Shown: positions 1 through 64,000 of the stretch, in pieces
How the letters are laid out: each line of letters starts with the position of its first letter
How positions within the stretch are numbered: the first letter of the stretch is position 1
Source of the DNA: Candidatus Sericytochromatia bacterium
GTDB lineage: Bacteria > Cyanobacteriota > Sericytochromatia > S15B-MN24 > UBA4093
Direction: 5' to 3'
Assembly: GCA_036676985.1 (NCBI GenBank)
Contig: JAKFBU010000038.1
Location: 1-64,000, forward strand
DNA: 64,000 bases
The notes under the pieces: generated by a model
What the model was told of the DNA's origin: nothing
The model's input: only the letters and a program-made list of their open reading frames with translations
Databases searched by the model: none
Position numbers and translations under genes: made by a program

Positions 1-234
<234 letters not shown>

Positions 235-301
235 GGGGTTTGTGGTTCCTCCTCGATGTAGCCTTAACTTGGAGTTAAGAAAGTGAAGGCAAATAAAAAA
301 A

Positions 302-377
302 TGGAGCCCACGACCGGGATTGAACCGGTGACCTTATCCTTACCAAGGATACGCTCTACCGACTGAGCTACGTGGGC
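302..377 (-). tRNA. tRNA-Thr(GGT)
   Basis: GCCCACGTAGCTCAGTCGGTAGAGC...TTGGTAA...GGTTCAATCCC...GTGGGCTCCA cloverleaf, CCA encoded. Confidence 0.96.
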
Positions 378-381
378 ATAA

Positions 382-466
382 TGGTGGAGGGAGTTGGATT
401 CGAACCAACGAAGGCAGAGCCGTCTGATTTACAGTCAGATCCCTTTGGCCACTTGGGTATCCCTCC
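382..466 (-). tRNA. tRNA-Tyr(GTA)
   Basis: GGAGGGATACCCAAGTGGCCAAAGGGATCTGACTGTAAATCAGAC...GGTTCGAATCC...CCA; long variable arm. Confidence 0.96.
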
Positions 467-686
467 AAGTTTTTCGGGCTGGGGCCCGGTGAGTGGGGCG
501 CTTGCTGCGCGCCAATCACCTCCAAACGTTATCACGAGCTTAAGCGACGTGTCAAGGTTTCTCGGCTGCTCAATCTTCGAAGCTTGTTTGTGTGTCCGAG
601 AGCTTGGCCGCGCGGCCGTTTGGATGACCTGCGACGAGAACCAAGCGTAGCAGGAGCTAGCATGTTGCGCAAGGGGGAGTGGCCAT

Positions 687-1184
687 ATGCGCATCGGACT
701 GGTGGCGGACACGCACATGCCGCGCTTCGGCTCGCGGCTGCCCGAGCCCTTGATCCGGGGGCTCGCGGGCGTCGACCTGATCCTGCACCTGGGGGACTTC
801 ACGTCGCCCGAGGTGGTGGCGTGGCTCGAGGCGATCGCCCCCCTCGAGGCGGTGGCGGGCAACAACGACCCGGCGGAGCTCGTTTCGCGCTACGGCCGCC
901 GGAAGATCGTGACGGTCGGGGGCGTACGCATCGGCCTGGTGCACGGGGACGGGACTCACGGCACCACCCGCGAGCGGGCGCTTGCGGCCTTCGACCCCGG
1001 CACGGTGGAGGTGGTGGCCTTCGGCCACAGCCACGCGCCCTTGATCGAGCGGCTACCGGATCGCTGGCTCGTGAACCCGGGCTCTCCGACGGACAAGCGG
1101 CGCAACCCCGCGTATTCCTATGCCCTCCTCCGCGTGGAGGGCGGGGACGTCTGGCCGAGCCTCCACACCTACGAGCGCAAGTGA
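687..1184 (+). CDS. YfcE/MJ0936-family metallophosphoesterase
   Basis: DTH, HLGD, GNND, HG, GHSH and NPGS motifs. Confidence 0.9.
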   Translation: MRIGLVADTHMPRFGSRLPEPLIRGLAGVDLILHLGDFTSPEVVAWLEAIAPLEAVAGNNDPAELVSRYGRRKIVTVGGVRIGLVHGDGTHGTTRERALAAFDPGTVEVVAFGHSHAPLIERLPDRWLVNPGSPTDKRRNPAYSYALLRVEGGDVWPSLHTYERK

Positions 1185-1188
1185 CGGC

Positions 1189-1581
1189 TCAGGGACGACG
1201 GGCCGGCTCGAGCCGGGGGCTCATCTCCTCCAGGAGTGCCAGCACGTCCCGGCGCTTGAAGGGCTTGGTCAGGTAGGCGTCCGCGCCCGCCGCGAGGCCT
1301 GCGGACCGATCGACGCCGGAGGCGCGTGCCGACTGGCAGATGACGAGCGCGTCGAAGCCCGGCAACTCCTTGAGGCGCCGGATCGCCTCCAAGCCGTCGT
1401 ACTCCCCGGGCATGACCGCGTCCATGAACACCAGGTCCGGGTGCAGCTCTCGGGCGCGCTCCACGGCCTCCGGCCCGTTCGTCACCAGGATCACCCGGTG
1501 GCCCTCGCCCGTGAGGATGACGTTCAGGATCTCGAGGTTGTACGCGTCATCGTCCGCGACCAGCACGTTCAAGGCTCGCAT
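1189..1581 (-). CDS. Single-domain response regulator
   Basis: VADDD, FMDAVMP, TKPF receiver motifs; GGAGGT RBS before ATG at 1581. Confidence 0.88.
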   Translation of the reverse strand: MRALNVLVADDDAYNLEILNVILTGEGHRVILVTNGPEAVERARELHPDLVFMDAVMPGEYDGLEAIRRLKELPGFDALVICQSARASGVDRSAGLAAGADAYLTKPFKRRDVLALLEEMSPRLEPARRP

Positions 1582-1724
1582 GGCATCCACCTCCGTCATG
1601 CACTATACGGAAGGCGGGCCCGCGGCACCTCGGTGATCCGCTCACAATCCGACCCCGCCTTTGGCGCAAAGCGCCGAGCCGGGGTCGAGTCAAGGCTGAG
1701 GGCGACGAATCGGGGGGTGAAAGC

Positions 1725-2099
1725 TTAGCAGACGGGAAGGAGTTCCTCGGGCAGCATCTGGTGGCTGAGGGCGGGGGCCTGGAGGGCGGCCGGCACCAGA
1801 TCGACGAGCTCGTCGTCGGGGTGAGCGTCCATCACCAGCGCTTCGAGGTGCCGGGCCAGGCGCAGGCCCGCCTCCCGGCTGGGCGTACGCCAGAGGTAGA
1901 CGGCGCGCGACTCGTAGTTCGAGTTCTCGTACAGCACGACCTTCCATTCCGCGTCATCGCCCTTGACCGTGATGTCGGCCCGCTCGCCCTTGAGGTAGAG
2001 GGCCAGCTTTCGGTGCTCCGGGCGGAGCGATTGATTCAGAATTTCGGTGTAGTCCTCGAACATACTGGGTCTCCCGGCAGACGGCGGGGCATCGGCCAT
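1725..2099 (-). CDS. Hypothetical protein
   Basis: 124-aa ORF with host-like codon usage; start may be the internal MFEDY. Confidence 0.6.
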   Translation of the reverse strand: MADAPPSAGRPSMFEDYTEILNQSLRPEHRKLALYLKGERADITVKGDDAEWKVVLYENSNYESRAVYLWRTPSREAGLRLARHLEALVMDAHPDDELVDLVPAALQAPALSHQMLPEELLPVC

Positions 2100-2252
2100 T
2101 GGTGGTCTGCTTGGCGCACGTGGCTTCTACCGAGGGCTCCCATACCCTTTGATCGCGAAGTTCAATCACGATTTCTTCACGACTCGGCGTTTTGCGGCAA
2201 AAAACGGGCAGTATAAATAAGTTCGTAACGAAAACCGCGAAATTGCGCCGCG

Positions 2253-3167
2253 TTAGGTGGGCTCGCCGGCAGGAGTCCGGGCGGCCCCTCCCCGCAACGC
2301 CTGGGAGTTGGCGAGCACCACGCCGGCGAGCACCAGCCCGATTCCGGAGAGCTGAATGGCCGTGGGGCGCTCGTGCAGAAAGAGGGTGGAGAGGGCCAAG
2401 GCCGAGACGGGCACCAGGTACGAGAAGCTGGCGGCCCGGCTCGCGCCGATCCGGGCGATGCCGCGATGCCAGAGCCAGAAGGCGGCCACCGTCCCGCCCA
2501 CCGCGAGGTAGAGGACGCCGAGCCAAAAGGTCCACCCCCCGGCGCCCGCGGGGATCTCGAACAGGGCGCTGCCGGCGACGGGCAGCAGCATGAGGGTTCC
2601 GAGCGCGCTCGAGTAGAGGGACGTGGCGAGGGGAGAGAAGCGGCGGGCGGCGGCTCGGCCGAGCAGGGTGTAGGCGGACCAGCAGACGGCCGCCGCGAGG
2701 TAGTACAGGTCGCCTACCAGCCGGTCCGGCCGCGAGTCCGCGGTCGTGAGGGCGTCATGGAAGACGAGGCCCTCACCCCCGATGGCCAAGAGGACGCCCG
2801 CGACGCGGGCGATCGTCAGGGGCTCGCCGAAGAGCATGCCCGCGACCAGCAGCGTGATGAGCGGATGCAGGGCCGGCGTGATCATGGCCCCGTCGGCGGC
2901 CCCCGCCAGCTGCATGGCCTCGAAGGAGAGCCAGTTGTAGGCAAGCACGCCCGTGGCCCCCATGCCGGCGAGCACGGGCAGGTCGCGCCAGGTGGGAAGC
3001 GCCTCGGCCTTGCGGCGCGGCCAGAACAGGACGAGGAAACAGGGCGTGGCGATTAGGAAGCGCCAGGCCCCGACGGTGAGCGGGGGCGCCGCGTGCACGC
3101 TGAGCGTGCCGACGACGAAGAAGCCGCCCCACAGGAGGGCCACCAGGATGAGGGAGAGCGTGGTCAT
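2253..3167 (-). CDS. DMT/EamA family transporter
   Basis: About 10 hydrophobic helices, duplicated EamA pattern (LWG..., LFGEPL, LFLHER). Confidence 0.9.
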   Translation of the reverse strand: MTTLSLILVALLWGGFFVVGTLSVHAAPPLTVGAWRFLIATPCFLVLFWPRRKAEALPTWRDLPVLAGMGATGVLAYNWLSFEAMQLAGAADGAMITPALHPLITLLVAGMLFGEPLTIARVAGVLLAIGGEGLVFHDALTTADSRPDRLVGDLYYLAAAVCWSAYTLLGRAAARRFSPLATSLYSSALGTLMLLPVAGSALFEIPAGAGGWTFWLGVLYLAVGGTVAAFWLWHRGIARIGASRAASFSYLVPVSALALSTLFLHERPTAIQLSGIGLVLAGVVLANSQALRGGAARTPAGEPT

Positions 3168-3235
3168 GCCCCCAGTTTAGCCCGTCAGAACGCAATGCGC
3201 GAGCCGGCTAGCCGGCTCGCGCGTGAGGCTGAGAC

Positions 3236-3784
3236 TTAGTACTCGACGTAGCGACCGTGGGTCCGGGCACGCTCGACCCACCGGGAGACCGTCGCCAGGG
3301 AGGGCATGCGGTCCACCATGGTCTTGCCACCCTTGGTCTGGACGGCCTGCAGAGCCACGAAGAGGTTCTGGGCGCTGCGCGTGGAGAGCTCGGCGACGGT
3401 GTCGACGCCGGCGTCCTCGAGCATGCGGCTGTAGACCGGGCCCACCTGCGTGATGCGCATCAGGTCGGCGTGGTTGACCCAGGTCATGAGGAGCTTGGGG
3501 CTGATGCCCGTGGCCTTGGCGAGCTGGACGCGGTCGGCGCGGGTATTGCCGGCCTCGAGCAGGTCGGCGACCTTCTTGATGCCCTGGGCCCGGAGCGCCG
3601 CGGCATAGGCCGGACCGATGCCGAGGATCTCGAGGGTCGAATGGATATCGGTCTTCTGGGCCTCGACGGTCGTGGCGGCCGTGGGAGCGACCGACGCGCC
3701 GGGCGTCGTGCCGCAGCCGGCGACGAGCATGGAGAGGGCCAGGGCGAACAGCGGGAGATGACGAGCCAACATTGCAAACACCAT
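3236..3784 (-). CDS. DUF4332-like lipoprotein (helix-hairpin-helix)
   Basis: Lipobox VAGC; GIGPAYA, WVNHADLMRI, LEDAGVDTVAELS motifs. Confidence 0.8.
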   Translation of the reverse strand: MVFAMLARHLPLFALALSMLVAGCGTTPGASVAPTAATTVEAQKTDIHSTLEILGIGPAYAAALRAQGIKKVADLLEAGNTRADRVQLAKATGISPKLLMTWVNHADLMRITQVGPVYSRMLEDAGVDTVAELSTRSAQNLFVALQAVQTKGGKTMVDRMPSLATVSRWVERARTHGRYVEY

Positions 3785-3953
3785 CCTTTATGGGGAGTGG
3801 GTTTCGCTGGTTTCGGCCCCGAAGGGCTTCGGTTATCCGGATCCCATTAACTAAACCTTAAACAAGGTATAACACAACGATATTGTGCTCAGCAAGGGCC
3901 TTGCAAGGTGTTAAGTCAACGATAATTAAACGATAAATCGTTAGGAGATTAAA

Positions 3954-4568
3954 TCACCACTCGTCGAGCACGTCGTGGCGCACGACGGCCCCCGGCTCGA
4001 TGGCCAGGCCGTTGCCCATGGAAATGTACTCGAGCACCTGGCAGCCGCTGCCCAGGAGGTTGCGATCGCCGATGTGCACCCCCGCGGCGATGTTGACGCC
4101 GGAGTGGATGACGTTGTAGCTGCCGATGTGCGCGTCGTAGCTCACCGTGGCGTTCATGTTGAAGAGGTTGAAGTCCTGCACCTCGATGTCGCACGTGAAG
4201 CGGCAGCCGGGGGCGATGACGTTGCCCCGGCCGAACTCGACGCGCCGGAAGTCCAGGGTCGCGGAGGGGTGGATCAGGTTCGGGTATTCGAAGCGAGCCC
4301 CCTGATCGAGGTAGCGGGCGAGCACGGCCGCCCGCACGGCCGGACGCCCGATGGCGATGATGAGGTCGGCCTCGACGCTCTGCGAAAGGAGCCAATCGTC
4401 ATCGCCGATAATGCTCCCAAGGCCCAGGTCCTTTCCGACCAGGGCCGTGGAGTTGCCGATGAAGCCCATGAGATCCCAGCGGTGAGCGCGGGCGTTCACG
4501 TGCTCCACGATCATGGCCATCTCGCGGGCCAGACCGCCGGTTCCGATGATGATGAGGCGACGTCGCAC
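3954..4568 (-). CDS. NeuD/PglD-like sugar O-acyltransferase (hexapeptide repeat)
   Basis: IIGTGGLARE, AIGRPAVR, NLIHPSA followed by left-handed beta-helix repeats; GTG start with RBS. Confidence 0.85.
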   Translation of the reverse strand: MRRRLIIIGTGGLAREMAMIVEHVNARAHRWDLMGFIGNSTALVGKDLGLGSIIGDDDWLLSQSVEADLIIAIGRPAVRAAVLARYLDQGARFEYPNLIHPSATLDFRRVEFGRGNVIAPGCRFTCDIEVQDFNLFNMNATVSYDAHIGSYNVIHSGVNIAAGVHIGDRNLLGSGCQVLEYISMGNGLAIEPGAVVRHDVLDEW

Positions 4569-4641
4569 GATTGGGCCTCCTGGCCTTGGGGAACAAGCGA
4601 ACATATACCCAGGGGCACGGCGGATGTGCACGGGAGGGGCG

Positions 4642-4950
4642 ATGAGACGGCTCAGCCGTGAAGAGAAAGAGCTTGCCTACGCGTTCATGGGCAAGGTGAA
4701 CGAGCACACAGGCCAGGTGGCGCGGTCCCTGACCTACACGCGCGTCCTGAGCCAAGAGCTCCGGATCAACCATACGCTCGTCGAGGTGCTCGCCGTTCAG
4801 CTCAAGGAGCGGGGTCTCATCGACATCAAGGGAGTGGGCGGCGGCCTGCGCATCACGCCCCGCGGCGTCGCCGAGCTCGCCGAGGTCGAGGCGTCGGGCA
4901 CCAGTGAGCACCTGTCGCGACCCCACGACGAATCGAGCGCCGTCGACTGA
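4642..4950 (+). CDS. Small hypothetical protein, possibly winged-helix
   Basis: GGAGG RBS; LKERGLIDIKG...LRITPRG resembles a wHTH wing. Confidence 0.55.
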   Translation: MRRLSREEKELAYAFMGKVNEHTGQVARSLTYTRVLSQELRINHTLVEVLAVQLKERGLIDIKGVGGGLRITPRGVAELAEVEASGTSEHLSRPHDESSAVD

Positions 4951-4977
4951 CGGCGCCCGGGGATCGATCGGGATGGC

Positions 4978-5124
4978 TTAGTGGCCGTAGGCGGCGAACA
5001 GGTAGACCACCAGGGCCAGGACCAGCCCGAGGACGATGGCGCCGATGGCGACGCCGCCCGCATGCGAGATGACCGGCTGCTCAGCGGCGGTCGGGGCGTC
5101 GGGCGCGGCTTTCACGGTATCCAT
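4978..5124 (-). CDS. Small single-pass membrane protein
   Basis: AAAGGA RBS, 48 aa with one hydrophobic helix. Confidence 0.55.
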   Translation of the reverse strand: MDTVKAAPDAPTAAEQPVISHAGGVAIGAIVLGLVLALVVYLFAAYGH

Positions 5125-5268
5125 GATTCTTCCTTTACGTCGTAGCGAACGGTGGGTGGGCCCGTGGGGCCGAAACCCACAGCAGTATACCACTGACGCC
5201 CCCCCTAGCCGTCAAGCGCCCTGACGCCGCCCCTCGCCCTCCTGGGAAGCCGAGCGTACAATGGAGCC

Positions 5269-5523
5269 ATGCGCATCGCCGGGTTGAACTTCGAGGTGGG
5301 GGCCGCCACCGGCGCCCATCACCTGATCTGGGGCCAGGAATACAAGCTCCTGGGCCTGGTGGCCATCCCTACGGGCACCCTCTTGTGTCAGCAGGCCGAG
5401 GGGCCCATCACCTCATGGGGAGGCGTGCCGAACTGCCCCTGGTGCCTCAAGGAGGCCGAGAAGCTCGATCCGGACTTCGAGCCCGGGGAGCCGCCCCCTC
5501 CCGACCAGTTGCGCCTCTTCTAG
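5269..5523 (+). CDS. Hypothetical protein with possible Zn-binding HH..C..CxxC
   Basis: 84-aa ORF preceded by TACAAT-N6. Confidence 0.55.
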   Translation: MRIAGLNFEVGAATGAHHLIWGQEYKLLGLVAIPTGTLLCQQAEGPITSWGGVPNCPWCLKEAEKLDPDFEPGEPPPPDQLRLF

Positions 5524-5556
5524 CGACAGACCGTGGGCCCGGCGCTCGAGCCGCGC

Positions 5557-5943
5557 CTACCGGCCGCCGTCGGTGGCGATCGCATCCAGGATTTCCAACA
5601 GCTGCCGGCGCTTGTAGGGCTTGGTCAGGTAGTGAGTACACCCCGCATCGTGCCCGGCGAGCTGGTCCGAGACGCTCGCCCGGGCGGAGACGCAGACGAT
5701 GGGCAATTGCCGCGTGCGGGGATCGTGGCGCAGGTGCCGGGCCACGCTGAGCCCGTCCAAGCCCGGCATCATGATGTCGAGCATGACCAGGTCGAAGGCG
5801 TCCGGCTGTGCGAGGCAGCGTTCGAGCGCCTCGGTGCCGGTTTCGCAGGACGTCACCCGGTGGCCGGCCGACGTCATCATGATCGTGGCCACTTCGCGGT
5901 TCGAAGGGTCGTCGTCGGCTAATAGGACGTGCAGCGGTCGCAT
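5557..5943 (-). CDS. Single-domain response regulator
   Basis: LADDD, MLDIMMPGLDG, TKPY. Confidence 0.88.
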   Translation of the reverse strand: MRPLHVLLADDDPSNREVATIMMTSAGHRVTSCETGTEALERCLAQPDAFDLVMLDIMMPGLDGLSVARHLRHDPRTRQLPIVCVSARASVSDQLAGHDAGCTHYLTKPYKRRQLLEILDAIATDGGR

Positions 5944-6111
5944 GCGGTCCACTATACGGGGCGATCGATCTTCACGCAAGCCTCACGTTGGTTCTGGTTC
6001 GCCCGGGCGTCAGGAGTCGACGGCTCAAATCGCGGCCGCACCGCGCACGGCGGCCCAGTCTTGCGGCGGGGTGACAGGAGGAAGGGCGGGTGGGGCGCGA
6101 GCTCCGGGAGG

Positions 6112-7152
6112 CTACGCCGGGGGCAGCGGCATGGACCGGTTACGTCCTGTTTCCTTGGCCGAGTAGAGGGCGCGATCGGCGGCGGCGATGAGGTCGCCGG
6201 GCATCGTGCCGGGGATCGGGGTCATGCAGGCGACCCCCAGGCTGAGGGTCACGTGGGCGGCGCAGGCAGAGCGCTCATGGGGCAGCCCAAGGGCGGCGAC
6301 GGCCGCGCGGACCCGCTCGGCGAGGCGGTAGGCACTGTCCTGCGCCGTATCCGGCAGGAGGAGGGCGAACTCCTCGCCGCCGTAGCGGGCCGCGATATCG
6401 CCTGGCCGGTTTGCGAAGCCTGCGATCGCTTGGGCCACCTGCACGAGGCATGCATCGCCCTGCAGGTGACCGTAGTGGTCGTTGTAGGCCTTGAAGTAGT
6501 CGATGTCCATCAGGATCAGGCTGATGGGCTGGCTCTTGCGGGCCGCGCGTCGGAGCTCCCGGTGCAGCGCCACGTCGAAGGCACGGCGGTTCGCGATGCC
6601 CGTCAGGCCATCGAGCGTGGACAGTCGCTCGAGGGTCTCGTTGGCCTCCTGGAGCCGTGAGGCGAGCTCGACGAGCGTGCGTTCATGGTCCTTGACCGTG
6701 TCCAGCTGGTGCTTGTAGCGCAAGGCGGAGCGGATCCGGGCCAGGAGCTCCACGCGATCGATGGGCTTGCGGATGAAGTCCATGGCCCCGGCCTGGAACG
6801 CCTGCTCGAGGTCATGGGAGCCGGTCTTGGCGGTGATGACGATGATGGGCGTGTCGTCCAGCGCCCGATCGGCGCGGATCCAGCGGCACGCCTCGATCCC
6901 GTCCACGCCGGGCATCATGAGGTCGAGCAGGATCAGGTCGTACGGGCACCGGCCCTCGTCGTCCCGCCTTTCCAGGAAAGGACGCGCCGCCTCGAAGGAC
7001 TCGACCGTCTGGACGAACGGGTAACCGGCCTGGTCCAGCATGGCCTCGAGCACGAGCCGCATCTCCTCGGCATCGTCGATCACGAGGAGGGAGGGGGTGC
7101 GTTCGGCGTCCGTGAGGACGGGGACGGGTTCGTTGCGGACCGTGGAATTCAA
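6112..7152 (-). CDS. Response regulator-diguanylate cyclase (REC-GGDEF)
   Basis: N-terminal receiver; DGLTG, DIDYFK, RPGD I-site, RYGGEEF. Confidence 0.93.
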   Translation of the reverse strand: MNSTVRNEPVPVLTDAERTPSLLVIDDAEEMRLVLEAMLDQAGYPFVQTVESFEAARPFLERRDDEGRCPYDLILLDLMMPGVDGIEACRWIRADRALDDTPIIVITAKTGSHDLEQAFQAGAMDFIRKPIDRVELLARIRSALRYKHQLDTVKDHERTLVELASRLQEANETLERLSTLDGLTGIANRRAFDVALHRELRRAARKSQPISLILMDIDYFKAYNDHYGHLQGDACLVQVAQAIAGFANRPGDIAARYGGEEFALLLPDTAQDSAYRLAERVRAAVAALGLPHERSACAAHVTLSLGVACMTPIPGTMPGDLIAAADRALYSAKETGRNRSMPLPPA

Positions 7153-7336
7153 GATCGGCTGGCCTCTAGGCAGCGGGGCGACGCGTGACGGCGGACTACC
7201 AATGTCATCGGCACTTCGGGCGTCCGACTTGAGCCGGAAACGGCATTGTCAGCTTGGTTGAGGAGCCTGGCACCGCACGCTCGCCATGGGGCGTCCTTCC
7301 GGACTGACGAGCCTTATGAAACGCCGGTGCGGGAAG

Positions 7337-8647
7337 TCAGGCCCCGGAGGTGCCCGAGGGCTTCTCGCGGGCGGCTTGGACGGTGGTGGCGGTCTGGAGG
7401 GGCAGCGTGAACCAGAAGGTGCTGCCCTTGCCAGGCTTGCTTTCCACCCCGATCTGGCCGTGGTGCGCTTCGACAAGGGACTTGCTGATGGTCAGGCCGA
7501 GCCCGGTTCCGCCCGCCACGCGCGTCGAGGTCATGTCGAGCTGCGTGAACGGCTGGAACAGCTTGGGGACATCGGGCGGAGCGATGCCGATGCCCGTGTC
7601 CTGGACTTCACAGCAGATCGCGTCTGGTTCGAGGTGGGCCCGGACCTGGATCGTGCCTTCGGCCGGCGTGAACTTGATGGCGTTGCTGACGAGGTTCAGC
7701 AGGACCTGGCGGATTCGCTGCGGGTCCGCGACGAGCTCGGGCAGGTCGTCGGGCACGTCGTCCATCAGGGACTGGTGCTTGCTCTCCGCCAGCGGACGTA
7801 GGGCCGACAAGACGTCCTTCACCAGGTCGCGAAAGGCCATGGGCTTGGGATTCAGGCTGAACTTTCCGGCCTGGATCCGGCTCATGTCCAACAGGTCGTT
7901 CACCAGGGACAGCAAGGTATCCGCCCCTGCCAGCATCTTTTGCAGGTACGCATGCTGGATCTCGGTGAGCGGTCCCACCACCTCGTCGTCCAGGATGCTG
8001 CCGAAGCCCGTGATGGCGTTGATGGGGGTGCGAAGCTCGTGGGAGAGGATGGAGATGAACTGGTTCTTGAGCTTGTTGGCCTCCTTGAGGGCCTCGATCC
8101 GCTCACGCTGCAGCTGTTCGCGCTCCGTGAGGTCCCGGGTGACCTTGGCGTAGCCGAGGAGGTTGCCGTGTTCGTCTCTCAGCGCCGTGATGACGGCGTC
8201 CGCCCAGAAGGGGGTGCCGTCCTTGCGGAGGCGCCAGCCCTCGTCCTCGATGTGCCCGTGCTCGCGGGCCAGCGTGAGCAGGCGAGCCGGCTTGCCGGCG
8301 GCCACGTCTTCCGGTCGGAAGAAGGTCTCATAGGGCTTGCCGAGGATCTCTCGCTCGTCGTAGCCCTTGATGCGTTTGGCCCCGGCGTTCCAGGTGGCCA
8401 CCTTGCCCTCGGCATCGAGCATGAAGATGGCGTAGTCGTGGACCGAGGAAACGATGAGCCGAAAGAGGTCCACGTTTTTCTGGACGGCGTTCTGGAGCGT
8501 CGCACCGCTCGGGGTGGTCGGCGTGGCCTGGGGCGGGTCCTCGCTCGCTGATCGGCGCAGGCGCTCGAGCTCTCGACGTGCCTCATCACGCTCGTCCAGG
8601 GCCTGCTTGAGCTGGGCCTTCAGGTCGTCAGTCGAATCGAACTTCAT
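7337..8647 (-). CDS. PAS sensor histidine kinase
   Basis: PAS (DYAIFMLD..WNAGA, RKDG); SHELRTP H-box; NAIKFT, DTGIG, GGTGLGL. Confidence 0.93.
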   Translation of the reverse strand: MKFDSTDDLKAQLKQALDERDEARRELERLRRSASEDPPQATPTTPSGATLQNAVQKNVDLFRLIVSSVHDYAIFMLDAEGKVATWNAGAKRIKGYDEREILGKPYETFFRPEDVAAGKPARLLTLAREHGHIEDEGWRLRKDGTPFWADAVITALRDEHGNLLGYAKVTRDLTEREQLQRERIEALKEANKLKNQFISILSHELRTPINAITGFGSILDDEVVGPLTEIQHAYLQKMLAGADTLLSLVNDLLDMSRIQAGKFSLNPKPMAFRDLVKDVLSALRPLAESKHQSLMDDVPDDLPELVADPQRIRQVLLNLVSNAIKFTPAEGTIQVRAHLEPDAICCEVQDTGIGIAPPDVPKLFQPFTQLDMTSTRVAGGTGLGLTISKSLVEAHHGQIGVESKPGKGSTFWFTLPLQTATTVQAAREKPSGTSGA

Positions 8648-8758
8648 TTATCTTAGTAAAGCATGGGGCGCGGTGGGGTACAACGGGTGGATCCGGCCAT
8701 GGATCGTCTCAACGGCCACCCGGCACAGACACCGTGCCTCCGCGCCTCCCGACACGAA

Positions 8759-8788
8759 GGGCGGACCCAGTCCTGGACTGGATCCGCC
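8759..8788 (-). terminator. Hairpin downstream of tRNA-Thr
   Basis: GGCGGAcCCAGTC-ctg-GACTGGaTCCGCC inverted repeat. Confidence 0.55.
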
Positions 8789-8794
8789 CGCTAG

Positions 8795-8866
8795 AGCCGG
8801 CGACAGGAGTCGAACCCGCAACCCCCTGATTACAAATCAGGTGCACTACCATTGTGCTACACCGGC
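8795..8866 (-). tRNA. tRNA-Thr(TGT), CCA not encoded
   Basis: GCCGGTGTAGCACAATGGTAGTGCACCTGATTTGTAATCAGGGGGTTGCGGGTTCGACTCCTGTCGCCGGCT. Confidence 0.94.
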
Positions 8867-9020
8867 CAATATCCGCATGTTATCAAGGCGCTAGACACCG
8901 GGTCAAGCGAGGGCCGCATCTCCCGCAAAAAAAGCTTAAACTAATCTTTACCGATTAACACCTTAATCACTTCGATACCAATCCTTAAGGTTACGCTCCG
9001 CACGCTCAAGGAGGTCCTCC

Positions 9021-9740
9021 ATGGCTGGTATCAGCGGCATCGGCGCCCAGGCTCCGGTTCGTCCCAAGACCTACGCCCCCACCGTCGAAGGCGTCGGCGT
9101 TCAGGCCGGCGGCGGCGCGCCCCTCCGCATGGACGGCGACAGCTTCACCAGCGTGGTCCGCATGGGCACCCCGCTCATCAAGGTCGGCCTCGAGCACGCC
9201 AACGTCGGCTTCCTCGGTCGCCTGTTCGGCGGCGGCGGTGCCGCGGGCGGTATCTCGGGCGGTATCAGCGGCGGCGTGTCGGGTGGCGTCACGGGGGTCG
9301 TCTCGGAGGGCCTGTCCCTGGGCGGCTCGGCCGCGGGCGGCGTGATGAGCGGCGGCCTCGGCGGCGGCATCGGCGGGGCCGTGAGCGGCGTGGGCAACGC
9401 CATCAAGCAGGGCCTCGGCGTGTTCGTCGGTGCCCTCAAGTCCAACTTCCTCATCTCGGCCGCTGTCTCGGGCGTCACCAACCTCGCCGAGGTGGTCATG
9501 GGTAAGACCACCCCCCAGAAGGCGATCGCCACCTTCGCCGTCGACACGGCCGCCTACACGGGCATCGGCGCCACCAGCACCATGATCGGCGCGGCGCTCG
9601 GCACCTTGATCCCCATCCCCTTCGTGGGCACCGCCCTCGGCATCGCGGCCGGCATTGGTCTCGGCTTCCTGTACGAGAAGACGGTCCGCAGCGGTCTGGT
9701 GAAGTCCGCCGGTCAGGCCCTCTTCAAGCAGGACGTCTAA
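9021..9740 (+). CDS. Glycine-rich protein with C-terminal hydrophobic glycine-zipper hairpin
   Basis: AAGGAGG RBS, strong codon bias, GAALGTLIPIPFVGTALGIAAG. Confidence 0.75.
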   Translation: MAGISGIGAQAPVRPKTYAPTVEGVGVQAGGGAPLRMDGDSFTSVVRMGTPLIKVGLEHANVGFLGRLFGGGGAAGGISGGISGGVSGGVTGVVSEGLSLGGSAAGGVMSGGLGGGIGGAVSGVGNAIKQGLGVFVGALKSNFLISAAVSGVTNLAEVVMGKTTPQKAIATFAVDTAAYTGIGATSTMIGAALGTLIPIPFVGTALGIAAGIGLGFLYEKTVRSGLVKSAGQALFKQDV

Positions 9741-9806
9741 CGCTTTCTCGACGAGCGCCTGTCCGGGTATATTGCCCGGGCAGGCGCATTTTGCTGGAAG
9801 GGGTCC

Positions 9807-10364
9807 ATGGGAAAGGTCTTGGCGCTCGTCATGGGGGTGTTGGTGCTTGCGGCCACGCCCTGCCACGCCATCCTGCTGGATCCGACCCCCGAGCGGATCC
9901 TGTTCCTGGGCTACCCGCCATCCGAGCGGAACCTCACGGTCAAGGTGATCCGGCGCAAGGAGAGCTACGGCATCTACGCCTTCGAGACGAGCGGCAGCAA
10001 TCGCCTGCTCACCCGCGACTCGCTGGCCGGCCTGGTCGAGGGCTCCATGCGCGGCGTCGGGCTCGATGCCCGGGCGATCGCCCTCCTCCACGCCTACATG
10101 GCGCGCAACAAGCGCCGCCCCCCCATTCCCCAGAAGATCGGCCCGTACTTCCGTTACTATTTCGAAGGGGGCGAATGGCTCCTCAAAGTGACGACCCAGC
10201 GGCCCTTTCTGCCGACCGAGGCGGCGCCCCTGCCCGACGGCCTCGTCAGCCAGATGCTCGCAAAGCGCACGGCAGCCGCGCGGCTCGAGGGGATGTCGCG
10301 AGCCATGGACCTCGAGCAGTTTCGGCTCCGCCAGGTCGACGATCTGCGCCGGATCGGTCGCTGA
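9807..10364 (+). CDS. Secreted hypothetical protein
   Basis: N-terminal signal peptide MGKVLALVMGVLVLAATPCHA. Confidence 0.65.
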   Translation: MGKVLALVMGVLVLAATPCHAILLDPTPERILFLGYPPSERNLTVKVIRRKESYGIYAFETSGSNRLLTRDSLAGLVEGSMRGVGLDARAIALLHAYMARNKRRPPIPQKIGPYFRYYFEGGEWLLKVTTQRPFLPTEAAPLPDGLVSQMLAKRTAAARLEGMSRAMDLEQFRLRQVDDLRRIGR

Positions 10365-10478
10365 CGCCAAAATTTAGCGTGGCCTTAGGCTTTGCATAAG
10401 AACATCGTCGGGCGGGTCGGCCGATAGATCCCCTGACGCCCACGGTGGGTGCGGCTGCTATACCCTAAGGACGACGCC

Positions 10479-11159
10479 ATGCGCGTTTCAGAGCAAAATC
10501 GAACCCTTCCGGTCCGCCCGTTCACGGGACTGGGGAAGCCGCGCGAGGTCGTGTCCGGCCCGTCGTCCCTGGTGCGCGACCAGTTGATACTCTCGGCGCC
10601 CCGAACCGTGGGCGCCATGTCGCCGCAGCCGCCGGTTGCACCGGTCGAGACGCTGCCTGTGGCGATTGCGCCGCTCGGCAAGACGGACTACTACCGCCTG
10701 CGTGCCGAGGACTTCCAGCGCCGGCATCCGGACCTGCCCGTGCCCAGCTACTACATGGGCTACGGCGACAAGTACGTGAACCGCTTCACCGACGAGCTCA
10801 GTCCCAAGCTGTCGCCCGAGGGTCAGGCATGGCTCGCGCAGGCGCGAGTCAACCTCCAGGTGGCCATCGAGGATCGACGCCGTCATGATCCCCTCGCCTT
10901 CGATCGGCTGGAGCGGGATGACGCGGCGTTTCTCGAGTTCGCGTACGATTCGCACCCCAAGGCCTACCTCGACGCGGGGCTCGAGAAGCTGCCCCTGAAG
11001 GATCTGGTCCGGATCGGTCTGACGCCGGACGTGCAGGATCTGGCAACTCGCAACGGGCTCGAGCAGGTGGTCGAGGTGGCGGCGGGGCTTGCTTCCAAGA
11101 AGGCGCGAGAGTATCTGGCGCATGGGCTCACCTGGAAGGTTTCGGCGGGGCGGGAGTAG
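10479..11159 (+). CDS. Hypothetical protein
   Basis: TAAGGA RBS; globular C-terminal region YYRLRAEDF...YYMGYGDKY...AYDSHPKAY. Confidence 0.7.
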   Translation: MRVSEQNRTLPVRPFTGLGKPREVVSGPSSLVRDQLILSAPRTVGAMSPQPPVAPVETLPVAIAPLGKTDYYRLRAEDFQRRHPDLPVPSYYMGYGDKYVNRFTDELSPKLSPEGQAWLAQARVNLQVAIEDRRRHDPLAFDRLERDDAAFLEFAYDSHPKAYLDAGLEKLPLKDLVRIGLTPDVQDLATRNGLEQVVEVAAGLASKKAREYLAHGLTWKVSAGRE

Positions 11160-11180
11160 CCTGAACTCCCGACTCGTTCT

Positions 11181-11210
11181 ACCCCCCCAACCCCCCTGCT
11201 AGGGGGGGAG
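11181..11210. repeat. C/G-run REP-like element (single copy)
   Basis: ACCCCCCCAACCCCCCTGCTAGGGGGGGAG, similar to the elements at 59883-60015. Confidence 0.55.
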
Positions 11211-11245
11211 TGCCGTCGCTAGCGCAGCATATTGTCTTTCCCCAA

Positions 11246-11275
11246 GAAAAAGCCCCCGGCCAACCGGCCGGGGGC
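11246..11275 (-). terminator. Intrinsic terminator of glmU-prs-pth
   Basis: GCCCCCGGCC stem, 4-nt loop, T-run on the minus strand. Confidence 0.75.
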
Positions 11276-11283
11276 GAGTTCGT

Positions 11284-11862
11284 TTAGGCTGGGGCCTGGG
11301 TTTGGTTGTACTTCTGCATCGCGGCCGTGAACCCGTCCCGGATGGCGAGCTCCACGGCGCCGGCGGCGGCGTCGAGGCCCTGCTCCAGCAAGGGACCGTC
11401 GGCCTTGCTGAACTTGTCGAGCACGAACTTGGTGGTCGAGGCGCCCGGCGGCAAGGGCCCCACCCCCACCCGGATGCGCGGGAAGGACTGGGTGTTGAGG
11501 CTCTGGATGATCGAGCTGATGCCGTTGTGGCCGCCCGCCGAGCCCGAGGTGCGCACCCGGACCTGGCCGAGCGCGATCGCGAAGTCGTCGTAGACCACCA
11601 AGAGGTCGTCCGGCGTGAGCTTGTAGAAGTGCAGCACCTTCTGGATGGCGCGCCCCGAGAGGTTCATGTAGGTCAGGGGCTCGACCAGGATCACCTTCTC
11701 GGTGCCAACTCGCCCTTCACCCACCATGGCCTCGAAGCGCGACTCGGGTTTGCCCTCGACGCCCCACGAGCGGGCCAGCCGCTCGACCACCATGAAGCCC
11801 GCGTTATGGCGGGTTTCCTCGTACTGCTTCCCCGGATTGCCGAGGCCGACGACGACCTTCAT
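11284..11862 (-). CDS. pth: Peptidyl-tRNA hydrolase
   Basis: VGLGNPG..Y..TRHNAG, TYMNLSG, GGHNG. Confidence 0.97.
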   Translation of the reverse strand: MKVVVGLGNPGKQYEETRHNAGFMVVERLARSWGVEGKPESRFEAMVGEGRVGTEKVILVEPLTYMNLSGRAIQKVLHFYKLTPDDLLVVYDDFAIALGQVRVRTSGSAGGHNGISSIIQSLNTQSFPRIRVGVGPLPPGASTTKFVLDKFSKADGPLLEQGLDAAAGAVELAIRDGFTAAMQKYNQTQAPA

Positions 11863-12854
11863 TACTCGAACAGCGTGCTGACCGACGAATCCTCGTGGAT
11901 GCGCAGGATCGCCTCGCCCAGGAGGCCCGCCACCGACAGGACCTTGATCTTGGAGATCTGCTTCTCGGTCGGCAGGGGGATGGTGTTGGTGATGATGAGC
12001 TCGGAGATGGGCGAGTCCTCGAGGCGCTCGATGGCCGGACCCGAGAGCACGCCGTGGGTCGCGCAGGCGAAGACCTCGCGAGCGCCCTCCTTCATCAGGA
12101 GCTTGGCGACCTCGGTGAGGGTGCCCGCGGTGTCGACCAGGTCATCGATGATGACGCAGTTCTTGCCCTTGATGTCGCCGATGATGTTGAGCACCTCGGC
12201 CGTGTTGTGCTTGGGACGGCGCTTGTCGATGATGGCCAAAGGCGCGTCCATCTTCTTGGCGTAGGCGCGCGCGCGGCCCACCCCGCCCACGTCCGGGCTC
12301 ACGATGACCAGGTCCTCGAGCCGCTTCTTGCGCAGGTACTCGATGAGCACCGGCGAGGCATGCAGGTGGTCCATCAGGATGTCGAAGAAGCCCTGGATCT
12401 GGGGGGCATGCAGGTCCATGGCCACCACGCGGGTGGCGCCCGCGGTGGTGAGCAGGTTCGCGACCAGCTTGGCCGTGATGGCCTCGCGGCCCTGGGCCTT
12501 GCGGTCCTGGCGGGCGTAGGCGTAGTAGGGCACCACCGCCGTCACCGAGTGGGCCGACGCGCGCTTGAACGCGTCGAGCATGATGAGCAGCTCCATCATG
12601 TTGTAGTTGATGGGGTGGCTGATGGGCTGGACCAGGAACACGTCGGCACCGCGCACCGAGTCCTGGACCTGGACGTAGATCTCGCCGTCCGAGAAGTTGG
12701 CGATCTTGATGGCGCCCACCTGGGTGCCGAGGTAGGTCGCGATCTCGTGCGCCAGGGCCGGGTTGGCCGAGCCCGAGAAGACCTTCATGGTCCGTTGGGG
12801 GATATGGATGCGTTCGCCGCGACGCGGAGTGATCATCGTCGTGTTCTCGATCAT
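11862..12854 (-). CDS. prs: Ribose-phosphate pyrophosphokinase
   Basis: FSDGE, YARQDRK, DLHAPQIQGFFD, VSPDVGG, DDLVDTAGT. Confidence 0.98.
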   Translation of the reverse strand: MIENTTMITPRRGERIHIPQRTMKVFSGSANPALAHEIATYLGTQVGAIKIANFSDGEIYVQVQDSVRGADVFLVQPISHPINYNMMELLIMLDAFKRASAHSVTAVVPYYAYARQDRKAQGREAITAKLVANLLTTAGATRVVAMDLHAPQIQGFFDILMDHLHASPVLIEYLRKKRLEDLVIVSPDVGGVGRARAYAKKMDAPLAIIDKRRPKHNTAEVLNIIGDIKGKNCVIIDDLVDTAGTLTEVAKLLMKEGAREVFACATHGVLSGPAIERLEDSPISELIITNTIPLPTEKQISKIKVLSVAGLLGEAILRIHEDSSVSTLFE

Positions 12855-14245
12855 TGGGGGATACCCTTTCGCTGCAAGACCCAGCCTAACTTGAGCGCCT
12901 GTCGGGCGCGCCCCAGGGCCAGGGCCCCGTCGGGAACGTCCTCGGTGATGGTGGAACCCGCCGCGGTGAAGGCGTCCGAGCCGACACTGAGCGGCGCAAC
13001 GAGCGTGCTATTGCTGCCGATGAAGGAGCGAGCGCCGATGACCGTGCGGTGCTTGCGCTCGCCGTCGTAGTTGCAGGTGATGGTGCCCGCGCCGATGTTG
13101 ACCTTGGCGCCGAGCGTCGCATCGCCGATGTAGGAGAGGTGAGAGGCCTTGGCCCCGTCGCCGAACACCGAGCCCTTGATCTCGACGAAGTTGCCGATCC
13201 GGCACTGCTCGCCGATCTCCGCGCCGTTGCGGAGGTGGGCGAAGGGCCCGACCTGCGTGCGGCGGCCGATGCTCGAGTCCGTGAGGACGGACTGCAGGAT
13301 CACGACCTCGTCGGCGAGCACCGTGTCCGTGAGCTGGCTGTGGGCGCCGATGCGGCACAGGCTGCCGATGCGGGTCCGGCCGTAGAGCTGGACGCCGCCT
13401 TCGACGACGGTGTCCTCGCCGATGACGACCCGCGGGCCGATCCAGGTGGTCGTGGGGCTCTCGACGGTCACGCCCGCCTCGAGGAAGCGCCGGGCGGTCC
13501 GCCGCTGGTAGGCCTCGGCCAGCTCCACGAGCTCGAGGCGCGTGTTGACGCCCGCGACCTCGATGGGGTCGTCGGTGCAGTAGGCGGCCACCCCGTGACC
13601 GGCCGCCAGGAGCGCCGTGACGGCGTCGGGCAGGTAGTACTCGCCCTGGGCGTTGGCGTTGCCGATGCCCTTGAGGGCCTCCGACAGGCGCGGCCAGTCG
13701 GCCAGGTACACGCCGGCGTTGACCTCGCCGATGGCGCGCTCCGCTTCCGAGGCGTCCTTGTACTCGACGATGCGAGCGAGCCGGCCGTGCGCGTCGCGGA
13801 CGATGCGGCCGTAGCGGGCGGCGTCCTCGGGGCTGAAGGTGAGGACCGTGAGGGCCGCCTGGGCCGAGCGGTGGGTCTCGACCATCTTGCGGATGGTCTC
13901 CTCCGAGAGCAGGGGCACGTCTCCGCTGAGGATGAGGACGTCGCCCGTGAAGCCCGACAGCGCCTCCTCGGCCTGCATGACGGCGTGGGCCGTGCCGAGC
14001 TGCTCGCGCTGCTCGACGGTCTGGACGCTCTCGGGCAGGGCCGCCCGGACCTGTTCGGCGCCGTGGCCGACGATGACGATGGAGCGGGGGATCTCGAGCC
14101 GCTCGAGGGTGGCCAGGACATGGCCGACCAGGGGCTCGCCCGCGATGCGGTGCAGCACCTTGGGCAGGGCGCTCTTCATGCGGGTACCCTTGCCGGCCGC
14201 CATGATCAGGGCCGACAGGTTGGAAAGCTCGTGAGAGGTGGGCAT
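12851..14245 (-). CDS. glmU: Bifunctional GlcNAc-1-P uridyltransferase/acetyltransferase
   Basis: AAGKGTRMKS, QLGTAHA, EYYLPD, HLSYIGDA, GAGTITCNYDG. Confidence 0.98.
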   Translation of the reverse strand: MPTSHELSNLSALIMAAGKGTRMKSALPKVLHRIAGEPLVGHVLATLERLEIPRSIVIVGHGAEQVRAALPESVQTVEQREQLGTAHAVMQAEEALSGFTGDVLILSGDVPLLSEETIRKMVETHRSAQAALTVLTFSPEDAARYGRIVRDAHGRLARIVEYKDASEAERAIGEVNAGVYLADWPRLSEALKGIGNANAQGEYYLPDAVTALLAAGHGVAAYCTDDPIEVAGVNTRLELVELAEAYQRRTARRFLEAGVTVESPTTTWIGPRVVIGEDTVVEGGVQLYGRTRIGSLCRIGAHSQLTDTVLADEVVILQSVLTDSSIGRRTQVGPFAHLRNGAEIGEQCRIGNFVEIKGSVFGDGAKASHLSYIGDATLGAKVNIGAGTITCNYDGERKHRTVIGARSFIGSNSTLVAPLSVGSDAFTAAGSTITEDVPDGALALGRARQALKLGWVLQRKGIPQ

Positions 14246-14339
14246 CGAGGTCGTAACTCCGTTTCGGGAGGAGGCAGGGGAGGCGACACCGGGTCCGAGG
14301 TCGTTTTATTCTACCACCTGGCAGGCAGGCTGTAAGCCT

Positions 14340-15428
14340 CTATTCTTCGGTCTCTTCGAGGTCGTCCGCCTCCAAGTCCTCGTCGAGATCCGCTTCTTCA
14401 GCGAGGTCGAAGTCCATGAGGCGCTGGCGATCCAGTCGACGTGAGGCTGTGCGGGCGGAGGCGTCGATCTTCACGAGCTTGGTCTCGCCGCTCTGCTTGA
14501 CCTTGCCCTCGACCTTGAGGCTGGTGCTCGCCAGTCGGGCCTGGTTGGCCTCGAGCTCCTCGAGAAAGCGCAGGTAACTCGCCATGCGGGTATCGGGCAC
14601 GTGCGCGCGCTCTTTGACGGCACAGCCCGGCTCGCCCCGGTGCAGGCAGTCCGGGAAGCGACAGTCGGGGATGTGCGGCGTCATCTCGGGGTAGTACCAG
14701 CCGAGCTCCTTGGGCTCCATGGTCCCGAAGTCCAGGTGCGAGTAGCCGGGCGTGTCCGCTACCAGACAGTCGCCGTGGGGTCCGCGGATGGCGTAGAGGG
14801 AGGCGAAGGTGGTGGTGTGGCGGCCGCGCTGGATCTTGGCGCTCACCTCGCCCTCCTTGAGCTGGAGGCCGGGCTCGATGGCGTTCAGCAACGACGACTT
14901 GCCCACGCCGGAGGGGCCGGCGAAGACCGTCACCTTGTTCTCCAGCAGATCGACGAGCTCCTGGACGTCGCCGGCCATGGCCGACGTGCAGACCACGGGC
15001 AGGCCGAGCTCGCGGTAGGGCGCGAGCATCTCCGCGCGGACCTGGGGGCTGACGAGGTCGGCCTTGTTGAGGGCGATCGCGCTCGCGATGCCGCTCTGGG
15101 CCACCAGCACCAGGAAGCGATCGAGCATCAGGGGGTTGAAGGGGGGCTGATCGGCCGCGAAGACGAGCACCACCTGGTCGACGTTCGCGATCGCAGGCTT
15201 GGGCAGGAGGTTGAAGCGCTCCACCACCTCCGCGACGGTGGCCGTCTTGTTGCCCTCGTCGAGCTCGTCGAGCCGGACGCGATCGCCCACGTGGATGCGG
15301 ACGTGCTCCTTCTTGAGGCGGGCGCGCGGCAGGCACATGTAGTCCTCGCCATGGTACCGGACGGTGTAGTAGTTGGTGATCCGCCGGATCACCACTCCTG
15401 CGTCCTGGTCCCACGCGCGCTCGGTCAT
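14340..15428 (-). CDS. rsgA: Ribosome small subunit-dependent GTPase A
   Basis: NKADL, GPSGVGKSSL, GRHTT, DTPG, CRFPDCLH.GEPGC. Confidence 0.95.
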   Translation of the reverse strand: MTERAWDQDAGVVIRRITNYYTVRYHGEDYMCLPRARLKKEHVRIHVGDRVRLDELDEGNKTATVAEVVERFNLLPKPAIANVDQVVLVFAADQPPFNPLMLDRFLVLVAQSGIASAIALNKADLVSPQVRAEMLAPYRELGLPVVCTSAMAGDVQELVDLLENKVTVFAGPSGVGKSSLLNAIEPGLQLKEGEVSAKIQRGRHTTTFASLYAIRGPHGDCLVADTPGYSHLDFGTMEPKELGWYYPEMTPHIPDCRFPDCLHRGEPGCAVKERAHVPDTRMASYLRFLEELEANQARLASTSLKVEGKVKQSGETKLVKIDASARTASRRLDRQRLMDFDLAEEADLDEDLEADDLEETEE

Positions 15429-16504
15429 TCGGCAGCAGGCTCCACGACGGCGAGGGGCACCTTGACGAGGGGCACGACCTCGCCGGAGGTCTCGATGGCC
15501 CGGCGGCGCAGCTGGCCGCAGGCGGCGGCGATGTCGGCGCCGCGCTCGACGCGGACCGTCACCGGGAAGCCCGCGTCCTCCAGGATCCGCCGGAAGGCCT
15601 GGATGGCCTCGGGCTTGGAGGGACCGAACTCGGCGTCGGTGGCGTTGAAGGGGATGAGGTTGACGTGCGAATGGAGGCCCCGGAGCCACTCGACGGTCTG
15701 ACGGGCGAGGTCGGGCGTGTCGTTGACCCCGTCGAGCATGACGTACTCGATGGTCAGCCGGCGCTTGGTGCGCTCGGTGTAGTCGAGCACGGCCTCGCGC
15801 AGGACCGCGAGCGGATAGCGCCGGTTGAGGGGCACCAGGTAGTCGCGCAGGGGGTCGTTGGGCGCGTGCAGCGAGAGCGCCAGCGTGAGTTGGAGGTCTT
15901 CGTCGGCCATGCGCTTGATGCCCGGCACCACCCCGGAGGTCGAGATCGTGAGGTGGCGCATGCCGATGCCCACCTCCTCGTTGAGGAGCTTCACGGCCTT
16001 GAGGGTGTTGTCGTAGTTGAAGAGCGGCTCGCCCATGCCCATGAAGACCACGTGCGAGACCCGCTCGCCCGTCTGGTGCTGGATCTGGAGCACCTGCTCG
16101 ACGATCTCGCCCGCCGACAAGTTGCGCTGGAAGCCCGAGAGGCCCGTCTCGCAGAAGGCGCAGGCCACCGCGCAGCCGATCTGGGTCGAGACGCAGACGC
16201 TCCGGCGGTCCTCGCTGGGCATGTAGACGCTCTCGACCAGGCCGCAGCCGTGGGTGTCGAACAGAAACTTCTGGGTGCCGTCCGTGGCGACCTGGACGCG
16301 CACGGGCTCCAGGCTGCCGCCCGCATAGCCTGCGCCGGTCAAGGAGGTGCGCAGGGCCTTGGGCAGGTCCGACATGGCCTCCAGGTCCAGCTGGCTCTTT
16401 TGATAAAGCCAGGTGGCGAGCTGCTTGCCTCGGAAGGGCTTGTCCCCGTTGGCTTCGGCGAGCGCTTTGAGTTCGGCGGTCGAAAGACCCACCAGGTTAG
16501 GCAT
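15425..16504 (-). CDS. rlmN: Dual-specificity RNA methyltransferase RlmN
   Basis: CVSTQIGCAVACAFC, MGMGEP, SLHAP, DIAAACGQL. Confidence 0.97.
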   Translation of the reverse strand: MPNLVGLSTAELKALAEANGDKPFRGKQLATWLYQKSQLDLEAMSDLPKALRTSLTGAGYAGGSLEPVRVQVATDGTQKFLFDTHGCGLVESVYMPSEDRRSVCVSTQIGCAVACAFCETGLSGFQRNLSAGEIVEQVLQIQHQTGERVSHVVFMGMGEPLFNYDNTLKAVKLLNEEVGIGMRHLTISTSGVVPGIKRMADEDLQLTLALSLHAPNDPLRDYLVPLNRRYPLAVLREAVLDYTERTKRRLTIEYVMLDGVNDTPDLARQTVEWLRGLHSHVNLIPFNATDAEFGPSKPEAIQAFRRILEDAGFPVTVRVERGADIAAACGQLRRRAIETSGEVVPLVKVPLAVVEPAAE

Positions 16505-17819
16505 GACGGCGCTCCAATCGCGCGATGAAGAACCCCTCGACCCCGTGTCGATGCGGCATGAGCTGGATCATCCCGTCCTTCGCGTCCTGCTGCCAGGCCT
16601 CCGGCAGGTAGGGCGCGAGGTCGCCCGGAGCGAACTCCGGATGGGAGGCGAGGAAGCGCTCCACGACCCGTTCGTTCTCGGCGGGCAGGATGGTGCAGGT
16701 CGCATAGACCAGCACCCCGCCCGGCTTGACCGCTCGGGCCACGGCCGCGAGCATCGCTTCCTGCTCGGCGGGCAGGGCGTCGGCCTCCGCCGGGGTCAAG
16801 CGCCACCGCAGATCGCTCTTGCGGTAGAGCACCCCGAGCCCCGAGCACGGCGCGTCCACCAGGGCCCGATCCACGGGCGTCTCGAGCGGCACCGTCCCCT
16901 CCTGCGGACACAGGTGGATGATGTGCTCGCCCAGTCGCTCCGCGTTCTCCGCCACCAGGGCAAGGCGCCCCTCGTGCGGATCGACGGCAAGGATCCGTCC
17001 TTCATCCCGCATCAAGGCCGCCATGTGGGTGGTCTTGCCCCCCGGGGCGGCCCCGATGTCGGCGACGGTCTCGCCGGGCCTCGGATCGACGATCCGGCTC
17101 GTCAGCATGGCGGCTTCGCCCTGCACGTACCAGCTGCCTTCATTATAGCCGGGGAGCTCCCCCAAGGCCACGCCCGCGGGAAAGCGAATTCCCTCGGGCA
17201 CCACGGGGCTCGGCTCCGCGACGGCCCCGGCCGCCGCGAAGGTCGCGAGCAGCTCGTCGCGGGTGGTCCGCAGGGTGTTGGTGCGGATGGTCAGGGGCAG
17301 GGGCTGATGGCTCGCCTTGGCGAGGGCTGCGGCCGTCTCGGGACCGTAGGCCTCCGTCCAGCGGCGGACGATCCAGTCGGGCAGGGATTCTTCCACCGCG
17401 AGGGCCTCGAGCGGGTCCGCCGGCAGGGGCACGATGCCCCCCTCGCGCTGGACGCGGCGCAGGATGGCGTTGGTCAGCTTGGCCACGCCCGGATGCCCGA
17501 AGCGGTAGGCGAGCTTGACGGCCTCGTCGAGGGCGGCATGGGACGGGGTACGCATGTAGAGGAGCTGGTAGGCGCCCATGCGCAAGTTGTTGCGGATGGG
17601 CGACGTCAGGCTCGCGAGCGGCTTGGTGAGGAACGCCGACAGCACGTGGTCCAGGTGGCGGCGGCGGCGGGTGGTGCCGTTGACCAGCTCGGTGATGAGG
17701 GCGCGATCGCGCGGGGACTGTCCCTTGATTTCCTGGAGGGCGAGGTTGGCGTAGGCCCCCTTGTCCTCGATGTCGATCAGGGTCTGCAGCGCCTGGGCGC
17801 GGGCTCCGAGCTTTGCCAT
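16497..17819 (-). CDS. rsmB: 16S rRNA m5C967 methyltransferase
   Basis: NusB-like N-terminus, AAPGGKT, DAPCSGLG, YATCT. Confidence 0.95.
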   Translation of the reverse strand: MAKLGARAQALQTLIDIEDKGAYANLALQEIKGQSPRDRALITELVNGTTRRRRHLDHVLSAFLTKPLASLTSPIRNNLRMGAYQLLYMRTPSHAALDEAVKLAYRFGHPGVAKLTNAILRRVQREGGIVPLPADPLEALAVEESLPDWIVRRWTEAYGPETAAALAKASHQPLPLTIRTNTLRTTRDELLATFAAAGAVAEPSPVVPEGIRFPAGVALGELPGYNEGSWYVQGEAAMLTSRIVDPRPGETVADIGAAPGGKTTHMAALMRDEGRILAVDPHEGRLALVAENAERLGEHIIHLCPQEGTVPLETPVDRALVDAPCSGLGVLYRKSDLRWRLTPAEADALPAEQEAMLAAVARAVKPGGVLVYATCTILPAENERVVERFLASHPEFAPGDLAPYLPEAWQQDAKDGMIQLMPHRHGVEGFFIARLERRHA

Positions 17820-17832
17820 AGGTTCCTTGTTC

Positions 17833-17861
17833 AAAAAAAGAGGCGGCCTCGGCCGCCTCTT
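17833..17861 (-). terminator. Intrinsic terminator
   Basis: AAGAGGCGGCC..GGCCGCCTCTT stem followed by T7 on the minus strand. Confidence 0.75.
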
Positions 17862-17870
17862 CGTCGTCGA

Positions 17871-18560
17871 TTAAAGGGCTCCGGCGCGTTGGAGGCGTTC
17901 GCCTTCCGCCAGGATGGCCGCCACTTCGCCCACGTCCTTCTTCATCAGATCGAAGAGATCCTTGAGCGAGGGCTTGATGGGGGCCTCGCCGCTCACCCAC
18001 TTCCAGACGAGGGGCAGGAGGCGCTTCCAGAGGAAGCCGCCGGGCAGGCCGCCGACGCCTTCGCTGATGATACCATACACGATGGCCTTCACGAGCTCCT
18101 CGCGGCTGTAGTTCGAGCCCTGGTGGGTCTTGGTGTACCAGAACCAGGCCTTGGCGCCGCCGTAGACCATCTTGACGCCGATCCAGATCAGGCGCATGGC
18201 GATCTGGCCGGAGACCTCGCCGTTCTGGTAGTCGAGCGTGGTCGTGACCTCGCCCGCCTTGAAGACGACCTTCTTGGTCTTGGGCGTGTGGGTGAAGTCG
18301 TAGGTGATGGGCTGGCCATCCGCGTCCTGGAGGGTGACGACGGCGCCCTTGACGGTGGCCTTGGCGCCGGCCGCGTTCAGGTCGCGGGCGAAGTCATTGG
18401 CGAGCTGGCTGGGGGACTGGCTGATGGCAGCCGTCCGGCTCTGGTCCGGCTGGGGGACGTCGCCCAGGCGCTGCGGCGTGACGCCGCAACCCACCAGCCA
18501 CAGGCTGCTCAGGCTGACGACGAGGGCCAGGGCTACACCCTGCTTGGAAAGGACATTCAT
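17871..18560 (-). CDS. Hypothetical lipoprotein
   Basis: GGAGG RBS, lipobox LVGC, amphipathic C-terminal helices. Confidence 0.7.
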   Translation of the reverse strand: MNVLSKQGVALALVVSLSSLWLVGCGVTPQRLGDVPQPDQSRTAAISQSPSQLANDFARDLNAAGAKATVKGAVVTLQDADGQPITYDFTHTPKTKKVVFKAGEVTTTLDYQNGEVSGQIAMRLIWIGVKMVYGGAKAWFWYTKTHQGSNYSREELVKAIVYGIISEGVGGLPGGFLWKRLLPLVWKWVSGEAPIKPSLKDLFDLMKKDVGEVAAILAEGERLQRAGAL

Positions 18561-18689
18561 CGCGTGGCTATCCTCCGCTCGTTGAACGTGACAGGTTAAG
18601 GGATGGCTTAAGCAGAACTTAAACTTTCCATAAGCATAGCGCCTCGACGTCCGCTTGGCAATCCCTCCGTCGCTCGTTAGAGTGGACGC

Positions 18690-19238
18690 ATGATCGACCT
18701 CGTCCTCGTGGAGCCCGAAATCCCCCCCAACACGGGCAACGTGTCCCGCCTGGCAGCGGCGCTGGACGTGCCCCTGCACCTGATCGAGCCGCTGGGTTTC
18801 GACGTCTCGGATCGGGCCGTCAAGCGCGCGGGGCTGGATTACTGGGAGCATGTGCGGCTGCAGAAGCATGCCGACTGGCAGCAGTTCCTGGCGTCTCGCC
18901 AGCCCGGGCGCCTCGTCTATACGTCGTCCTTCGGCGAGCTGCTGCATACGGAGCTCGAATACGAGCCCGGGGACTGCCTGGTCTTCGGCAAGGAGACAGC
19001 GGGCCTGGACCCGCGCCTGTGGCAGGAGACGCCGGGCCCTGTCGTGCGGATCCCGCACTGGGGGCCGGTTCGGAGTCTCAATCTTTCGAACGCGGTGGCG
19101 GTGGTCGCCTACGAGGCCATGCGGCAGCTCCACGAGCGCGGGCTCCTGCCGCACCCGATGGATCGGCCGGCCGATCGGCCGCCCATCACGCCTTATGAGG
19201 TGACCAAGCGCGGAGCGCACGTCCCGAAAAAGCCCTAG
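18690..19238 (+). CDS. trmL: tRNA (cytidine(34)-2'-O)-methyltransferase
   Basis: EPEIPPNTGN, KRAGLDYW, FGKETAGL, RSLNLSN. Confidence 0.93.
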   Translation: MIDLVLVEPEIPPNTGNVSRLAAALDVPLHLIEPLGFDVSDRAVKRAGLDYWEHVRLQKHADWQQFLASRQPGRLVYTSSFGELLHTELEYEPGDCLVFGKETAGLDPRLWQETPGPVVRIPHWGPVRSLNLSNAVAVVAYEAMRQLHERGLLPHPMDRPADRPPITPYEVTKRGAHVPKKP

Positions 19239-19311
19239 GACGCTCTTTGGACGGAAGCCCGTGCCCGGCCCCAGAAAGGGGCCGGGCTCGGGGAGTTCAG
19301 GAGGATCGATC

Positions 19312-20598
19312 CTACAGGGCAAGCCTCCGGACGCGGAAGGACGAGTACTCCGAGAAGTAGACGTGGCCCTGGCCGTTGATGAAGAGCCCGTCGGGCAGCC
19401 CGAGGGCGACGGAGGCCGCCGCGCTGCCGTCGTTGGCCTGGGAGTCGGCGGCCGGTTGGCCGTTGCCGGCGATGCTCGAGATGACGCCCGCCGGCGTGAT
19501 GCGCCGGATCAGGTAGTTCTCGCCGTCGGTGACGAGCAAGTTCCCGGCGGGGTCGAAGGCGGCCGTCGACGGCGAGTGCAGGGTGGCCGCCGTGGCCGCG
19601 CCCCCGTCGCCCAGGGGCCGGGTCGCGCTGCCGGGCTGGTAGCCCGCGACGGCCGGGTCGTTGGTCGGCTGACCCGTGCCCGCGAAGGTCGAGATGGCGC
19701 CCTGGGGCGTGACCTTGCGGATGACGTGTGCACCCGAGTCCACGATGTAGAGGTTGCCGTGCGAGTCGAAGGTGAGCCAGTTGGGGGACGTCAGGCGGGC
19801 GCTCTTGGCCGAGCCGCCGTCGCCGTCGTTGCCGGCCTCCCCGGTGCCCGCCACGATGGTGAGCGTCCCGTTCCCCTCCACGCGGACGACCCGGTGCCCT
19901 TCGTACTCGGCGATGTAGAGGCGGCCTTCCTGGTCGTAGGCCAGCCCCTCCGGGCTCTGGAGGTTGGCGTCCTTGGCGGGCACGCCGTCGACCACGTCCA
20001 GCTCGCCGCCGCCTGCCACGCGATGGAGGATGCCGTCGGCGTCAATCCGGCGAACCTTCCCCTTGTAGTCGAACCCGAGGCCCGGCCCGTACTCCGAGAA
20101 GACGAGCTGCCCCTGCGGGTTGAAGACGATGCAGTAGGGCTTGGACAGCGAGGCCTCGGTGGCCGGGCCCTCGTCGCCCTCCTCGCCGGGGAACGCGGTC
20201 TTGCCCGCGATGTTGGTGATGATCCCGGCGCCGTCCACCTTGCGGATGCGGTGGGCCTTGTAGTCGGCGATGTAGAGGCTGCCGTCGGGCCCCTCGGCCA
20301 CGCCGGCCGGCGAGAAGAGGGTGGTGGAGATGGCCGGGACGTTTACGTCCGAGTCGCCCTTGGTGCCGTTGCCCGCCACCGTGAAGATCCGGAAGGCGGT
20401 AGGGGCCTGAGTGGGGGCTGCGGTCGGCGACGCGGTGGGCTGCGGCTGGATGGGAGTGGCCGTGGGGCCGGGGGTCGGCACGGGAGCCGGGCTGCCCGTC
20501 GTCCCGGGAGTGCTGGTCGGCGGGGACACATTACAGCCCACCAGGCTCATGGCCGTTATGACGGCGAGCGACCAACCAAACTGTCGTGCGTTACGCAT
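19312..20598 (-). CDS. NHL-repeat beta-propeller lipoprotein
   Basis: Lipobox LVGC, Pro/Thr linker, repeated GDGG.A..A.L.SP...GNLYI.D...IRK. Confidence 0.88.
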   Translation of the reverse strand: MRNARQFGWSLAVITAMSLVGCNVSPPTSTPGTTGSPAPVPTPGPTATPIQPQPTASPTAAPTQAPTAFRIFTVAGNGTKGDSDVNVPAISTTLFSPAGVAEGPDGSLYIADYKAHRIRKVDGAGIITNIAGKTAFPGEEGDEGPATEASLSKPYCIVFNPQGQLVFSEYGPGLGFDYKGKVRRIDADGILHRVAGGGELDVVDGVPAKDANLQSPEGLAYDQEGRLYIAEYEGHRVVRVEGNGTLTIVAGTGEAGNDGDGGSAKSARLTSPNWLTFDSHGNLYIVDSGAHVIRKVTPQGAISTFAGTGQPTNDPAVAGYQPGSATRPLGDGGAATAATLHSPSTAAFDPAGNLLVTDGENYLIRRITPAGVISSIAGNGQPAADSQANDGSAAASVALGLPDGLFINGQGHVYFSEYSSFRVRRLAL

Positions 20599-20691
20599 TG
20601 AACCCCCTAAAACGGACCAGTCAACCTGTCCGCGAGGGTATCAATTGGACGTTAATCCGGTATCTGTTTGACTTTAAGGGATTGTTTCGCC

Positions 20692-20728
20692 CCTGGAGGG
20701 CGTGTGGAGCGCTTCCACGCCCTCCAGG
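20692..20728 (-). terminator. Hairpin downstream of S8 peptidase
   Basis: CCTGGAGGGCGTG...CACGCCCTCCAGG. Confidence 0.55.
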
Positions 20729-20736
20729 AGCGGTCT

Positions 20737-22023
20737 TTAAGGGAGCAGGCTCAGGTCGATGCGCCCGTACCCGAACTTCTCGTTGCGCCCCTTGGTGCCG
20801 AGGGGGGTGACGGACCGGGCGAGTGCCGCCTTGAGGTCGTCCGGTTTCCAGTCCGGATGCTCGGCCAAGAGCACCGCGGCGGCGCCGGCGACGATGGGCG
20901 TGGCCATGCTCGTGCCGCTCATGGTCTTGTAGCCGCCGCCCGGGATGGTGGAGAGGACGTTGTCGCCGGGTGCCGAGAGGTAGACCTCCGGGCCATAGTT
21001 GGAGAAGCTCGCGAGCGACTCGATGCCGCTCTTGGCGGTGGCCGAGACCGTGAGCACGCCCGGACAGTTGCCGGGCGCGGTCACCGGACCGCCCTTGTTG
21101 CCCGCGGCGGCGATGACGAGCGCACCCTTGTCGAGGGCGTACTCGATGGCCAGGTCGAACATGGGGTTGCGCTGGGGGCTGTCGCTGCTGAAGCTGAGGT
21201 TGAGGATCTTGGCTCCGGCGTCGACCGCGTACTTGATGCCCGCGATCGCCCCGAAGTCCGTGCCGCTCACCGAGTCCATGACCTTGACGGCGAGGATCTT
21301 GGCCGTCCAGGAGACGCCCGCGATCCCCTGGCCGTTGTTGCCCGACGCGGCGATGAGCCCCGCCACGTGCGTCCCGTGGCCGTCGTGATCCATGACGTCG
21401 GTGTTGCCGTCCTTGAAGTTGTAGCCGGCGAGCACTCGCCCGCGGAGCTCGGGGTGGGTATGGTCCACGCCCGTGTCGATGACGGCCACCATGACGTTCT
21501 TGGCGTCGATGCCACGCTGCCACAGCATGCGCGCGTTGGTGACGCCGTCGCTGAAGGCCCACTGGCTCGGGAACATGGGATCGTTGGGCCGCGGAGCGCC
21601 CCACAGGGACGTGGGCACGCCCGCCGGCACCGGAGCCCGCCTGAGGTTGCGGTTGGGGGCGATGAGCGTCACGGCCGGATGATCCTTGAGGGCGGCGATC
21701 GCGTCGTCCACCGTCACCTCGTCGGGCAGGCGCAGCATGACCAGCGGGATCGAGAAGTCGAGCTCGCCCAGGACGGTGACGGGCTCCCCGTTGAACGTGG
21801 GCAGCTCGTCGAGGGTGTGTCCCGGGTGCAGGCCGACGATGAGCTGGCCGTCCGAGGCCCTGACCCCGCGCTTGAGCCCGATGGGGATCATCCTGTCCGG
21901 CGCCACCTGAGGCGGGGGTTCGACGATCCCCATTTTCTGGGGGCCGCACGCCGACGCCATGAGGGCCAATACGGCGATGGGCCAGCCCAGCCTCGGTTTT
22001 CGATGCGCTCGAGCGCGGCTCAT
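20737..22023 (-). CDS. S8 subtilisin-like serine peptidase (lipoprotein)
   Basis: DTG, HGTHVAG, SGTSMATP triad; lipobox ASAC. Confidence 0.93.
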   Translation of the reverse strand: MSRARAHRKPRLGWPIAVLALMASACGPQKMGIVEPPPQVAPDRMIPIGLKRGVRASDGQLIVGLHPGHTLDELPTFNGEPVTVLGELDFSIPLVMLRLPDEVTVDDAIAALKDHPAVTLIAPNRNLRRAPVPAGVPTSLWGAPRPNDPMFPSQWAFSDGVTNARMLWQRGIDAKNVMVAVIDTGVDHTHPELRGRVLAGYNFKDGNTDVMDHDGHGTHVAGLIAASGNNGQGIAGVSWTAKILAVKVMDSVSGTDFGAIAGIKYAVDAGAKILNLSFSSDSPQRNPMFDLAIEYALDKGALVIAAAGNKGGPVTAPGNCPGVLTVSATAKSGIESLASFSNYGPEVYLSAPGDNVLSTIPGGGYKTMSGTSMATPIVAGAAAVLLAEHPDWKPDDLKAALARSVTPLGTKGRNEKFGYGRIDLSLLP

Positions 22024-22240
22024 GGCAGCCTCCCCCTCGCATGACTCGCCCGGTCGAATACCCCTCAGTCTAGGGTTGCAGGACGAGCAAGGCTTCGGTG
22101 CGAACGCCCAACCCCCTCTCCAAACCCCACGCTTGGTCGTTTCATCGATCGGTCGGGCCTTACTCCGGACGACGCCTCGCCAGGACTTTAAATTTGTGTT
22201 AAGCTTCGTTATAGATTTCACTAAGTCGCAGGAGGTCCCC

Positions 22241-23593
22241 GTGCGTCAGACCCATCGTCGGATCGCCCAGTTCCTGGCCCTCGGAGCCATGGTCGCCCTG
22301 GTGGGCTGCGGCCTCGCCGCGCCATTGCCCGGCGTCGAATCCCTCTCGCCCGTCACGGCCCAGAAGCGGGATGCCCGCGCGCCCAAGGGCCCCTTCCTGT
22401 GGGGCGTCTCGACGGCCGGTTATCAGTGGGAAGGCTCGGAGAACAAGAGCCAGTGGGCGGCGTGGGATGCCGCGGGCAAGACCGAGGAGCGCCGGGGGAT
22501 GGCGGCAGACGGCTACCGCCGTTATGCCGAGGACCTGGATCTGACCAAGGGGCTCGGGTGCAACGCCTTCCGCACGAGCATCGAGTGGTCGCGCCTGGAG
22601 CCCGTCGAGGGCCAGTTCGATCCGGAGGCCATCCGGCACTACCGCGAGCTCCTGCTCGCCATGCGCGCCCGGGGCCTCACGCCGGTCGTGACCCTCATGC
22701 ACTTCGTCTATCCCGCCTGGCTCGACGCGCACGGCGGGTGGCAGAGCCCTCAGGCCGCCCGGTACTTCAACCGCTTCGTCGAGCGGGTGGTCAAGGAGTA
22801 CGGGGACCTCGCGGACTGGTACCTGACCTTCAATGAGCCTACGGTCTTCATCGCCGGGGGGTATCTGAGCGGAAACCTGCCGCCCGGCAAGGTCAATGAC
22901 GCCAAGGGGGCGGCTCTTGTCACCAAGAACCTGGTCTCGGCTCATAACAAGGCCTACGAGACCATCCATGCCGGCGACAAGACGGCCTACGTCTCGTTCA
23001 ACAACTACTCGGCGTCCTGGACGCTCAAGTCCGACCCGCAGGGCGCCCCCGAAGACGAGTTCCTCCGGCAGGTGCTCGGCCAGACCGAGGGTCTGCCCAA
23101 GCTGGACTACATGGCCATCGACTACTACACCCGGCTCAAGCTGCGGCTGCCGTTCCAGCTGCCGATGTGCTGGGAGTGGCCCGTGTATCCCGAGGGCTTC
23201 TACAACTCGCTGAGGTTCTACCACCGTCTGACGGGGCTGCCGATCCTCGTGGCCGAGAACGGGATGGCGACCGAGGACCTCAAGGAGCGCGCGGACGGCT
23301 GGACGCGCGAGGCCTACCTTACGGCCCACGTGGAGCAGCTGCAGCGAGCCATGAAGGACGGCATCCCGGTCCTGGGCTACATCCACTGGTCCATCACGGA
23401 CAACTACGAGTGGGGATCCTACCGGCCGCGCTTCGGGCTCTTCAGCGTCGAGTGCCGGACCGGAGACCTGCGCCGGGTGCCCACGGCGGCGGCCGAGACC
23501 TATCGGCGGGTCATCGCGGCGGGGGGAGTGACGCGCGAGAGCCTGGCCGGCGTGCGGTATCCCGGGAGCTATCGGCCCATCGTGAAACCTTAA
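22241..23593 (+). CDS. Glycoside hydrolase family 1 lipoprotein
   Basis: FLWGVSTAGYQWEG, TFNEP, AENG, DNYEW; lipobox LVGC; AGGAGG RBS before GTG. Confidence 0.92.
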   Translation: MRQTHRRIAQFLALGAMVALVGCGLAAPLPGVESLSPVTAQKRDARAPKGPFLWGVSTAGYQWEGSENKSQWAAWDAAGKTEERRGMAADGYRRYAEDLDLTKGLGCNAFRTSIEWSRLEPVEGQFDPEAIRHYRELLLAMRARGLTPVVTLMHFVYPAWLDAHGGWQSPQAARYFNRFVERVVKEYGDLADWYLTFNEPTVFIAGGYLSGNLPPGKVNDAKGAALVTKNLVSAHNKAYETIHAGDKTAYVSFNNYSASWTLKSDPQGAPEDEFLRQVLGQTEGLPKLDYMAIDYYTRLKLRLPFQLPMCWEWPVYPEGFYNSLRFYHRLTGLPILVAENGMATEDLKERADGWTREAYLTAHVEQLQRAMKDGIPVLGYIHWSITDNYEWGSYRPRFGLFSVECRTGDLRRVPTAAAETYRRVIAAGGVTRESLAGVRYPGSYRPIVKP

Positions 23594-23843
23594 AAGAAAC
23601 TACTCGAATCCCGCTGCGACAAGGTCAGGACAGCCTTTCGACCGGGGCTCGAGACGTAAGAAGGCTCGTGGGGGCACGCTCGAGGGCGTGTCCCCTACGT
23701 TTCCATGCCCGGCGAGAGGTCGCCATCTCCTGGTAGCTTCGGTATAATGATTCGACTTTTTGCGCCGTGGTCGGGCCATGGCGCGCCATACGTCGCCTCG
23801 AATCCCGGAAAAGCGCCGGGAGTAGCAGAAAGCCAGGAAGCCG

Positions 23844-24953
<1,110 letters not shown>

Positions 24954-25050
24954 GCTGCTGCCCGCCCGGCCGGTCGCCGGGCGGGTTCCGTTTTCCAGCC
25001 CTATCGTTGTCCGGGGCAAAGTCGCCCCGTATGAGGAGGAACCCCGCACT

Positions 25051-25428
25051 ATGGTCCCCCAGGATCTGAAGTTCACCAAGTCGCACGAATACGTCCGCCT
25101 CGCGGGCGATGAGGCGACCATCGGGATCACCAAGTACGCCGCCGAGCAGCTCGGCGACGTGGTCTTCGTGGAGCTCCCCGAGGTCGGCCGCACGCTCGAG
25201 AAGGGCGAGTCCTTCGGCGTCATCGAGTCGGTCAAGGCCGTCTCGGACCTCTACAGCCCCCTCTCGGGCACGGTGACGGCCGTCAACGAGGCCCTCAACG
25301 ACGACCCGGCCGCCATCAACGAGGACTCGTACGGCAACGGCTGGATCCTCAAGATCAAGCCCTCCAACCAGGCCGAGCTCGACGAGATCCTCTCGCCCGA
25401 GCAGTACCAGGCCCTCGTTGGAGCCTAG
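25051..25428 (+). CDS. gcvH: Glycine cleavage system H protein
   Basis: HEYVR, GITKYAAEQLGDVVFV, ESVKA lipoyl lysine. Confidence 0.97.
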   Translation: MVPQDLKFTKSHEYVRLAGDEATIGITKYAAEQLGDVVFVELPEVGRTLEKGESFGVIESVKAVSDLYSPLSGTVTAVNEALNDDPAAINEDSYGNGWILKIKPSNQAELDEILSPEQYQALVGA

Positions 25429-25431
25429 GCC

Positions 25432-26799
<1,368 letters not shown>

Positions 26800-26809
26800 G
26801 AGTAGGTTC

Positions 26810-28252
26810 ATGGAAGCGCTTATCTTCGAGAAGAGCACCCCGGGCCACCGCGAGGCCAAGCTGCCCGCGGCCGGTGTTGCCGAAAAGCCCCTCTCCGAGC
26901 TGTTGCCCCAGGGCATGATCCGCAAGGAAGCCCCCGGTCTGCCGGAGGTCACCGAGCTCGACGTGATGCGGCACTTCAACCGCCTCAGCCAGCTCAACTT
27001 CTCCATCGACACGAACTTCTATCCCCTGGGCTCGTGCACGATGAAGTACAACCCCAAGGTCAACGAGCTCGCCGCCCGCATGGACGGCTTCTCTGGCCTG
27101 CACCCCTATCAGCCGGTCGAGACGACCCAGGGCGCGCTCAAGCTGATGCACGACCTCGAGAAGATGCTCGCGAGCCTCACGGGCATGGAGCGGGTGACGC
27201 TCCAGCCGGCCGCGGGCGCGCACGGCGAGTTCACGGGCATCATGATGATCCGGGCCTACCACGAGGCCAAGGGCGAGCAGCGCACCAAGGTGCTCGTGCC
27301 CGACTCGGCGCACGGCACCAACCCCGCGACCGCGGCCTTGGCCGGGTACGAGGTGGTCTCGATCGCCTCCAACGAGCGCGGCCTGGTGGACGTCACCGAC
27401 CTCAAGGCCCACCTGGGTCCTGACGTGGCCTGCCTCATGATGACGAACCCCAACACCCTCGGCCTGTTCGAGGACGAGATCATGGAGATCGCCGAGGTGG
27501 TGCATGCCACCGGGGCGCTCTTGTACTACGACGGTGCGAACCTCAACGCCATCATGGGCACGGTGCGACCCGGCGACATGGGCTTCGACGTCATGCACAT
27601 GAACCTCCACAAGACCATGTCGACGCCCCACGGCGGCGGCGGCCCCGGTGCGGGCCCGGTGGCGGTGGCGAAGCGCCTCGTGCCCTTCCTGCCCACGCCG
27701 ACGGTGGAGTACGCGGACGGCCAGTACTTCCTGAGCTTCGACCGGCCTCAGTCCATCGGGCGGGTGCGGGCGTTCTTCGGGAACTTCGGCGTGCTGGTGC
27801 GCGCCTACACGTACATGCTCACCATGGGCCGGGACGGCCTGACCCAGGCGAGCCGGGACGCGGTGCTCAACGCCAACTACATCAAGGCGGGCATCAAGGA
27901 TCTGTTCGACATGCCGCACACCCAGCCCTGCATGCACGAGTTCGTGCTGTCGGGCGATCGCCAGAAGGCCCTGGGGGCCAATACCATGGCGATGGCCAAG
28001 CGCCTCTTGGACTTCGGGTTCCACGCGCCGACGATCTACTTCCCGCTGATCGTGCACGAGGCGATGATGATCGAGCCGACGGAGACGGAGTCGAAGGCGA
28101 CGCTCGACTCGTTCATCGCGACCATGCGACGGATCGCGCAGGAAGTGGAGCACGAGCCCGAGCTCGTGACGAGCGCTCCGCACACCACGCCCATCGGCAA
28201 GGTGGACGAGGTGACGGCGGCCCGCAAGCCGAATCTCTGCTGGTCTTGCTAG
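26810..28252 (+). CDS. gcvPB: Glycine dehydrogenase subunit 2
   Basis: [34 protein letters not shown]. Confidence 0.97.
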
Positions 28253-28261
28253 CCTGAATCC

Positions 28262-28293
28262 GAAGCCCCCGCACCAAACGGTGCGGGGGCTTC
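28262..28293. terminator. Hairpin between convergent gcvPB and cyclase genes
   Basis: GAAGCCCCCGCACC-aaac-GGTGCGGGGGCTTC. Confidence 0.75.
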
Positions 28294-28296
28294 GTC

Positions 28297-29355
28297 TTAC
28301 TTGTGGCCGTTCAAGAGATAGGTGGGCATGGCCCCCATCCCCTTCACCTCGACGATGCCGCGCTCCTCGAAGGTGAAGACGTCCTTCAGCCGCTCGTGCG
28401 TCGCCTCGCTCACCTGGACCCGTCCCACCACGCCGTGGGACTCCATCCGGCTCGCCAGGTTCACGGTCTCGCCCCACAGATCGTACGTGAACTTGTGCGT
28501 CCCGATGACCCCCGCCACCACCGGCCCTACGTGGATGCCGACTCGCACGCGCAGATCGCGGTCGTACTTCTTCCGGAAGATCGCCAGCGTGTCGACCATG
28601 GCGAGGCCCATGCGGGCGATCGCCTCCGCATGCCCCTCGCGCGGCACGGGCAGTCCGCCCGCCACCATGTAGGCGTCCCCGATGGTCTTGATCTTCTCGA
28701 GGCCGTGGTACTCCGCCAGCTGGTCGAAGGCCGAGAAGACGTCGTTCATGACGTGCACGAGGTCGCTCGGCGCGAGGTCCGCGGAGAGCCGCGAAAAGCC
28801 GACCAGGTCCGCGAACAGCACGGAGACGTCCGGGAAGCTGTCGGCGATGGTCCGCTGGCCGTTCTTGAGGCGCGTGGCGATCGCCATGGGCAGGACGTTG
28901 AGCAGCAGGCGCTCGGAGTTCGCCTGCTCGGTCTCGAGCTTCTCGAGGTACGCCTTTTCGATGTCGGCGAAGCGCTTCTTGTGCAGGGATGCCCCGATGC
29001 GGGCCCGCAAGAGCACCCGGTCGAACGGCTTGGGAAGGAAGTCCTCGGCGCCAGACTCGATGCAGCGCACCGCATTGGCCTGTTCCTCGTCGGCCGAGAG
29101 CACGATGACCGGAAGGTGGCGCAGGCCCGGGTCGGCCTTGATCCGGATCAGGGTTTCGTAGCCGTTCAACTCGGGCATCACCAGGTCGAGCAGCATCAGG
29201 TCGAAGTCCCGGGATTGCAAGACCTCGAGCGCCTCCCGGCCGTTCTCGGCCTCCGTGACGGCGTGGCCGTCCTGCTCCAGCTGGCGGCACAGCATGGTGC
29301 GAATCAGCTTGCTGTCGTCCACGACGAGGATTTTGCCAGCGGGGCCGGACGTCAT
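28297..29355 (-). CDS. Response regulator-class III adenylate/guanylate cyclase
   Basis: Receiver domain plus FADLVGF, KIKTIGDAYM, YDLWGETVNLASRMES. Confidence 0.93.
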   Translation of the reverse strand: MTSGPAGKILVVDDSKLIRTMLCRQLEQDGHAVTEAENGREALEVLQSRDFDLMLLDLVMPELNGYETLIRIKADPGLRHLPVIVLSADEEQANAVRCIESGAEDFLPKPFDRVLLRARIGASLHKKRFADIEKAYLEKLETEQANSERLLLNVLPMAIATRLKNGQRTIADSFPDVSVLFADLVGFSRLSADLAPSDLVHVMNDVFSAFDQLAEYHGLEKIKTIGDAYMVAGGLPVPREGHAEAIARMGLAMVDTLAIFRKKYDRDLRVRVGIHVGPVVAGVIGTHKFTYDLWGETVNLASRMESHGVVGRVQVSEATHERLKDVFTFEERGIVEVKGMGAMPTYLLNGHK

Positions 29356-29541
29356 CGGGGTCTCCTACGCGAGTAAGGCAAAAGCTACATCTTGAGTTTA
29401 TACCCCGGTCAAGCAATCAAGCGTGAGGCCGGACGAGGTTTAGCGTGAGGAACGTCTCAGGATTCGGCCGCTCCCCCGTCACGCTCGACTATGTTACGCT
29501 GGCTTCATTAAGCTCGATAGCTGTTCGAAGGGAGCTGGCCC

Positions 29542-30327
29542 ATGATCCATCGCTGCCTGATCGCCGCCGTGCTGTTGCTGTCGACGCCCAGCTACGCCTG
29601 GGCCGGGGACCCGTTCGCGCAGGCCGAGGCCTTGCGGCGGGAGCACCGCTACGAGGCGGCCGAGCAGGCCCTGGGGGCGGTTCTGAGGCGATCGCCCGAC
29701 CACCGGGAGGCCAACCTCCAGATGGGCGCCCTGAAGCAGTACCTCGGCGATTCCAAGGCGGCCCTTCCGTACTATCAGCGTGCGGCAAGCACGCGTCCGA
29801 CGGATCTGGAGGCCCAGGCCAGCCTGGTGCATGCCTTCCTCGCGGCAGGGCGACTGGATGAGGCTGAGCGGCTGGCCGAGAAGACGATCGCCGACTGGGA
29901 GGATCGGAACCCCGACAAGGCGCAGATGGCCAAGGTCCTGGTGGGCATCGCCGCTGTGAAGGGCCTCCGGATCAAGCGCGAGGGGATCTGGGCCGCGCTC
30001 AAACATGGGTTGGCGGTCCGCAGCATCCTGGAAAAGGCGTATGCCTATGATCCCGAGGGGGTCATGCCCCTCTACGCCCTCGCTCGGTACCATCTCGAGG
30101 CCCCCGCGGTGGTGGGCGGCGATGCCAAGAGGGGGCTGGAGATGCTGCGTCGGGTCATCCGGCGGGCCCCCGAGGATCATGCGGCGCGCGCCTATTTACT
30201 GCAGTACCTGACGGATCAAGGGGCGATCAGCGAGGCGCGTACGGAGCTTGCCGCCTATCGGAAAGCCTTCGAAGCCGTGCCGGGCGCCATGGAGGCCGTT
30301 CGGACCCTCATGGCGAAGCTCCAATAG
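29542..30327 (+). CDS. Secreted TPR-repeat protein
   Basis: Signal peptide ending AWA; helical TPR-like repeats. Confidence 0.75.
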   Translation: MIHRCLIAAVLLLSTPSYAWAGDPFAQAEALRREHRYEAAEQALGAVLRRSPDHREANLQMGALKQYLGDSKAALPYYQRAASTRPTDLEAQASLVHAFLAAGRLDEAERLAEKTIADWEDRNPDKAQMAKVLVGIAAVKGLRIKREGIWAALKHGLAVRSILEKAYAYDPEGVMPLYALARYHLEAPAVVGGDAKRGLEMLRRVIRRAPEDHAARAYLLQYLTDQGAISEARTELAAYRKAFEAVPGAMEAVRTLMAKLQ

Positions 30328-30328
30328 C

Positions 30329-30360
30329 GAAGGGCCGCCGGCACGTGCCGGCGGCCCTTC
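30329..30360. terminator. Perfect 32-bp palindrome between convergent genes
   Basis: GAAGGGCCGCCGGCAC|GTGCCGGCGGCCCTTC. Confidence 0.65.
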
Positions 30361-30372
30361 GGTTCTTGATCC

Positions 30373-32178
30373 CTACCGGAACAAGCCCTTCTTGCCGACG
30401 TAGGTCGACTCCTTACCCTGGAAGGCGCCCTTGACGGCCGTGATGACCTCATCCTTGACCTTGGCACGGTACAGGGCGCGCATGACCATTTCCATGCTCT
30501 CGTTGGAGCGGGCCAGGCGCTGGGCGAGGATGGTCGACAGCTTGATACCGAACTCGGGATCCTCCTCGAAGAGCCGTTTGGCGTCCGGGAACACCAGGAA
30601 CTTGCAGGAGGTGACCGCCTTGACGGTCGCCGTGCGGGGCAGGCGCAACAGGGCGCCGATCTCGCCGAGGTAAGCGCCGGCCGCGGTCTCGGCATTGAGG
30701 GTGGCGACCTTGTCGCCGCCGACGTACACGTCGACGATGCCTTCCATGAGCATGAACAGCTCGTAGGTGAGCTCGCCTTCCCGGAAGATCGACTGTCCGA
30801 CGCGGTACTCCCAGATCTCGGGGGCTTTGCTGGTCTTGGGGGCCAGGGTCATGTCCATCCCGGACTCGGGCACTTCCTTGAGCAGGCCGGCGTTCGGATC
30901 GGGCTGCGCCTGCCGCGAGCTCGCGAGGCGCTGCTTCATCGCGGCGAGGGCCGAACTCACGTCCTTGGCCACCGGAGGCGCCTCATGCGTAGGCACGGCG
31001 TCTCCCGTGTAGATGGGGGCCCGCGAGTTCGACGGCGGCGTCATGGGCTCATACTGGCTCAAGTCGATGACTCCTGGCTGCCCGGGCTCATTGTACGCGG
31101 GCACCGGTGGGGGGCTCGGGGGCTGGTAGTTGACGGCCGGCGGCATCGGACGGCTCTGGCCCTCGAAGGCAGAGGGCATCCCCTGAGCGCTCGGAGCCTC
31201 GTAGGCCGGAGGCGCTGGAGGCACCACTCGCTCCGCGTAGCCGGGCGGCGGCGGGGGCGGCTGGTAGCCGGGAGGCGGCGGCGGAGGGCTCGGACGGTCG
31301 GAGGCGGAGACGGGGGGCGGCACGGGGCGGCTCGGTGGCTCCGCGGCCTGACGGGCGGGCTCGTAGGCGGGCGGGAACGGGGGCGGTGCCGGGGGCTCCG
31401 CTGCGGCGCGCACCGGCATGGCGGGAACCCCCATGGGCGGCATCTTGGGCGTGGGGGCCGCCTCGGCGGCGGCCGCCAGTCGCTTGAAGAATGGCGAATC
31501 GATCTCGCCCTCCTCGAAGAGGAAGCCCGCACCGGTCAACTCGGGCTTCGGATCCTCCGCCACGGGCTCGGGTGCCGGGGGCTCGGGGGCCTGCTGGAAC
31601 AGCGGCGATTCGAGAGGTTCATCGTCGAGCGAGAAGGGCAGGGCCGGGATTTTGGACTCCGCTTCGAGTGAGAAGCTCGCGGGCTGGGCTGCCGCGGGCT
31701 CGTCGTCCTCCAGCGAGAACGGCAGCGCGGGGATCTTGGACTCGTCTCCCAGCGTGAAGTGCGCGGGCTGGGCTGCCACGGGCTCGTCGTCCTCCAGCGA
31801 GAACGGAAGCGCGGGGATCTTGGACTCGTCGCCCAGCGTGAAGTGCGCGGGCTCGGACTCTTCTGCCGGCGCGTCTGCCAGGGAGAAGGGGTCCACGACA
31901 TCATCGCCCAGCGTGAAGTGAGCGGGCGCGGGCGCTTCCGCGGGGTCATCGTCGAGGGAAAAGGGCAGAGCCGGGACATTCGGCTCGTCGTCCAGCGAGA
32001 ACGGCAGCGCGGGGATGGCGGGTTCCGACTCCATGGCGAACGGCATGCCGCCAGAGGCGTCGTCGTTCAGGGAGAAGGGCAAGGGCGATGCCTGTGAGGA
32101 AGGCGCGAACGGCAGTTCCGAAAGGTTGCCGTCGTCTTGGGGTAGCCCACCTGCCTCGAAGGGCAACTTTTCACTCAC
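30373..32178 (-). CDS. Cyclic-nucleotide-binding domain protein with long acidic/Pro-rich repeat N-terminus
   Basis: C-terminal IFREGE...LGEIGALLRLPRTATVKA CNB motif; repeated LPFSLxDD. Confidence 0.8.
   Translation of the reverse strand: MSEKLPFEAGGLPQDDGNLSELPFAPSSQASPLPFSLNDDASGGMPFAMESEPAIPALPFSLDDEPNVPALPFSLDDDPAEAPAPAHFTLGDDVVDPFSLADAPAEESEPAHFTLGDESKIPALPFSLEDDEPVAAQPAHFTLGDESKIPALPFSLEDDEPAAAQPASFSLEAESKIPALPFSLDDEPLESPLFQQAPEPPAPEPVAEDPKPELTGAGFLFEEGEIDSPFFKRLAAAAEAAPTPKMPPMGVPAMPVRAAAEPPAPPPFPPAYEPARQAAEPPSRPVPPPVSASDRPSPPPPPPGYQPPPPPPGYAERVVPPAPPAYEAPSAQGMPSAFEGQSRPMPPAVNYQPPSPPPVPAYNEPGQPGVIDLSQYEPMTPPSNSRAPIYTGDAVPTHEAPPVAKDVSSALAAMKQRLASSRQAQPDPNAGLLKEVPESGMDMTLAPKTSKAPEIWEYRVGQSIFREGELTYELFMLMEGIVDVYVGGDKVATLNAETAAGAYLGEIGALLRLPRTATVKAVTSCKFLVFPDAKRLFEEDPEFGIKLSTILAQRLARSNESMEMVMRALYRAKVKDEVITAVKGAFQGKESTYVGKKGLFR
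31679..31846 (-). repeat. Two near-identical 84-bp (28-codon) tandem repeats inside the CDS
   Basis: AHFTLGDESKIPALPFSLEDDEP[V/A]AAQP twice, with degenerate flanking copies. Confidence 0.85.
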
Positions 32179-32258
32179 GGATTACTCTCCAATTCAGGGC
32201 GATGCCGTCGCGAAGTCAAGCGACCGCATTCTTATACCCTGAACAACCAGCGGTAATC

Positions 32259-33347
32259 CTAGCCGGCGATGGCCTTCCAACCCGACTGGAGCTTCTCACC
32301 CAGCCATTTGGTGACCGATTTCGCACCGTCGCCGAGCGTCTTGGCCGTGAACTTGAGGCCTTCCAGCGGGTGAGTGAAGCCGTAGGTGAGCACCTTGTCG
32401 GTGTCGCCCACCTGCTGGTCACGGCGGCGGGCGTAGAAGAGCCCGAGCTCGACGCCGATGCCCACAAGCGCCACCGGCAGGAGGAAGGGCGCGAACATGG
32501 TGGTCACGGAGGTGAGGAAGAGGCCCGCGCTCGCGACGATGCTTCCCGCGGCGAGCGCCTTGGTGGCGACGGAGGACTTGGGGTCCTTCCAGACCGAGTG
32601 CGTCACCCACACCGAGTTGGCAAGGGCCGCCACGTTCAGGAAGGGCAGGATCTTGCCGAGGCCGTTGATGAGCGAGCCGATGGGCGACTTCATGATCCAG
32701 GCGACGGCGCCGCGGCCCGAGGCGACCATGGGCTTGAGGAACTCGGCCTTCTCGAGGAAGCGACCGAGACTGCCGACGGCACGGCCCATCTGCTGGCCGA
32801 GCACGATGCTGCCCTGGACGTTGGTGGCGAGGTCCAGGCCGGACTTCACCTTCTTGGCCCGGCTCGCGATGGGGGAGGCCAGCGTCTGGAGGCTCTCCTT
32901 GGCCGCCTTGGCCTGCGCCTTGATCTTCTCGTCGCCCTTGGAGAGCATCAGGACGTCGGCCGCGAGCGCCAGAGGGGCGAGGGCGGGCGTCTTTTCCAGA
33001 ACGGCCTTGGCGGCGACGGCGGCCCCGAAGGTATCGCCCTTGGCCGCAGCGGTGACACCGGCGACCATGGTGGCCCCGCTGGCCAGCGAGCTCTTGGCGG
33101 AATCGGTGGTGGCGACCGACTGGCCCACGGCCTTGGCCGTCTCGGCGACGGCGACGGCGGCATTGCCCGAAGCGGTGGCGGCGGCGAGCGCGACCGGAGC
33201 GCCGACGACCTTGCTCACCACCGCATCGGCCTTGCCGGCGGCATTGGTCAGCACGTCCTTGTCGGTCTTGTCCAGCTTCTCTTCCTGGGTGAAGCGGTGC
33301 TTGATCCAGGTTGGCTGGAGGTTGGTTGCGGTGGAAATTCCGGCCAT
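32259..33347 (-). CDS. Ala-rich hypothetical protein with C-terminal hydrophobic hairpin
   Basis: 362-aa ORF, strong codon bias, two hydrophobic segments near the C-terminus. Confidence 0.75.
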   Translation of the reverse strand: MAGISTATNLQPTWIKHRFTQEEKLDKTDKDVLTNAAGKADAVVSKVVGAPVALAAATASGNAAVAVAETAKAVGQSVATTDSAKSSLASGATMVAGVTAAAKGDTFGAAVAAKAVLEKTPALAPLALAADVLMLSKGDEKIKAQAKAAKESLQTLASPIASRAKKVKSGLDLATNVQGSIVLGQQMGRAVGSLGRFLEKAEFLKPMVASGRGAVAWIMKSPIGSLINGLGKILPFLNVAALANSVWVTHSVWKDPKSSVATKALAAGSIVASAGLFLTSVTTMFAPFLLPVALVGIGVELGLFYARRRDQQVGDTDKVLTYGFTHPLEGLKFTAKTLGDGAKSVTKWLGEKLQSGWKAIAG

Positions 33348-33454
33348 TGGTCGCCCCAGTGATTAACAGCTTATTACCATCCACTGGGGTTATAGGGCGC
33401 CAGGCGCCCAACTTGCGACTTTCCGGCCAGTCTTAGTAGGAACCTAAGACAAAC

Positions 33455-34132
33455 TTAACGCCAGACCTGCCACCACTTCTTGGGGGGCGGCGCGGAGGCC
33501 TGCTCCTGGATGGCGCGGGCCAGCTCGTCGAGGATGCCATCGTCCTCGTCCGCGTCGTGCCGATCGGAGATCTCGGTGGCGACGGCCGCCTCGAGGTCCA
33601 GGAGCCGGCGCTGGAGCTTGCGGATCATCTCGTCCTTGGTGGAGGCGTCCAGGGCTTCCTCGGAGGCCTTGGCGCGCTCCTCGAGATCGGCGATGCGGGT
33701 GTTGAGCTCATCGACGCCCGTGTCGCGCGGGGCCTCGAGCAAGAGCTGCATGCGATCGTTGAGGGCCTTGAGCTGCTGGTTCTCCTCGGTAAGGGTTTGC
33801 AGGGCCGTCATCTGGGCCTGCACGACCTTCTCGAGCTCGTCCTGACGCGCGACGATGGCGGCCAGGACCTCGCGCACGTCGGGGGCGACGGTGGTCTCCG
33901 ACTCGGTGGCGACCATGGCCGAGTGCGTGAGCATGTTCTTGATCTCGTCGATGGGCACGTTCTGGGCGCGGTAGGCACGGATGATGCGGAGGTTGGTGAG
34001 GTCCTGCTCCGTGAGCTCGCAGCGACCCTGGTCGTTGCGGGCGAACTGGAGGTTGAACTCGCGTTCGTAGCGCCGGATGAGCGACGCGGAGACTCCCAAT
34101 TTCTTGGCAGCCTCGGACATCGAGAAACTCAT
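33455..34132 (-). CDS. MerR-type HTH coiled-coil protein (RacA-like architecture)
   Basis: SMSEAAKKLGVSASLIRRYE HTH; coiled coil; C-terminal KKWWQVWR. Confidence 0.8.
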   Translation of the reverse strand: MSFSMSEAAKKLGVSASLIRRYEREFNLQFARNDQGRCELTEQDLTNLRIIRAYRAQNVPIDEIKNMLTHSAMVATESETTVAPDVREVLAAIVARQDELEKVVQAQMTALQTLTEENQQLKALNDRMQLLLEAPRDTGVDELNTRIADLEERAKASEEALDASTKDEMIRKLQRRLLDLEAAVATEISDRHDADEDDGILDELARAIQEQASAPPPKKWWQVWR

Positions 34133-34299
34133 GGGCGACCCTCCTGCACGAACCGGTTCTTGGCATGACCATTGCCCCGCCGGTGCGGGGCGCGCCTTGA
34201 TTATAGCTTCCAGGCCCGGTGCTGGCCACCCCAGAGACGCGAGGCTCGCTCGTATGCTATCGTTACGCGTGACCCGTCCCGGTCCGAAAGGAGGCCTCC

Positions 34300-34920
34300 A
34301 TGCGTCCCATCCTGCCCCTGGATTTGGTCGGCATGCTCGCGGCGACGCCCGCCGCCGCCCAGCTCGGCGACATGACGACCCTGCCGGGCCTCGAGAAGGC
34401 CCCCTCCTTCGAGGCGGACGTCACCATCACCTCGCGCGCCATGCCGCAGCCGACGGCCTACCACGTGACGTACATGGCCCGGCGGATCCGCTTCGACGGG
34501 GCGGAGAACACCTTCATCACCCGCATGGACCAGGGCGCGGTCTATATCGCCCAGGGTGGCAACCAGTGGATGCGCATGAGCCTGCAAGCCATGGGCGGCG
34601 TGGGGCTTTCCGAGGGCAGCTTCCGCCACACCATGCGCAAGGTGGGCCAGGCAACGGTCGATGGCAAGACCTGCGACGTGTACCAGTCGCAGAGCGCGGA
34701 CGGCAGCACGTCCTCGACCAACTACCTGTACCGGGACGTGCCCATCAGGTCCATCGTCCAGAGTCCGCAAGGCCAGACCGTGGTCGAGTACCGCAACCTC
34801 CGGATCGGCTACGTGCCGGCATCCCGCTTCGAGCTGCCCGCCAACGCCCAGGTCACGAGCATGGAAGATCTGCTGAAGGGGCTGGGCGGCAACCAGAGCC
34901 TCAAGGGGCTGATGCAGTAG
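34300..34920 (+). CDS. Secreted DUF4412-like protein
   Basis: AGGAGG RBS, signal peptide, KVGQATVDGKTCDVY and ASRFELP motifs. Confidence 0.7.
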   Translation: MRPILPLDLVGMLAATPAAAQLGDMTTLPGLEKAPSFEADVTITSRAMPQPTAYHVTYMARRIRFDGAENTFITRMDQGAVYIAQGGNQWMRMSLQAMGGVGLSEGSFRHTMRKVGQATVDGKTCDVYQSQSADGSTSSTNYLYRDVPIRSIVQSPQGQTVVEYRNLRIGYVPASRFELPANAQVTSMEDLLKGLGGNQSLKGLMQ

Positions 34921-34979
34921 CCGCGAAAGCATCCGCCCTGTGCGGCTCTTGCTGTAGGTGGCTGCCGTAGCCCCTGCTT

Positions 34980-35116
34980 TGGACCCCCGCTTTCGCGAGG
35001 GTGACGGGAGCGCCGACTTGCCGGTTGAAGGCGCTTCCGTCGGTAGCCTGGTGTGATCGCTTCCGTCGGTAGCGTAGTGTGACCGCTCCCGTCACCCTCG
35101 CGAAAGCGGGGGTCCA
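34980..35116. repeat. REPIN/MITE-like element: 33-bp perfect inverted repeats enclosing 26-bp tandem repeats
   Basis: TGGACCCCCGCTTTCGCGAGGGTGACGGGAGCG (34980-35012) and its reverse complement (35084-35116). Confidence 0.85.
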
Positions 35117-35192
35117 GGGTCGGCGCTCGAGGCGACTTCTGGTCAGCCCAGAGCCGGGAAATCGGTTCGGTCGACGTGTAGGACGGCTAATT

Positions 35193-36050
35193 TCAGGCGT
35201 TGGCGCGGGTACGTTTGGGCTTCTGGAAGACGAAGACGTACTCGTGCTTGAACAGGTAGTAGCCCTGGGCGAGGGCGCGGTAGCGCCACAGGTTGCCGTT
35301 CTTGCCCTTGCCCTTCTCGTTGCCGTTGATGTCCTTGACCACGATGCTCTTGAGGACGAACCCGGCCTGCATGGCGGACTGCATGGTGTAGAAGCCGAGC
35401 GGCACCCACTGGCCGCTCGCGTACTTGTCCCCGATGACCAGCGCCATGAAGCGTCCCGGAGCCAAGAGCTCGTAGGCGTTGTCGATCACCTTGCGGAAGC
35501 GCTCGACGAACTCCATGTCGCTCTGGACGTTCGACAGGTCCTCGGCCCGCTCCCCCTTGGAGAACGAGATGATGTCACCGTAGGGCGGATGCAGGATGGC
35601 CAGGTCGGCGTGCTTCTTGCCATGTACGGCGAGCGCCTCCCGGACCCGGTCCGGCGTGTCGGCGGCCGCCGAGTCGCCCACCAGGATGTCCGTGCGGATG
35701 CCCTCGGGGTTCTGAGCGCCTTCGATGCGCTGGGTTGAGGCCTCGGCCACCCGCTCGAGGAGCTCCATCCCGATGCCGTGGCGGCCCAGCCGGCGGCACT
35801 CGATCAGCGTGGTGCCCATGCCGAGGAAGAGGTCGAGCACGACCTCGCCGGACTTGGTGTAGCGCTTGAGGAGCTGCTGCGGGATCTGGGGGATGAAGTT
35901 GCCGTGGTAGTCGCCGGCATGGGTCTCGCCCTTGTCGCGCTTGGTGAACGTCCAGAGGCTACCCGTTTCGATCTCGGGCAGGTAGTCCTTCCAGTTGGTC
36001 AGATCGATGTCCGAGTAGGCGCTCGTGGTGGCGCGCTTGCGAGGGGGCAT
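35193..36050 (-). CDS. Orphan DNA amino-methyltransferase (N4-C/N6-A) family protein
   Basis: VLDLFLGMGTT SAM motif, HPPY catalytic-like motif, HEYVFVFQK. Confidence 0.85.
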   Translation of the reverse strand: MPPRKRATTSAYSDIDLTNWKDYLPEIETGSLWTFTKRDKGETHAGDYHGNFIPQIPQQLLKRYTKSGEVVLDLFLGMGTTLIECRRLGRHGIGMELLERVAEASTQRIEGAQNPEGIRTDILVGDSAAADTPDRVREALAVHGKKHADLAILHPPYGDIISFSKGERAEDLSNVQSDMEFVERFRKVIDNAYELLAPGRFMALVIGDKYASGQWVPLGFYTMQSAMQAGFVLKSIVVKDINGNEKGKGKNGNLWRYRALAQGYYLFKHEYVFVFQKPKRTRANA

Positions 36051-36186
36051 GCCTGGGCGGGTCTCCTTGAACCGGTGGGGCGGTCCCCCTATTGTATGCG
36101 ACTTGGAGCTTGGCTGCTAGGGGTAATCGGCGTGGCTTGCCGAATAGGCGGCCCCGTGCCGGGCGAGTCCGCGCTAGAATGGATGC

Positions 36187-36942
36187 ATGAAAGCCTGGAG
36201 ACTGCTCATGGACCCCGCGCTGCCGGGAGTCTGGAACATGGCCGCGGATCTCGCCATCCTGGAGACCTATCGCCAGGGCAAGGCGCTGCCGACGCTGCGA
36301 TTGTACGACTGGGACGTGCCGACCCTGAGCCTGGGGTACGCCCAGCGGACTTCGGAAGTGGACGTGGTGGCGTGTGAGGGGCGGGGAGTCGCCCGGGTGC
36401 GACGTCCCACCGGTGGGCGGGCCGTGTTGCACGGGGCGGGAGACCTCACCTACTCGGTCGTGGCCTCGGGGGCGGAGGGGTTTCCGGAAAGCGTGGCGGG
36501 ATCGTATGCGCGGATTGCGGAGGCGTTGGTCTTGGGCTTTCAGTCCTTGGGCTTGCTGATGCAAGTGGCGCCCGGCGAACGATCGTCCGGGACCACGAGC
36601 GCGTGCTTCGGGTCGTCGACCCGGGCGGACATGCTGGCAGCAGGGCGGAAGCTCGTGGGCAGCGCGCAGTTGCGGCGCGAGGGCGGGTTCTTGCAGCACG
36701 GGGCGGTGATGCTGACCCAGCAGCCGGAGGCGATCGCCGACCTGCTCGTGGCGCGTGAGGCGCCCACGGGAATGACGAACCTCGCGGCCGAGCTGGGGCG
36801 GGTGCCTGACCCGGAGGCGGTGCGTGAGGCTGTCGTGCGGGGATTCGAGCAGGCGTTCGGGATCCGGTTCGAGGTGGGGGGGCTCAGTGCCGAGGAGCGG
36901 GCACTGGCCGAGGACCTGCAGGGGGCCATGCGGCTGGAATAA
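36187..36942 (+). CDS. Lipoate-protein ligase / LipM-like octanoyltransferase
   Basis: NMAAD, RRPTGGRAVLH, ACF, KLVGSAQ, LQHG. Confidence 0.88.
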   Translation: MKAWRLLMDPALPGVWNMAADLAILETYRQGKALPTLRLYDWDVPTLSLGYAQRTSEVDVVACEGRGVARVRRPTGGRAVLHGAGDLTYSVVASGAEGFPESVAGSYARIAEALVLGFQSLGLLMQVAPGERSSGTTSACFGSSTRADMLAAGRKLVGSAQLRREGGFLQHGAVMLTQQPEAIADLLVAREAPTGMTNLAAELGRVPDPEAVREAVVRGFEQAFGIRFEVGGLSAEERALAEDLQGAMRLE

Positions 36943-37066
36943 CTCCGCTCACTTGCACGGATCATGCACGTGCGGAACCGTTCGCATTTCGACCGGGCTC
37001 AAGGTGAACGGATTGTCGTGGGTCTCTCGGGGTGGGTTCCCTGCCAAGGAGCTGAGGTTGGCTGAA

Positions 37067-37678
37067 CTAGCGCTTGTCGCGGTCGTCCTTGTCCTGCTTC
37101 TCGTGCTTCTCGGCCAGCCGGCGCATCTGGTACATGGTGCGCGTGAGGCCCACGCCCAGGGCCACGCTGCGCAGATCGCGGATGTCGAGCACGCCCAGCG
37201 AGACGAACTGGTCCAGCATGTTGTAGGCGAGCTCGCCCAGCTGAATCAGCTCCGCGATCCGATCGGCGGCGATCTGCTTGGACTCGTCCTCCTCCGCCCC
37301 CACCTCGAGCTCGGACTCCACCTCGCGCAGCCGCTCCAGGGTCGTGGCCGCCTGGTACAGCTCCCGCTCGCGCAAGACCTTGGAGATCGGACGCCAGATG
37401 TTGCGCTCCGCCACGTAGTACTCGCGGCGCTCGCCAGGCATCGGGTAGCGGCTCACCACCCCCCAGCGCGCCAGCTCCGACAACACCATGCTCACAAGGC
37501 CGCTCGAGATGCCGAGGCCCTGGCGGATGTCCTGGGCCGACAGCGGCTTGGAGCTCAGGTAGAGGAAGGTCCAGACCATCCCGAGGACGCGCTTGAAGCC
37601 CCAGACCTCCATCGCCGCGCCCACGGCCTCGCAGGCGCGGTAGATGGCGGGATCGATGGCGGCGTCTTCTTGGGTCAT
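37067..37678 (-). CDS. GbsR/MarR-family transcriptional regulator
   Basis: WGFKRVLGMVW.FLYLS..PLS...LGISSGLVS, GERREYYVAE. Confidence 0.85.
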   Translation of the reverse strand: MTQEDAAIDPAIYRACEAVGAAMEVWGFKRVLGMVWTFLYLSSKPLSAQDIRQGLGISSGLVSMVLSELARWGVVSRYPMPGERREYYVAERNIWRPISKVLRERELYQAATTLERLREVESELEVGAEEDESKQIAADRIAELIQLGELAYNMLDQFVSLGVLDIRDLRSVALGVGLTRTMYQMRRLAEKHEKQDKDDRDKR

Positions 37679-37680
37679 GG

Positions 37681-39660
37681 TTAGGCCGGGTTGAGGATGC
37701 GGCCCTGCTCGAAGATGCGGTACTCGATGAAGAGATCGAGCAGCTGGCCGTCGATATGCTCGTCCTTGGCCTCGAAGCGCAGGATGTCGAGCGCGCGATC
37801 GAGCGGCACGGCCTTCTTGTAGGGGCGATCGCTCGCCGTCAGGGCGTCGAAGATGTCGGCGATCGCCATCATCTTGGACTGGATGGGAATCTCGGGGGCC
37901 GCGATGGAGCGCGGATAGCCCTTGCCGTTCAGCTTCTCGTGGTGCGCATAGGCGATCTCGGGCACGCCCTTGAGGTCGTTGGTCCAGGGGATCTGGCTCA
38001 GGAACTTGTAGGTGTGCGAGACGTGGCTCTCGATCTCGAGGCGCTCGTGCGCATCCAGGCTGCCGCGCCGGATGGAGAGCTGCGTGACCTCGTCCCCGCA
38101 CAGGAGATGCTGCTCGTGCCCGTGGATGTCGCGGTAGGTCCGCTGAGCGATCTCCATGAGCCTCAGGAAGCTGCCCTCTTCGAGGACGGTGGGCTCGTTG
38201 GCATCGAGAATCGACTGCAGGAAGGAGTCCAGCTCCATGAGGCCCAGGTTGAACTCGTCGTCGAACCGGCCCTTCTCGAGCATGTAAGCCTCCCGGCCCT
38301 TCTCGAGCACGTACTCGAGGCGCGCGCGGCTGCTCTCGGCTTCGAGCGCCTTCTGCACGAAGGCGAAACGGCTCGTGATGAGGTCGAGCTTCATGGGGTA
38401 GAGCTTCTTGGCCTTGACGAGCACTTCTTCGCGCACGCCGACCTTGCCGAAGTCGTGAAGCAAGGAAGCGTAGCGCACCTCGCGGATCTGCTCGCGCGAG
38501 AAGCGGATGTCCCGGTACTGGCCCACGTCGATCCGGTCGACGAGCTCCGCCAGGCCCACCGTGAGGTTGGCGACGCGCGCGGAGTGACCCGAGGTGGTCG
38601 GGTCTCGGCTTTCAATCGCGGTGACCGAGGCGTTCACGAAGCCTTCGAACAGGCCCTCGATGTTCTTGTAGAGGATGTTGTTCTCGATGGCCACCGCCGC
38701 CTGGCTCGCCAGGCTGAGCACCAGCTCCTCGTTCAGGTGGTCGAAGTGGACGACGTCCTCGTCGACCTTGGAGGGGCTGTCCAGCACCAGGTCGCGGCGC
38801 CGCTTGCGGTTGATGAGCTGCAGAATTCCGATCGTCTCGTTGGACCGGTTGGTCATGGGGATGACGAGCATCGACTTGGTGCGGTAGCCCGTGCGCCGGT
38901 CGAAGGTCCGGTCGAAGTTGTACTCGACGTTCTGGGGCAGCTCGTAGACGTCGTCGAGGTTGAGCGTGTGTCCCGTCAGCGCCACGTAGCCGGCCAGGCT
39001 CTGACGCGAGATCGGCATGCTGAACTCTTTGTAGCCGAAGGGAAAGGTGTCGTTCTGCGACAGCTTGAAGCGCAGGACCTTTTGCTTGTGCTCGTTCTCC
39101 TCGACCAGGTACAGGCTGCCCGCGTCCGCATAGACGATGTCCCGGCTCTTCTTGAGGATGAGGTCCAGGAGCTTGTCCGGGTCGCGCTCGGACGAGAGCG
39201 CGATGCCGATGGAGTTGAGCTCCTGGAGCTTGATCGAGTACTCCTTGAGCTCGTGGCGGGAGCGCTCGGTCTCGAGCTGGTTGAGGATGAAGATGAAGGC
39301 GTTGGAGACCAGCTTGGCGAAGCCCTTGGAGTGGTAAGGCTCGCGCAGGTAGCCCCACAGGAGGTCTTCGGGCACGTCCTTGGGGGCCTCGGCCCCTTCG
39401 GGATAGGAGCAGACGAAGATGCCCGAGGTACCCCAGAGGGCTGCGATCTCGCGCAACAAGGAGGCGTCGCCCGACTCCATCAGGTAGCGGTCGACAATGA
39501 GGAGCTTGGGCACGTGCCGCGGCTCGTAGCGAAGCTCGGCCAGGGTGTCGACGACCCGCCACGTCACCCCATGGGCCTCTTGGGCCCGCAGGATGTCGAG
39601 GTTCAGATTCTGGCTCGAGCTGTACAGTATGCGCTCGGCCGTCTCGTCGATCGGCTGCAC
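37681..39660 (-). CDS. GAF + HD-GYP cyclic-dinucleotide phosphodiesterase
   Basis: GAF (TGYRTKSML), RDPTTSGHS, LHDFGK, HHEKLNGKGYP. Confidence 0.92.
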   Translation of the reverse strand: MQPIDETAERILYSSSQNLNLDILRAQEAHGVTWRVVDTLAELRYEPRHVPKLLIVDRYLMESGDASLLREIAALWGTSGIFVCSYPEGAEAPKDVPEDLLWGYLREPYHSKGFAKLVSNAFIFILNQLETERSRHELKEYSIKLQELNSIGIALSSERDPDKLLDLILKKSRDIVYADAGSLYLVEENEHKQKVLRFKLSQNDTFPFGYKEFSMPISRQSLAGYVALTGHTLNLDDVYELPQNVEYNFDRTFDRRTGYRTKSMLVIPMTNRSNETIGILQLINRKRRRDLVLDSPSKVDEDVVHFDHLNEELVLSLASQAAVAIENNILYKNIEGLFEGFVNASVTAIESRDPTTSGHSARVANLTVGLAELVDRIDVGQYRDIRFSREQIREVRYASLLHDFGKVGVREEVLVKAKKLYPMKLDLITSRFAFVQKALEAESSRARLEYVLEKGREAYMLEKGRFDDEFNLGLMELDSFLQSILDANEPTVLEEGSFLRLMEIAQRTYRDIHGHEQHLLCGDEVTQLSIRRGSLDAHERLEIESHVSHTYKFLSQIPWTNDLKGVPEIAYAHHEKLNGKGYPRSIAAPEIPIQSKMMAIADIFDALTASDRPYKKAVPLDRALDILRFEAKDEHIDGQLLDLFIEYRIFEQGRILNPA

Positions 39661-39670
39661 CCGGCCTCCC

Positions 39671-40513
39671 CTACTCCAAGCGGAATCGGAGGGTGATCTC
39701 CCCCCACTGGGTCACGGAGCCACCCTCGGGCAAGGGAGCGAACTTCCAGCGCTTCAGCGCCTCGACCGCCCGCTTGTCCATTTCAGGTGTACCCGAAAGT
39801 CGCACGACTTCAACGCGACTCACCCGGCCTTCGGGCGCGACCCAGACCCGGAGCCGCACGTCGCCCTCCGAGCCCGAGCGACGGGCGGATTCCGGGTAGT
39901 TGGGCTGGATCTGCTCGAGGATCCGGCGCTGCCCGATGTCGCCCGAGAGGCCCGATCCCGTGTCGATGGCCCCGCCCCGCAAGGGGCTGCCGTCCGAGGT
40001 GTCCGTGCCGGCGGTGCGGCCGAGGACGTCGTCCGCCGCCGAGGCGAGCTTGCCGATGCGCTCGGCTTCCCGCTCCTGGCGCTTGCGCTCTTGCTCGGCC
40101 AACAGGGCGTCGAGGTCCGGCTTGGACTCGGTGGGGGCGTGGGCGGGGGCGGCGGTGCGCGCCTTCTTGGGGGCGGTGATGCGCTCGGAGCGTTCTGCCT
40201 GCTTGGGCTCGGGAGCCTCGGGCGTCACGCGCTGGACGGTCTCCTTGGGAGCAGCGCGATCGCCGTTCGCCGGCCCGCCGTCGCCCAATGGAGCGTCCGT
40301 CAGCATGGTCACGAGCTCGATGGGCTCGGAGGTCGCCTCGACCGGGGGCTGGAAGCCGCCGAACCACACGAGGGCGGCCAAGAGGACGCCGTGCGTGCCC
40401 ACCGAGAAGGCCCAGGAACGCCACTCGGGATGCGCCGCCTTGGGCGGGGTCGGAACCTTGCCCGCGGGGGGCTTGCGCTTCTTTTTCTTGGGGCGCGGAG
40501 GTGCTGTCTGCAT
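39671..40513 (-). CDS. tonB: Energy transducer TonB
   Basis: TM with S-x3-H, Pro/Lys linker, C-terminal PNYPESARR..EG.V. Confidence 0.85.
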   Translation of the reverse strand: MQTAPPRPKKKKRKPPAGKVPTPPKAAHPEWRSWAFSVGTHGVLLAALVWFGGFQPPVEATSEPIELVTMLTDAPLGDGGPANGDRAAPKETVQRVTPEAPEPKQAERSERITAPKKARTAAPAHAPTESKPDLDALLAEQERKRQEREAERIGKLASAADDVLGRTAGTDTSDGSPLRGGAIDTGSGLSGDIGQRRILEQIQPNYPESARRSGSEGDVRLRVWVAPEGRVSRVEVVRLSGTPEMDKRAVEALKRWKFAPLPEGGSVTQWGEITLRFRLE

Positions 40514-40521
40514 GGGCGCTC

Positions 40522-42204
40522 CTAGAATCCGAACGAGATACCGGTGACCGCGAGGGTGTCGGGGGCGAAGTAGTTGGGCGCCGGCTGATCCTGCTTGAGG
40601 GGCACGGCCTCGGCCCGCACGAAGGCGGACCAGGAGTCCGTCAGCTGGTAGCTGGCCTTGCCGTGCACCAGGGCCTGCCAGCCCGTCGAGCTCGCCTTGG
40701 CCACCTGGCCGTAGCCCAGCTGCTGCAAGAGGATCGAGCCCCCGAGATCCAAGCTTAGCTTACCACGAAGCCACACGCTGTGATGGGCCGTACCGGCCTC
40801 CTGGGCGATCTCGCCGAGGGGCTGGACCGAGCGCCAGCGGTAGAAGAAGTTCTGGCTGCCCGAGTCCCACGCCTGGTACTGCGCCGAGAGCTCCCCGAGC
40901 ACCGCGTCCTGCCTCCGGCTGCCCGCATCGTTGGCGAGGCCGGGGTTGTAGGGCTGCCAGAGCCCGGAGGCGTCCGGCGCCTGGCGCCAGGCGATCCAGC
41001 GATCGGCCATGAGGTAGGAGGCCTCGGCACGGGCATGCCAGCGATCGCCCAGCCGGTGGCTCGCCGTGAGGTCGACGCGCAGGGGGACGCGCTGGTCCAG
41101 CAGCTCCCCGTAGCCCGCCACGTAGCGCCGCGACAGGTAGAGCTCCGTGAAGGTGGGCAGCCACGTCTCCGAGCGGACCTGGGCGGCGAGCTCGGTGGTG
41201 GAGGTAGGCTGGTACTTGAGGCCGAGACCCGGATCGGCGATCGCCGACCCATACAGGGACCCCAGGCCGAGCTGGGCCGTGAGCGTCAGGTCGGGGCGCA
41301 GCGCCCAGTCGTCGGTTGCCCGGACGTAGGCGTTCCAGTCGAGCCGCTTGTCGGTGCGGTGGTTGCCGAGGAGCATGCCGATCTCGGCCACGTGGGGCCA
41401 CGCACCCAGGTCCGGGCGCCAGGAGCCCGCCACCGAGCCGTCCAGCGTGAAGGTGTCGAGCCCGACCGCCGTGGGCGTGCCCACCCGGCCGAGCGACGTG
41501 TCCACCTGGAGGCCGAAGGGGCCTTCGGTCGCCTTGGCGCCCAGGTCCATGCCCTGGGCGTAGGCGTCCGCTAGCGGCGTGTAGAGCGTCGAGCGGTGCG
41601 CGACCTTGAGACCGAGCGCCAGGGCATCCAGGGACGAGGTCGCCTCGGAGGTCCCCGTGGCCTTGAGGCGCAGGCCATAGCTCGACCAGTCGTTCAGGGC
41701 CCGGCCCCAGGTCGAACCCGTGCGGCCTTCCAGCTCCCCGATGGCCGTCACCCGCTCGACGAGCTGACCCGGAGCGAGCGAGAAGGTCTGGCCGGCGTAG
41801 GCGCCGAGGTCGTAGCGATGGGGGCCCGAGGTGCCCACCCGGAGCTGCTGATAGCCGGGCAGGGGCGAGGCGAGCTGCTCCTTGACCGCGTGCAGGTCGG
41901 GGCTCACGCTCTCCGAGGCCCGCGAGAGGTAGTAGTCCAGGTCGAGGGCCGTCTTGGGACGCGGCAGTGTGAAGGGCATGGCCCCCGGCTCGTCCGGGTT
42001 CAGCTTGTTGCCCGGCAGCAAGGGACCCGCCGTCTCGTCCTCGCCCCGGATCAGGACCGACGGCAGGTTCACGGGCAGCTTCTCGGCGCTGTCGAGGGCG
42101 GGCTTGGGGGCGGCGGGTTTTTCGGGGGCCACGGCCGCGGCGGGCATCGCCAGGAGTCCCAAGAGCAGGGCGGCGAGCGGCATGTGGGGGTGGTTCGCGC
42201 GCAT
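40522..42204 (-). CDS. Outer-membrane beta-barrel protein (TonB-dependent-receptor-like)
   Basis: Signal peptide, amphipathic beta-strands, C-terminal aromatic (GISFGF), adjacent to tonB. Confidence 0.65.
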   Translation of the reverse strand: MRANHPHMPLAALLLGLLAMPAAAVAPEKPAAPKPALDSAEKLPVNLPSVLIRGEDETAGPLLPGNKLNPDEPGAMPFTLPRPKTALDLDYYLSRASESVSPDLHAVKEQLASPLPGYQQLRVGTSGPHRYDLGAYAGQTFSLAPGQLVERVTAIGELEGRTGSTWGRALNDWSSYGLRLKATGTSEATSSLDALALGLKVAHRSTLYTPLADAYAQGMDLGAKATEGPFGLQVDTSLGRVGTPTAVGLDTFTLDGSVAGSWRPDLGAWPHVAEIGMLLGNHRTDKRLDWNAYVRATDDWALRPDLTLTAQLGLGSLYGSAIADPGLGLKYQPTSTTELAAQVRSETWLPTFTELYLSRRYVAGYGELLDQRVPLRVDLTASHRLGDRWHARAEASYLMADRWIAWRQAPDASGLWQPYNPGLANDAGSRRQDAVLGELSAQYQAWDSGSQNFFYRWRSVQPLGEIAQEAGTAHHSVWLRGKLSLDLGGSILLQQLGYGQVAKASSTGWQALVHGKASYQLTDSWSAFVRAEAVPLKQDQPAPNYFAPDTLAVTGISFGF

Positions 42205-42206
42205 CG

Positions 42207-45194
42207 CTATCTCCTGTTCACGTTCTGGTCGATCCATTTGAGGCGCTCGCGAGCCTCCGCGCGCTCGGCGGCGGGCATCTTGGCGTTGCCCACGAGCAGC
42301 TGGTAGGTCTTGGTCGCGTCCTTCCAGCGGCGCAGGTGCTCATAGGCCTCACCCTGCTTGAGCCAGGCGAGGGCCTGCCACTCGGGACCGACGCCGGCGG
42401 GCACCTTGAGCTTGGCGAGCTCGTTGGCCGCGTCCTCGTAGCGGCGGGCCGACACCAGGGTGTAGCCGAGCCAGTAGCGCGCCTGGACCGCACTAAGTGT
42501 GCCCGCCCTGGAGGCCTTCTCGGCCTGCCGGTAGGCGACGGCGGCCTCGGTGAAGTTGCCGCGCTTGAGCTCGATTTGGCCGATGCGCAGGTAGGCCGCC
42601 ATGGCCACCTCACCCGTGCCGCCGAGTCGCTTGGCGAGCTCCTCGTAGGCTGTGAGCGCGAGCTCGTCCTTGCCGCTCTTGGCGTAGGCGGCGGCGATCG
42701 CGACCGCTCCCTTCAAGAGGGCCGGGTGCTTGGGCGACTGCTTGGCGAGCAGGGCGTAGACCGCCCTGGCCTCCGCCGGGTTGCCGGCCTCCAGGTACCG
42801 GTCGGCGAGCTCGGCGAGCCAGTCCACCTGGCGTGGGCCCGGGATGCGCGCGATGGAGTCGAGCGTCGAGAGCCCCGCCTCGGTGTCTCCCGCCTGGCGG
42901 TAGGCGACCGAGAGCAGGTATCGCTGGTCCAACGTCGGCTGGTCGATGGCCGACAGGGCCTTGACGGCGTCCGCGGGACGCTTCTGGTCCAGGTAGCCCT
43001 GGGCCGCGCGGTAGAGGGCGTCCGCCGCCCAGAGGGAGCCCGTGGCCTGGGGCAGCGCGATCGCCAGCGCCCCGTCGTAGTCCTTCTTCGCGAGCTTCGC
43101 CTGCGTCAGGGGATGCGCCAGCTCGGCGCGGTCCTTCTCCGGACGCTTGGTGTCGGTGTAGATGGCCTCGTAGGCGGCAATCGCCTTGTCCAGCTGGCCT
43201 GCGTTGTAGTAGGCGGCCCCGATCCGCGCCTCGGCCTCGGAGCGCTCCTCCGGGGTGGCCTTGGCGTCGGCGAGGATGGCCTCGAAGCGCTTCACGGCCT
43301 CTTCGAACTTGCCTAGCCGGAAGTGGGCCTGGCCCGTGAGGCTGCGCACGCGGTTGACCTTGTCATGGGTGGCGAGGCGCTCCTCGAAGCTCGCGCCCCA
43401 CTTGACGGCCTCGTCGTTCGAGCCGAGGCGGAAGCTCGCGTAGGTCAGCCCGTAGAGGACGTCCGGCAAGGCGTTGGCATCCAATTGGCTCGAGTAGAGC
43501 TGGTTGTAGGTGGCGTTCGCGCCCGCCCAGTCGTGCTGGTGCAGCTGCAAGGAGCCCAGGCGCAGGAGGGCATCCTGGCGCATGCCGCCCTTGAGGCCGG
43601 ACGAGGCCTGCTTGAAGGACTTGAGGGCCGCGTCGTAGCGCTGCAGCTGGTAGGCCGAGTAGCCCTGGCCGTAGGCCGCCTCGGCAGCGAGGCTCGAGCC
43701 CGGGTAGGCCTTGAGGAAGCGCGCGTAGAGGTTGACGGCCTGTGCGAAGTCCCCCGTGCGGTAGGTGGCCTCGGCGAGCCAGTAAAGGGCGTCCTCGCCG
43801 TAGCGGCTGTCGACCACGTCCTTGAGGAAGGAGGCCGCCGCCGGGTAATCGCCCGTGCGGAAGTGGGCGAGGCCCAGGCGGAAGGTCACGGCGTCGCCCT
43901 TGCCCTCGAGGAAGGTCAGGTCGCCCTCGGTCTTGGCCATGTCCGTGTAGACGGCGATGGCCTCGCCATACTTCTTGAGGGCCAGCAGGCTCTCGGCCAA
44001 GAGCCAGCGGGTGGGACCGCGCTGGGAGCTCTTGGGGTAGGTCTTGAGGAGCTTGCGCGCGTACTCCGCGCAGTCCGCATAGCGCTTGTCGTTGTACGCC
44101 AGGTCCGCGAGGCCGAACAGGGCGAGCTCCGCGTACTGGTTGGGTGTCGCGTCGGCCGCGGCCTTCTCGAAGGCGTCGCGGGCAGGCTCCGGAGCGCCCA
44201 GTTCCAGGTTCACGCGCCCCAGGGCGTAGAGGACCGCAGGGCGGGCGATGCTCTTGGAGTACTTGGAAAGCCAGCGCTCCAAGAGGGGCTTGGCGCCCTT
44301 GGCGTCGCCCAGCTGCCAGCGTGCATAGGCCTCGGCGTACTCGGCCGGCTCGCTCCAGCGGGTGCCGGGTTTGACCATGGCATAGGTTGAGCGCGCCATG
44401 CGCCAGTTGCCTGCCATGGCGTAGCCCTCGCCCGCGAGGAACTGGGCCCGGGCCACCAGCTCGGGGTCCGTGCTGTCCTTGGCGAGGGCCATGAGCTCGT
44501 CGGACGCCAAGAGCGGCTTGCCCAGTCTCAGGTACTGGTTGGAGAGCATGAGGCGGGAGGGCACGACCTGCGCGCTCTTGGGAAAGAGGCGCACCGCCTC
44601 GCGCCAGGACCAGATGGCCCGCGCCGGGTTGGCGAGCCGCTCGTAGCACCAGCCCATGGCGAATGCCGCATGCTCGCGGCTCGCGGCCGCGGAGCCCTCG
44701 TCGAAGACGCCCCGATACAGCTCGAGGGCGTCCGCGTAGCGCGTCCGCTCGAACCAGGCGTCCGCGAGCTCGAGCCGGAGCAAGTCCTTTTCGGGGCCCG
44801 TGAGCATGCCCTGCAGGGCCACGAGGAGGGCGTCCGCCCGGGCGTCGTCGCCCGCGGCCCGGTGCAGGGCGGCGAGCTCCTTCTGGGCCCGGGGGTACCA
44901 GAGGCTGTGCGAGGGAACGGACTCGAGGCGTTCCTGGGCGACGGGCACGTCGCCGAGACGACGCTCGACCACGCCCAGGTAGTAGCTGCCGCGGTGGCGG
45001 TCCTCGCCCAGCATGCGGGCCAGATCGTCGCGCAGCTCCTCGCGGGCCACCCGGTAGGCGCGCCGTTCGATCAGGGTCTCGAGGCGGCTCCAGTCCATCG
45101 GAGCCGAGGCGGCCCAGGCCGGGAGGCCGAAGCTGCTCAAGCCGATCGCGATCGCCAGCGCGAGGGGAAGGCGGTGTGTCGAGCGTTTTGCCAA
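42207..45194 (-). CDS. Large exported TPR-repeat protein
   Basis: Signal peptide (AWA); many TPR repeats over 995 aa. Confidence 0.88.
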   Translation of the reverse strand: MAKRSTHRLPLALAIAIGLSSFGLPAWAASAPMDWSRLETLIERRAYRVAREELRDDLARMLGEDRHRGSYYLGVVERRLGDVPVAQERLESVPSHSLWYPRAQKELAALHRAAGDDARADALLVALQGMLTGPEKDLLRLELADAWFERTRYADALELYRGVFDEGSAAASREHAAFAMGWCYERLANPARAIWSWREAVRLFPKSAQVVPSRLMLSNQYLRLGKPLLASDELMALAKDSTDPELVARAQFLAGEGYAMAGNWRMARSTYAMVKPGTRWSEPAEYAEAYARWQLGDAKGAKPLLERWLSKYSKSIARPAVLYALGRVNLELGAPEPARDAFEKAAADATPNQYAELALFGLADLAYNDKRYADCAEYARKLLKTYPKSSQRGPTRWLLAESLLALKKYGEAIAVYTDMAKTEGDLTFLEGKGDAVTFRLGLAHFRTGDYPAAASFLKDVVDSRYGEDALYWLAEATYRTGDFAQAVNLYARFLKAYPGSSLAAEAAYGQGYSAYQLQRYDAALKSFKQASSGLKGGMRQDALLRLGSLQLHQHDWAGANATYNQLYSSQLDANALPDVLYGLTYASFRLGSNDEAVKWGASFEERLATHDKVNRVRSLTGQAHFRLGKFEEAVKRFEAILADAKATPEERSEAEARIGAAYYNAGQLDKAIAAYEAIYTDTKRPEKDRAELAHPLTQAKLAKKDYDGALAIALPQATGSLWAADALYRAAQGYLDQKRPADAVKALSAIDQPTLDQRYLLSVAYRQAGDTEAGLSTLDSIARIPGPRQVDWLAELADRYLEAGNPAEARAVYALLAKQSPKHPALLKGAVAIAAAYAKSGKDELALTAYEELAKRLGGTGEVAMAAYLRIGQIELKRGNFTEAAVAYRQAEKASRAGTLSAVQARYWLGYTLVSARRYEDAANELAKLKVPAGVGPEWQALAWLKQGEAYEHLRRWKDATKTYQLLVGNAKMPAAERAEARERLKWIDQNVNRR

Positions 45195-45303
45195 GTGGCC
45201 CCCCTGAATGGTTCAAACCGCGCCATTCGGCGCGTCGTAGCTCATTATAGGAGGGTGTTGGGGGGCTGTAAAGGCGCCTAGGACGCCGCTATCGTCCCAA
45301 TGG

Positions 45304-46122
45304 CTAGGGGTTGGCGCTTCCGGGGGTGCAGGGATCCGAGCTCGTGTTGGGATTGGCCATGTTGACCAGGTACGAAACGGCCCACATGAGCGGCCCCGAG
45401 GTGGTCACGTCTCCGGTCTTGGCGTTGACGACCACCGTCGGCGTCCAGCTGCGGTCCTCGATGAAGACCCACTGCGGCCCGAAGCCCACCAGGTGGAGCA
45501 GGGTGGCCGTGACGTACTTGCCGGGCCGGTAGCCGGCGCGCTTGGCCCGGGCGTAGGCGTCGCGGGCCTGCCACGGGTGCATGTCGTAGGCGTCGCGCAG
45601 GATGAGGAAGGCGTCCTTGAAGTCGGACCCGTCGCACTCGACCCGCTCGAGGCGGTTGCGCGTGAACGAGTACTCGAGCCGGAGCTGACGGTTGGTCTTG
45701 GGCGAGTAGTAGACGTGCCGGACCTTGCCGAGCAGCGAGATGCCCCAGAAGCCCCAACCGACGTACACCTGGCGCGCGTCCGGCTGCCAGGCCCGGGCGA
45801 GCTCCTGGGCGCGATCCTGGGTGTCCCCGGGCAGGATCTGGACGGATTGGCCGCCCTCCTCCTCGGTGCCGAGGCTCATGAGGCCCTTGACCAGGCCGCC
45901 CCGGTCGCCGATGGCGCGCAGCGTCTCGAAGGGCAGCTCGGAGGCCGCCGCGGCGGGCCGGGTGACCGCGAGCGGCAGGTCGGCCGGAGCGTCCGGCAGG
46001 ACCGCGGCGGGAGCCGGAGCGGCCGAGCGGGGCGCCGCCAAGGGCGCGCTCGCCGGCATGGGCGCGCGCTGGCAACCGGCCAGGAGCAGCCCGAGCAGTA
46101 CGCACGCTTTCAGCTTCGCCAT
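45304..46122 (-). CDS. Hypothetical lipoprotein
   Basis: Lipobox LAGC, GGAGG RBS; C-terminal VVVNAKTGDV is PepSY-like. Confidence 0.7.
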   Translation of the reverse strand: MAKLKACVLLGLLLAGCQRAPMPASAPLAAPRSAAPAPAAVLPDAPADLPLAVTRPAAAASELPFETLRAIGDRGGLVKGLMSLGTEEEGGQSVQILPGDTQDRAQELARAWQPDARQVYVGWGFWGISLLGKVRHVYYSPKTNRQLRLEYSFTRNRLERVECDGSDFKDAFLILRDAYDMHPWQARDAYARAKRAGYRPGKYVTATLLHLVGFGPQWVFIEDRSWTPTVVVNAKTGDVTTSGPLMWAVSYLVNMANPNTSSDPCTPGSANP

Positions 46123-46210
46123 CCGCCCTCCAAAAGCTAAAGGGGAGGTTAACCGTTTAAGGAAAGGTTAACCTCAGGATAGCGAAGCCTTCGGAAGCTT
46201 GTCAATAGGC

Positions 46211-47572
46211 CTAGCGCTGGATGGCCTTGCTGGCGTCGAGGATGCCGTGGCCGTAGTAGACGGGGTCCGCCCCCCCGGCGGTCGCGGCGAGCAGGATCTG
46301 CTCCATGAGGGCCGGCTTGAGGGGCCCGTGCGCCGAGCGAGCGAGCGCCGCCACGCCCGAGACGTAGGCCGTGGCCATGCTGGTGCCGCCGAGGAACATG
46401 TGGGGCGCGGGCCCCACCTTGAAGCCCTGGTCCTCGTGGGGCAGGGCCTGGTTGCTCCAGGTGCTGAGCACCAGGTCGGTCTTGTGCACCACGGGCGTGT
46501 AGGTCTCGGGATCGAGGCCCATGCCGCCGCCGGGCGCGGCCACGTCGAGGTAGCCCTGGCCGAAGTTCGAGTAGAAGGCGTAATTCGTGGGGTTCTGGCC
46601 GTTGAAGGGGCCGACGGCTCCGACCACGATGCCGGTTCCGGCTTCGGCGGGCAGCACGAAGTGGCCGTCGATGGGGATCTGCTGGCCGAAGTTGCCCGCG
46701 GCGATCACGACCACCGCCCCGCGCGACTGCGCATGGCGGATGGCCGCGGCGTAGGCCCCCTTGAGCCGCCCGCCCGTCGCGTTCTTCTCCCAGAGCCCCT
46801 CGAGGCTCAGGTTGATGACGGAGGCGCCCTGGCTCACGGCGTAGTCGATGCCGCGGATGATGCCGTAGTCGTTGCCCTGGCCGGTGGCGTCGAGCACCTT
46901 GATGGGCAGGATCGTGGCCTGCGGGGCCACGCCCGCGACGCCGTACCCGTTGCGGGCGGCGGCGATGATGCCCGCCACGTGGCTGCCGTGCCCGTTGCGA
47001 TCCACGAGGTCCGGCTCGTGCGGCACGAAGGAGCGCCCGTGGGCGAGATCCAGGTTGGGAGCGAGGTCCTGGTTGGTGGCGTCCACCCCCGAGTCGAGGA
47101 CGGCCACGACGGTGCCGCGGCCCTGGAAGCCCGCCTCCCAGGCGGAGCGGACCTTGCCGACGTCGAGGCCCCACTGGTAGCCGGAGAGGGGCTCGCCCTC
47201 GGGGCCGGGCTTGGCGGGGAGGTCGGCGTCGAGCGACGTGTCGCTGGCCGCGGAGGCCAGGATCGTCCGGCCGAGCATAGGGCGCGGGGCGGTCAGCGGG
47301 GCGCTGTCCACCCCGGGCGTCTCGGCCAGGCGCTGCATGAAGTTGGGGTCGGTGGTCTGGACCACCATGCCGCCCAGGCCGTCCAGGCTCTCCGTCACCT
47401 TGCCGCCGGCGGCGACGATGGCCGCGGCCACCTCCTCGGGGCTCCGCGCGGGATCGGGGAGCACCACGTAGCTCGTGGGGGTGGCGGGAGGCGCCCCCGG
47501 CACGCTGCAGGCGGCCAGGAGGGCGGCGATCGCCAGGGGGGGAAGTCGGCGTAGCCTCTGGAACGTGCCCAC
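46211..47572 (-). CDS. S8 serine peptidase (lipoprotein)
   Basis: DSG, HGSHVAG, GGTSMAT; lipobox LAAC. Confidence 0.92.
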   Translation of the reverse strand: MGTFQRLRRLPPLAIAALLAACSVPGAPPATPTSYVVLPDPARSPEEVAAAIVAAGGKVTESLDGLGGMVVQTTDPNFMQRLAETPGVDSAPLTAPRPMLGRTILASAASDTSLDADLPAKPGPEGEPLSGYQWGLDVGKVRSAWEAGFQGRGTVVAVLDSGVDATNQDLAPNLDLAHGRSFVPHEPDLVDRNGHGSHVAGIIAAARNGYGVAGVAPQATILPIKVLDATGQGNDYGIIRGIDYAVSQGASVINLSLEGLWEKNATGGRLKGAYAAAIRHAQSRGAVVVIAAGNFGQQIPIDGHFVLPAEAGTGIVVGAVGPFNGQNPTNYAFYSNFGQGYLDVAAPGGGMGLDPETYTPVVHKTDLVLSTWSNQALPHEDQGFKVGPAPHMFLGGTSMATAYVSGVAALARSAHGPLKPALMEQILLAATAGGADPVYYGHGILDASKAIQR

Positions 47573-47668
47573 GCGATCTCTCCTCAAAAAAACACTCGAG
47601 CGATGACCCACCGGGGTTATACATCGCTCGAGCGTAGAGTTAACGAGAGAAACGAGGGTTATTTGGGC

Positions 47669-49126
47669 CTATTCGGCGTGCACCGCGTTGTAGACGTTGA
47701 GGCGACCGTGGCCGTAGTTCGCGTCGAAGCCCTTGGCGCCGAGGTCGTCGGCCGTCTTGTAGAGGAGCTGCGCCAGCTGCTCGGGCTTCATCTTGCCCTT
47801 CTCCGCGAGGACCAGGGCGGCGGCACCCGCCACGTGCGGGGCGGCCATGCTGGTGCCCGCCAGGTACATGAAGGGGCTCGGGCCCACCGGGAAGACGCCG
47901 AAGAGCAGCTGATCCAGGGCGTGGGTGCTCCAGGTGCTCAGGACCATGTCCTCCATCGCGACCGGGAAGACGCCGAACTCGGGGTCGTAGGCCACGCCGC
48001 CGCCGGGGGCGGCCAGGTCCGTGATCTTGCGGCCGTGGTCACTGTAGAGCGCCGGCGCGTCGAAGTCCTGCTGGCCGACCGGGCCCGTGGCCGAGACGCC
48101 CACGTTCTGGCTGCCGGCGTCGACAGGCAGGTAGACGTTGCCGGAGGTGTCCGCGTTCTCGCCGTAGTTGCCGGTGGCCGACACGACGAAGGTGCCCTGC
48201 TTGGTGGCGTAGTCGATGGCCGCGCGGAAGCCCTTGCTCATGATCTTGGCTTCCTTGCTGCCGACCGGGAAGCGGTCCTCGAGGCTCATGTTGATGACGT
48301 CGGCGCCCGCGTCGGCGGCGTAGACGATGCCCGCCATGATGCCGAAGTTGTCGCCAAAGCCCGAGGCGTCGAGCACCTTGACGCTGATGAGGGTGGTCTT
48401 GGGGGCCACGCCCACCACGCCGAAGCCGTTCTGGTTGGCGCCGATGATGCCCGCCACGTGGCTGCCGTGGCCGTTGAGATCCAGGACGCCGACCGCGGCG
48501 TCGGGGCCGTAGTCGATGAAGGACTTGGACAGCTGCGGGTCGAAGTTCTCTGCGAACTCGGGGTTGTCGAAGTCGATGCCGGTGTCGAGCACGGCCACCT
48601 TGACGGCGGGGCTGCCCAGCTTATCCTCGGCCTCGGTCTTGTCCGCGCCGATCTGGTTCATGTTCCAGCTGAAGCTCATGGTCCGGGGCTCGCTGCCGGG
48701 GGGCATCAGCTCGGCGATCTTGGGATTGCCGGCCGCGACCGAGCCGCTCAGGCGGAAGGCCTCGAAGTCCTTCATGGCGCCGTCGACGCCCTTGATGGCC
48801 TGGGCCTTGGCGAGGAAGTCCGCGTCCGTCGAGGCGACGCCGATGATGCCGAGCTCGCTGGGCAGGTTGCCGACCAGCTCGCCGCCGGCGGCCACCAGGG
48901 CGCTGGTCACCTGGGCGGCGTCAGCGTCCGCCTGCAGGCTCACGAGATACTGCTGCTTGCCCTGGTGCAGGGCGTCTCGCCGAGCCGGGGCCGCCTGATC
49001 GAACGAAGCGCCGGCGATCTGGCCGACCGAGGGGCGGTTGACGTTGGAGGGAGCGGCGTTGCAACCCAGCAATAAGGATGTTGCCAGCAGCGTGGGGATA
49101 GCGAAGCGACGAATAGAAGCGCTCAT
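47669..49126 (-). CDS. S8 serine peptidase (lipoprotein), paralogue of the adjacent gene
   Basis: DTG, HGSHVAG, AGTSMAAPH; lipobox LLGC. Confidence 0.93.
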   Translation of the reverse strand: MSASIRRFAIPTLLATSLLLGCNAAPSNVNRPSVGQIAGASFDQAAPARRDALHQGKQQYLVSLQADADAAQVTSALVAAGGELVGNLPSELGIIGVASTDADFLAKAQAIKGVDGAMKDFEAFRLSGSVAAGNPKIAELMPPGSEPRTMSFSWNMNQIGADKTEAEDKLGSPAVKVAVLDTGIDFDNPEFAENFDPQLSKSFIDYGPDAAVGVLDLNGHGSHVAGIIGANQNGFGVVGVAPKTTLISVKVLDASGFGDNFGIMAGIVYAADAGADVINMSLEDRFPVGSKEAKIMSKGFRAAIDYATKQGTFVVSATGNYGENADTSGNVYLPVDAGSQNVGVSATGPVGQQDFDAPALYSDHGRKITDLAAPGGGVAYDPEFGVFPVAMEDMVLSTWSTHALDQLLFGVFPVGPSPFMYLAGTSMAAPHVAGAAALVLAEKGKMKPEQLAQLLYKTADDLGAKGFDANYGHGRLNVYNAVHAE

Positions 49127-49261
49127 AGCACCTTCCTTTTTCGGTGAGACCGTACCTACTGGGCTCTTACCCTTGGTAGCTCACGATTTTCTCACGAAAA
49201 CGAAGATTTAATGAAGACTGAAAGCCGGTTAGCGGCCTCTTATCAATCGAGCGAAGGTCCC

Positions 49262-50599
49262 CTAGAGGCCCAGGTGCTTGCCCCAGAACCGGAAGGCCAG
49301 GACGGCGAGCAACCCGACCGTGCCCAGGCCGAGCAGACCGTAGATGGTCAGGATGGCGGCCTCCCGGGGGGGGACGGACCCGGTGGGGCGACCGGTCAGT
49401 TTCTTCCCTATATAGGAAAAGGCCCTGGCCTGGAGGTTGGGGAGGGCGAGCAGATCCTCCGTCAGGTAGTAGCCGTCCAGGCGGGCGAACGGGATGAGGT
49501 TGAAGGCGCCGGCGGCCACGCTGATGATGGCGAGGTCCAGGGCCAGGGTCCGTCCTCCGGTCGTGAGGGGCAGCCAGGCCCAGGCCAGCATGCACAGGGC
49601 GGCCAGGCCGAACTGGTAGTAAAGGCCCGCCAGGCTCACGGCGACTCGGCCCCTGAGTGACAGGCGATGGGCTTCGCTGGTGTCGCAGAAGCCGAAGGGC
49701 ATGCCGATGAACAGCATGACGCCCATCTGGCGCACGGTGGCCCCGAGGGCGGTGGAGACGGCCGCATGGCCGAACTCATGCACGGCCAGGGAGAGGAAGA
49801 GGAGCGCGTAGATGCGCCCCAGGTGCAGGGAGTCGTACTGGTTGGAGAGCGCCTGCACCTCGGCCATGACCTCCGAGGCATGCAAGACGCCGAGTGCGGC
49901 GGCCGTGAGGGCGATGGGCAGCCAGACCGCCGAGAGGAAGCCGAGCGAGCTCGTGGGCTTCAGCACCGGCAGGCACGCATGCAGGAGGCGGCTCGGGTCC
50001 CAGAGGGGCAGCCGCCAGATGAGCCAGTCGAGGCCGGAACGACGGCGGCCGGTGGCGGTGGGAGCGTCCGGATCCTGCAGGAGGCCGGCGTCCCAGAGCC
50101 GCGCCCCGAGGTCCGCGACCTGACCCGGCGTGATCAGCAGCCCCTGGGAGTGCCAGACGGCGTTCAGGATCTCGGCGTAGGTCCGGGAGGTGGCGATCGC
50201 CTCGGCCACCGCGAACTCGGCGGCATCGAAGCGCATGTAGACGCCGAGCGGGGCGACACCCGCCACGATGAGCTCGCGCTGTCCCTCCATGACCGGGCTG
50301 GTGCGCAGGTCCGGGTGCCATGCGAGGCGCTCCAAGGACGACCAAACGGGGTGTGCGGCCAGGCGCTGTGCCTCGAGGGCCGCATCGATCTGGGGCTTGG
50401 TACAGACGCCCGCCCCTACGAGCAGCTCCCCGAGCCGGGTTGACTCCCGTTTTTGTCGTTCCAGGGCAAACGACACGTCGTCGGAAGAGCAATATCCCTG
50501 CCTGATCAGCAGCTCACCAAGCCGAAAGACGCCTGGTCGGAACTCCAGGAAGGCCTCTGCGAGAGGAGGAAGGGGCGAGCCGCCTGAAAGGGTCGTCAT
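49262..50599 (-). CDS. M50 (site-2) metalloprotease with tandem MshEN motifs and an RRE/PqqD-like domain
   Basis: HEFGH and NLIPFARLDG; N-terminal RLGELL..G...AL..Q twice; wHTH-like middle segment. Confidence 0.82.
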   Translation of the reverse strand: MTTLSGGSPLPPLAEAFLEFRPGVFRLGELLIRQGYCSSDDVSFALERQKRESTRLGELLVGAGVCTKPQIDAALEAQRLAAHPVWSSLERLAWHPDLRTSPVMEGQRELIVAGVAPLGVYMRFDAAEFAVAEAIATSRTYAEILNAVWHSQGLLITPGQVADLGARLWDAGLLQDPDAPTATGRRRSGLDWLIWRLPLWDPSRLLHACLPVLKPTSSLGFLSAVWLPIALTAAALGVLHASEVMAEVQALSNQYDSLHLGRIYALLFLSLAVHEFGHAAVSTALGATVRQMGVMLFIGMPFGFCDTSEAHRLSLRGRVAVSLAGLYYQFGLAALCMLAWAWLPLTTGGRTLALDLAIISVAAGAFNLIPFARLDGYYLTEDLLALPNLQARAFSYIGKKLTGRPTGSVPPREAAILTIYGLLGLGTVGLLAVLAFRFWGKHLGL

Positions 50600-50793
50600 A
50601 AGGCTATCTTACCCGATCCCGAGGAAGGGGTACCCGGACCCTCGAAAGTTTGCAGGAATGTTGCACGATCTTCAAAGGTCCGCTTATTTCGCTCAAGTCT
50701 TGATTAAACCTGAGGTCCAGCTGTTAAGAAGCCGTATGGACGGGTAGGAAGGAAGTAACGGATGGGGTTCACAGTAAAGAGGAGGATGTATCA

Positions 50794-51015
50794 ATGCTTT
50801 CGAACACCAAACTCATCAGCTTCGTCAACCGCGTGGCCTCCGACAACGATCTGCGCGCTTCGCTGGATGCCGACTTCGAAGGCACCCTGAAGGCCAACGG
50901 CCTCGAGCTCACCGGCAAGGAAATCGAGTCGCTGCGCGCCAGCTACGGTTACATCCGCGGCGTCAACCCGACCGCTCTCGAGCGTCGCATCGCGGCCGCC
51001 GGTGGTAGCTGCTAA
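50794..51015 (+). CDS. Putative RiPP precursor (NHLP/Nif11-clan-like leader)
   Basis: GAGGAGG RBS; FVNRVASDNDLRASL...GLELTGKEIESL leader pattern; directly upstream of a radical SAM gene. Confidence 0.78.
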   Translation: MLSNTKLISFVNRVASDNDLRASLDADFEGTLKANGLELTGKEIESLRASYGYIRGVNPTALERRIAAAGGSC

Positions 51016-51038
51016 ACAAGGGTAGGTGGTATCTGCAG

Positions 51039-51074
51039 GGCAGGGGGCGCTTGCCCCCTGCCATTTTCGTTTTT
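51039..51074 (+). terminator. Terminator/attenuator between precursor and radical SAM gene
   Basis: GGCAGGGGGC-gctt-GCCCCCTGCC followed by ATTTTCGTTTTT. Confidence 0.75.
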
Positions 51075-51086
51075 AAAGGATCGCTC

Positions 51087-52145
51087 ATGGCCGTGTCGTA
51101 CGATCGCGAGTTCTGCGTCCAGATCTCGGTGACCAACAACTGCAACCTTTCCTGCCGTCACTGCTACCGGGATGTGCGCAAGGCCTTCGACGACGAGTTC
51201 AGCACCGCCGAGCTGATCACGCTCCTGCACCAGGTCCGCGACCTGGCGGCCGACCTCGATCGCGAGCCCAACGTCGTCTTCAGCGGCGGCGAGCCCCTCT
51301 CCCGCCCGGATTTGGGACTGCTCGTCCGGGTGGCGCGCTCCCTGGGCATCGAGACGCACGTCAACACCAACGGCACGCTCGTCACCGAGGAGCTGGCCGC
51401 CGCCCTGCGCGAGTGGGGGATCCTCGCGGTGCAGGTGTCGCTGGACGGCCCGACCCCCGAGAGCCATGACCGGATCCGCGGACGCGGCAACTTCGAGCGC
51501 ACGCTCGTGGGCGTCCGCCACCTCCTGGCCGCAGGCATCGAGGTCATGTACAAGGTGACGCTCATGCCGGGCGTCAACACCGCGCTCATCCCCGAGTTCT
51601 ACTCGCTCGCCAACCGCGAGGGCGTGCACATCCTGTCCTTCGCGCGCCTGATCGCCATCGGTCCGGGCGCTCGCCTGCAACAGATGTCCATGCAGGAGTA
51701 CCGGGACACCCTGGAGGCGATCGCCCAGGAGGCCCACCGCTCGCCCTTCACCCGCACCGAGATCCGGGACGCGGGCTTCGACCGGGCCTTCTCCCTCGAC
51801 TTCGGGCAGAATTTCCAGAGCGAGGAAGGCCTCTCCTTCATGGCCATCGACGCCAACGGCACGGCCTATGCCGGCCGGCGCACGCCCATCCAGCTCGGCA
51901 ACTGGCGCGAGTCGTCGCTCGCCGACCTGTGGCGCCATCCGGTGCTCGAAGAGCTCAGGAGCCGCCGCATCACGGGCAAGTGCCAGGGCTGCGAGCTCTT
52001 TTCCGTCTGCGGCGGGGGCTCGCGAGCGGCCGCCTACGGCGCGACCGGGGACTACATGGCCCCCGATCCCCACTGCTGGTACGAGCCCGGGGTGGGCGAA
52101 CGAGTGACGGAGGTGGCTGCGGTCGCCCTCCCGGTGGTAAGCTAG
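51087..52145 (+). CDS. Radical SAM/SPASM-domain protein
   Basis: CNLSCRHC, SGGEP, VSLDG; C-terminal CQGCELFSVCGGGSRA...DPHC. Confidence 0.93.
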   Translation: MAVSYDREFCVQISVTNNCNLSCRHCYRDVRKAFDDEFSTAELITLLHQVRDLAADLDREPNVVFSGGEPLSRPDLGLLVRVARSLGIETHVNTNGTLVTEELAAALREWGILAVQVSLDGPTPESHDRIRGRGNFERTLVGVRHLLAAGIEVMYKVTLMPGVNTALIPEFYSLANREGVHILSFARLIAIGPGARLQQMSMQEYRDTLEAIAQEAHRSPFTRTEIRDAGFDRAFSLDFGQNFQSEEGLSFMAIDANGTAYAGRRTPIQLGNWRESSLADLWRHPVLEELRSRRITGKCQGCELFSVCGGGSRAAAYGATGDYMAPDPHCWYEPGVGERVTEVAAVALPVVS

Positions 52146-52149
52146 TGGC

Positions 52150-53280
52150 ATGCCACGCACGCTAGGAATCGATCTCGGCAACAGCAAGGTCAAGTACGTC
52201 GCCCTGGAGCTCACGGGGGACCGTCCGACCGCGCGCTATGCCACCTTCCCCCTGCCCTACACGCCCGAGCTGATGCCCGATCGCAGCACCGACTTCGAGG
52301 CGGGGCTCGTCACGACGTCGGCGGCCTTCCTCTCGGAGCTGGGCCTGTCCGCGGGCGCGTTCGACCAGGCGGTGGTCGCGACCAGCCACTTCTACAGCTA
52401 TCCCACCTTCAGCCAGGCGCTGCACCACACCGCGCGCCTCACGCAGGCGATCTGGGGCGATGCCGTCCGGCTCATCGGAGCGGACGGCAAGCTGTACTCC
52501 ACGAGCGCGGCCCTGGAGCGGACGGGGTCCGAGGTGGTGCGCTTCGCGGCCACCAAGTTCTGGGGCTCGGCGTACCTCGCGAGCAAGCTCATCCAGCGGG
52601 GCCTCTCGGTGGACGTGGGGACGACCTCGACGGATGCGATCGCCATCGTCGACGGAGTCATCGATCCGGCGTCCCAGCACGATCCCGACCGCTTCAACCT
52701 GGGCCGGCTGGAGAGCCAGCGACTCATGTGGTACGGCATGACGGCGACCCCGCTCGACTACGCGGCGCGCCGGGCCTCGGTGGGCGATCGCTCGTACTAC
52801 CTCTATCCGCGCATGGCGCAGACCGAGTGCGTGACGCGCATCCTGGACCTGGTCCCGGAGGAGCTCGCGCGCCGGCATGCCTACTTCGGGCGCTATCCCT
52901 CGCGGGAGGAGGCCCTGTTCGAGCTCGCCCAGGCCTTCGGTCTGGACCGGGAGCTGTTGAGCGACCGGGATCTGGTCGATCTGGCGGGCAACTTGCATCG
53001 CCAGCTGATCGCCCGGGTGGCCGAGGGCGTGGCCCGGGTCATGGCCCAGGCGGGCCTGGGGCATCCGGGGTCGATCCAGGCGGCCGTGATGGGCCTGGGC
53101 AAGGACGCGCTGGCGCGCCAGGCGTTGCTGGCCTGCGGGGTCAAGCACGACCGGATCGTGGACGTCGAGGACGTCATCGGGCCGGAGCTCGCGGCGGTGT
53201 CCACGGCCTACGGCGTGGCCCTCAAGGGCCTCGAGGAGGTCGCGGGGCGCTCCTTGGGCTTCGAGGCGGCTCGGACCTAG
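52150..53280 (+). CDS. Hydantoinase/oxoprolinase-family protein, MfnF-like
   Basis: GIDLGNSKVK, AATKFW, VDVGTTSTDAIAIVDG, RLESQRLMWYGMTATP align by eye with MfnF/Orf9-type motifs. Confidence 0.72.
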   Translation: MPRTLGIDLGNSKVKYVALELTGDRPTARYATFPLPYTPELMPDRSTDFEAGLVTTSAAFLSELGLSAGAFDQAVVATSHFYSYPTFSQALHHTARLTQAIWGDAVRLIGADGKLYSTSAALERTGSEVVRFAATKFWGSAYLASKLIQRGLSVDVGTTSTDAIAIVDGVIDPASQHDPDRFNLGRLESQRLMWYGMTATPLDYAARRASVGDRSYYLYPRMAQTECVTRILDLVPEELARRHAYFGRYPSREEALFELAQAFGLDRELLSDRDLVDLAGNLHRQLIARVAEGVARVMAQAGLGHPGSIQAAVMGLGKDALARQALLACGVKHDRIVDVEDVIGPELAAVSTAYGVALKGLEEVAGRSLGFEAART

Positions 53281-53415
53281 GGCGAACTCCCGCGAAACCA
53301 CGCCCGACTTGCCCTGCAGCGTTCGGGCGGAACACACATCCCTTCCTCACCTCGTGTCCCGGAGACCCAAAGCGACTATACTGCGGCCATCGTCCCAGGC
53401 AAGTCAGGCGGGAGG

Positions 53416-54054
53416 ATGTTCATGGCCAGGGTAGTGATCGTCGATGACCTCCAGGAGACCATCGATATCCTGGCCCCCCCCCTTGTCAGCCAGGGGCACG
53501 AGGTGTTGACGGACATCAGCCCGATTGACTTCGAGCGGGTCATGGCCTTCAAACCCGACGTGCTCACGCTCGACCTGTACCGTCGGCTCGAAGCGTTCGA
53601 CCGCCCGATTCAAAACATCGAGGCCGACGTGATCGGCTTCAAACCCCTCGTGGAGATGGAGCAGTACCCCGCCATCAGCGTCATTCCCATCATCCTGATT
53701 GGCAACTGCCTGCAGGAGAAGGACATTCCCACGTCCGTCAACTACGACTTGTTCCTCAGCCTTCCGGGGGATGTCAAGCTCTACTTCCCGAAGGTGGTCG
53801 AGATCGCCACCACGGTGAAGACGCGCCGCCAGATCAGCGACTACGTCTGTCCCCACTGCGGGAGCCGGCTGACGTTCACGGGGAAACGGAGAACGGACTT
53901 CTTTTGCCCCCGCTGCCACACCGCCGTCGCCCTCATCGACGACGAAAGCTGCATTGCACACACCAGTGACGGGCGCAAGCTTCCCTGCACCCTCGACATG
54001 TTGCGGCCACCCAAGGCGCTGCCCTTGAAATCCAGGAACAGACCGTCCGACTAG
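53416..54054 (+). CDS. Atypical receiver domain fused to a Zn-ribbon
   Basis: VIVDD, TLDL receiver-like core; CPHC...CPRC. Confidence 0.7.
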   Translation: MFMARVVIVDDLQETIDILAPPLVSQGHEVLTDISPIDFERVMAFKPDVLTLDLYRRLEAFDRPIQNIEADVIGFKPLVEMEQYPAISVIPIILIGNCLQEKDIPTSVNYDLFLSLPGDVKLYFPKVVEIATTVKTRRQISDYVCPHCGSRLTFTGKRRTDFFCPRCHTAVALIDDESCIAHTSDGRKLPCTLDMLRPPKALPLKSRNRPSD

Positions 54055-54106
54055 CGAGGCGGTGCCGGCCCAGCGGCCGATCCGGATCAGGAGGTCGAGA
54101 CGGCTG

Positions 54107-56524
54107 CTAGTTGGCCTTGAGCGTGACGAGCGTGATGTCGTCGAACTGGTCCGTCCCCTCCGAGAAGCGACGGATGGCCGACAGGATGGCCGTCTCCACC
54201 TCCTGGGCGGGCGACGTCACGTTGGCCGCCACGATCTCTGCCAGGCGCTCCTCGCCGAACTGTTCGCTGGTAGGGTTGAGGGCGTCCTCCGCCCCGTCGC
54301 TGTAGAAGACGATGAGCTCGCCTTCCTTCAGCGTCGCCCGGTTCTCCTCGTAGCCGATGGACGGGAACATGCCGAGCGAGACGCCCTTGGCCTCCAGCCG
54401 ACCCGTCGTGCCGGCCCGCGTCTCCATGGGCAGCGGGTTGCCGGCGTTTGAGAAGACGAGGCTGCGATCGCGCGAGTCGTAGACTGCGTAGAACGCCGTC
54501 ACGAACATCTTCTTGGACGGACGGTTGAGGTAGATGAGCTCGTTGGCCTTGGCCATCACGTCTGCCGAGGAGTAGTTGTCGCGGGCGATGGAGCGGAAGA
54601 TGACGAGGGTCATGGCCATCAGGAGGGCCGCCGGCACGCCCTTGCCCGACACGTCCCCGATGAGGATGCCCAGCCGGTGCTCGTCCACCGGGATGATGTC
54701 GTAGAAGTCGCCGCCCACCTCGAGCGCCGGGATCGAGGTGGCCGAGAACTCGACGCCGTCCAGGGCGGGGAGGCTCGTCCGCAGGAGGCCCGACTGGACC
54801 TCGTGGGCGATTTCCAGCTCGCGCTTGAGACGCTCCTGGCTCGCGAGCTGGCCGAACAGCTGGGCGTTCTTGACCCACAGGGCGAGCTGCTGGCAGAGGC
54901 TCACGAGCAGCGTGCGGTCCGTGAAGGTGTAGTTGAGGTCGCTCTTGCGCGGACCCACGAGCACGAGGCCGACCAGCTCGTCCTTGAGGCGCAGGGGCAA
55001 GGCGGTGGCCTGCAGCAGGCCGTCCACGTCCAGGGGCTCGGTGGTGACCGAGAGCTGCTGATCGGCGAGCAAGGTCCTGAGGGCAGGGTGCTCCGGGCTC
55101 AGCTCGATGCGCTGCCCGTACTCGAGTCCGAGGCTCTCGCGCTGCACGAGGTTGCCGGTGGCCTGGTCGCGCAAGAGGACCGCCACGTACTGGGGATAGA
55201 GCGCGAACTCGATGGTCTTGACGAAGAGGCGCAAGAGCTCGGTGGCGTCGAAGGTCTCGCGGGCCCGGTCGCCGAAGTCCGTCAGCAGCTGGGCGAGGTT
55301 GTAGCCGGTGCGGAAGAAGAGCTTGTCGACGAGGACCTTGGTGCGATCGCGCAAGGGAGCGAACGCTACGGCCACCGCGCCGGTCGCGACGATGTTGGTC
55401 CACTCGGAGCCCGTGCCGAACAGGCTGCGGATGCCCGCCGTCAGGATGAAGTAGGCCGACGTCAAGGCCGCCGTCACGATGGCGTAGGTGACGGTGCGCT
55501 TGACGATGACGTCGATGTCGAAGAGCTTGTGGCGGACGATGGTGTAGGCGACCGCCGCCGGGAAGATGACCATGCCGAAGAAGGTGTACTCGCCCCCCGG
55601 AAGGGTGGTGCCCATGGTCATCAGGCCGTTGACGATGATGACGGGCAGAAAGGCGATGAGGGCCCCCCACAGGATGAGGTTGGCCTGGCTCTTGACCTGA
55701 GGCGGGCTCGTGCGGCTGAAGCGGGCCCAGATGGAGGCGATGGGCACGATGAGGGTCGCGCCCGAGCCGATGAGCGTCAGGAACTCGAAGGCCACGGGCC
55801 ACATGTCCGGCCGGTAGAAGCTGAACAGGATGTAGCCCATGAACAGGAAGCCCGCGACGAGGTTGGCGGGCACGATCCAGGGGAACCGCTCGATGACGGG
55901 CATCTTGCGGGGCATGAGGAACGCCAGGTTGATGGCGAAGGCCCCCAGGAGCGCAAAGGCCTGGTTGTGCGGGAAGGTCGTGAAGACCTGGGTCGTGATG
56001 CCGTCGAAGTTGGTGACGAAGAACGTCCCGAAGAAGATGCAGAACAGGAGGTGCGCGCGGGCGACGGGATCGCCCGGCTTGACCAAGGAGACGAAGATGC
56101 CGATGAAGAAGTGGAAGAAGCCCACCACCCAGAACGCCAGGAAGAAGCCCACGTAGTCGAAGAGCGTGAAGCGCTGGGTCGGGATCGAGAGGTCCTGCTT
56201 CGCGAAGCCGTCGCCGGAGCGCCGCTCCACCGTGTAGCGCAACGGCGTGCCGGGGGGATGGGCCGCGACGATCCGGTAGACTTCCTGTCCGTCGGCCACC
56301 GGCGCGCCGTCGACGGCCACGACCCGGTCCTTCTGCTTGATCCCCGCCTGGATGCCCGTCCAGCGGGACGACGCCAGGGAGTCGACGGTGTTGTTGCGCA
56401 GGACGACGAAGCCGGGGAAGGGGCGATTGATCCAGGTGAAGGAGAGCAACAGACACGCTATCGAAATTATCACGAGCGAGCCCATGGTCGCCCAGAATAA
56501 GGCCTTGGTTAGCTTCTGCTGCAT
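54107..56524 (-). CDS. PDZ-multi-TM-GAF-PP2C (SpoIIE/RsbU-family) phosphatase
   Basis: AGIKQKDRVVAVDG PDZ; several TMs; VGGDFYD, DVSGKG, YSDG, DDIT. Confidence 0.9.
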   Translation of the reverse strand: MQQKLTKALFWATMGSLVIISIACLLLSFTWINRPFPGFVVLRNNTVDSLASSRWTGIQAGIKQKDRVVAVDGAPVADGQEVYRIVAAHPPGTPLRYTVERRSGDGFAKQDLSIPTQRFTLFDYVGFFLAFWVVGFFHFFIGIFVSLVKPGDPVARAHLLFCIFFGTFFVTNFDGITTQVFTTFPHNQAFALLGAFAINLAFLMPRKMPVIERFPWIVPANLVAGFLFMGYILFSFYRPDMWPVAFEFLTLIGSGATLIVPIASIWARFSRTSPPQVKSQANLILWGALIAFLPVIIVNGLMTMGTTLPGGEYTFFGMVIFPAAVAYTIVRHKLFDIDVIVKRTVTYAIVTAALTSAYFILTAGIRSLFGTGSEWTNIVATGAVAVAFAPLRDRTKVLVDKLFFRTGYNLAQLLTDFGDRARETFDATELLRLFVKTIEFALYPQYVAVLLRDQATGNLVQRESLGLEYGQRIELSPEHPALRTLLADQQLSVTTEPLDVDGLLQATALPLRLKDELVGLVLVGPRKSDLNYTFTDRTLLVSLCQQLALWVKNAQLFGQLASQERLKRELEIAHEVQSGLLRTSLPALDGVEFSATSIPALEVGGDFYDIIPVDEHRLGILIGDVSGKGVPAALLMAMTLVIFRSIARDNYSSADVMAKANELIYLNRPSKKMFVTAFYAVYDSRDRSLVFSNAGNPLPMETRAGTTGRLEAKGVSLGMFPSIGYEENRATLKEGELIVFYSDGAEDALNPTSEQFGEERLAEIVAANVTSPAQEVETAILSAIRRFSEGTDQFDDITLVTLKAN

Positions 56525-56652
56525 CTGATCGCTTTCTATCCCAGTATTTATAGGCCTTATACCATGGGAGATTGGAAAGTTATCGTGACAAAAACACGGC
56601 TTGCGTGAGGATGCGCGGTAGTTCAGGCCCCCTTCGCGGGTATGATCTCCCC

Positions 56653-57723
56653 ATGGCCAGCACCGCGATCGACTCCCGCCTCGTCTCTAGCCTCCTGGGC
56701 TTTCTCATGGCCCAGGCGGCCGACGACTTCTCCGAGGCCGTCGAGCTGCAGGGAGCCGTTCCGGGCTATCCCCTCTTGATCGGAGCGACGTTCCCGCTGT
56801 CGCTCATCGCCTCGGCCCTCGACCGGGCGGCGCCCTCCGACCCGGAGGTGCAGGCCGTCGTGGCCCGTCTCGTGGAGGCGCTGGTCGGCTTCGGCGACGA
56901 GGACGGCTGGCGCTACTTCACGATCTGTCCGGACATCCCGCCCGATGCCGACGACCTGGCGCAGGTAGTCGCCATCCTGGCCGAGCGCCGCCACCCCCAG
57001 GCGGCCATGCTGCTGGCAGGCCCGTTGCGCCGCCTCGCGCGCAACGCGCAGGGGACGGGGCGCTACCGGACCTGGCTCGTGGACACGCCGGAAGAGGCGG
57101 CGCAGGCGGACTTCACCTGGGCGGCCGGCCGGGATCCCGTGCATCCCGAGGTGGTGGCGAACGTCCTGTACGCGCTGTGGCGCCTCGATCGCGAGGCCTG
57201 GCGGGACGACATTCTCGCGGGCGCCCGCTGGCTCTTGACCCGGCAACAGGCGGGACTCTGGGCCAGCTACTGGTACTACGGCCACGGCTACGGGACGCAT
57301 CTGGTCCTGCGGCTCTTGGCGGCGGTCGCCGAGACCTGGCCGGGCGAGGTCGCGGGCCTCCCAGACGCGCAGGCCGCGGCCCGGGAGTCGCTACTCGCGG
57401 CCCAGGAGGCGCTGGGCGGCTGGAAGGTGGCGCAAGCGCCCCTGGGCCTCTTGGAGCTCGGTGAAGCTTGGGAGTCCGGCCCGGAGCGGGCGCTCGAAAC
57501 AGCCCTTTGCCTGTCGGCCCTGACATATTTGCCGGTGGATGACACCGTACGCATGGCCCAGGAACGGGCCATTGCCTATCTCGCCTCGATCCAGGAGCCG
57601 GACGGAGGCTTCGCGGCCGAACCGTACTACTTTACGATGGGTCGTATTCCGCACCAGAGCAGGTGTTTGACCGCTGCTGCCGTTTTGTCGGCCGCGGCGT
57701 TCGTGGGTCATGGGGGCAGTTAG
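56653..57723 (+). CDS. Prenyltransferase/squalene-cyclase-fold (class II terpene cyclase-like) protein
   Basis: PPDADDLA (DxDD), QW-like motifs QQAGLW, QEALGGW, QEPDGGF. Confidence 0.7.
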   Translation: MASTAIDSRLVSSLLGFLMAQAADDFSEAVELQGAVPGYPLLIGATFPLSLIASALDRAAPSDPEVQAVVARLVEALVGFGDEDGWRYFTICPDIPPDADDLAQVVAILAERRHPQAAMLLAGPLRRLARNAQGTGRYRTWLVDTPEEAAQADFTWAAGRDPVHPEVVANVLYALWRLDREAWRDDILAGARWLLTRQQAGLWASYWYYGHGYGTHLVLRLLAAVAETWPGEVAGLPDAQAAARESLLAAQEALGGWKVAQAPLGLLELGEAWESGPERALETALCLSALTYLPVDDTVRMAQERAIAYLASIQEPDGGFAAEPYYFTMGRIPHQSRCLTAAAVLSAAAFVGHGGS

Positions 57724-57794
57724 CCTGCGTCTGGTAGGGGGTATGGGAAGCAAGGGGGAAGAAAGCTAGGTCATTTCCTGCGCGGCAGCGTATA

Positions 57795-58190
57795 ATGACA
57801 GCAGCAACCCAATCGTACCAACCGGGAGAGGGATCTTCGTTGGAGACATTCAAGCAAAGCATCGAAACAGCTGGTGATATCACCTTCCTGAAGCCCGAGG
57901 GGTTCATCGACGCCCACACGGCTCCCGAGCTCGAGAAGGTGCTCAATGACCTGCTGGCCCAACACCGCTACAAGGTGGTGCTGGATTGCCAGAACATGGA
58001 GTACATCTCGAGCGCGGGTCTCGGCGTCCTCATGGGGGCCATCAGCACCTTCCGTCAGAACAAGGGCGACATGAAGCTCGTCCAGCTCCCGCCCAAGGTG
58101 TTCAAGGTCTTCGACCTGCTCGGCTTCACCAAGCTGTTCGAGATCTTCGATTCGCGCGGCGAGGCGATCGCCGCTTTCCAGGAGAGCTAA
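57795..58190 (+). CDS. Anti-sigma factor antagonist (STAS, RsbV-like)
   Basis: GFIDAHTAP, YISSAGLGVL, FDLLGF. Confidence 0.9.
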   Translation: MTAATQSYQPGEGSSLETFKQSIETAGDITFLKPEGFIDAHTAPELEKVLNDLLAQHRYKVVLDCQNMEYISSAGLGVLMGAISTFRQNKGDMKLVQLPPKVFKVFDLLGFTKLFEIFDSRGEAIAAFQES

Positions 58191-58195
58191 CGTCC

Positions 58196-58630
58196 ATGGG
58201 CGAGTCCAGCCAGTTCGAGGCCACCTTCCGCAACGACACGGCGAATCTCTACGAGATTCGCACCTTCGTGCGCGAAAAGGCGCTTGCGATGGGATTCCCC
58301 GAGGAGTCCATCGACAACATCGAGCTGGCCGTGGACGAGGCGTGCGCCAACATCATGGAGCACGCCTATCCGCCCGGCGTCTTGGAGCCGGGGCTCCACC
58401 TGATCATCCAGTACGAGGACGACAAGTTCACGGTGATCATCTCCGATCGCGGGGAGACCTTCGATCCGGGCAAGATCAAGCCGCCGGTGATGAAGGAGTA
58501 CATCTCCGAGTACCGGGTGGGCGGCCTCGGCATCTACCTCATGCGCACCCTGATGGACCAGGTGGATTACCACATCCAGCCGGGCATCAAGAACGAGGTC
58601 CGCATGGTCAAGTTCCTGCCTGCCGTCTAG
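58196..58630 (+). CDS. Anti-sigma factor kinase (RsbW-like)
   Basis: LAVDEACANIMEHAY, DRG, GGLGIYLM. Confidence 0.9.
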   Translation: MGESSQFEATFRNDTANLYEIRTFVREKALAMGFPEESIDNIELAVDEACANIMEHAYPPGVLEPGLHLIIQYEDDKFTVIISDRGETFDPGKIKPPVMKEYISEYRVGGLGIYLMRTLMDQVDYHIQPGIKNEVRMVKFLPAV

Positions 58631-58632
58631 CA

Positions 58633-59412
58633 GTGCTCCTCACCAGCCTTCAAAACCCCAAGCTCAAGTCGCTCCGCTCGCTGCACGCCCGCAAGGGTCG
58701 AAAGCAGGCGGGCCTTTTCATGTTGGAGACCACCAAGCTGGTCCAGGAGGCGATCGCCTCTGGCTGGCCCCTGGAAGAGGTCTTCGCCACCGAGGAGTGG
58801 GTCGCCAAGTACGGAGCCCCCGCTGATGCCCCCGTGACCCTCGTGGCCGAGCGGCTGTTCACCCAGATCGTCACGACGGAGACGCCCGAGGGGGTCGTGG
58901 CCGTGGCACGGCTGCCGCAGGAGCCGGAGCTGCCGAAGGTGACGGCGACGTCGTTCTTCGTGGTGGCGGACGCCCTGCAGGACCCGGGCAACCTCGGGAC
59001 CATCATCCGCACGGCGGATGCGGTGGGCGCGACGGCCGTGCTCGTGGGGCCCGGGACGGTGGATCCCTACTCCCCGAAGGTCGTGCGCGCGACCATGGGC
59101 TCGCTCTTCCACCTGCCGGTGCTCGTGCGTTCGTCCCTCTACGACGATCTGAAGCAGCTCAAGGGACAGGGCGTCGCGGTCTTCGCCACGGCCCTGCGTC
59201 ACGACCGTTCGCTGTACGACCTGGACCTGTCGGGCCCCTTGGCGTGGCTCGTCGGGAACGAGGGGGCGGGGCTCACGCCGGAGGCCCTGGCGCTCGCCAC
59301 CGAGGCCGTCTCCATCCCCATGCCGGGGCAGGCGGAGTCCCTCAACGCCTCGGTCGCGACGGCCGTGTGCCTGTACGAGACCCTGCGGCAGCGCGTGGCT
59401 AGGGGCCGCTGA
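58633..59412 (+). CDS. TrmH/SpoU-family RNA methyltransferase
   Basis: QDPGNLGTIIRTA, GNEGAG, ESLNAS. Confidence 0.92.
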   Translation: MLLTSLQNPKLKSLRSLHARKGRKQAGLFMLETTKLVQEAIASGWPLEEVFATEEWVAKYGAPADAPVTLVAERLFTQIVTTETPEGVVAVARLPQEPELPKVTATSFFVVADALQDPGNLGTIIRTADAVGATAVLVGPGTVDPYSPKVVRATMGSLFHLPVLVRSSLYDDLKQLKGQGVAVFATALRHDRSLYDLDLSGPLAWLVGNEGAGLTPEALALATEAVSIPMPGQAESLNASVATAVCLYETLRQRVARGR

Positions 59413-60031
59413 ACGGCGCGCGCTTTCTCAACTGACGAACGTACCAGATGATGGCCCAGCGGTCCTCCGTGCTCAGGCGCTTGCGGAAGCTCGGCATGGT
59501 GGAGAAGCCGTTGGTGATCCGCTCGAACATCAGACCATCGGACATGCCGCGAACGTGCGTGTCTGTGAGGTCGCGAGGGCGGGGGGCGTAGACCTCGCCG
59601 ACCGGTCCGTCGCCCTTGCCGCCCTGGCCGTGGCAGAAGGAGCAGTAGTCGCGGTACCGCACGGCGCCGACCGCGAGCACGGCGGCGGTGCGGGGCAAGG
59701 GGTTGGACGCGGTGGCGCCACCCGGCGGCAGGGCGGCCATGGACCAGGGGCGGGGCGGGGTCAAGGGGATCGAGCCGCTCGCGGGGAGGAGCGGGTCCTC
59801 TTGGGAATGGATGGACGGCTGATCGGCCATCTGGCCGGAGCAGCCCATGAGTAAGACCGTCAGCGCGAGGGTGACCCAGATACCACCCCCCCAACCCCCC
59901 CTGCTTCGCAAGGGGGGCTTTTGTTGGGGCGGGGCGGTGGATGGCGTTCCAATCTCCCGGCGCAGCCGGGCAGTCCTTGTGCCCCCCTTGCTTGCAGGGG
60001 GGGAAGGGGGGGTGGCTCTCGTCAGTCCCAT
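59399..60031 (-). CDS. actE: Monoheme cytochrome c lipoprotein (ActE-like) with a repeat-derived N-terminal insertion
   Basis: CSFCH, lipobox LMGC, MP distal ligand, DRWAIIWYVR; last gene of the act cluster. Confidence 0.8.
   Translation of the reverse strand: MGLTRATPPSPPASKGGTRTARLRREIGTPSTAPPQQKPPLRSRGGWGGGIWVTLALTVLLMGCSGQMADQPSIHSQEDPLLPASGSIPLTPPRPWSMAALPPGGATASNPLPRTAAVLAVGAVRYRDYCSFCHGQGGKGDGPVGEVYAPRPRDLTDTHVRGMSDGLMFERITNGFSTMPSFRKRLSTEDRWAIIWYVRQLRKRAPFSGP
59883..60015. repeat. Imperfect inverted REP-like doublet
   Basis: CCACCCCCCCAACCCCCCCTGCTTCGCAAGGGGGGC ... GCCCCCCTTGCTTGCAGGGGGGGAAGGGGGGGTGG. Confidence 0.75.
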
Positions 60032-60522
60032 CGCCGCACCTCCAACGCCCCCGCCATCGCGGCCTCCGCCGCTTCCACCCGCTCAGCGGGCGCCGTCACC
60101 GTCACCCCGATCTTCCCGGCGGCGATCCGGTCGTCGTACGGCACCTTGCCCCGCGACTGCCGGCCGATGTGATACAGCGCCAGGAAGAAGGCGGTCCAGA
60201 TGGCCCCCAACATCGTCATCTCGTACATGATGACCCCCGACGTCGGCATGGACACGATGGCCTTGCCGCCTGTCGGCAGCGGGTAGAGCCACGCCGTCCC
60301 GGCCGCCAGCAGGAAGCCCGCGAGCGTCCCCACCGCCCCCATGACCACCGACGCGCGGACCTGGTCGTGGGTCCGGGTGTGGGGCAACCCCAGGGCGTCC
60401 GGTGGCAGGGGAATCGACGACAGCACGGCGATCTCGCGCGCCGCGAAGCGCGCCGCCTTGAGGGCATCGACGGCGCGCACCGCCGCGTCGAGGTCGCCAA
60501 AGAGCCCCAGCACGCTAGCCAT
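60022..60522 (-). CDS. actD: Alternative complex III subunit D (DUF3341)
   Basis: YPLPTGGK..., YEMTML, two TMs; follows the NrfD gene. Confidence 0.8.
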   Translation of the reverse strand: MASVLGLFGDLDAAVRAVDALKAARFAAREIAVLSSIPLPPDALGLPHTRTHDQVRASVVMGAVGTLAGFLLAAGTAWLYPLPTGGKAIVSMPTSGVIMYEMTMLGAIWTAFFLALYHIGRQSRGKVPYDDRIAAGKIGVTVTAPAERVEAAEAAMAGALEVRRWD

Positions 60523-61915
60523 GGCCGCCCTCCTGGCCCGTCTCCGGCAGGGCCACCGCCGTATAGGACCCCTTGCCCACCTGCTTGGTCGTCGCGTACA
60601 GCCGCTCCTCGCGCACCTCCCAGATGGCGATGACCGGGATGAGCTTGGAGAAGACGGTGTAGAGCAGCGCGAAGCCCGCGAAGGCCGCGCAGAAGATCGT
60701 CCACTCGACCCAGGTCGGCCAGTAGCTCCCCCACACGTAGGGGAAGCGCTTGAAAGACAGTGGCGGCACCACGATGAGCATGCGCTCGATGTACATGCCC
60801 ACGTTGATGAGCAGCGTGAGCACGACCATCGCCGGAATGCTCTGCCGGAAGCGCCGGAACGAGAGGCACAGGGGCGGCAGGATGGCGTTGCAGACGAGCA
60901 TGACCCAGCTCATGATCGAGAACCGGCCGAACAGGTACTCCATCCAGGCATGCCGCTCTTCGGGAAAGCGGCCGTACCAGCCCGTCAGGAAGTCGGCCCA
61001 CCACAGGTAGAACCAGATGAGTGAGATGGTGAGCAGGATCTTGCCCATCTTGTCGAAGTGCTCGGGGCGAAGGTAGGTCTCGAGCTTGTAGACCCAGCGC
61101 AGGGTGGCCATGACCGTGATGACGAGCGCCAGCCCCGAGTAGATGGCGCCCGCCACGAAGTAGGGCCCGAAGACCGTCGTGTGCCAGAGCGGGGGGGCGA
61201 TCGCCATGGCGAAGTCCCACGACACGATGGTGTGGACCGAGACCGCCACGGGCAGGATGGTCACGGCGAGGATGGCGAGCGCGCGCTCCAGGCGCTCCCA
61301 CTGCACGTTGCTGCCCCGCCAGCCGAAGCTGAGGAGCCCGTAGATGCGGCGCTTGAGGCCCGCACTCCGGTCGCGCACGGTGGCGAGGTCCGGGATGAGG
61401 GGCAGGTAGAAGTACATGGTGCTGCCCGTCAGGTAGGTCGTGATGGCGATGAAGTCCCAGAGCAGGGGAGAGCGGAAGTTGGGCCAGATCATCCGCTCGC
61501 TGGGATAGGGCAGGAGCCAGTAGAAGAGCCAGGAGCGCCCCAGGTGGATGATGGGGAAGAGGCCCGCCACCATGATGGTGAAGAGGGTCATGGCCTCCGC
61601 CGCCCGGACCACGGGCCGCCGCCACTCGGCCCTGGTCAGCCGGAGGATGGCCGAGATGAGCGTGCCCGAGTGCGACAGGCCAATCCAGAACACGAAGTTC
61701 GCGATGAGCATGCCCCACATGTTCGGTCGGCTGAGGCCCGTGACCCCCATGCCCGTGCGCGCCATGTACAGGTAGGCCCCGGCGCCCGCCAGGATGATGA
61801 GTGACAGCACGGCTACCAGGAGCCAGAACCTCCAGGTCGTCCGGGCCATGGGCCGGAGGATGTCGTCGACGATCTGCTCGTCGGACGGTAGGGGATGGCG
61901 GTGGGGGGCGGCCAT
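60515..61915 (-). CDS. actC: NrfD/PsrC-family subunit ActC
   Basis: NFVFWIGLSHSGTLISAIL, RAAEAMT, NFRSPLLWD, VHTIVSWDFA, GAIYSG. Confidence 0.92.
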   Translation of the reverse strand: MAAPHRHPLPSDEQIVDDILRPMARTTWRFWLLVAVLSLIILAGAGAYLYMARTGMGVTGLSRPNMWGMLIANFVFWIGLSHSGTLISAILRLTRAEWRRPVVRAAEAMTLFTIMVAGLFPIIHLGRSWLFYWLLPYPSERMIWPNFRSPLLWDFIAITTYLTGSTMYFYLPLIPDLATVRDRSAGLKRRIYGLLSFGWRGSNVQWERLERALAILAVTILPVAVSVHTIVSWDFAMAIAPPLWHTTVFGPYFVAGAIYSGLALVITVMATLRWVYKLETYLRPEHFDKMGKILLTISLIWFYLWWADFLTGWYGRFPEERHAWMEYLFGRFSIMSWVMLVCNAILPPLCLSFRRFRQSIPAMVVLTLLINVGMYIERMLIVVPPLSFKRFPYVWGSYWPTWVEWTIFCAAFAGFALLYTVFSKLIPVIAIWEVREERLYATTKQVGKGSYTAVALPETGQEGGHG

Positions 61916-61917
61916 GG

Positions 61918-62664
61918 CTACTCCCTCTGCCGCTTGAGGTAGATGACCACAGGGTCGGTCCCGAGCTCGCCGAGCAGCTGGAAGCGCCGCTCGTCGCCCG
62001 CGAGCTTGCTGACCCGGCTCTCGGGATCGGCGAGGTCGCCGAAGACCAGGGCGTCGGTCGGGCACGACTGGGCGCAGGCCGGCACGATCTCGCCGTCCCG
62101 GACGTCGCGACCCTCGTTGGCGGCCGTTTGCTTGCCCGTGTTGATGCGCTGGATGCAGAAGGTGCACTTCTCCATGACCCCGCGGCTGCGGACCGTGACG
62201 TCCGGGTTGAGGTGGTTGTGCAGTGGCTCGGGCCAGACCGGGTCGAACCAGTTGAAGAAGCGGACGTCGTACGGGCAGTTGTTGGCGCAGTAGCGGGTGC
62301 CGACGCAGCGGTTGTAGATCTGGGTGTTGAGGCCTTCGGGGTTGTGGTAGGTCGCAAACACCGGGCACACGGGCTCGCAGGGGGCATGGGTGCAGTGCTG
62401 GCAGAGCACGGGCAGGAAGCGCGCCTGGACGTCCGGGTACTCTCCGTCCCAGTAGCGCTCGACGCGGATCCAGCTGATGGACCGGCCGCGGCCGCACTCG
62501 TCTTCGCCGACCACCGGGATGTTGTTCTCGGCCTTGCATGCGACGACGCAGGCCTCGCAGCCGTTGCACCTGTCCAGGTCCACGACCATGCCCCAGCGAT
62601 GCAGGCCGGTCTCGGGGGCGGTCGGGAGGGGCATCCGGTCTTGCTTATCGGCTGGTTCCGCCAT
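61918..62664 (-). CDS. 4Fe-4S dicluster subunit (ActB2-like)
   Basis: CNGCEACVVAC, CQHCTHAPCEPVCP, CVGTRYCANNCPY, MEKCTFC. Confidence 0.93.
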   Translation of the reverse strand: MAEPADKQDRMPLPTAPETGLHRWGMVVDLDRCNGCEACVVACKAENNIPVVGEDECGRGRSISWIRVERYWDGEYPDVQARFLPVLCQHCTHAPCEPVCPVFATYHNPEGLNTQIYNRCVGTRYCANNCPYDVRFFNWFDPVWPEPLHNHLNPDVTVRSRGVMEKCTFCIQRINTGKQTAANEGRDVRDGEIVPACAQSCPTDALVFGDLADPESRVSKLAGDERRFQLLGELGTDPVVIYLKRQRE

Positions 62665-64000
62665 GGGGACCTCCTGCGCGATCGTCCCAGGGCCATTGCT
62701 TGGAGACGAGATCTTCGAGGGAGACGTAGTTCGGGGAGTCGTGGTGCTCAGGGGGCCATGGTCGCCGCTCGACCTTGGTGAAGGACGGGGCGTCCGGCGT
62801 CCGTTCGAGGCTCACGCGAGTGGCGGCCCAGGCGAGTCCCCCTGACCCCGGAACCGTGGTCGGGGCCACCACGTCCATGGGGTTGCTGCCCCGGCCGGCC
62901 GCGTAGCGCCCGTAGGCCCGGTGGCCCTGGCCCATGGGCATGGCGACGACGGTGGGATGGAGCCCGGGATAGAGGTGGACGCGCGCCTCGAGGGTGCCGT
63001 GGGGCGATCGCACCTGGACGGCGTCGCCCTCGGCCACTCCGAGCCTTAGGGCGGTGGCGGGGTTGAGCTCCACCCAGCTGCTCCAGACGCCCGCGGTCAT
63101 GGGGTCCGGCAGCTCCTGCTGCCAGGGCAGGTTGGCCGCGCGCCCGTCATGCAGGGAAGGAGAGACGTAAGGGTAGAAGGCGAAGGGAAACTCCTGCGGG
63201 CTGCCGGTGAAGGTGGGCGCAGGAACGGCCGGAACGCTCGTCTTGCCCCGTAGCGCGCCGGGGCCTGCCGCCTTGCCGCTCCAGAGTCCGGCCTGTCGTA
63301 CGTCGGACCAGAGCGCGGGCTGTTGCGGTGCGACCGAGGCCCAGGTGGATCGGACCAGGTCCACGTACGAGGCCCAGGGCATGGCGGCTGCGAGCGAACC
63401 ACCGAGGGCCTTGCCGAGCGAGATCAGCACGTCCGGGGTAGGCCTGGTGTCGAAGACCGGGGAGACCACGGGCTGCCGGCTCGTGAGCACGGGGACGCCC
63501 GGGCTGGGCTCGCCGGCAACCAGTCCCCAGCTCTCGAGGTAGGTGTGGTCGGGCAGGATGAGGTCGGCGTGGGCCGTCGTGTCATCGACGAAGCTGCCGA
63601 AGCTCACGATGAAGGGGACGTTGGCCAGGGCCTCGCGAAAGCCCATGCGCTTGGGCAGCAGGTAGGCCGGGTCCGCCTGGTGGACGAGCAGGACCTGCAC
63701 CCGGCCCGCGCGCATGCGCGCGATGAGGGCCGTCCACTCGCTGAAGGCGCCCGGGGCGAAGGCGTTGAGCTGGCGCACGGGAGCGGGTGGCGAGGCGAGC
63801 AGGCCGCCCGGGACGCCCACGCTGCCGACCAGCATGTTGAGGGCATGGACCGCCGATGCCGTCTGGACGCCGTTGGTGTGCGCGAGGGCGGGCCCGCCCG
63901 CGATGGCGAGTGCCGGGCGACTGGTCGCGAAGTCGCGTGCCAGCTCGCGGATGGTCCGGGCGGAAACCTCCAGGGTCGCGGCCACCTGTTCGGGGGCATA
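62645..64000 (-). CDS. Molybdopterin-oxidoreductase-like subunit (ActB1-like), 5' end outside window
   Basis: ADLILPDHTYLESWG, ANLPWQQELPDP, GQGH..YGRYA. Confidence 0.88.
   Translation of the reverse strand, partial: YAPEQVAATLEVSARTIRELARDFATSRPALAIAGGPALAHTNGVQTASAVHALNMLVGSVGVPGGLLASPPAPVRQLNAFAPGAFSEWTALIARMRAGRVQVLLVHQADPAYLLPKRMGFREALANVPFIVSFGSFVDDTTAHADLILPDHTYLESWGLVAGEPSPGVPVLTSRQPVVSPVFDTRPTPDVLISLGKALGGSLAAAMPWASYVDLVRSTWASVAPQQPALWSDVRQAGLWSGKAAGPGALRGKTSVPAVPAPTFTGSPQEFPFAFYPYVSPSLHDGRAANLPWQQELPDPMTAGVWSSWVELNPATALRLGVAEGDAVQVRSPHGTLEARVHLYPGLHPTVVAMPMGQGHRAYGRYAAGRGSNPMDVVAPTTVPGSGGLAWAATRVSLERTPDAPSFTKVERRPWPPEHHDSPNYVSLEDLVSKQWPWDDRAGGPHGGTSR

Follow-up and report, generated by a model that had tools for sequence, protein, structure and literature searches.

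An MfnF-like ASKHA-fold protein encoded beside a cysteine-ended peptide in a Sericytochromatia bacterium

In a 64,000-nucleotide stretch of DNA from a Candidatus Sericytochromatia bacterium (hereafter, the window), we identified an enzyme gene that encodes a protein of the ASKHA fold, which is not an MfnF but a member of a family sister to MfnF/Orf9. In the window and in 22 other loci, distributed over three clades, a small ORF with an NHLP-like N-terminus and a Cys end lies upstream of this gene on the same strand (23 of 23 loci). This pairing is seen in two gene architectures that are unrelated to each other, the names of the relatives covering at least three phyla, and it points to an undescribed peptide modification, not to cofactor synthesis. 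We put at roughly 55% the probability that the enzyme matures the small ribosomal peptide in this clade by modifying its terminal Cys, the residue on which, judging from the comparison of loci, it most likely acts.

Table 1. Features of the peptide locus and its surroundings, in window positions
Feature	Position	Strand	Basis and remarks
Second S8 protease	46211..47611	-	Conserved neighbour; membership uncertain
Subtilisin-type S8 protease	47669..49126	-	Conserved neighbour by tblastn synteny; membership uncertain
Membrane HExxH (M50-like) protease with N-terminal MshEN-type c-di-GMP motif	49262..50599	-	Divergent; Pfam Peptidase_M50 33.5 bits
NHLP/Os1348-clan peptide, 73 aa, ending ...RRIAAAGGSC	50794..51015	+	Upstream of enzyme; ATG after AGGAGG
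GC-rich hairpin followed by T-run, terminator- or attenuator-like	51039..51062	+	Directly 3' of peptide gene
Radical SAM/SPASM protein	51087..52145	+	Pfam Radical_SAM 101.6 bits, SPASM 26.5 bits
MfnF-like ASKHA-fold protein, 376 aa	52150..53280	+	ATG start; domain, family and structure matches
Class II terpene-cyclase-like protein, DxDD motif	56572-57723		Conserved neighbour

The peptide gene and its partners

The 23 loci comprise 18 of a Sericytochromatia type and 5 of a second architecture (type B), the relatives in the latter bearing Planctomycetota and Labilithrix names. Across them, the tail of the peptide varies in length and sequence before the Cys, and the C-terminal Cys is the only invariant tail residue, providing the conserved putative modification site in the core that is looked for in RiPPs. 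In an alignment of 19 peptide sequences, only L24 and the terminal Cys were invariant. Thus, among Tyr, Ser and Cys, which a sequence-only reading of this DNA had named as candidate targets, the comparison singles out Cys. The locus scan was performed with a narrower alignment (A3), the 30-sequence alignment A2 being too diverse.

The peptide of the window scored 29.3 bits on NF038399, below the cut-off of 40, and the type-B peptides scored 47-57 bits, over it. A profile of 19 relatives of the peptide matched the Os1348 structure (PDB 6lk7) with an E of 5.7e-8 and an NHLP chimera (8tb1) with an E of 5.9e-5. By this profile and by the type-B peptides, the gene encodes a small precursor whose N-terminal domain is of a recognised leader type, a second feature looked for in RiPPs. 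One RNA-library contig (229 nt, spanning 50793-51018) matched the peptide ORF with 0 differences, which is weak evidence of expression, since carry-over of DNA is possible; within 50700-53300, library run X20 covered only the peptide ORF and is uninformative on the enzyme gene, and run X15 is probably DNA. The hairpin behind the peptide gene has 10 pairs, 9 of them G-C, and is weak evidence on its own because the scan found 2 sites in total against a mean of 1.8 in shuffled sequence.

The radical SAM ORF opens at TTG 51051, and its relatives align from residue 1 of the form that begins at ATG 51087, the likelier start of the gene judging from this alignment. Its best NCBIfam matches were TIGR04053, AhbD, NirJ and an MftC-like model, all below the cut-offs, with an E of 1.1e-36 on the MftC model. 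The M50-like protease scored 158.6 bits on daptide_HExxH, under the cut-off of 300, and 50.9 bits on NF053729, over the cut-off of 38, and had tblastn matches in 10 other loci. Homologues of the subtilisin-type protease in locus L007 were called as Peptidase_S8. The surroundings of the enzyme are RiPP-like, its neighbours being a peptide of the NHLP clan, the radical SAM/SPASM protein and an HExxH protease, which supports the sequence-only reading in this respect.

These partners are not constant. The radical SAM gene is found in 15 of the 18 Sericytochromatia-type loci, being missing in L007, L046 and L047, and is also missing in all five type-B loci, where a PF05014-like gene and a gene for a soluble HExxH protein occur instead; 8 of the 23 loci thus have the enzyme but no radical SAM gene (INDEPENDENCE from that gene). 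L046 and L047 are two-gene loci in which the radical SAM and M50 genes have been lost and the pairing with the Cys-ended peptide has been kept, and in L047 the peptide and enzyme genes overlap. In the window, the enzyme and peptide genes belong to one operon, and the gap between the radical SAM stop and the enzyme start is 4 nt. PF05014 had no match in the genome from which the window derives, so that the type-B accessory step is not used in the window system. One type-B locus is adjoined by a gene for an HFCD-type flavoprotein.

Fold and family of the enzyme

The enzyme ORF was confirmed to be a real gene encoding an ASKHA-fold protein. Both ASKHA motifs that had been claimed for it are present in the translation (residues 6-15, GIDLGNSKVK; residues 154-162, VDVGTTSTD), and Pfam Hydantoinase_A (PF01968) matched residues 139-358 with 29.1 bits, over the gathering cut-off of 22.9. 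The only NCBIfam matches were TIGR03123 (E 1.8e-23; 83.3 bits, under the cut-off of 244.1) and the MfnF model NF040623 (E 3.6e-13; 49.4 bits, under the cut-off of 520), and a protein atlas search returned generic Hydantoinase_A clusters only. The AF2 model (mean pLDDT 93.8) has an ASKHA fold nearest to 3c0b/3cet. Its best PDB match was the MfnF-family chain 3cet_B (Foldseek E 5e-21), with a VIA Z of 32.5 and an rmsd of 2.9 Å over 321 aligned residues at 20% identity, followed by acetone carboxylase (beta) with a Z of 23.4, acetophenone carboxylase with 17.0 and N-methylhydantoinase with 16.5; sugar kinases had a Z of about 15. The A1 profile matched 3c0b with an E of 2.9e-16.

In a 62-row tree, which was obtained by a quick search and is unrooted with no outgroup, the 16 proteins over the TIGR03123 cut-off formed one clade (SH-aLRT 99), and the window protein fell outside it, within another set of 37 rows (SH-aLRT 95). 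The scores separate the two groups likewise: all 20 representatives with at least 177 bits on the A1 profile had at most 82 bits on TIGR03123 (cut-off 244), and the 16 genuine TIGR03123 members had at most 109 bits on the A1 profile. Because the genome holds no hydantoinase A paralogue to serve as an outgroup, the comparison with hydantoinases was made by structure, where they come after the MfnF-family protein. The relation to MfnF that the sequence-only reading had claimed, and for which it had called for a phylogeny, therefore holds in the sense that MfnF/Orf9, and not an ordinary hydantoinase, is the nearest known relative by A1 profile, structure and tree.

In the phosphate-binding core, D155, G157 and G196 (numbered as in the window protein) do not vary in any of the three groups under comparison; T200, D266 and G315 show no variation in the peptide-linked set and are conserved at 0.94 or above in MfnF; and D8, G10, K15, T161 and G317 are conserved at 0.75 or above. 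In contrast, eleven positions with a conservation of 0.94 or above among the 16 MfnF rows carry other residues in the 24-row peptide-linked set, namely E79, D82, E191, Y194, R199, E221, D227, D246, R258, R261 and C264, with E221 being replaced by an invariant Arg. These polar residues would line the substrate pocket of MfnF; as they are replaced, that pocket is not kept, and the analogy is limited to the diphosphate/phosphate site. In the alignment with 3c0b, the first phosphate loop reads GNxKVK in the enzyme and GGANTK in MfnF, and the enzyme carries additional segments (residues 39-42, 122-125 and 179-183).

MfnF/Orf9 (TIGR03123, NF040623; structures 3c0b and 3cet, M. maripaludis Q6M145) thus shares with the window protein the two-domain ASKHA fold, the phosphate-binding motifs and D266, and it, too, stands alone as a protein of about 350 aa. 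The window protein differs in its sister clade, in scoring below both family cut-offs and in the replaced pocket residues; furthermore, the partners of MfnF are a furan diphosphate and gamma-glutamyltyramine, whereas that of the window enzyme would be a ribosomal peptide. The likeness to hydantoinase A, oxoprolinase and the acetone carboxylase beta subunit is that of a domain-level Pfam match and of the second-best structures, the 376-aa protein being about half the length of acetone carboxylase chains (roughly 700 aa) and aligning to only part of them. True hydantoinase A subunits are similar in size to those chains.

Judging from four of its genes, a methanofuran/H4MPT pathway is missing from the genome. 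MfnB (PF04476), Mch (PF02289), MfnE (NF040622) and FTR (PF01913) had no match anywhere in its 4.68 Mb, which markers indicate to be 100% complete, in searches that gave positive controls in methanogens, and the enzyme gene was the sole match to TIGR03123 or PF01968. The enzyme accordingly does not co-occur with these methanofuran and H4MPT pathway genes; a complete pathway that needs it would have told against the sequence-only reading. HyuB, the B subunit (PF02538), also had no match in the genome, and the combination of a partner B subunit with a long A subunit, as in a hydantoinase/oxoprolinase holoenzyme, was not found. Among the scanned neighbours and 42 further ORFs of the window that were searched with Pfam, no mfn or C1-transfer genes were found near the enzyme, in agreement with what had been read from the sequence. 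C1 genes occur in the window only at 23.8-28.2 kb, where the T and P proteins of folate-type glycine cleavage are encoded.

Proposed reaction and alternative explanations

In the mechanism that we propose, the peptide would have two parts, an N-terminal domain of the NHLP/Os1348 type, which is folded, and a flexible tail rich in Gly and Ala, which varies in length and carries the final Cys, and the inter-domain cleft of the enzyme would take in this tail, the terminal Cys being modified there. The chemistry may be either alkylation of the thiol by a diphosphate-activated donor or ATP-dependent activation, which are equally compatible with the fold. Our first choice, a tentative one that draws on the analogy with MfnF, is a reaction of the MfnF type (nucleophile + R-CH2-O-PP -> R-CH2-Nu + PPi), in which the Cys thiolate would displace the diphosphate of an activated donor to give an S-alkylated (prenyl-type or similar) C-terminal Cys. 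Against this, none of the genes in the operon would produce a special diphosphate donor. In most Sericytochromatia-type loci, the AhbD/NirJ/MftC-like radical SAM/SPASM enzyme would add a second step, possibly oxidative chemistry at the C-terminal residue, and the HExxH protease, which is here membrane-bound with a c-di-GMP-binding motif, possibly together with the S8 proteases, could release a short C-terminal product.

The strongest alternative, itself rather unlikely, is that the enzyme matures the Cys-ended peptide by ATP-dependent chemistry, phosphorylating the C-terminal carboxylate, the thiol or an amide oxygen in the manner of acetate kinase or of hydantoinase A/acetone carboxylase, so as to activate it for a later step such as cyclisation, ligation or decarboxylation. 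Both phosphate motifs and a GxG adenosine-type motif are conserved, the folds next after 3cet are those of the ATP-dependent acetone and acetophenone carboxylases and of N-methylhydantoinase, and Pfam assigns the protein to Hydantoinase_A. Moreover, a carboxylate would be well matched by the invariant Arg221 and by Arg45 and Arg186, which are invariant or nearly so, and such chemistry needs no donor-making gene, which is consistent with the two-gene loci. However, the first phosphate loop of kinases is DxGGT, and that of the enzyme departs from it in having no Gly-Gly-Thr, and the HyuB partner is absent from the genome. Wang et al. in 2015 reportedly described MfnF as a transferase that displaces diphosphate and as no kinase. 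MfnF is also the closest structure by a wide margin in Z, and it appears as a diphosphate-displacing transferase in passages of a published article (PMC8141765).

It is improbable, to a greater degree, that the protein is a housekeeping or small-molecule enzyme, acting for example on a free thiol or a gamma-glutamyl compound, and that its adjacency to the peptide is inherited synteny with no functional coupling. Eight loci in other subclades of the 37-row family have no Cys-ended peptide, two of them lying between gamma-glutamyltranspeptidase (GGT) and Ser/Thr kinase genes and two behind dnaG-rpoD, with a GT2 gene and CcsA/HisRS as further contexts, so that the family as a whole is not dedicated to peptides. 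The small Cys-ended ORFs at 4281-4436 of L043, which lies within the GGT gene, and at 9353-9538 of L051 were considered fortuitous. A homologue of the enzyme occurs in 33 of the 47 genomes of the class, with two copies in 11 genomes of one family (f7). Our own proposal is weakened by the same eight loci, by the synteny being in part inherited, since all the Sericytochromatia-type loci belong to one class, and by the three peptide-linked clades, which were not joined as one group in the 62-row tree. Against the housekeeping explanation, the pairing recurs in the quite different type-B gene set, with relatives named from other phyla, it outlasts the loss of the radical SAM and M50 genes, and the genes are closely spaced in the window and overlapping in L047.

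We give still less credence to a non-catalytic role, in which the protein would be an RRE-like scaffold that binds the peptide and positions its tail for the radical SAM enzyme or the protease. Counted from TTG 51051, the CxxxCxxC motif of the radical SAM protein occupies residues 31-38, too close to the N-terminus for an RRE domain to precede it, and the loss of many MfnF pocket residues is also in keeping with such a role. In contrast, the invariance of D155, G157, G196, T200, D266 and G315 in the peptide-linked set is as for a working active site, and the enzyme persists in the eight loci that have no radical SAM partner. Finally, a true MfnF/Orf9 serving a methanofuran-like cofactor, or an ordinary hydantoinase/oxoprolinase A subunit, which the exclusive NCBIfam matches and the Pfam score over cut-off might suggest, is very improbable, being contradicted by the family scores, the separate clade, the partial alignment to carboxylase chains and the partner genes unmatched in a genome that is complete by markers.

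Relation to known peptide systems and implications

Modification of the terminal Cys by the MfnF-like enzyme would have parallels in pathways that focus on the last residue of a peptide. In mycofactocin (MftA/MftC), 3-thiaglutamate (TglA-Cys/TglHI) and LanD-type Cys decarboxylation, a small peptide carries a conserved leader and is modified at its final residue, as is proposed for the window peptide. To our knowledge, an ASKHA or MfnF-like enzyme has no part in any of these pathways. The cluster OS3 of Pseudomonas sp. Os17 (Os1348), with NHLP/Nif11-type precursors, shares with the window system an N-terminal peptide domain homologous by 6lk7 and NF038399 and, according to its published description, an HExxH peptidase beside the peptide; the genes given there are those for a GNAT, the HExxH peptidase and a SagB-type dehydrogenase, with no MfnF-like or radical SAM gene, and the word 'cysteine' does not occur in that main text (PMC7726476).

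RiPPs are assigned to classes according to their tailoring enzymes, and our literature search found no ASKHA, MfnF-type or hydantoinase-type enzyme in that role, nor a description of an MfnF-like enzyme paired with a Cys-ended peptide. Among the listed papers on MfnF, titles and abstract openings yielded nothing on peptides, and no literature on Franean1_4349 was found. A bolder proposal, which we regard as doubtful and which extends the methanofuran analogy, is that MfnF-like ASKHA proteins define a new class of ribosomal peptide products, in which the C-terminal Cys thiol would be alkylated by a diphosphate-activated allylic or prenyl-type donor through the diphosphate displacement used in methanofuran synthesis. 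The neighbouring DxDD class II terpene-cyclase-like protein could then cyclise the lipid, and the outcome would correspond, in bacteria, to C-terminal Cys prenylation, with release under c-di-GMP control.

If the enzyme indeed matures the peptide at its terminal Cys, this would assign a function to an uncharacterised sister family of MfnF and would reveal either cysteine chemistry of a new kind or a new small molecule built on a peptide scaffold. It would also provide the first defined natural-product pathway for the non-photosynthetic relatives of cyanobacteria, a group without a cultured model.

Relationship to MfnF and the hydantoinases

Both ASKHA-type motifs named in the sequence-only reading were found in the translation of the MfnF-like gene, with GIDLGNSKVK at residues 6–15 and VDVGTTSTD at residues 154–162. 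Pfam Hydantoinase_A covered residues 139–358 with 29.1 bits (cut-off, 22.9), and the only two NCBIfam matches were TIGR03123 at 83.3 bits (cut-off, 244.1) and the MfnF model NF040623 at 49.4 bits (cut-off, 520). Because these NCBIfam scores are below the cut-offs, the protein is judged to be a remote relative of MfnF, outside the MfnF family proper. With 27 homologues as input, AF2 gave a confident model (mean pLDDT, 93.8; pTM, 0.91), whose top PDB match was Methanococcus maripaludis Q6M145 (3cet/3c0b), with a Foldseek E of 5e-21 and TM of 0.72/0.81, and VIA-align gave a Z of 32.5 and an rmsd of 2.9 Å over 321 aligned residues at 20% identity. The Q6M145 chain was also first among the sequence-profile matches (E 2.9e-16). 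The next folds by VIA-align were acetone carboxylase beta (Z 23.4), acetophenone carboxylase and FtsA (both Z 17.0) and N-methylhydantoinase (Z 16.5), with sugar kinases behind at Z of about 15.

A word-indexed search returned only 29 relatives (28 at 49–90% identity and one at 28%), and searching 1.84 billion representatives with a profile gave 1044 matches at E ≤1e-3, 33 of these at E ≤1e-30. When 51 representatives were scanned against NCBIfam, the 20 best by the profile of this protein's relatives (177–349 bits) scored no higher than 82 bits on TIGR03123, and four of them had no match at E ≤1e-8; the 16 that passed TIGR03123 reached at most 109 bits on the former profile. In a tree of 62 rows, drawn with midpoint rooting after a quick IQ-TREE search with SH-aLRT as the only support measure, these 16 formed one clade (SH-aLRT 99), and the window protein fell in a separate 37-row set (SH-aLRT 95), the subclades of which are mutually unresolved.

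The host assembly comprises 79 contigs totalling 4.68 Mb, with a marker completeness of 100% and a contamination of 5%. TIGR03123 and PF01968 matched this genome once each, both at the MfnF-like gene, and there was no match to MfnB (PF04476), MfnE (NF040622), Mch (PF02289), FTR (PF01913) or Hydantoinase_B (PF02538), the five partner models searched; control genomes were positive for every one of these models. The earlier remark that no mfn or C1-transfer genes lie nearby also held, as none of 42 further window ORFs scanned with Pfam matched an H4MPT or methanofuran gene, and the sole C1 genes were those of the glycine-cleavage T and P proteins, 24–28 kb away. Thus, from the tree and the genome searches, the protein neither groups with ordinary hydantoinases nor is required by a methanofuran pathway, either of which would have spoken against a repurposed enzyme. 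The MfnF homologue Orf9 of Methylorubrum is presumed to join F1-PP to a Glu-Tyr/tyramine dipeptide (PMC8141765).

Pairing with a Cys-terminated peptide

The MfnF-like gene forms an operon with an upstream radical SAM/SPASM gene and a small peptide ORF (see table). The window peptide resembles NHLP-clan leaders, with 29.3 bits on NF038399 (cut-off, 40) and 18 bits on the Nif11 leader. One contig of 229 nt from an RNA library of soil matched 50793–51018 with 0 differences, covering the peptide ORF alone, DNA carry-over being possible. DNA near-identical to 50700–53300 occurs in soil and groundwater metagenome runs from several studies, with at least half of the sampled words in five runs of two studies; two of these runs may be the source.

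Features around the MfnF-like gene
Feature	Position	Strand	Remarks
Two S8 proteases			Beyond HExxH gene, same side; family called on homologues
Membrane HExxH protein, 445 aa	49262–50599	−	Divergent; Peptidase_M50 33.5 bits
73-aa peptide ORF	50794–51015	+	Upstream of MfnF-like gene; AGGAGG motif before ATG; product ends ...ALERRIAAAGGSC
GC-rich hairpin, ten pairs, with T-run	51039–51062		After peptide gene; scan total no higher than in shuffles
Radical SAM/SPASM gene	Probable start ATG 51087	+	Stop 4 nt before MfnF-like ATG
MfnF-like gene	52150–53280	+	ATG start; 376 aa
212-aa protein	53416–54054	+	Weak zinc-ribbon matches; between MfnF-like and SpoIIE genes
SpoIIE-type membrane PP2C phosphatase	54107–56524	−	PDZ and GAF matches
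Class II terpene cyclase-like stand-alone protein, ~357 aa	56572–57723	+	SQHop_cyclase_C 31.6 bits
STAS protein	57795–58190	+	Partner-switching set
HATPase_c_2 anti-sigma kinase	about 58190–58630	+	By homology with L007 (related locus)
Cytochrome c-like ORF	59399–60031		CxxCH motif as basis
Alternative complex III genes	60022–64000	−	ActD, NrfD-like ActC, molybdopterin-type subunit; ordinary respiratory content; window end

Related loci were collected from a genome scan (4 loci, all from records titled Ca. Sericytochromatia except one TPA assembly titled Stenomitos), a metagenome scan (11 loci), 47 species genomes of the class and 17 fetched regions. A homologue at E ≤1e-20 was present in 33 of the 47 species genomes and in 17 of the 23 high-quality genomes. 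All 18 loci of the Sericytochromatia type (the window, L002–L005, L007–L012, L044–L048, L052 and L054, L053 being on the same contig as L004) carried an upstream same-strand ORF of 70–81 aa that was homologous to the window peptide and ended in Cys, with flexible tails variable in both length and sequence (..AAAGGSC, ..AAGGTSC, ..AAAGHSTC, ..GGATPAC, ..DGDGGDHC, ..ADDC, ..GGGEC, ..GWGIGC, ..GGSIGC and ..RGPREGC). The five type-B loci (L013–L017) encode MfnF-like enzymes just 29–35% identical to the window protein within a different gene set, in the order PF05014 (nucleoside deoxyribosyltransferase-like), a 74–80-aa peptide, the MfnF-like gene and a soluble CHExxHHLR-motif protein, the last being seen in L013–L016, as L017 stops inside the MfnF-like gene. 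Their peptides end in ..DPxKRRAAC and exceed the NF038399 cut-off (47–57 bits), and close homologues of this enzyme clade are named Planctomycetota and Labilithrix. Enzyme and Cys-ended peptide were therefore paired in 23 of 23 loci of three clades, which do not appear as one group in the tree. Leu24 and the terminal Cys were the sole invariant positions in a 19-peptide alignment, the profile of which matched the Os1348 crystal structure 6lk7 (E 5.7e-8) and the NHLP leader chimera 8tb1 (E 5.9e-5). The radical SAM gene was present in 15 of the 18 Sericytochromatia-type loci (missing in L007, L046 and L047) and missing in all five type-B loci; an M50-like protease was found by tblastn in 10 loci besides the window and was missing in the visible f4 and g3 loci.

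Eight loci from other subclades within the 37-row family had no Cys-ended peptide by tblastn or by ORF search on the strand of the enzyme, and hence the family as a whole is not dedicated to peptides. Neighbors were annotated in six of the eight, L039 and L041 being left out: a GT2 glycosyltransferase (L042), CcsA-like and HisRS genes (L040), and rpoD, presumably preceded by dnaG, with an uncharacterized 346-aa protein (L050 and L051). L038 and L043 come from species genomes of the class that also includes the window; there, members of a paralogous MfnF-like subclade lie between gamma-glutamyltranspeptidase and Ser/Thr protein kinase genes. Because the substrate of MfnF itself is a gamma-glutamyl compound, a gamma-glutamyl or Cys-Gly metabolite is a possible substrate for this subclade.

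Downstream, the partner-switching set (SpoIIE-type phosphatase, STAS protein and anti-sigma kinase) adjoins the peptide cluster in an arrangement kept across the class. Most f1-type loci keep the cyclase-like gene in synteny with the cluster, separated from it by the SpoIIE gene; L048 lacks it. An eight-homologue profile of its product matched squalene-hopene cyclase (E 8e-25) and the single-domain cyclases 8pak, 8paj and MstE, and the DxDD motif (IPPDADD) was present in seven of the eight; the protein could possibly provide a lipid or prenyl step or be part of the partner-switching module. By tblastn, none of the related loci, not even the 89%-identical L002, had a counterpart of the 212-aa protein, which looks like an insertion specific to the window genome.

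No link of an MfnF-like, hydantoinase-like or ASKHA enzyme to ribosomal peptides was found in the openly accessible literature. Among described systems with such a peptide, cluster OS3 of Pseudomonas sp. Os17 comes nearest; it encodes a GNAT, a SagB-type protein and an HExxH peptidase and, unlike the window cluster, is described without an MfnF-like gene (PMC7726476). Frankia_peptide, Nif11 and ComX leaders are placed in one LigA-like group in another report (PMC12353581).

Active site and proposed mechanism

Conservation was compared among 24 peptide-clade rows (chosen by clade, with the context seen for only part of them), 10 rows from the other subclades and 16 rows of MfnF. Each of the three groups had D155, G157 and G196 without exception; T200, D266 and G315 were likewise fixed in the peptide-clade set and at least 0.94 in MfnF; and D8, G10, K15, T161 and G317 were at least 0.75. 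The shared residues correspond to the phosphate-binding core plus D266. Eleven positions at least 0.94 in MfnF (E79, D82, E191, Y194, R199, E221, D227, D246, R258, R261 and C264) are replaced in the peptide clades, among others by S79, W194 and an invariant R221, and the present family has R45, D48, G52, Y84 and P85 of its own and additional segments at residues 39–42, 122–125 and 179–183. We read this pattern as a retained phosphate/diphosphate site with a rebuilt substrate pocket, where R45, R186 and the reversed charge at 221 would fit a terminal carboxylate.

We infer that the enzyme acts on the terminal Cys of the peptide. The earlier proposal that a diphosphate-activated group is attached to a peptide Tyr, Ser or Cys thus gains a RiPP-type context and, from the 23 loci, Cys as the target, its chemistry being still a proposal. 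By analogy with MfnF, the Cys thiolate would displace diphosphate in an S-alkylation, to which we assign a probability of about 0.3. Only slightly less probable is an ATP-dependent chemistry like that of the related hydantoinases and acetone carboxylases, which would activate the C-terminal carboxylate or the thiol.

The radical SAM enzyme would carry out a second step in most Sericytochromatia. Its best models, all below cut-off, were TIGR04053, AhbD, NirJ2, NirJ1, an ACGX-system enzyme, a GeoRSP-system enzyme and MftC; AhbD and NirJ are propionate side-chain decarboxylases and MftC is a C-terminal Tyr decarboxylase. An HFCD-type flavoprotein of 212 aa adjoins one type-B cluster (L016:4607–5242, −), with 49 bits on coaBC and 28.7 bits on the peptide-Cys decarboxylase CypD, both below cut-off, and this gene, at that one locus, hints at decarboxylation of the C-terminal Cys.

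Proteases may then free a short C-terminal product, many tails having GG followed by 2–5 residues and the type-B tails KRR followed by AAC. The HExxH protein of the window scored 158.6 of 300 bits on daptide_HExxH and 50.9 bits on an MshEN-type c-di-GMP motif (cut-off, 38). A second-messenger module is fused to the HExxH protein in both architectures, as this MshEN motif in the window and L007 and as a cNMP-binding domain in the CHExxHHLR protein of L016 (1971–4385, +). These fusions to messenger-binding modules suggest that release of the peptide is gated by a signal.
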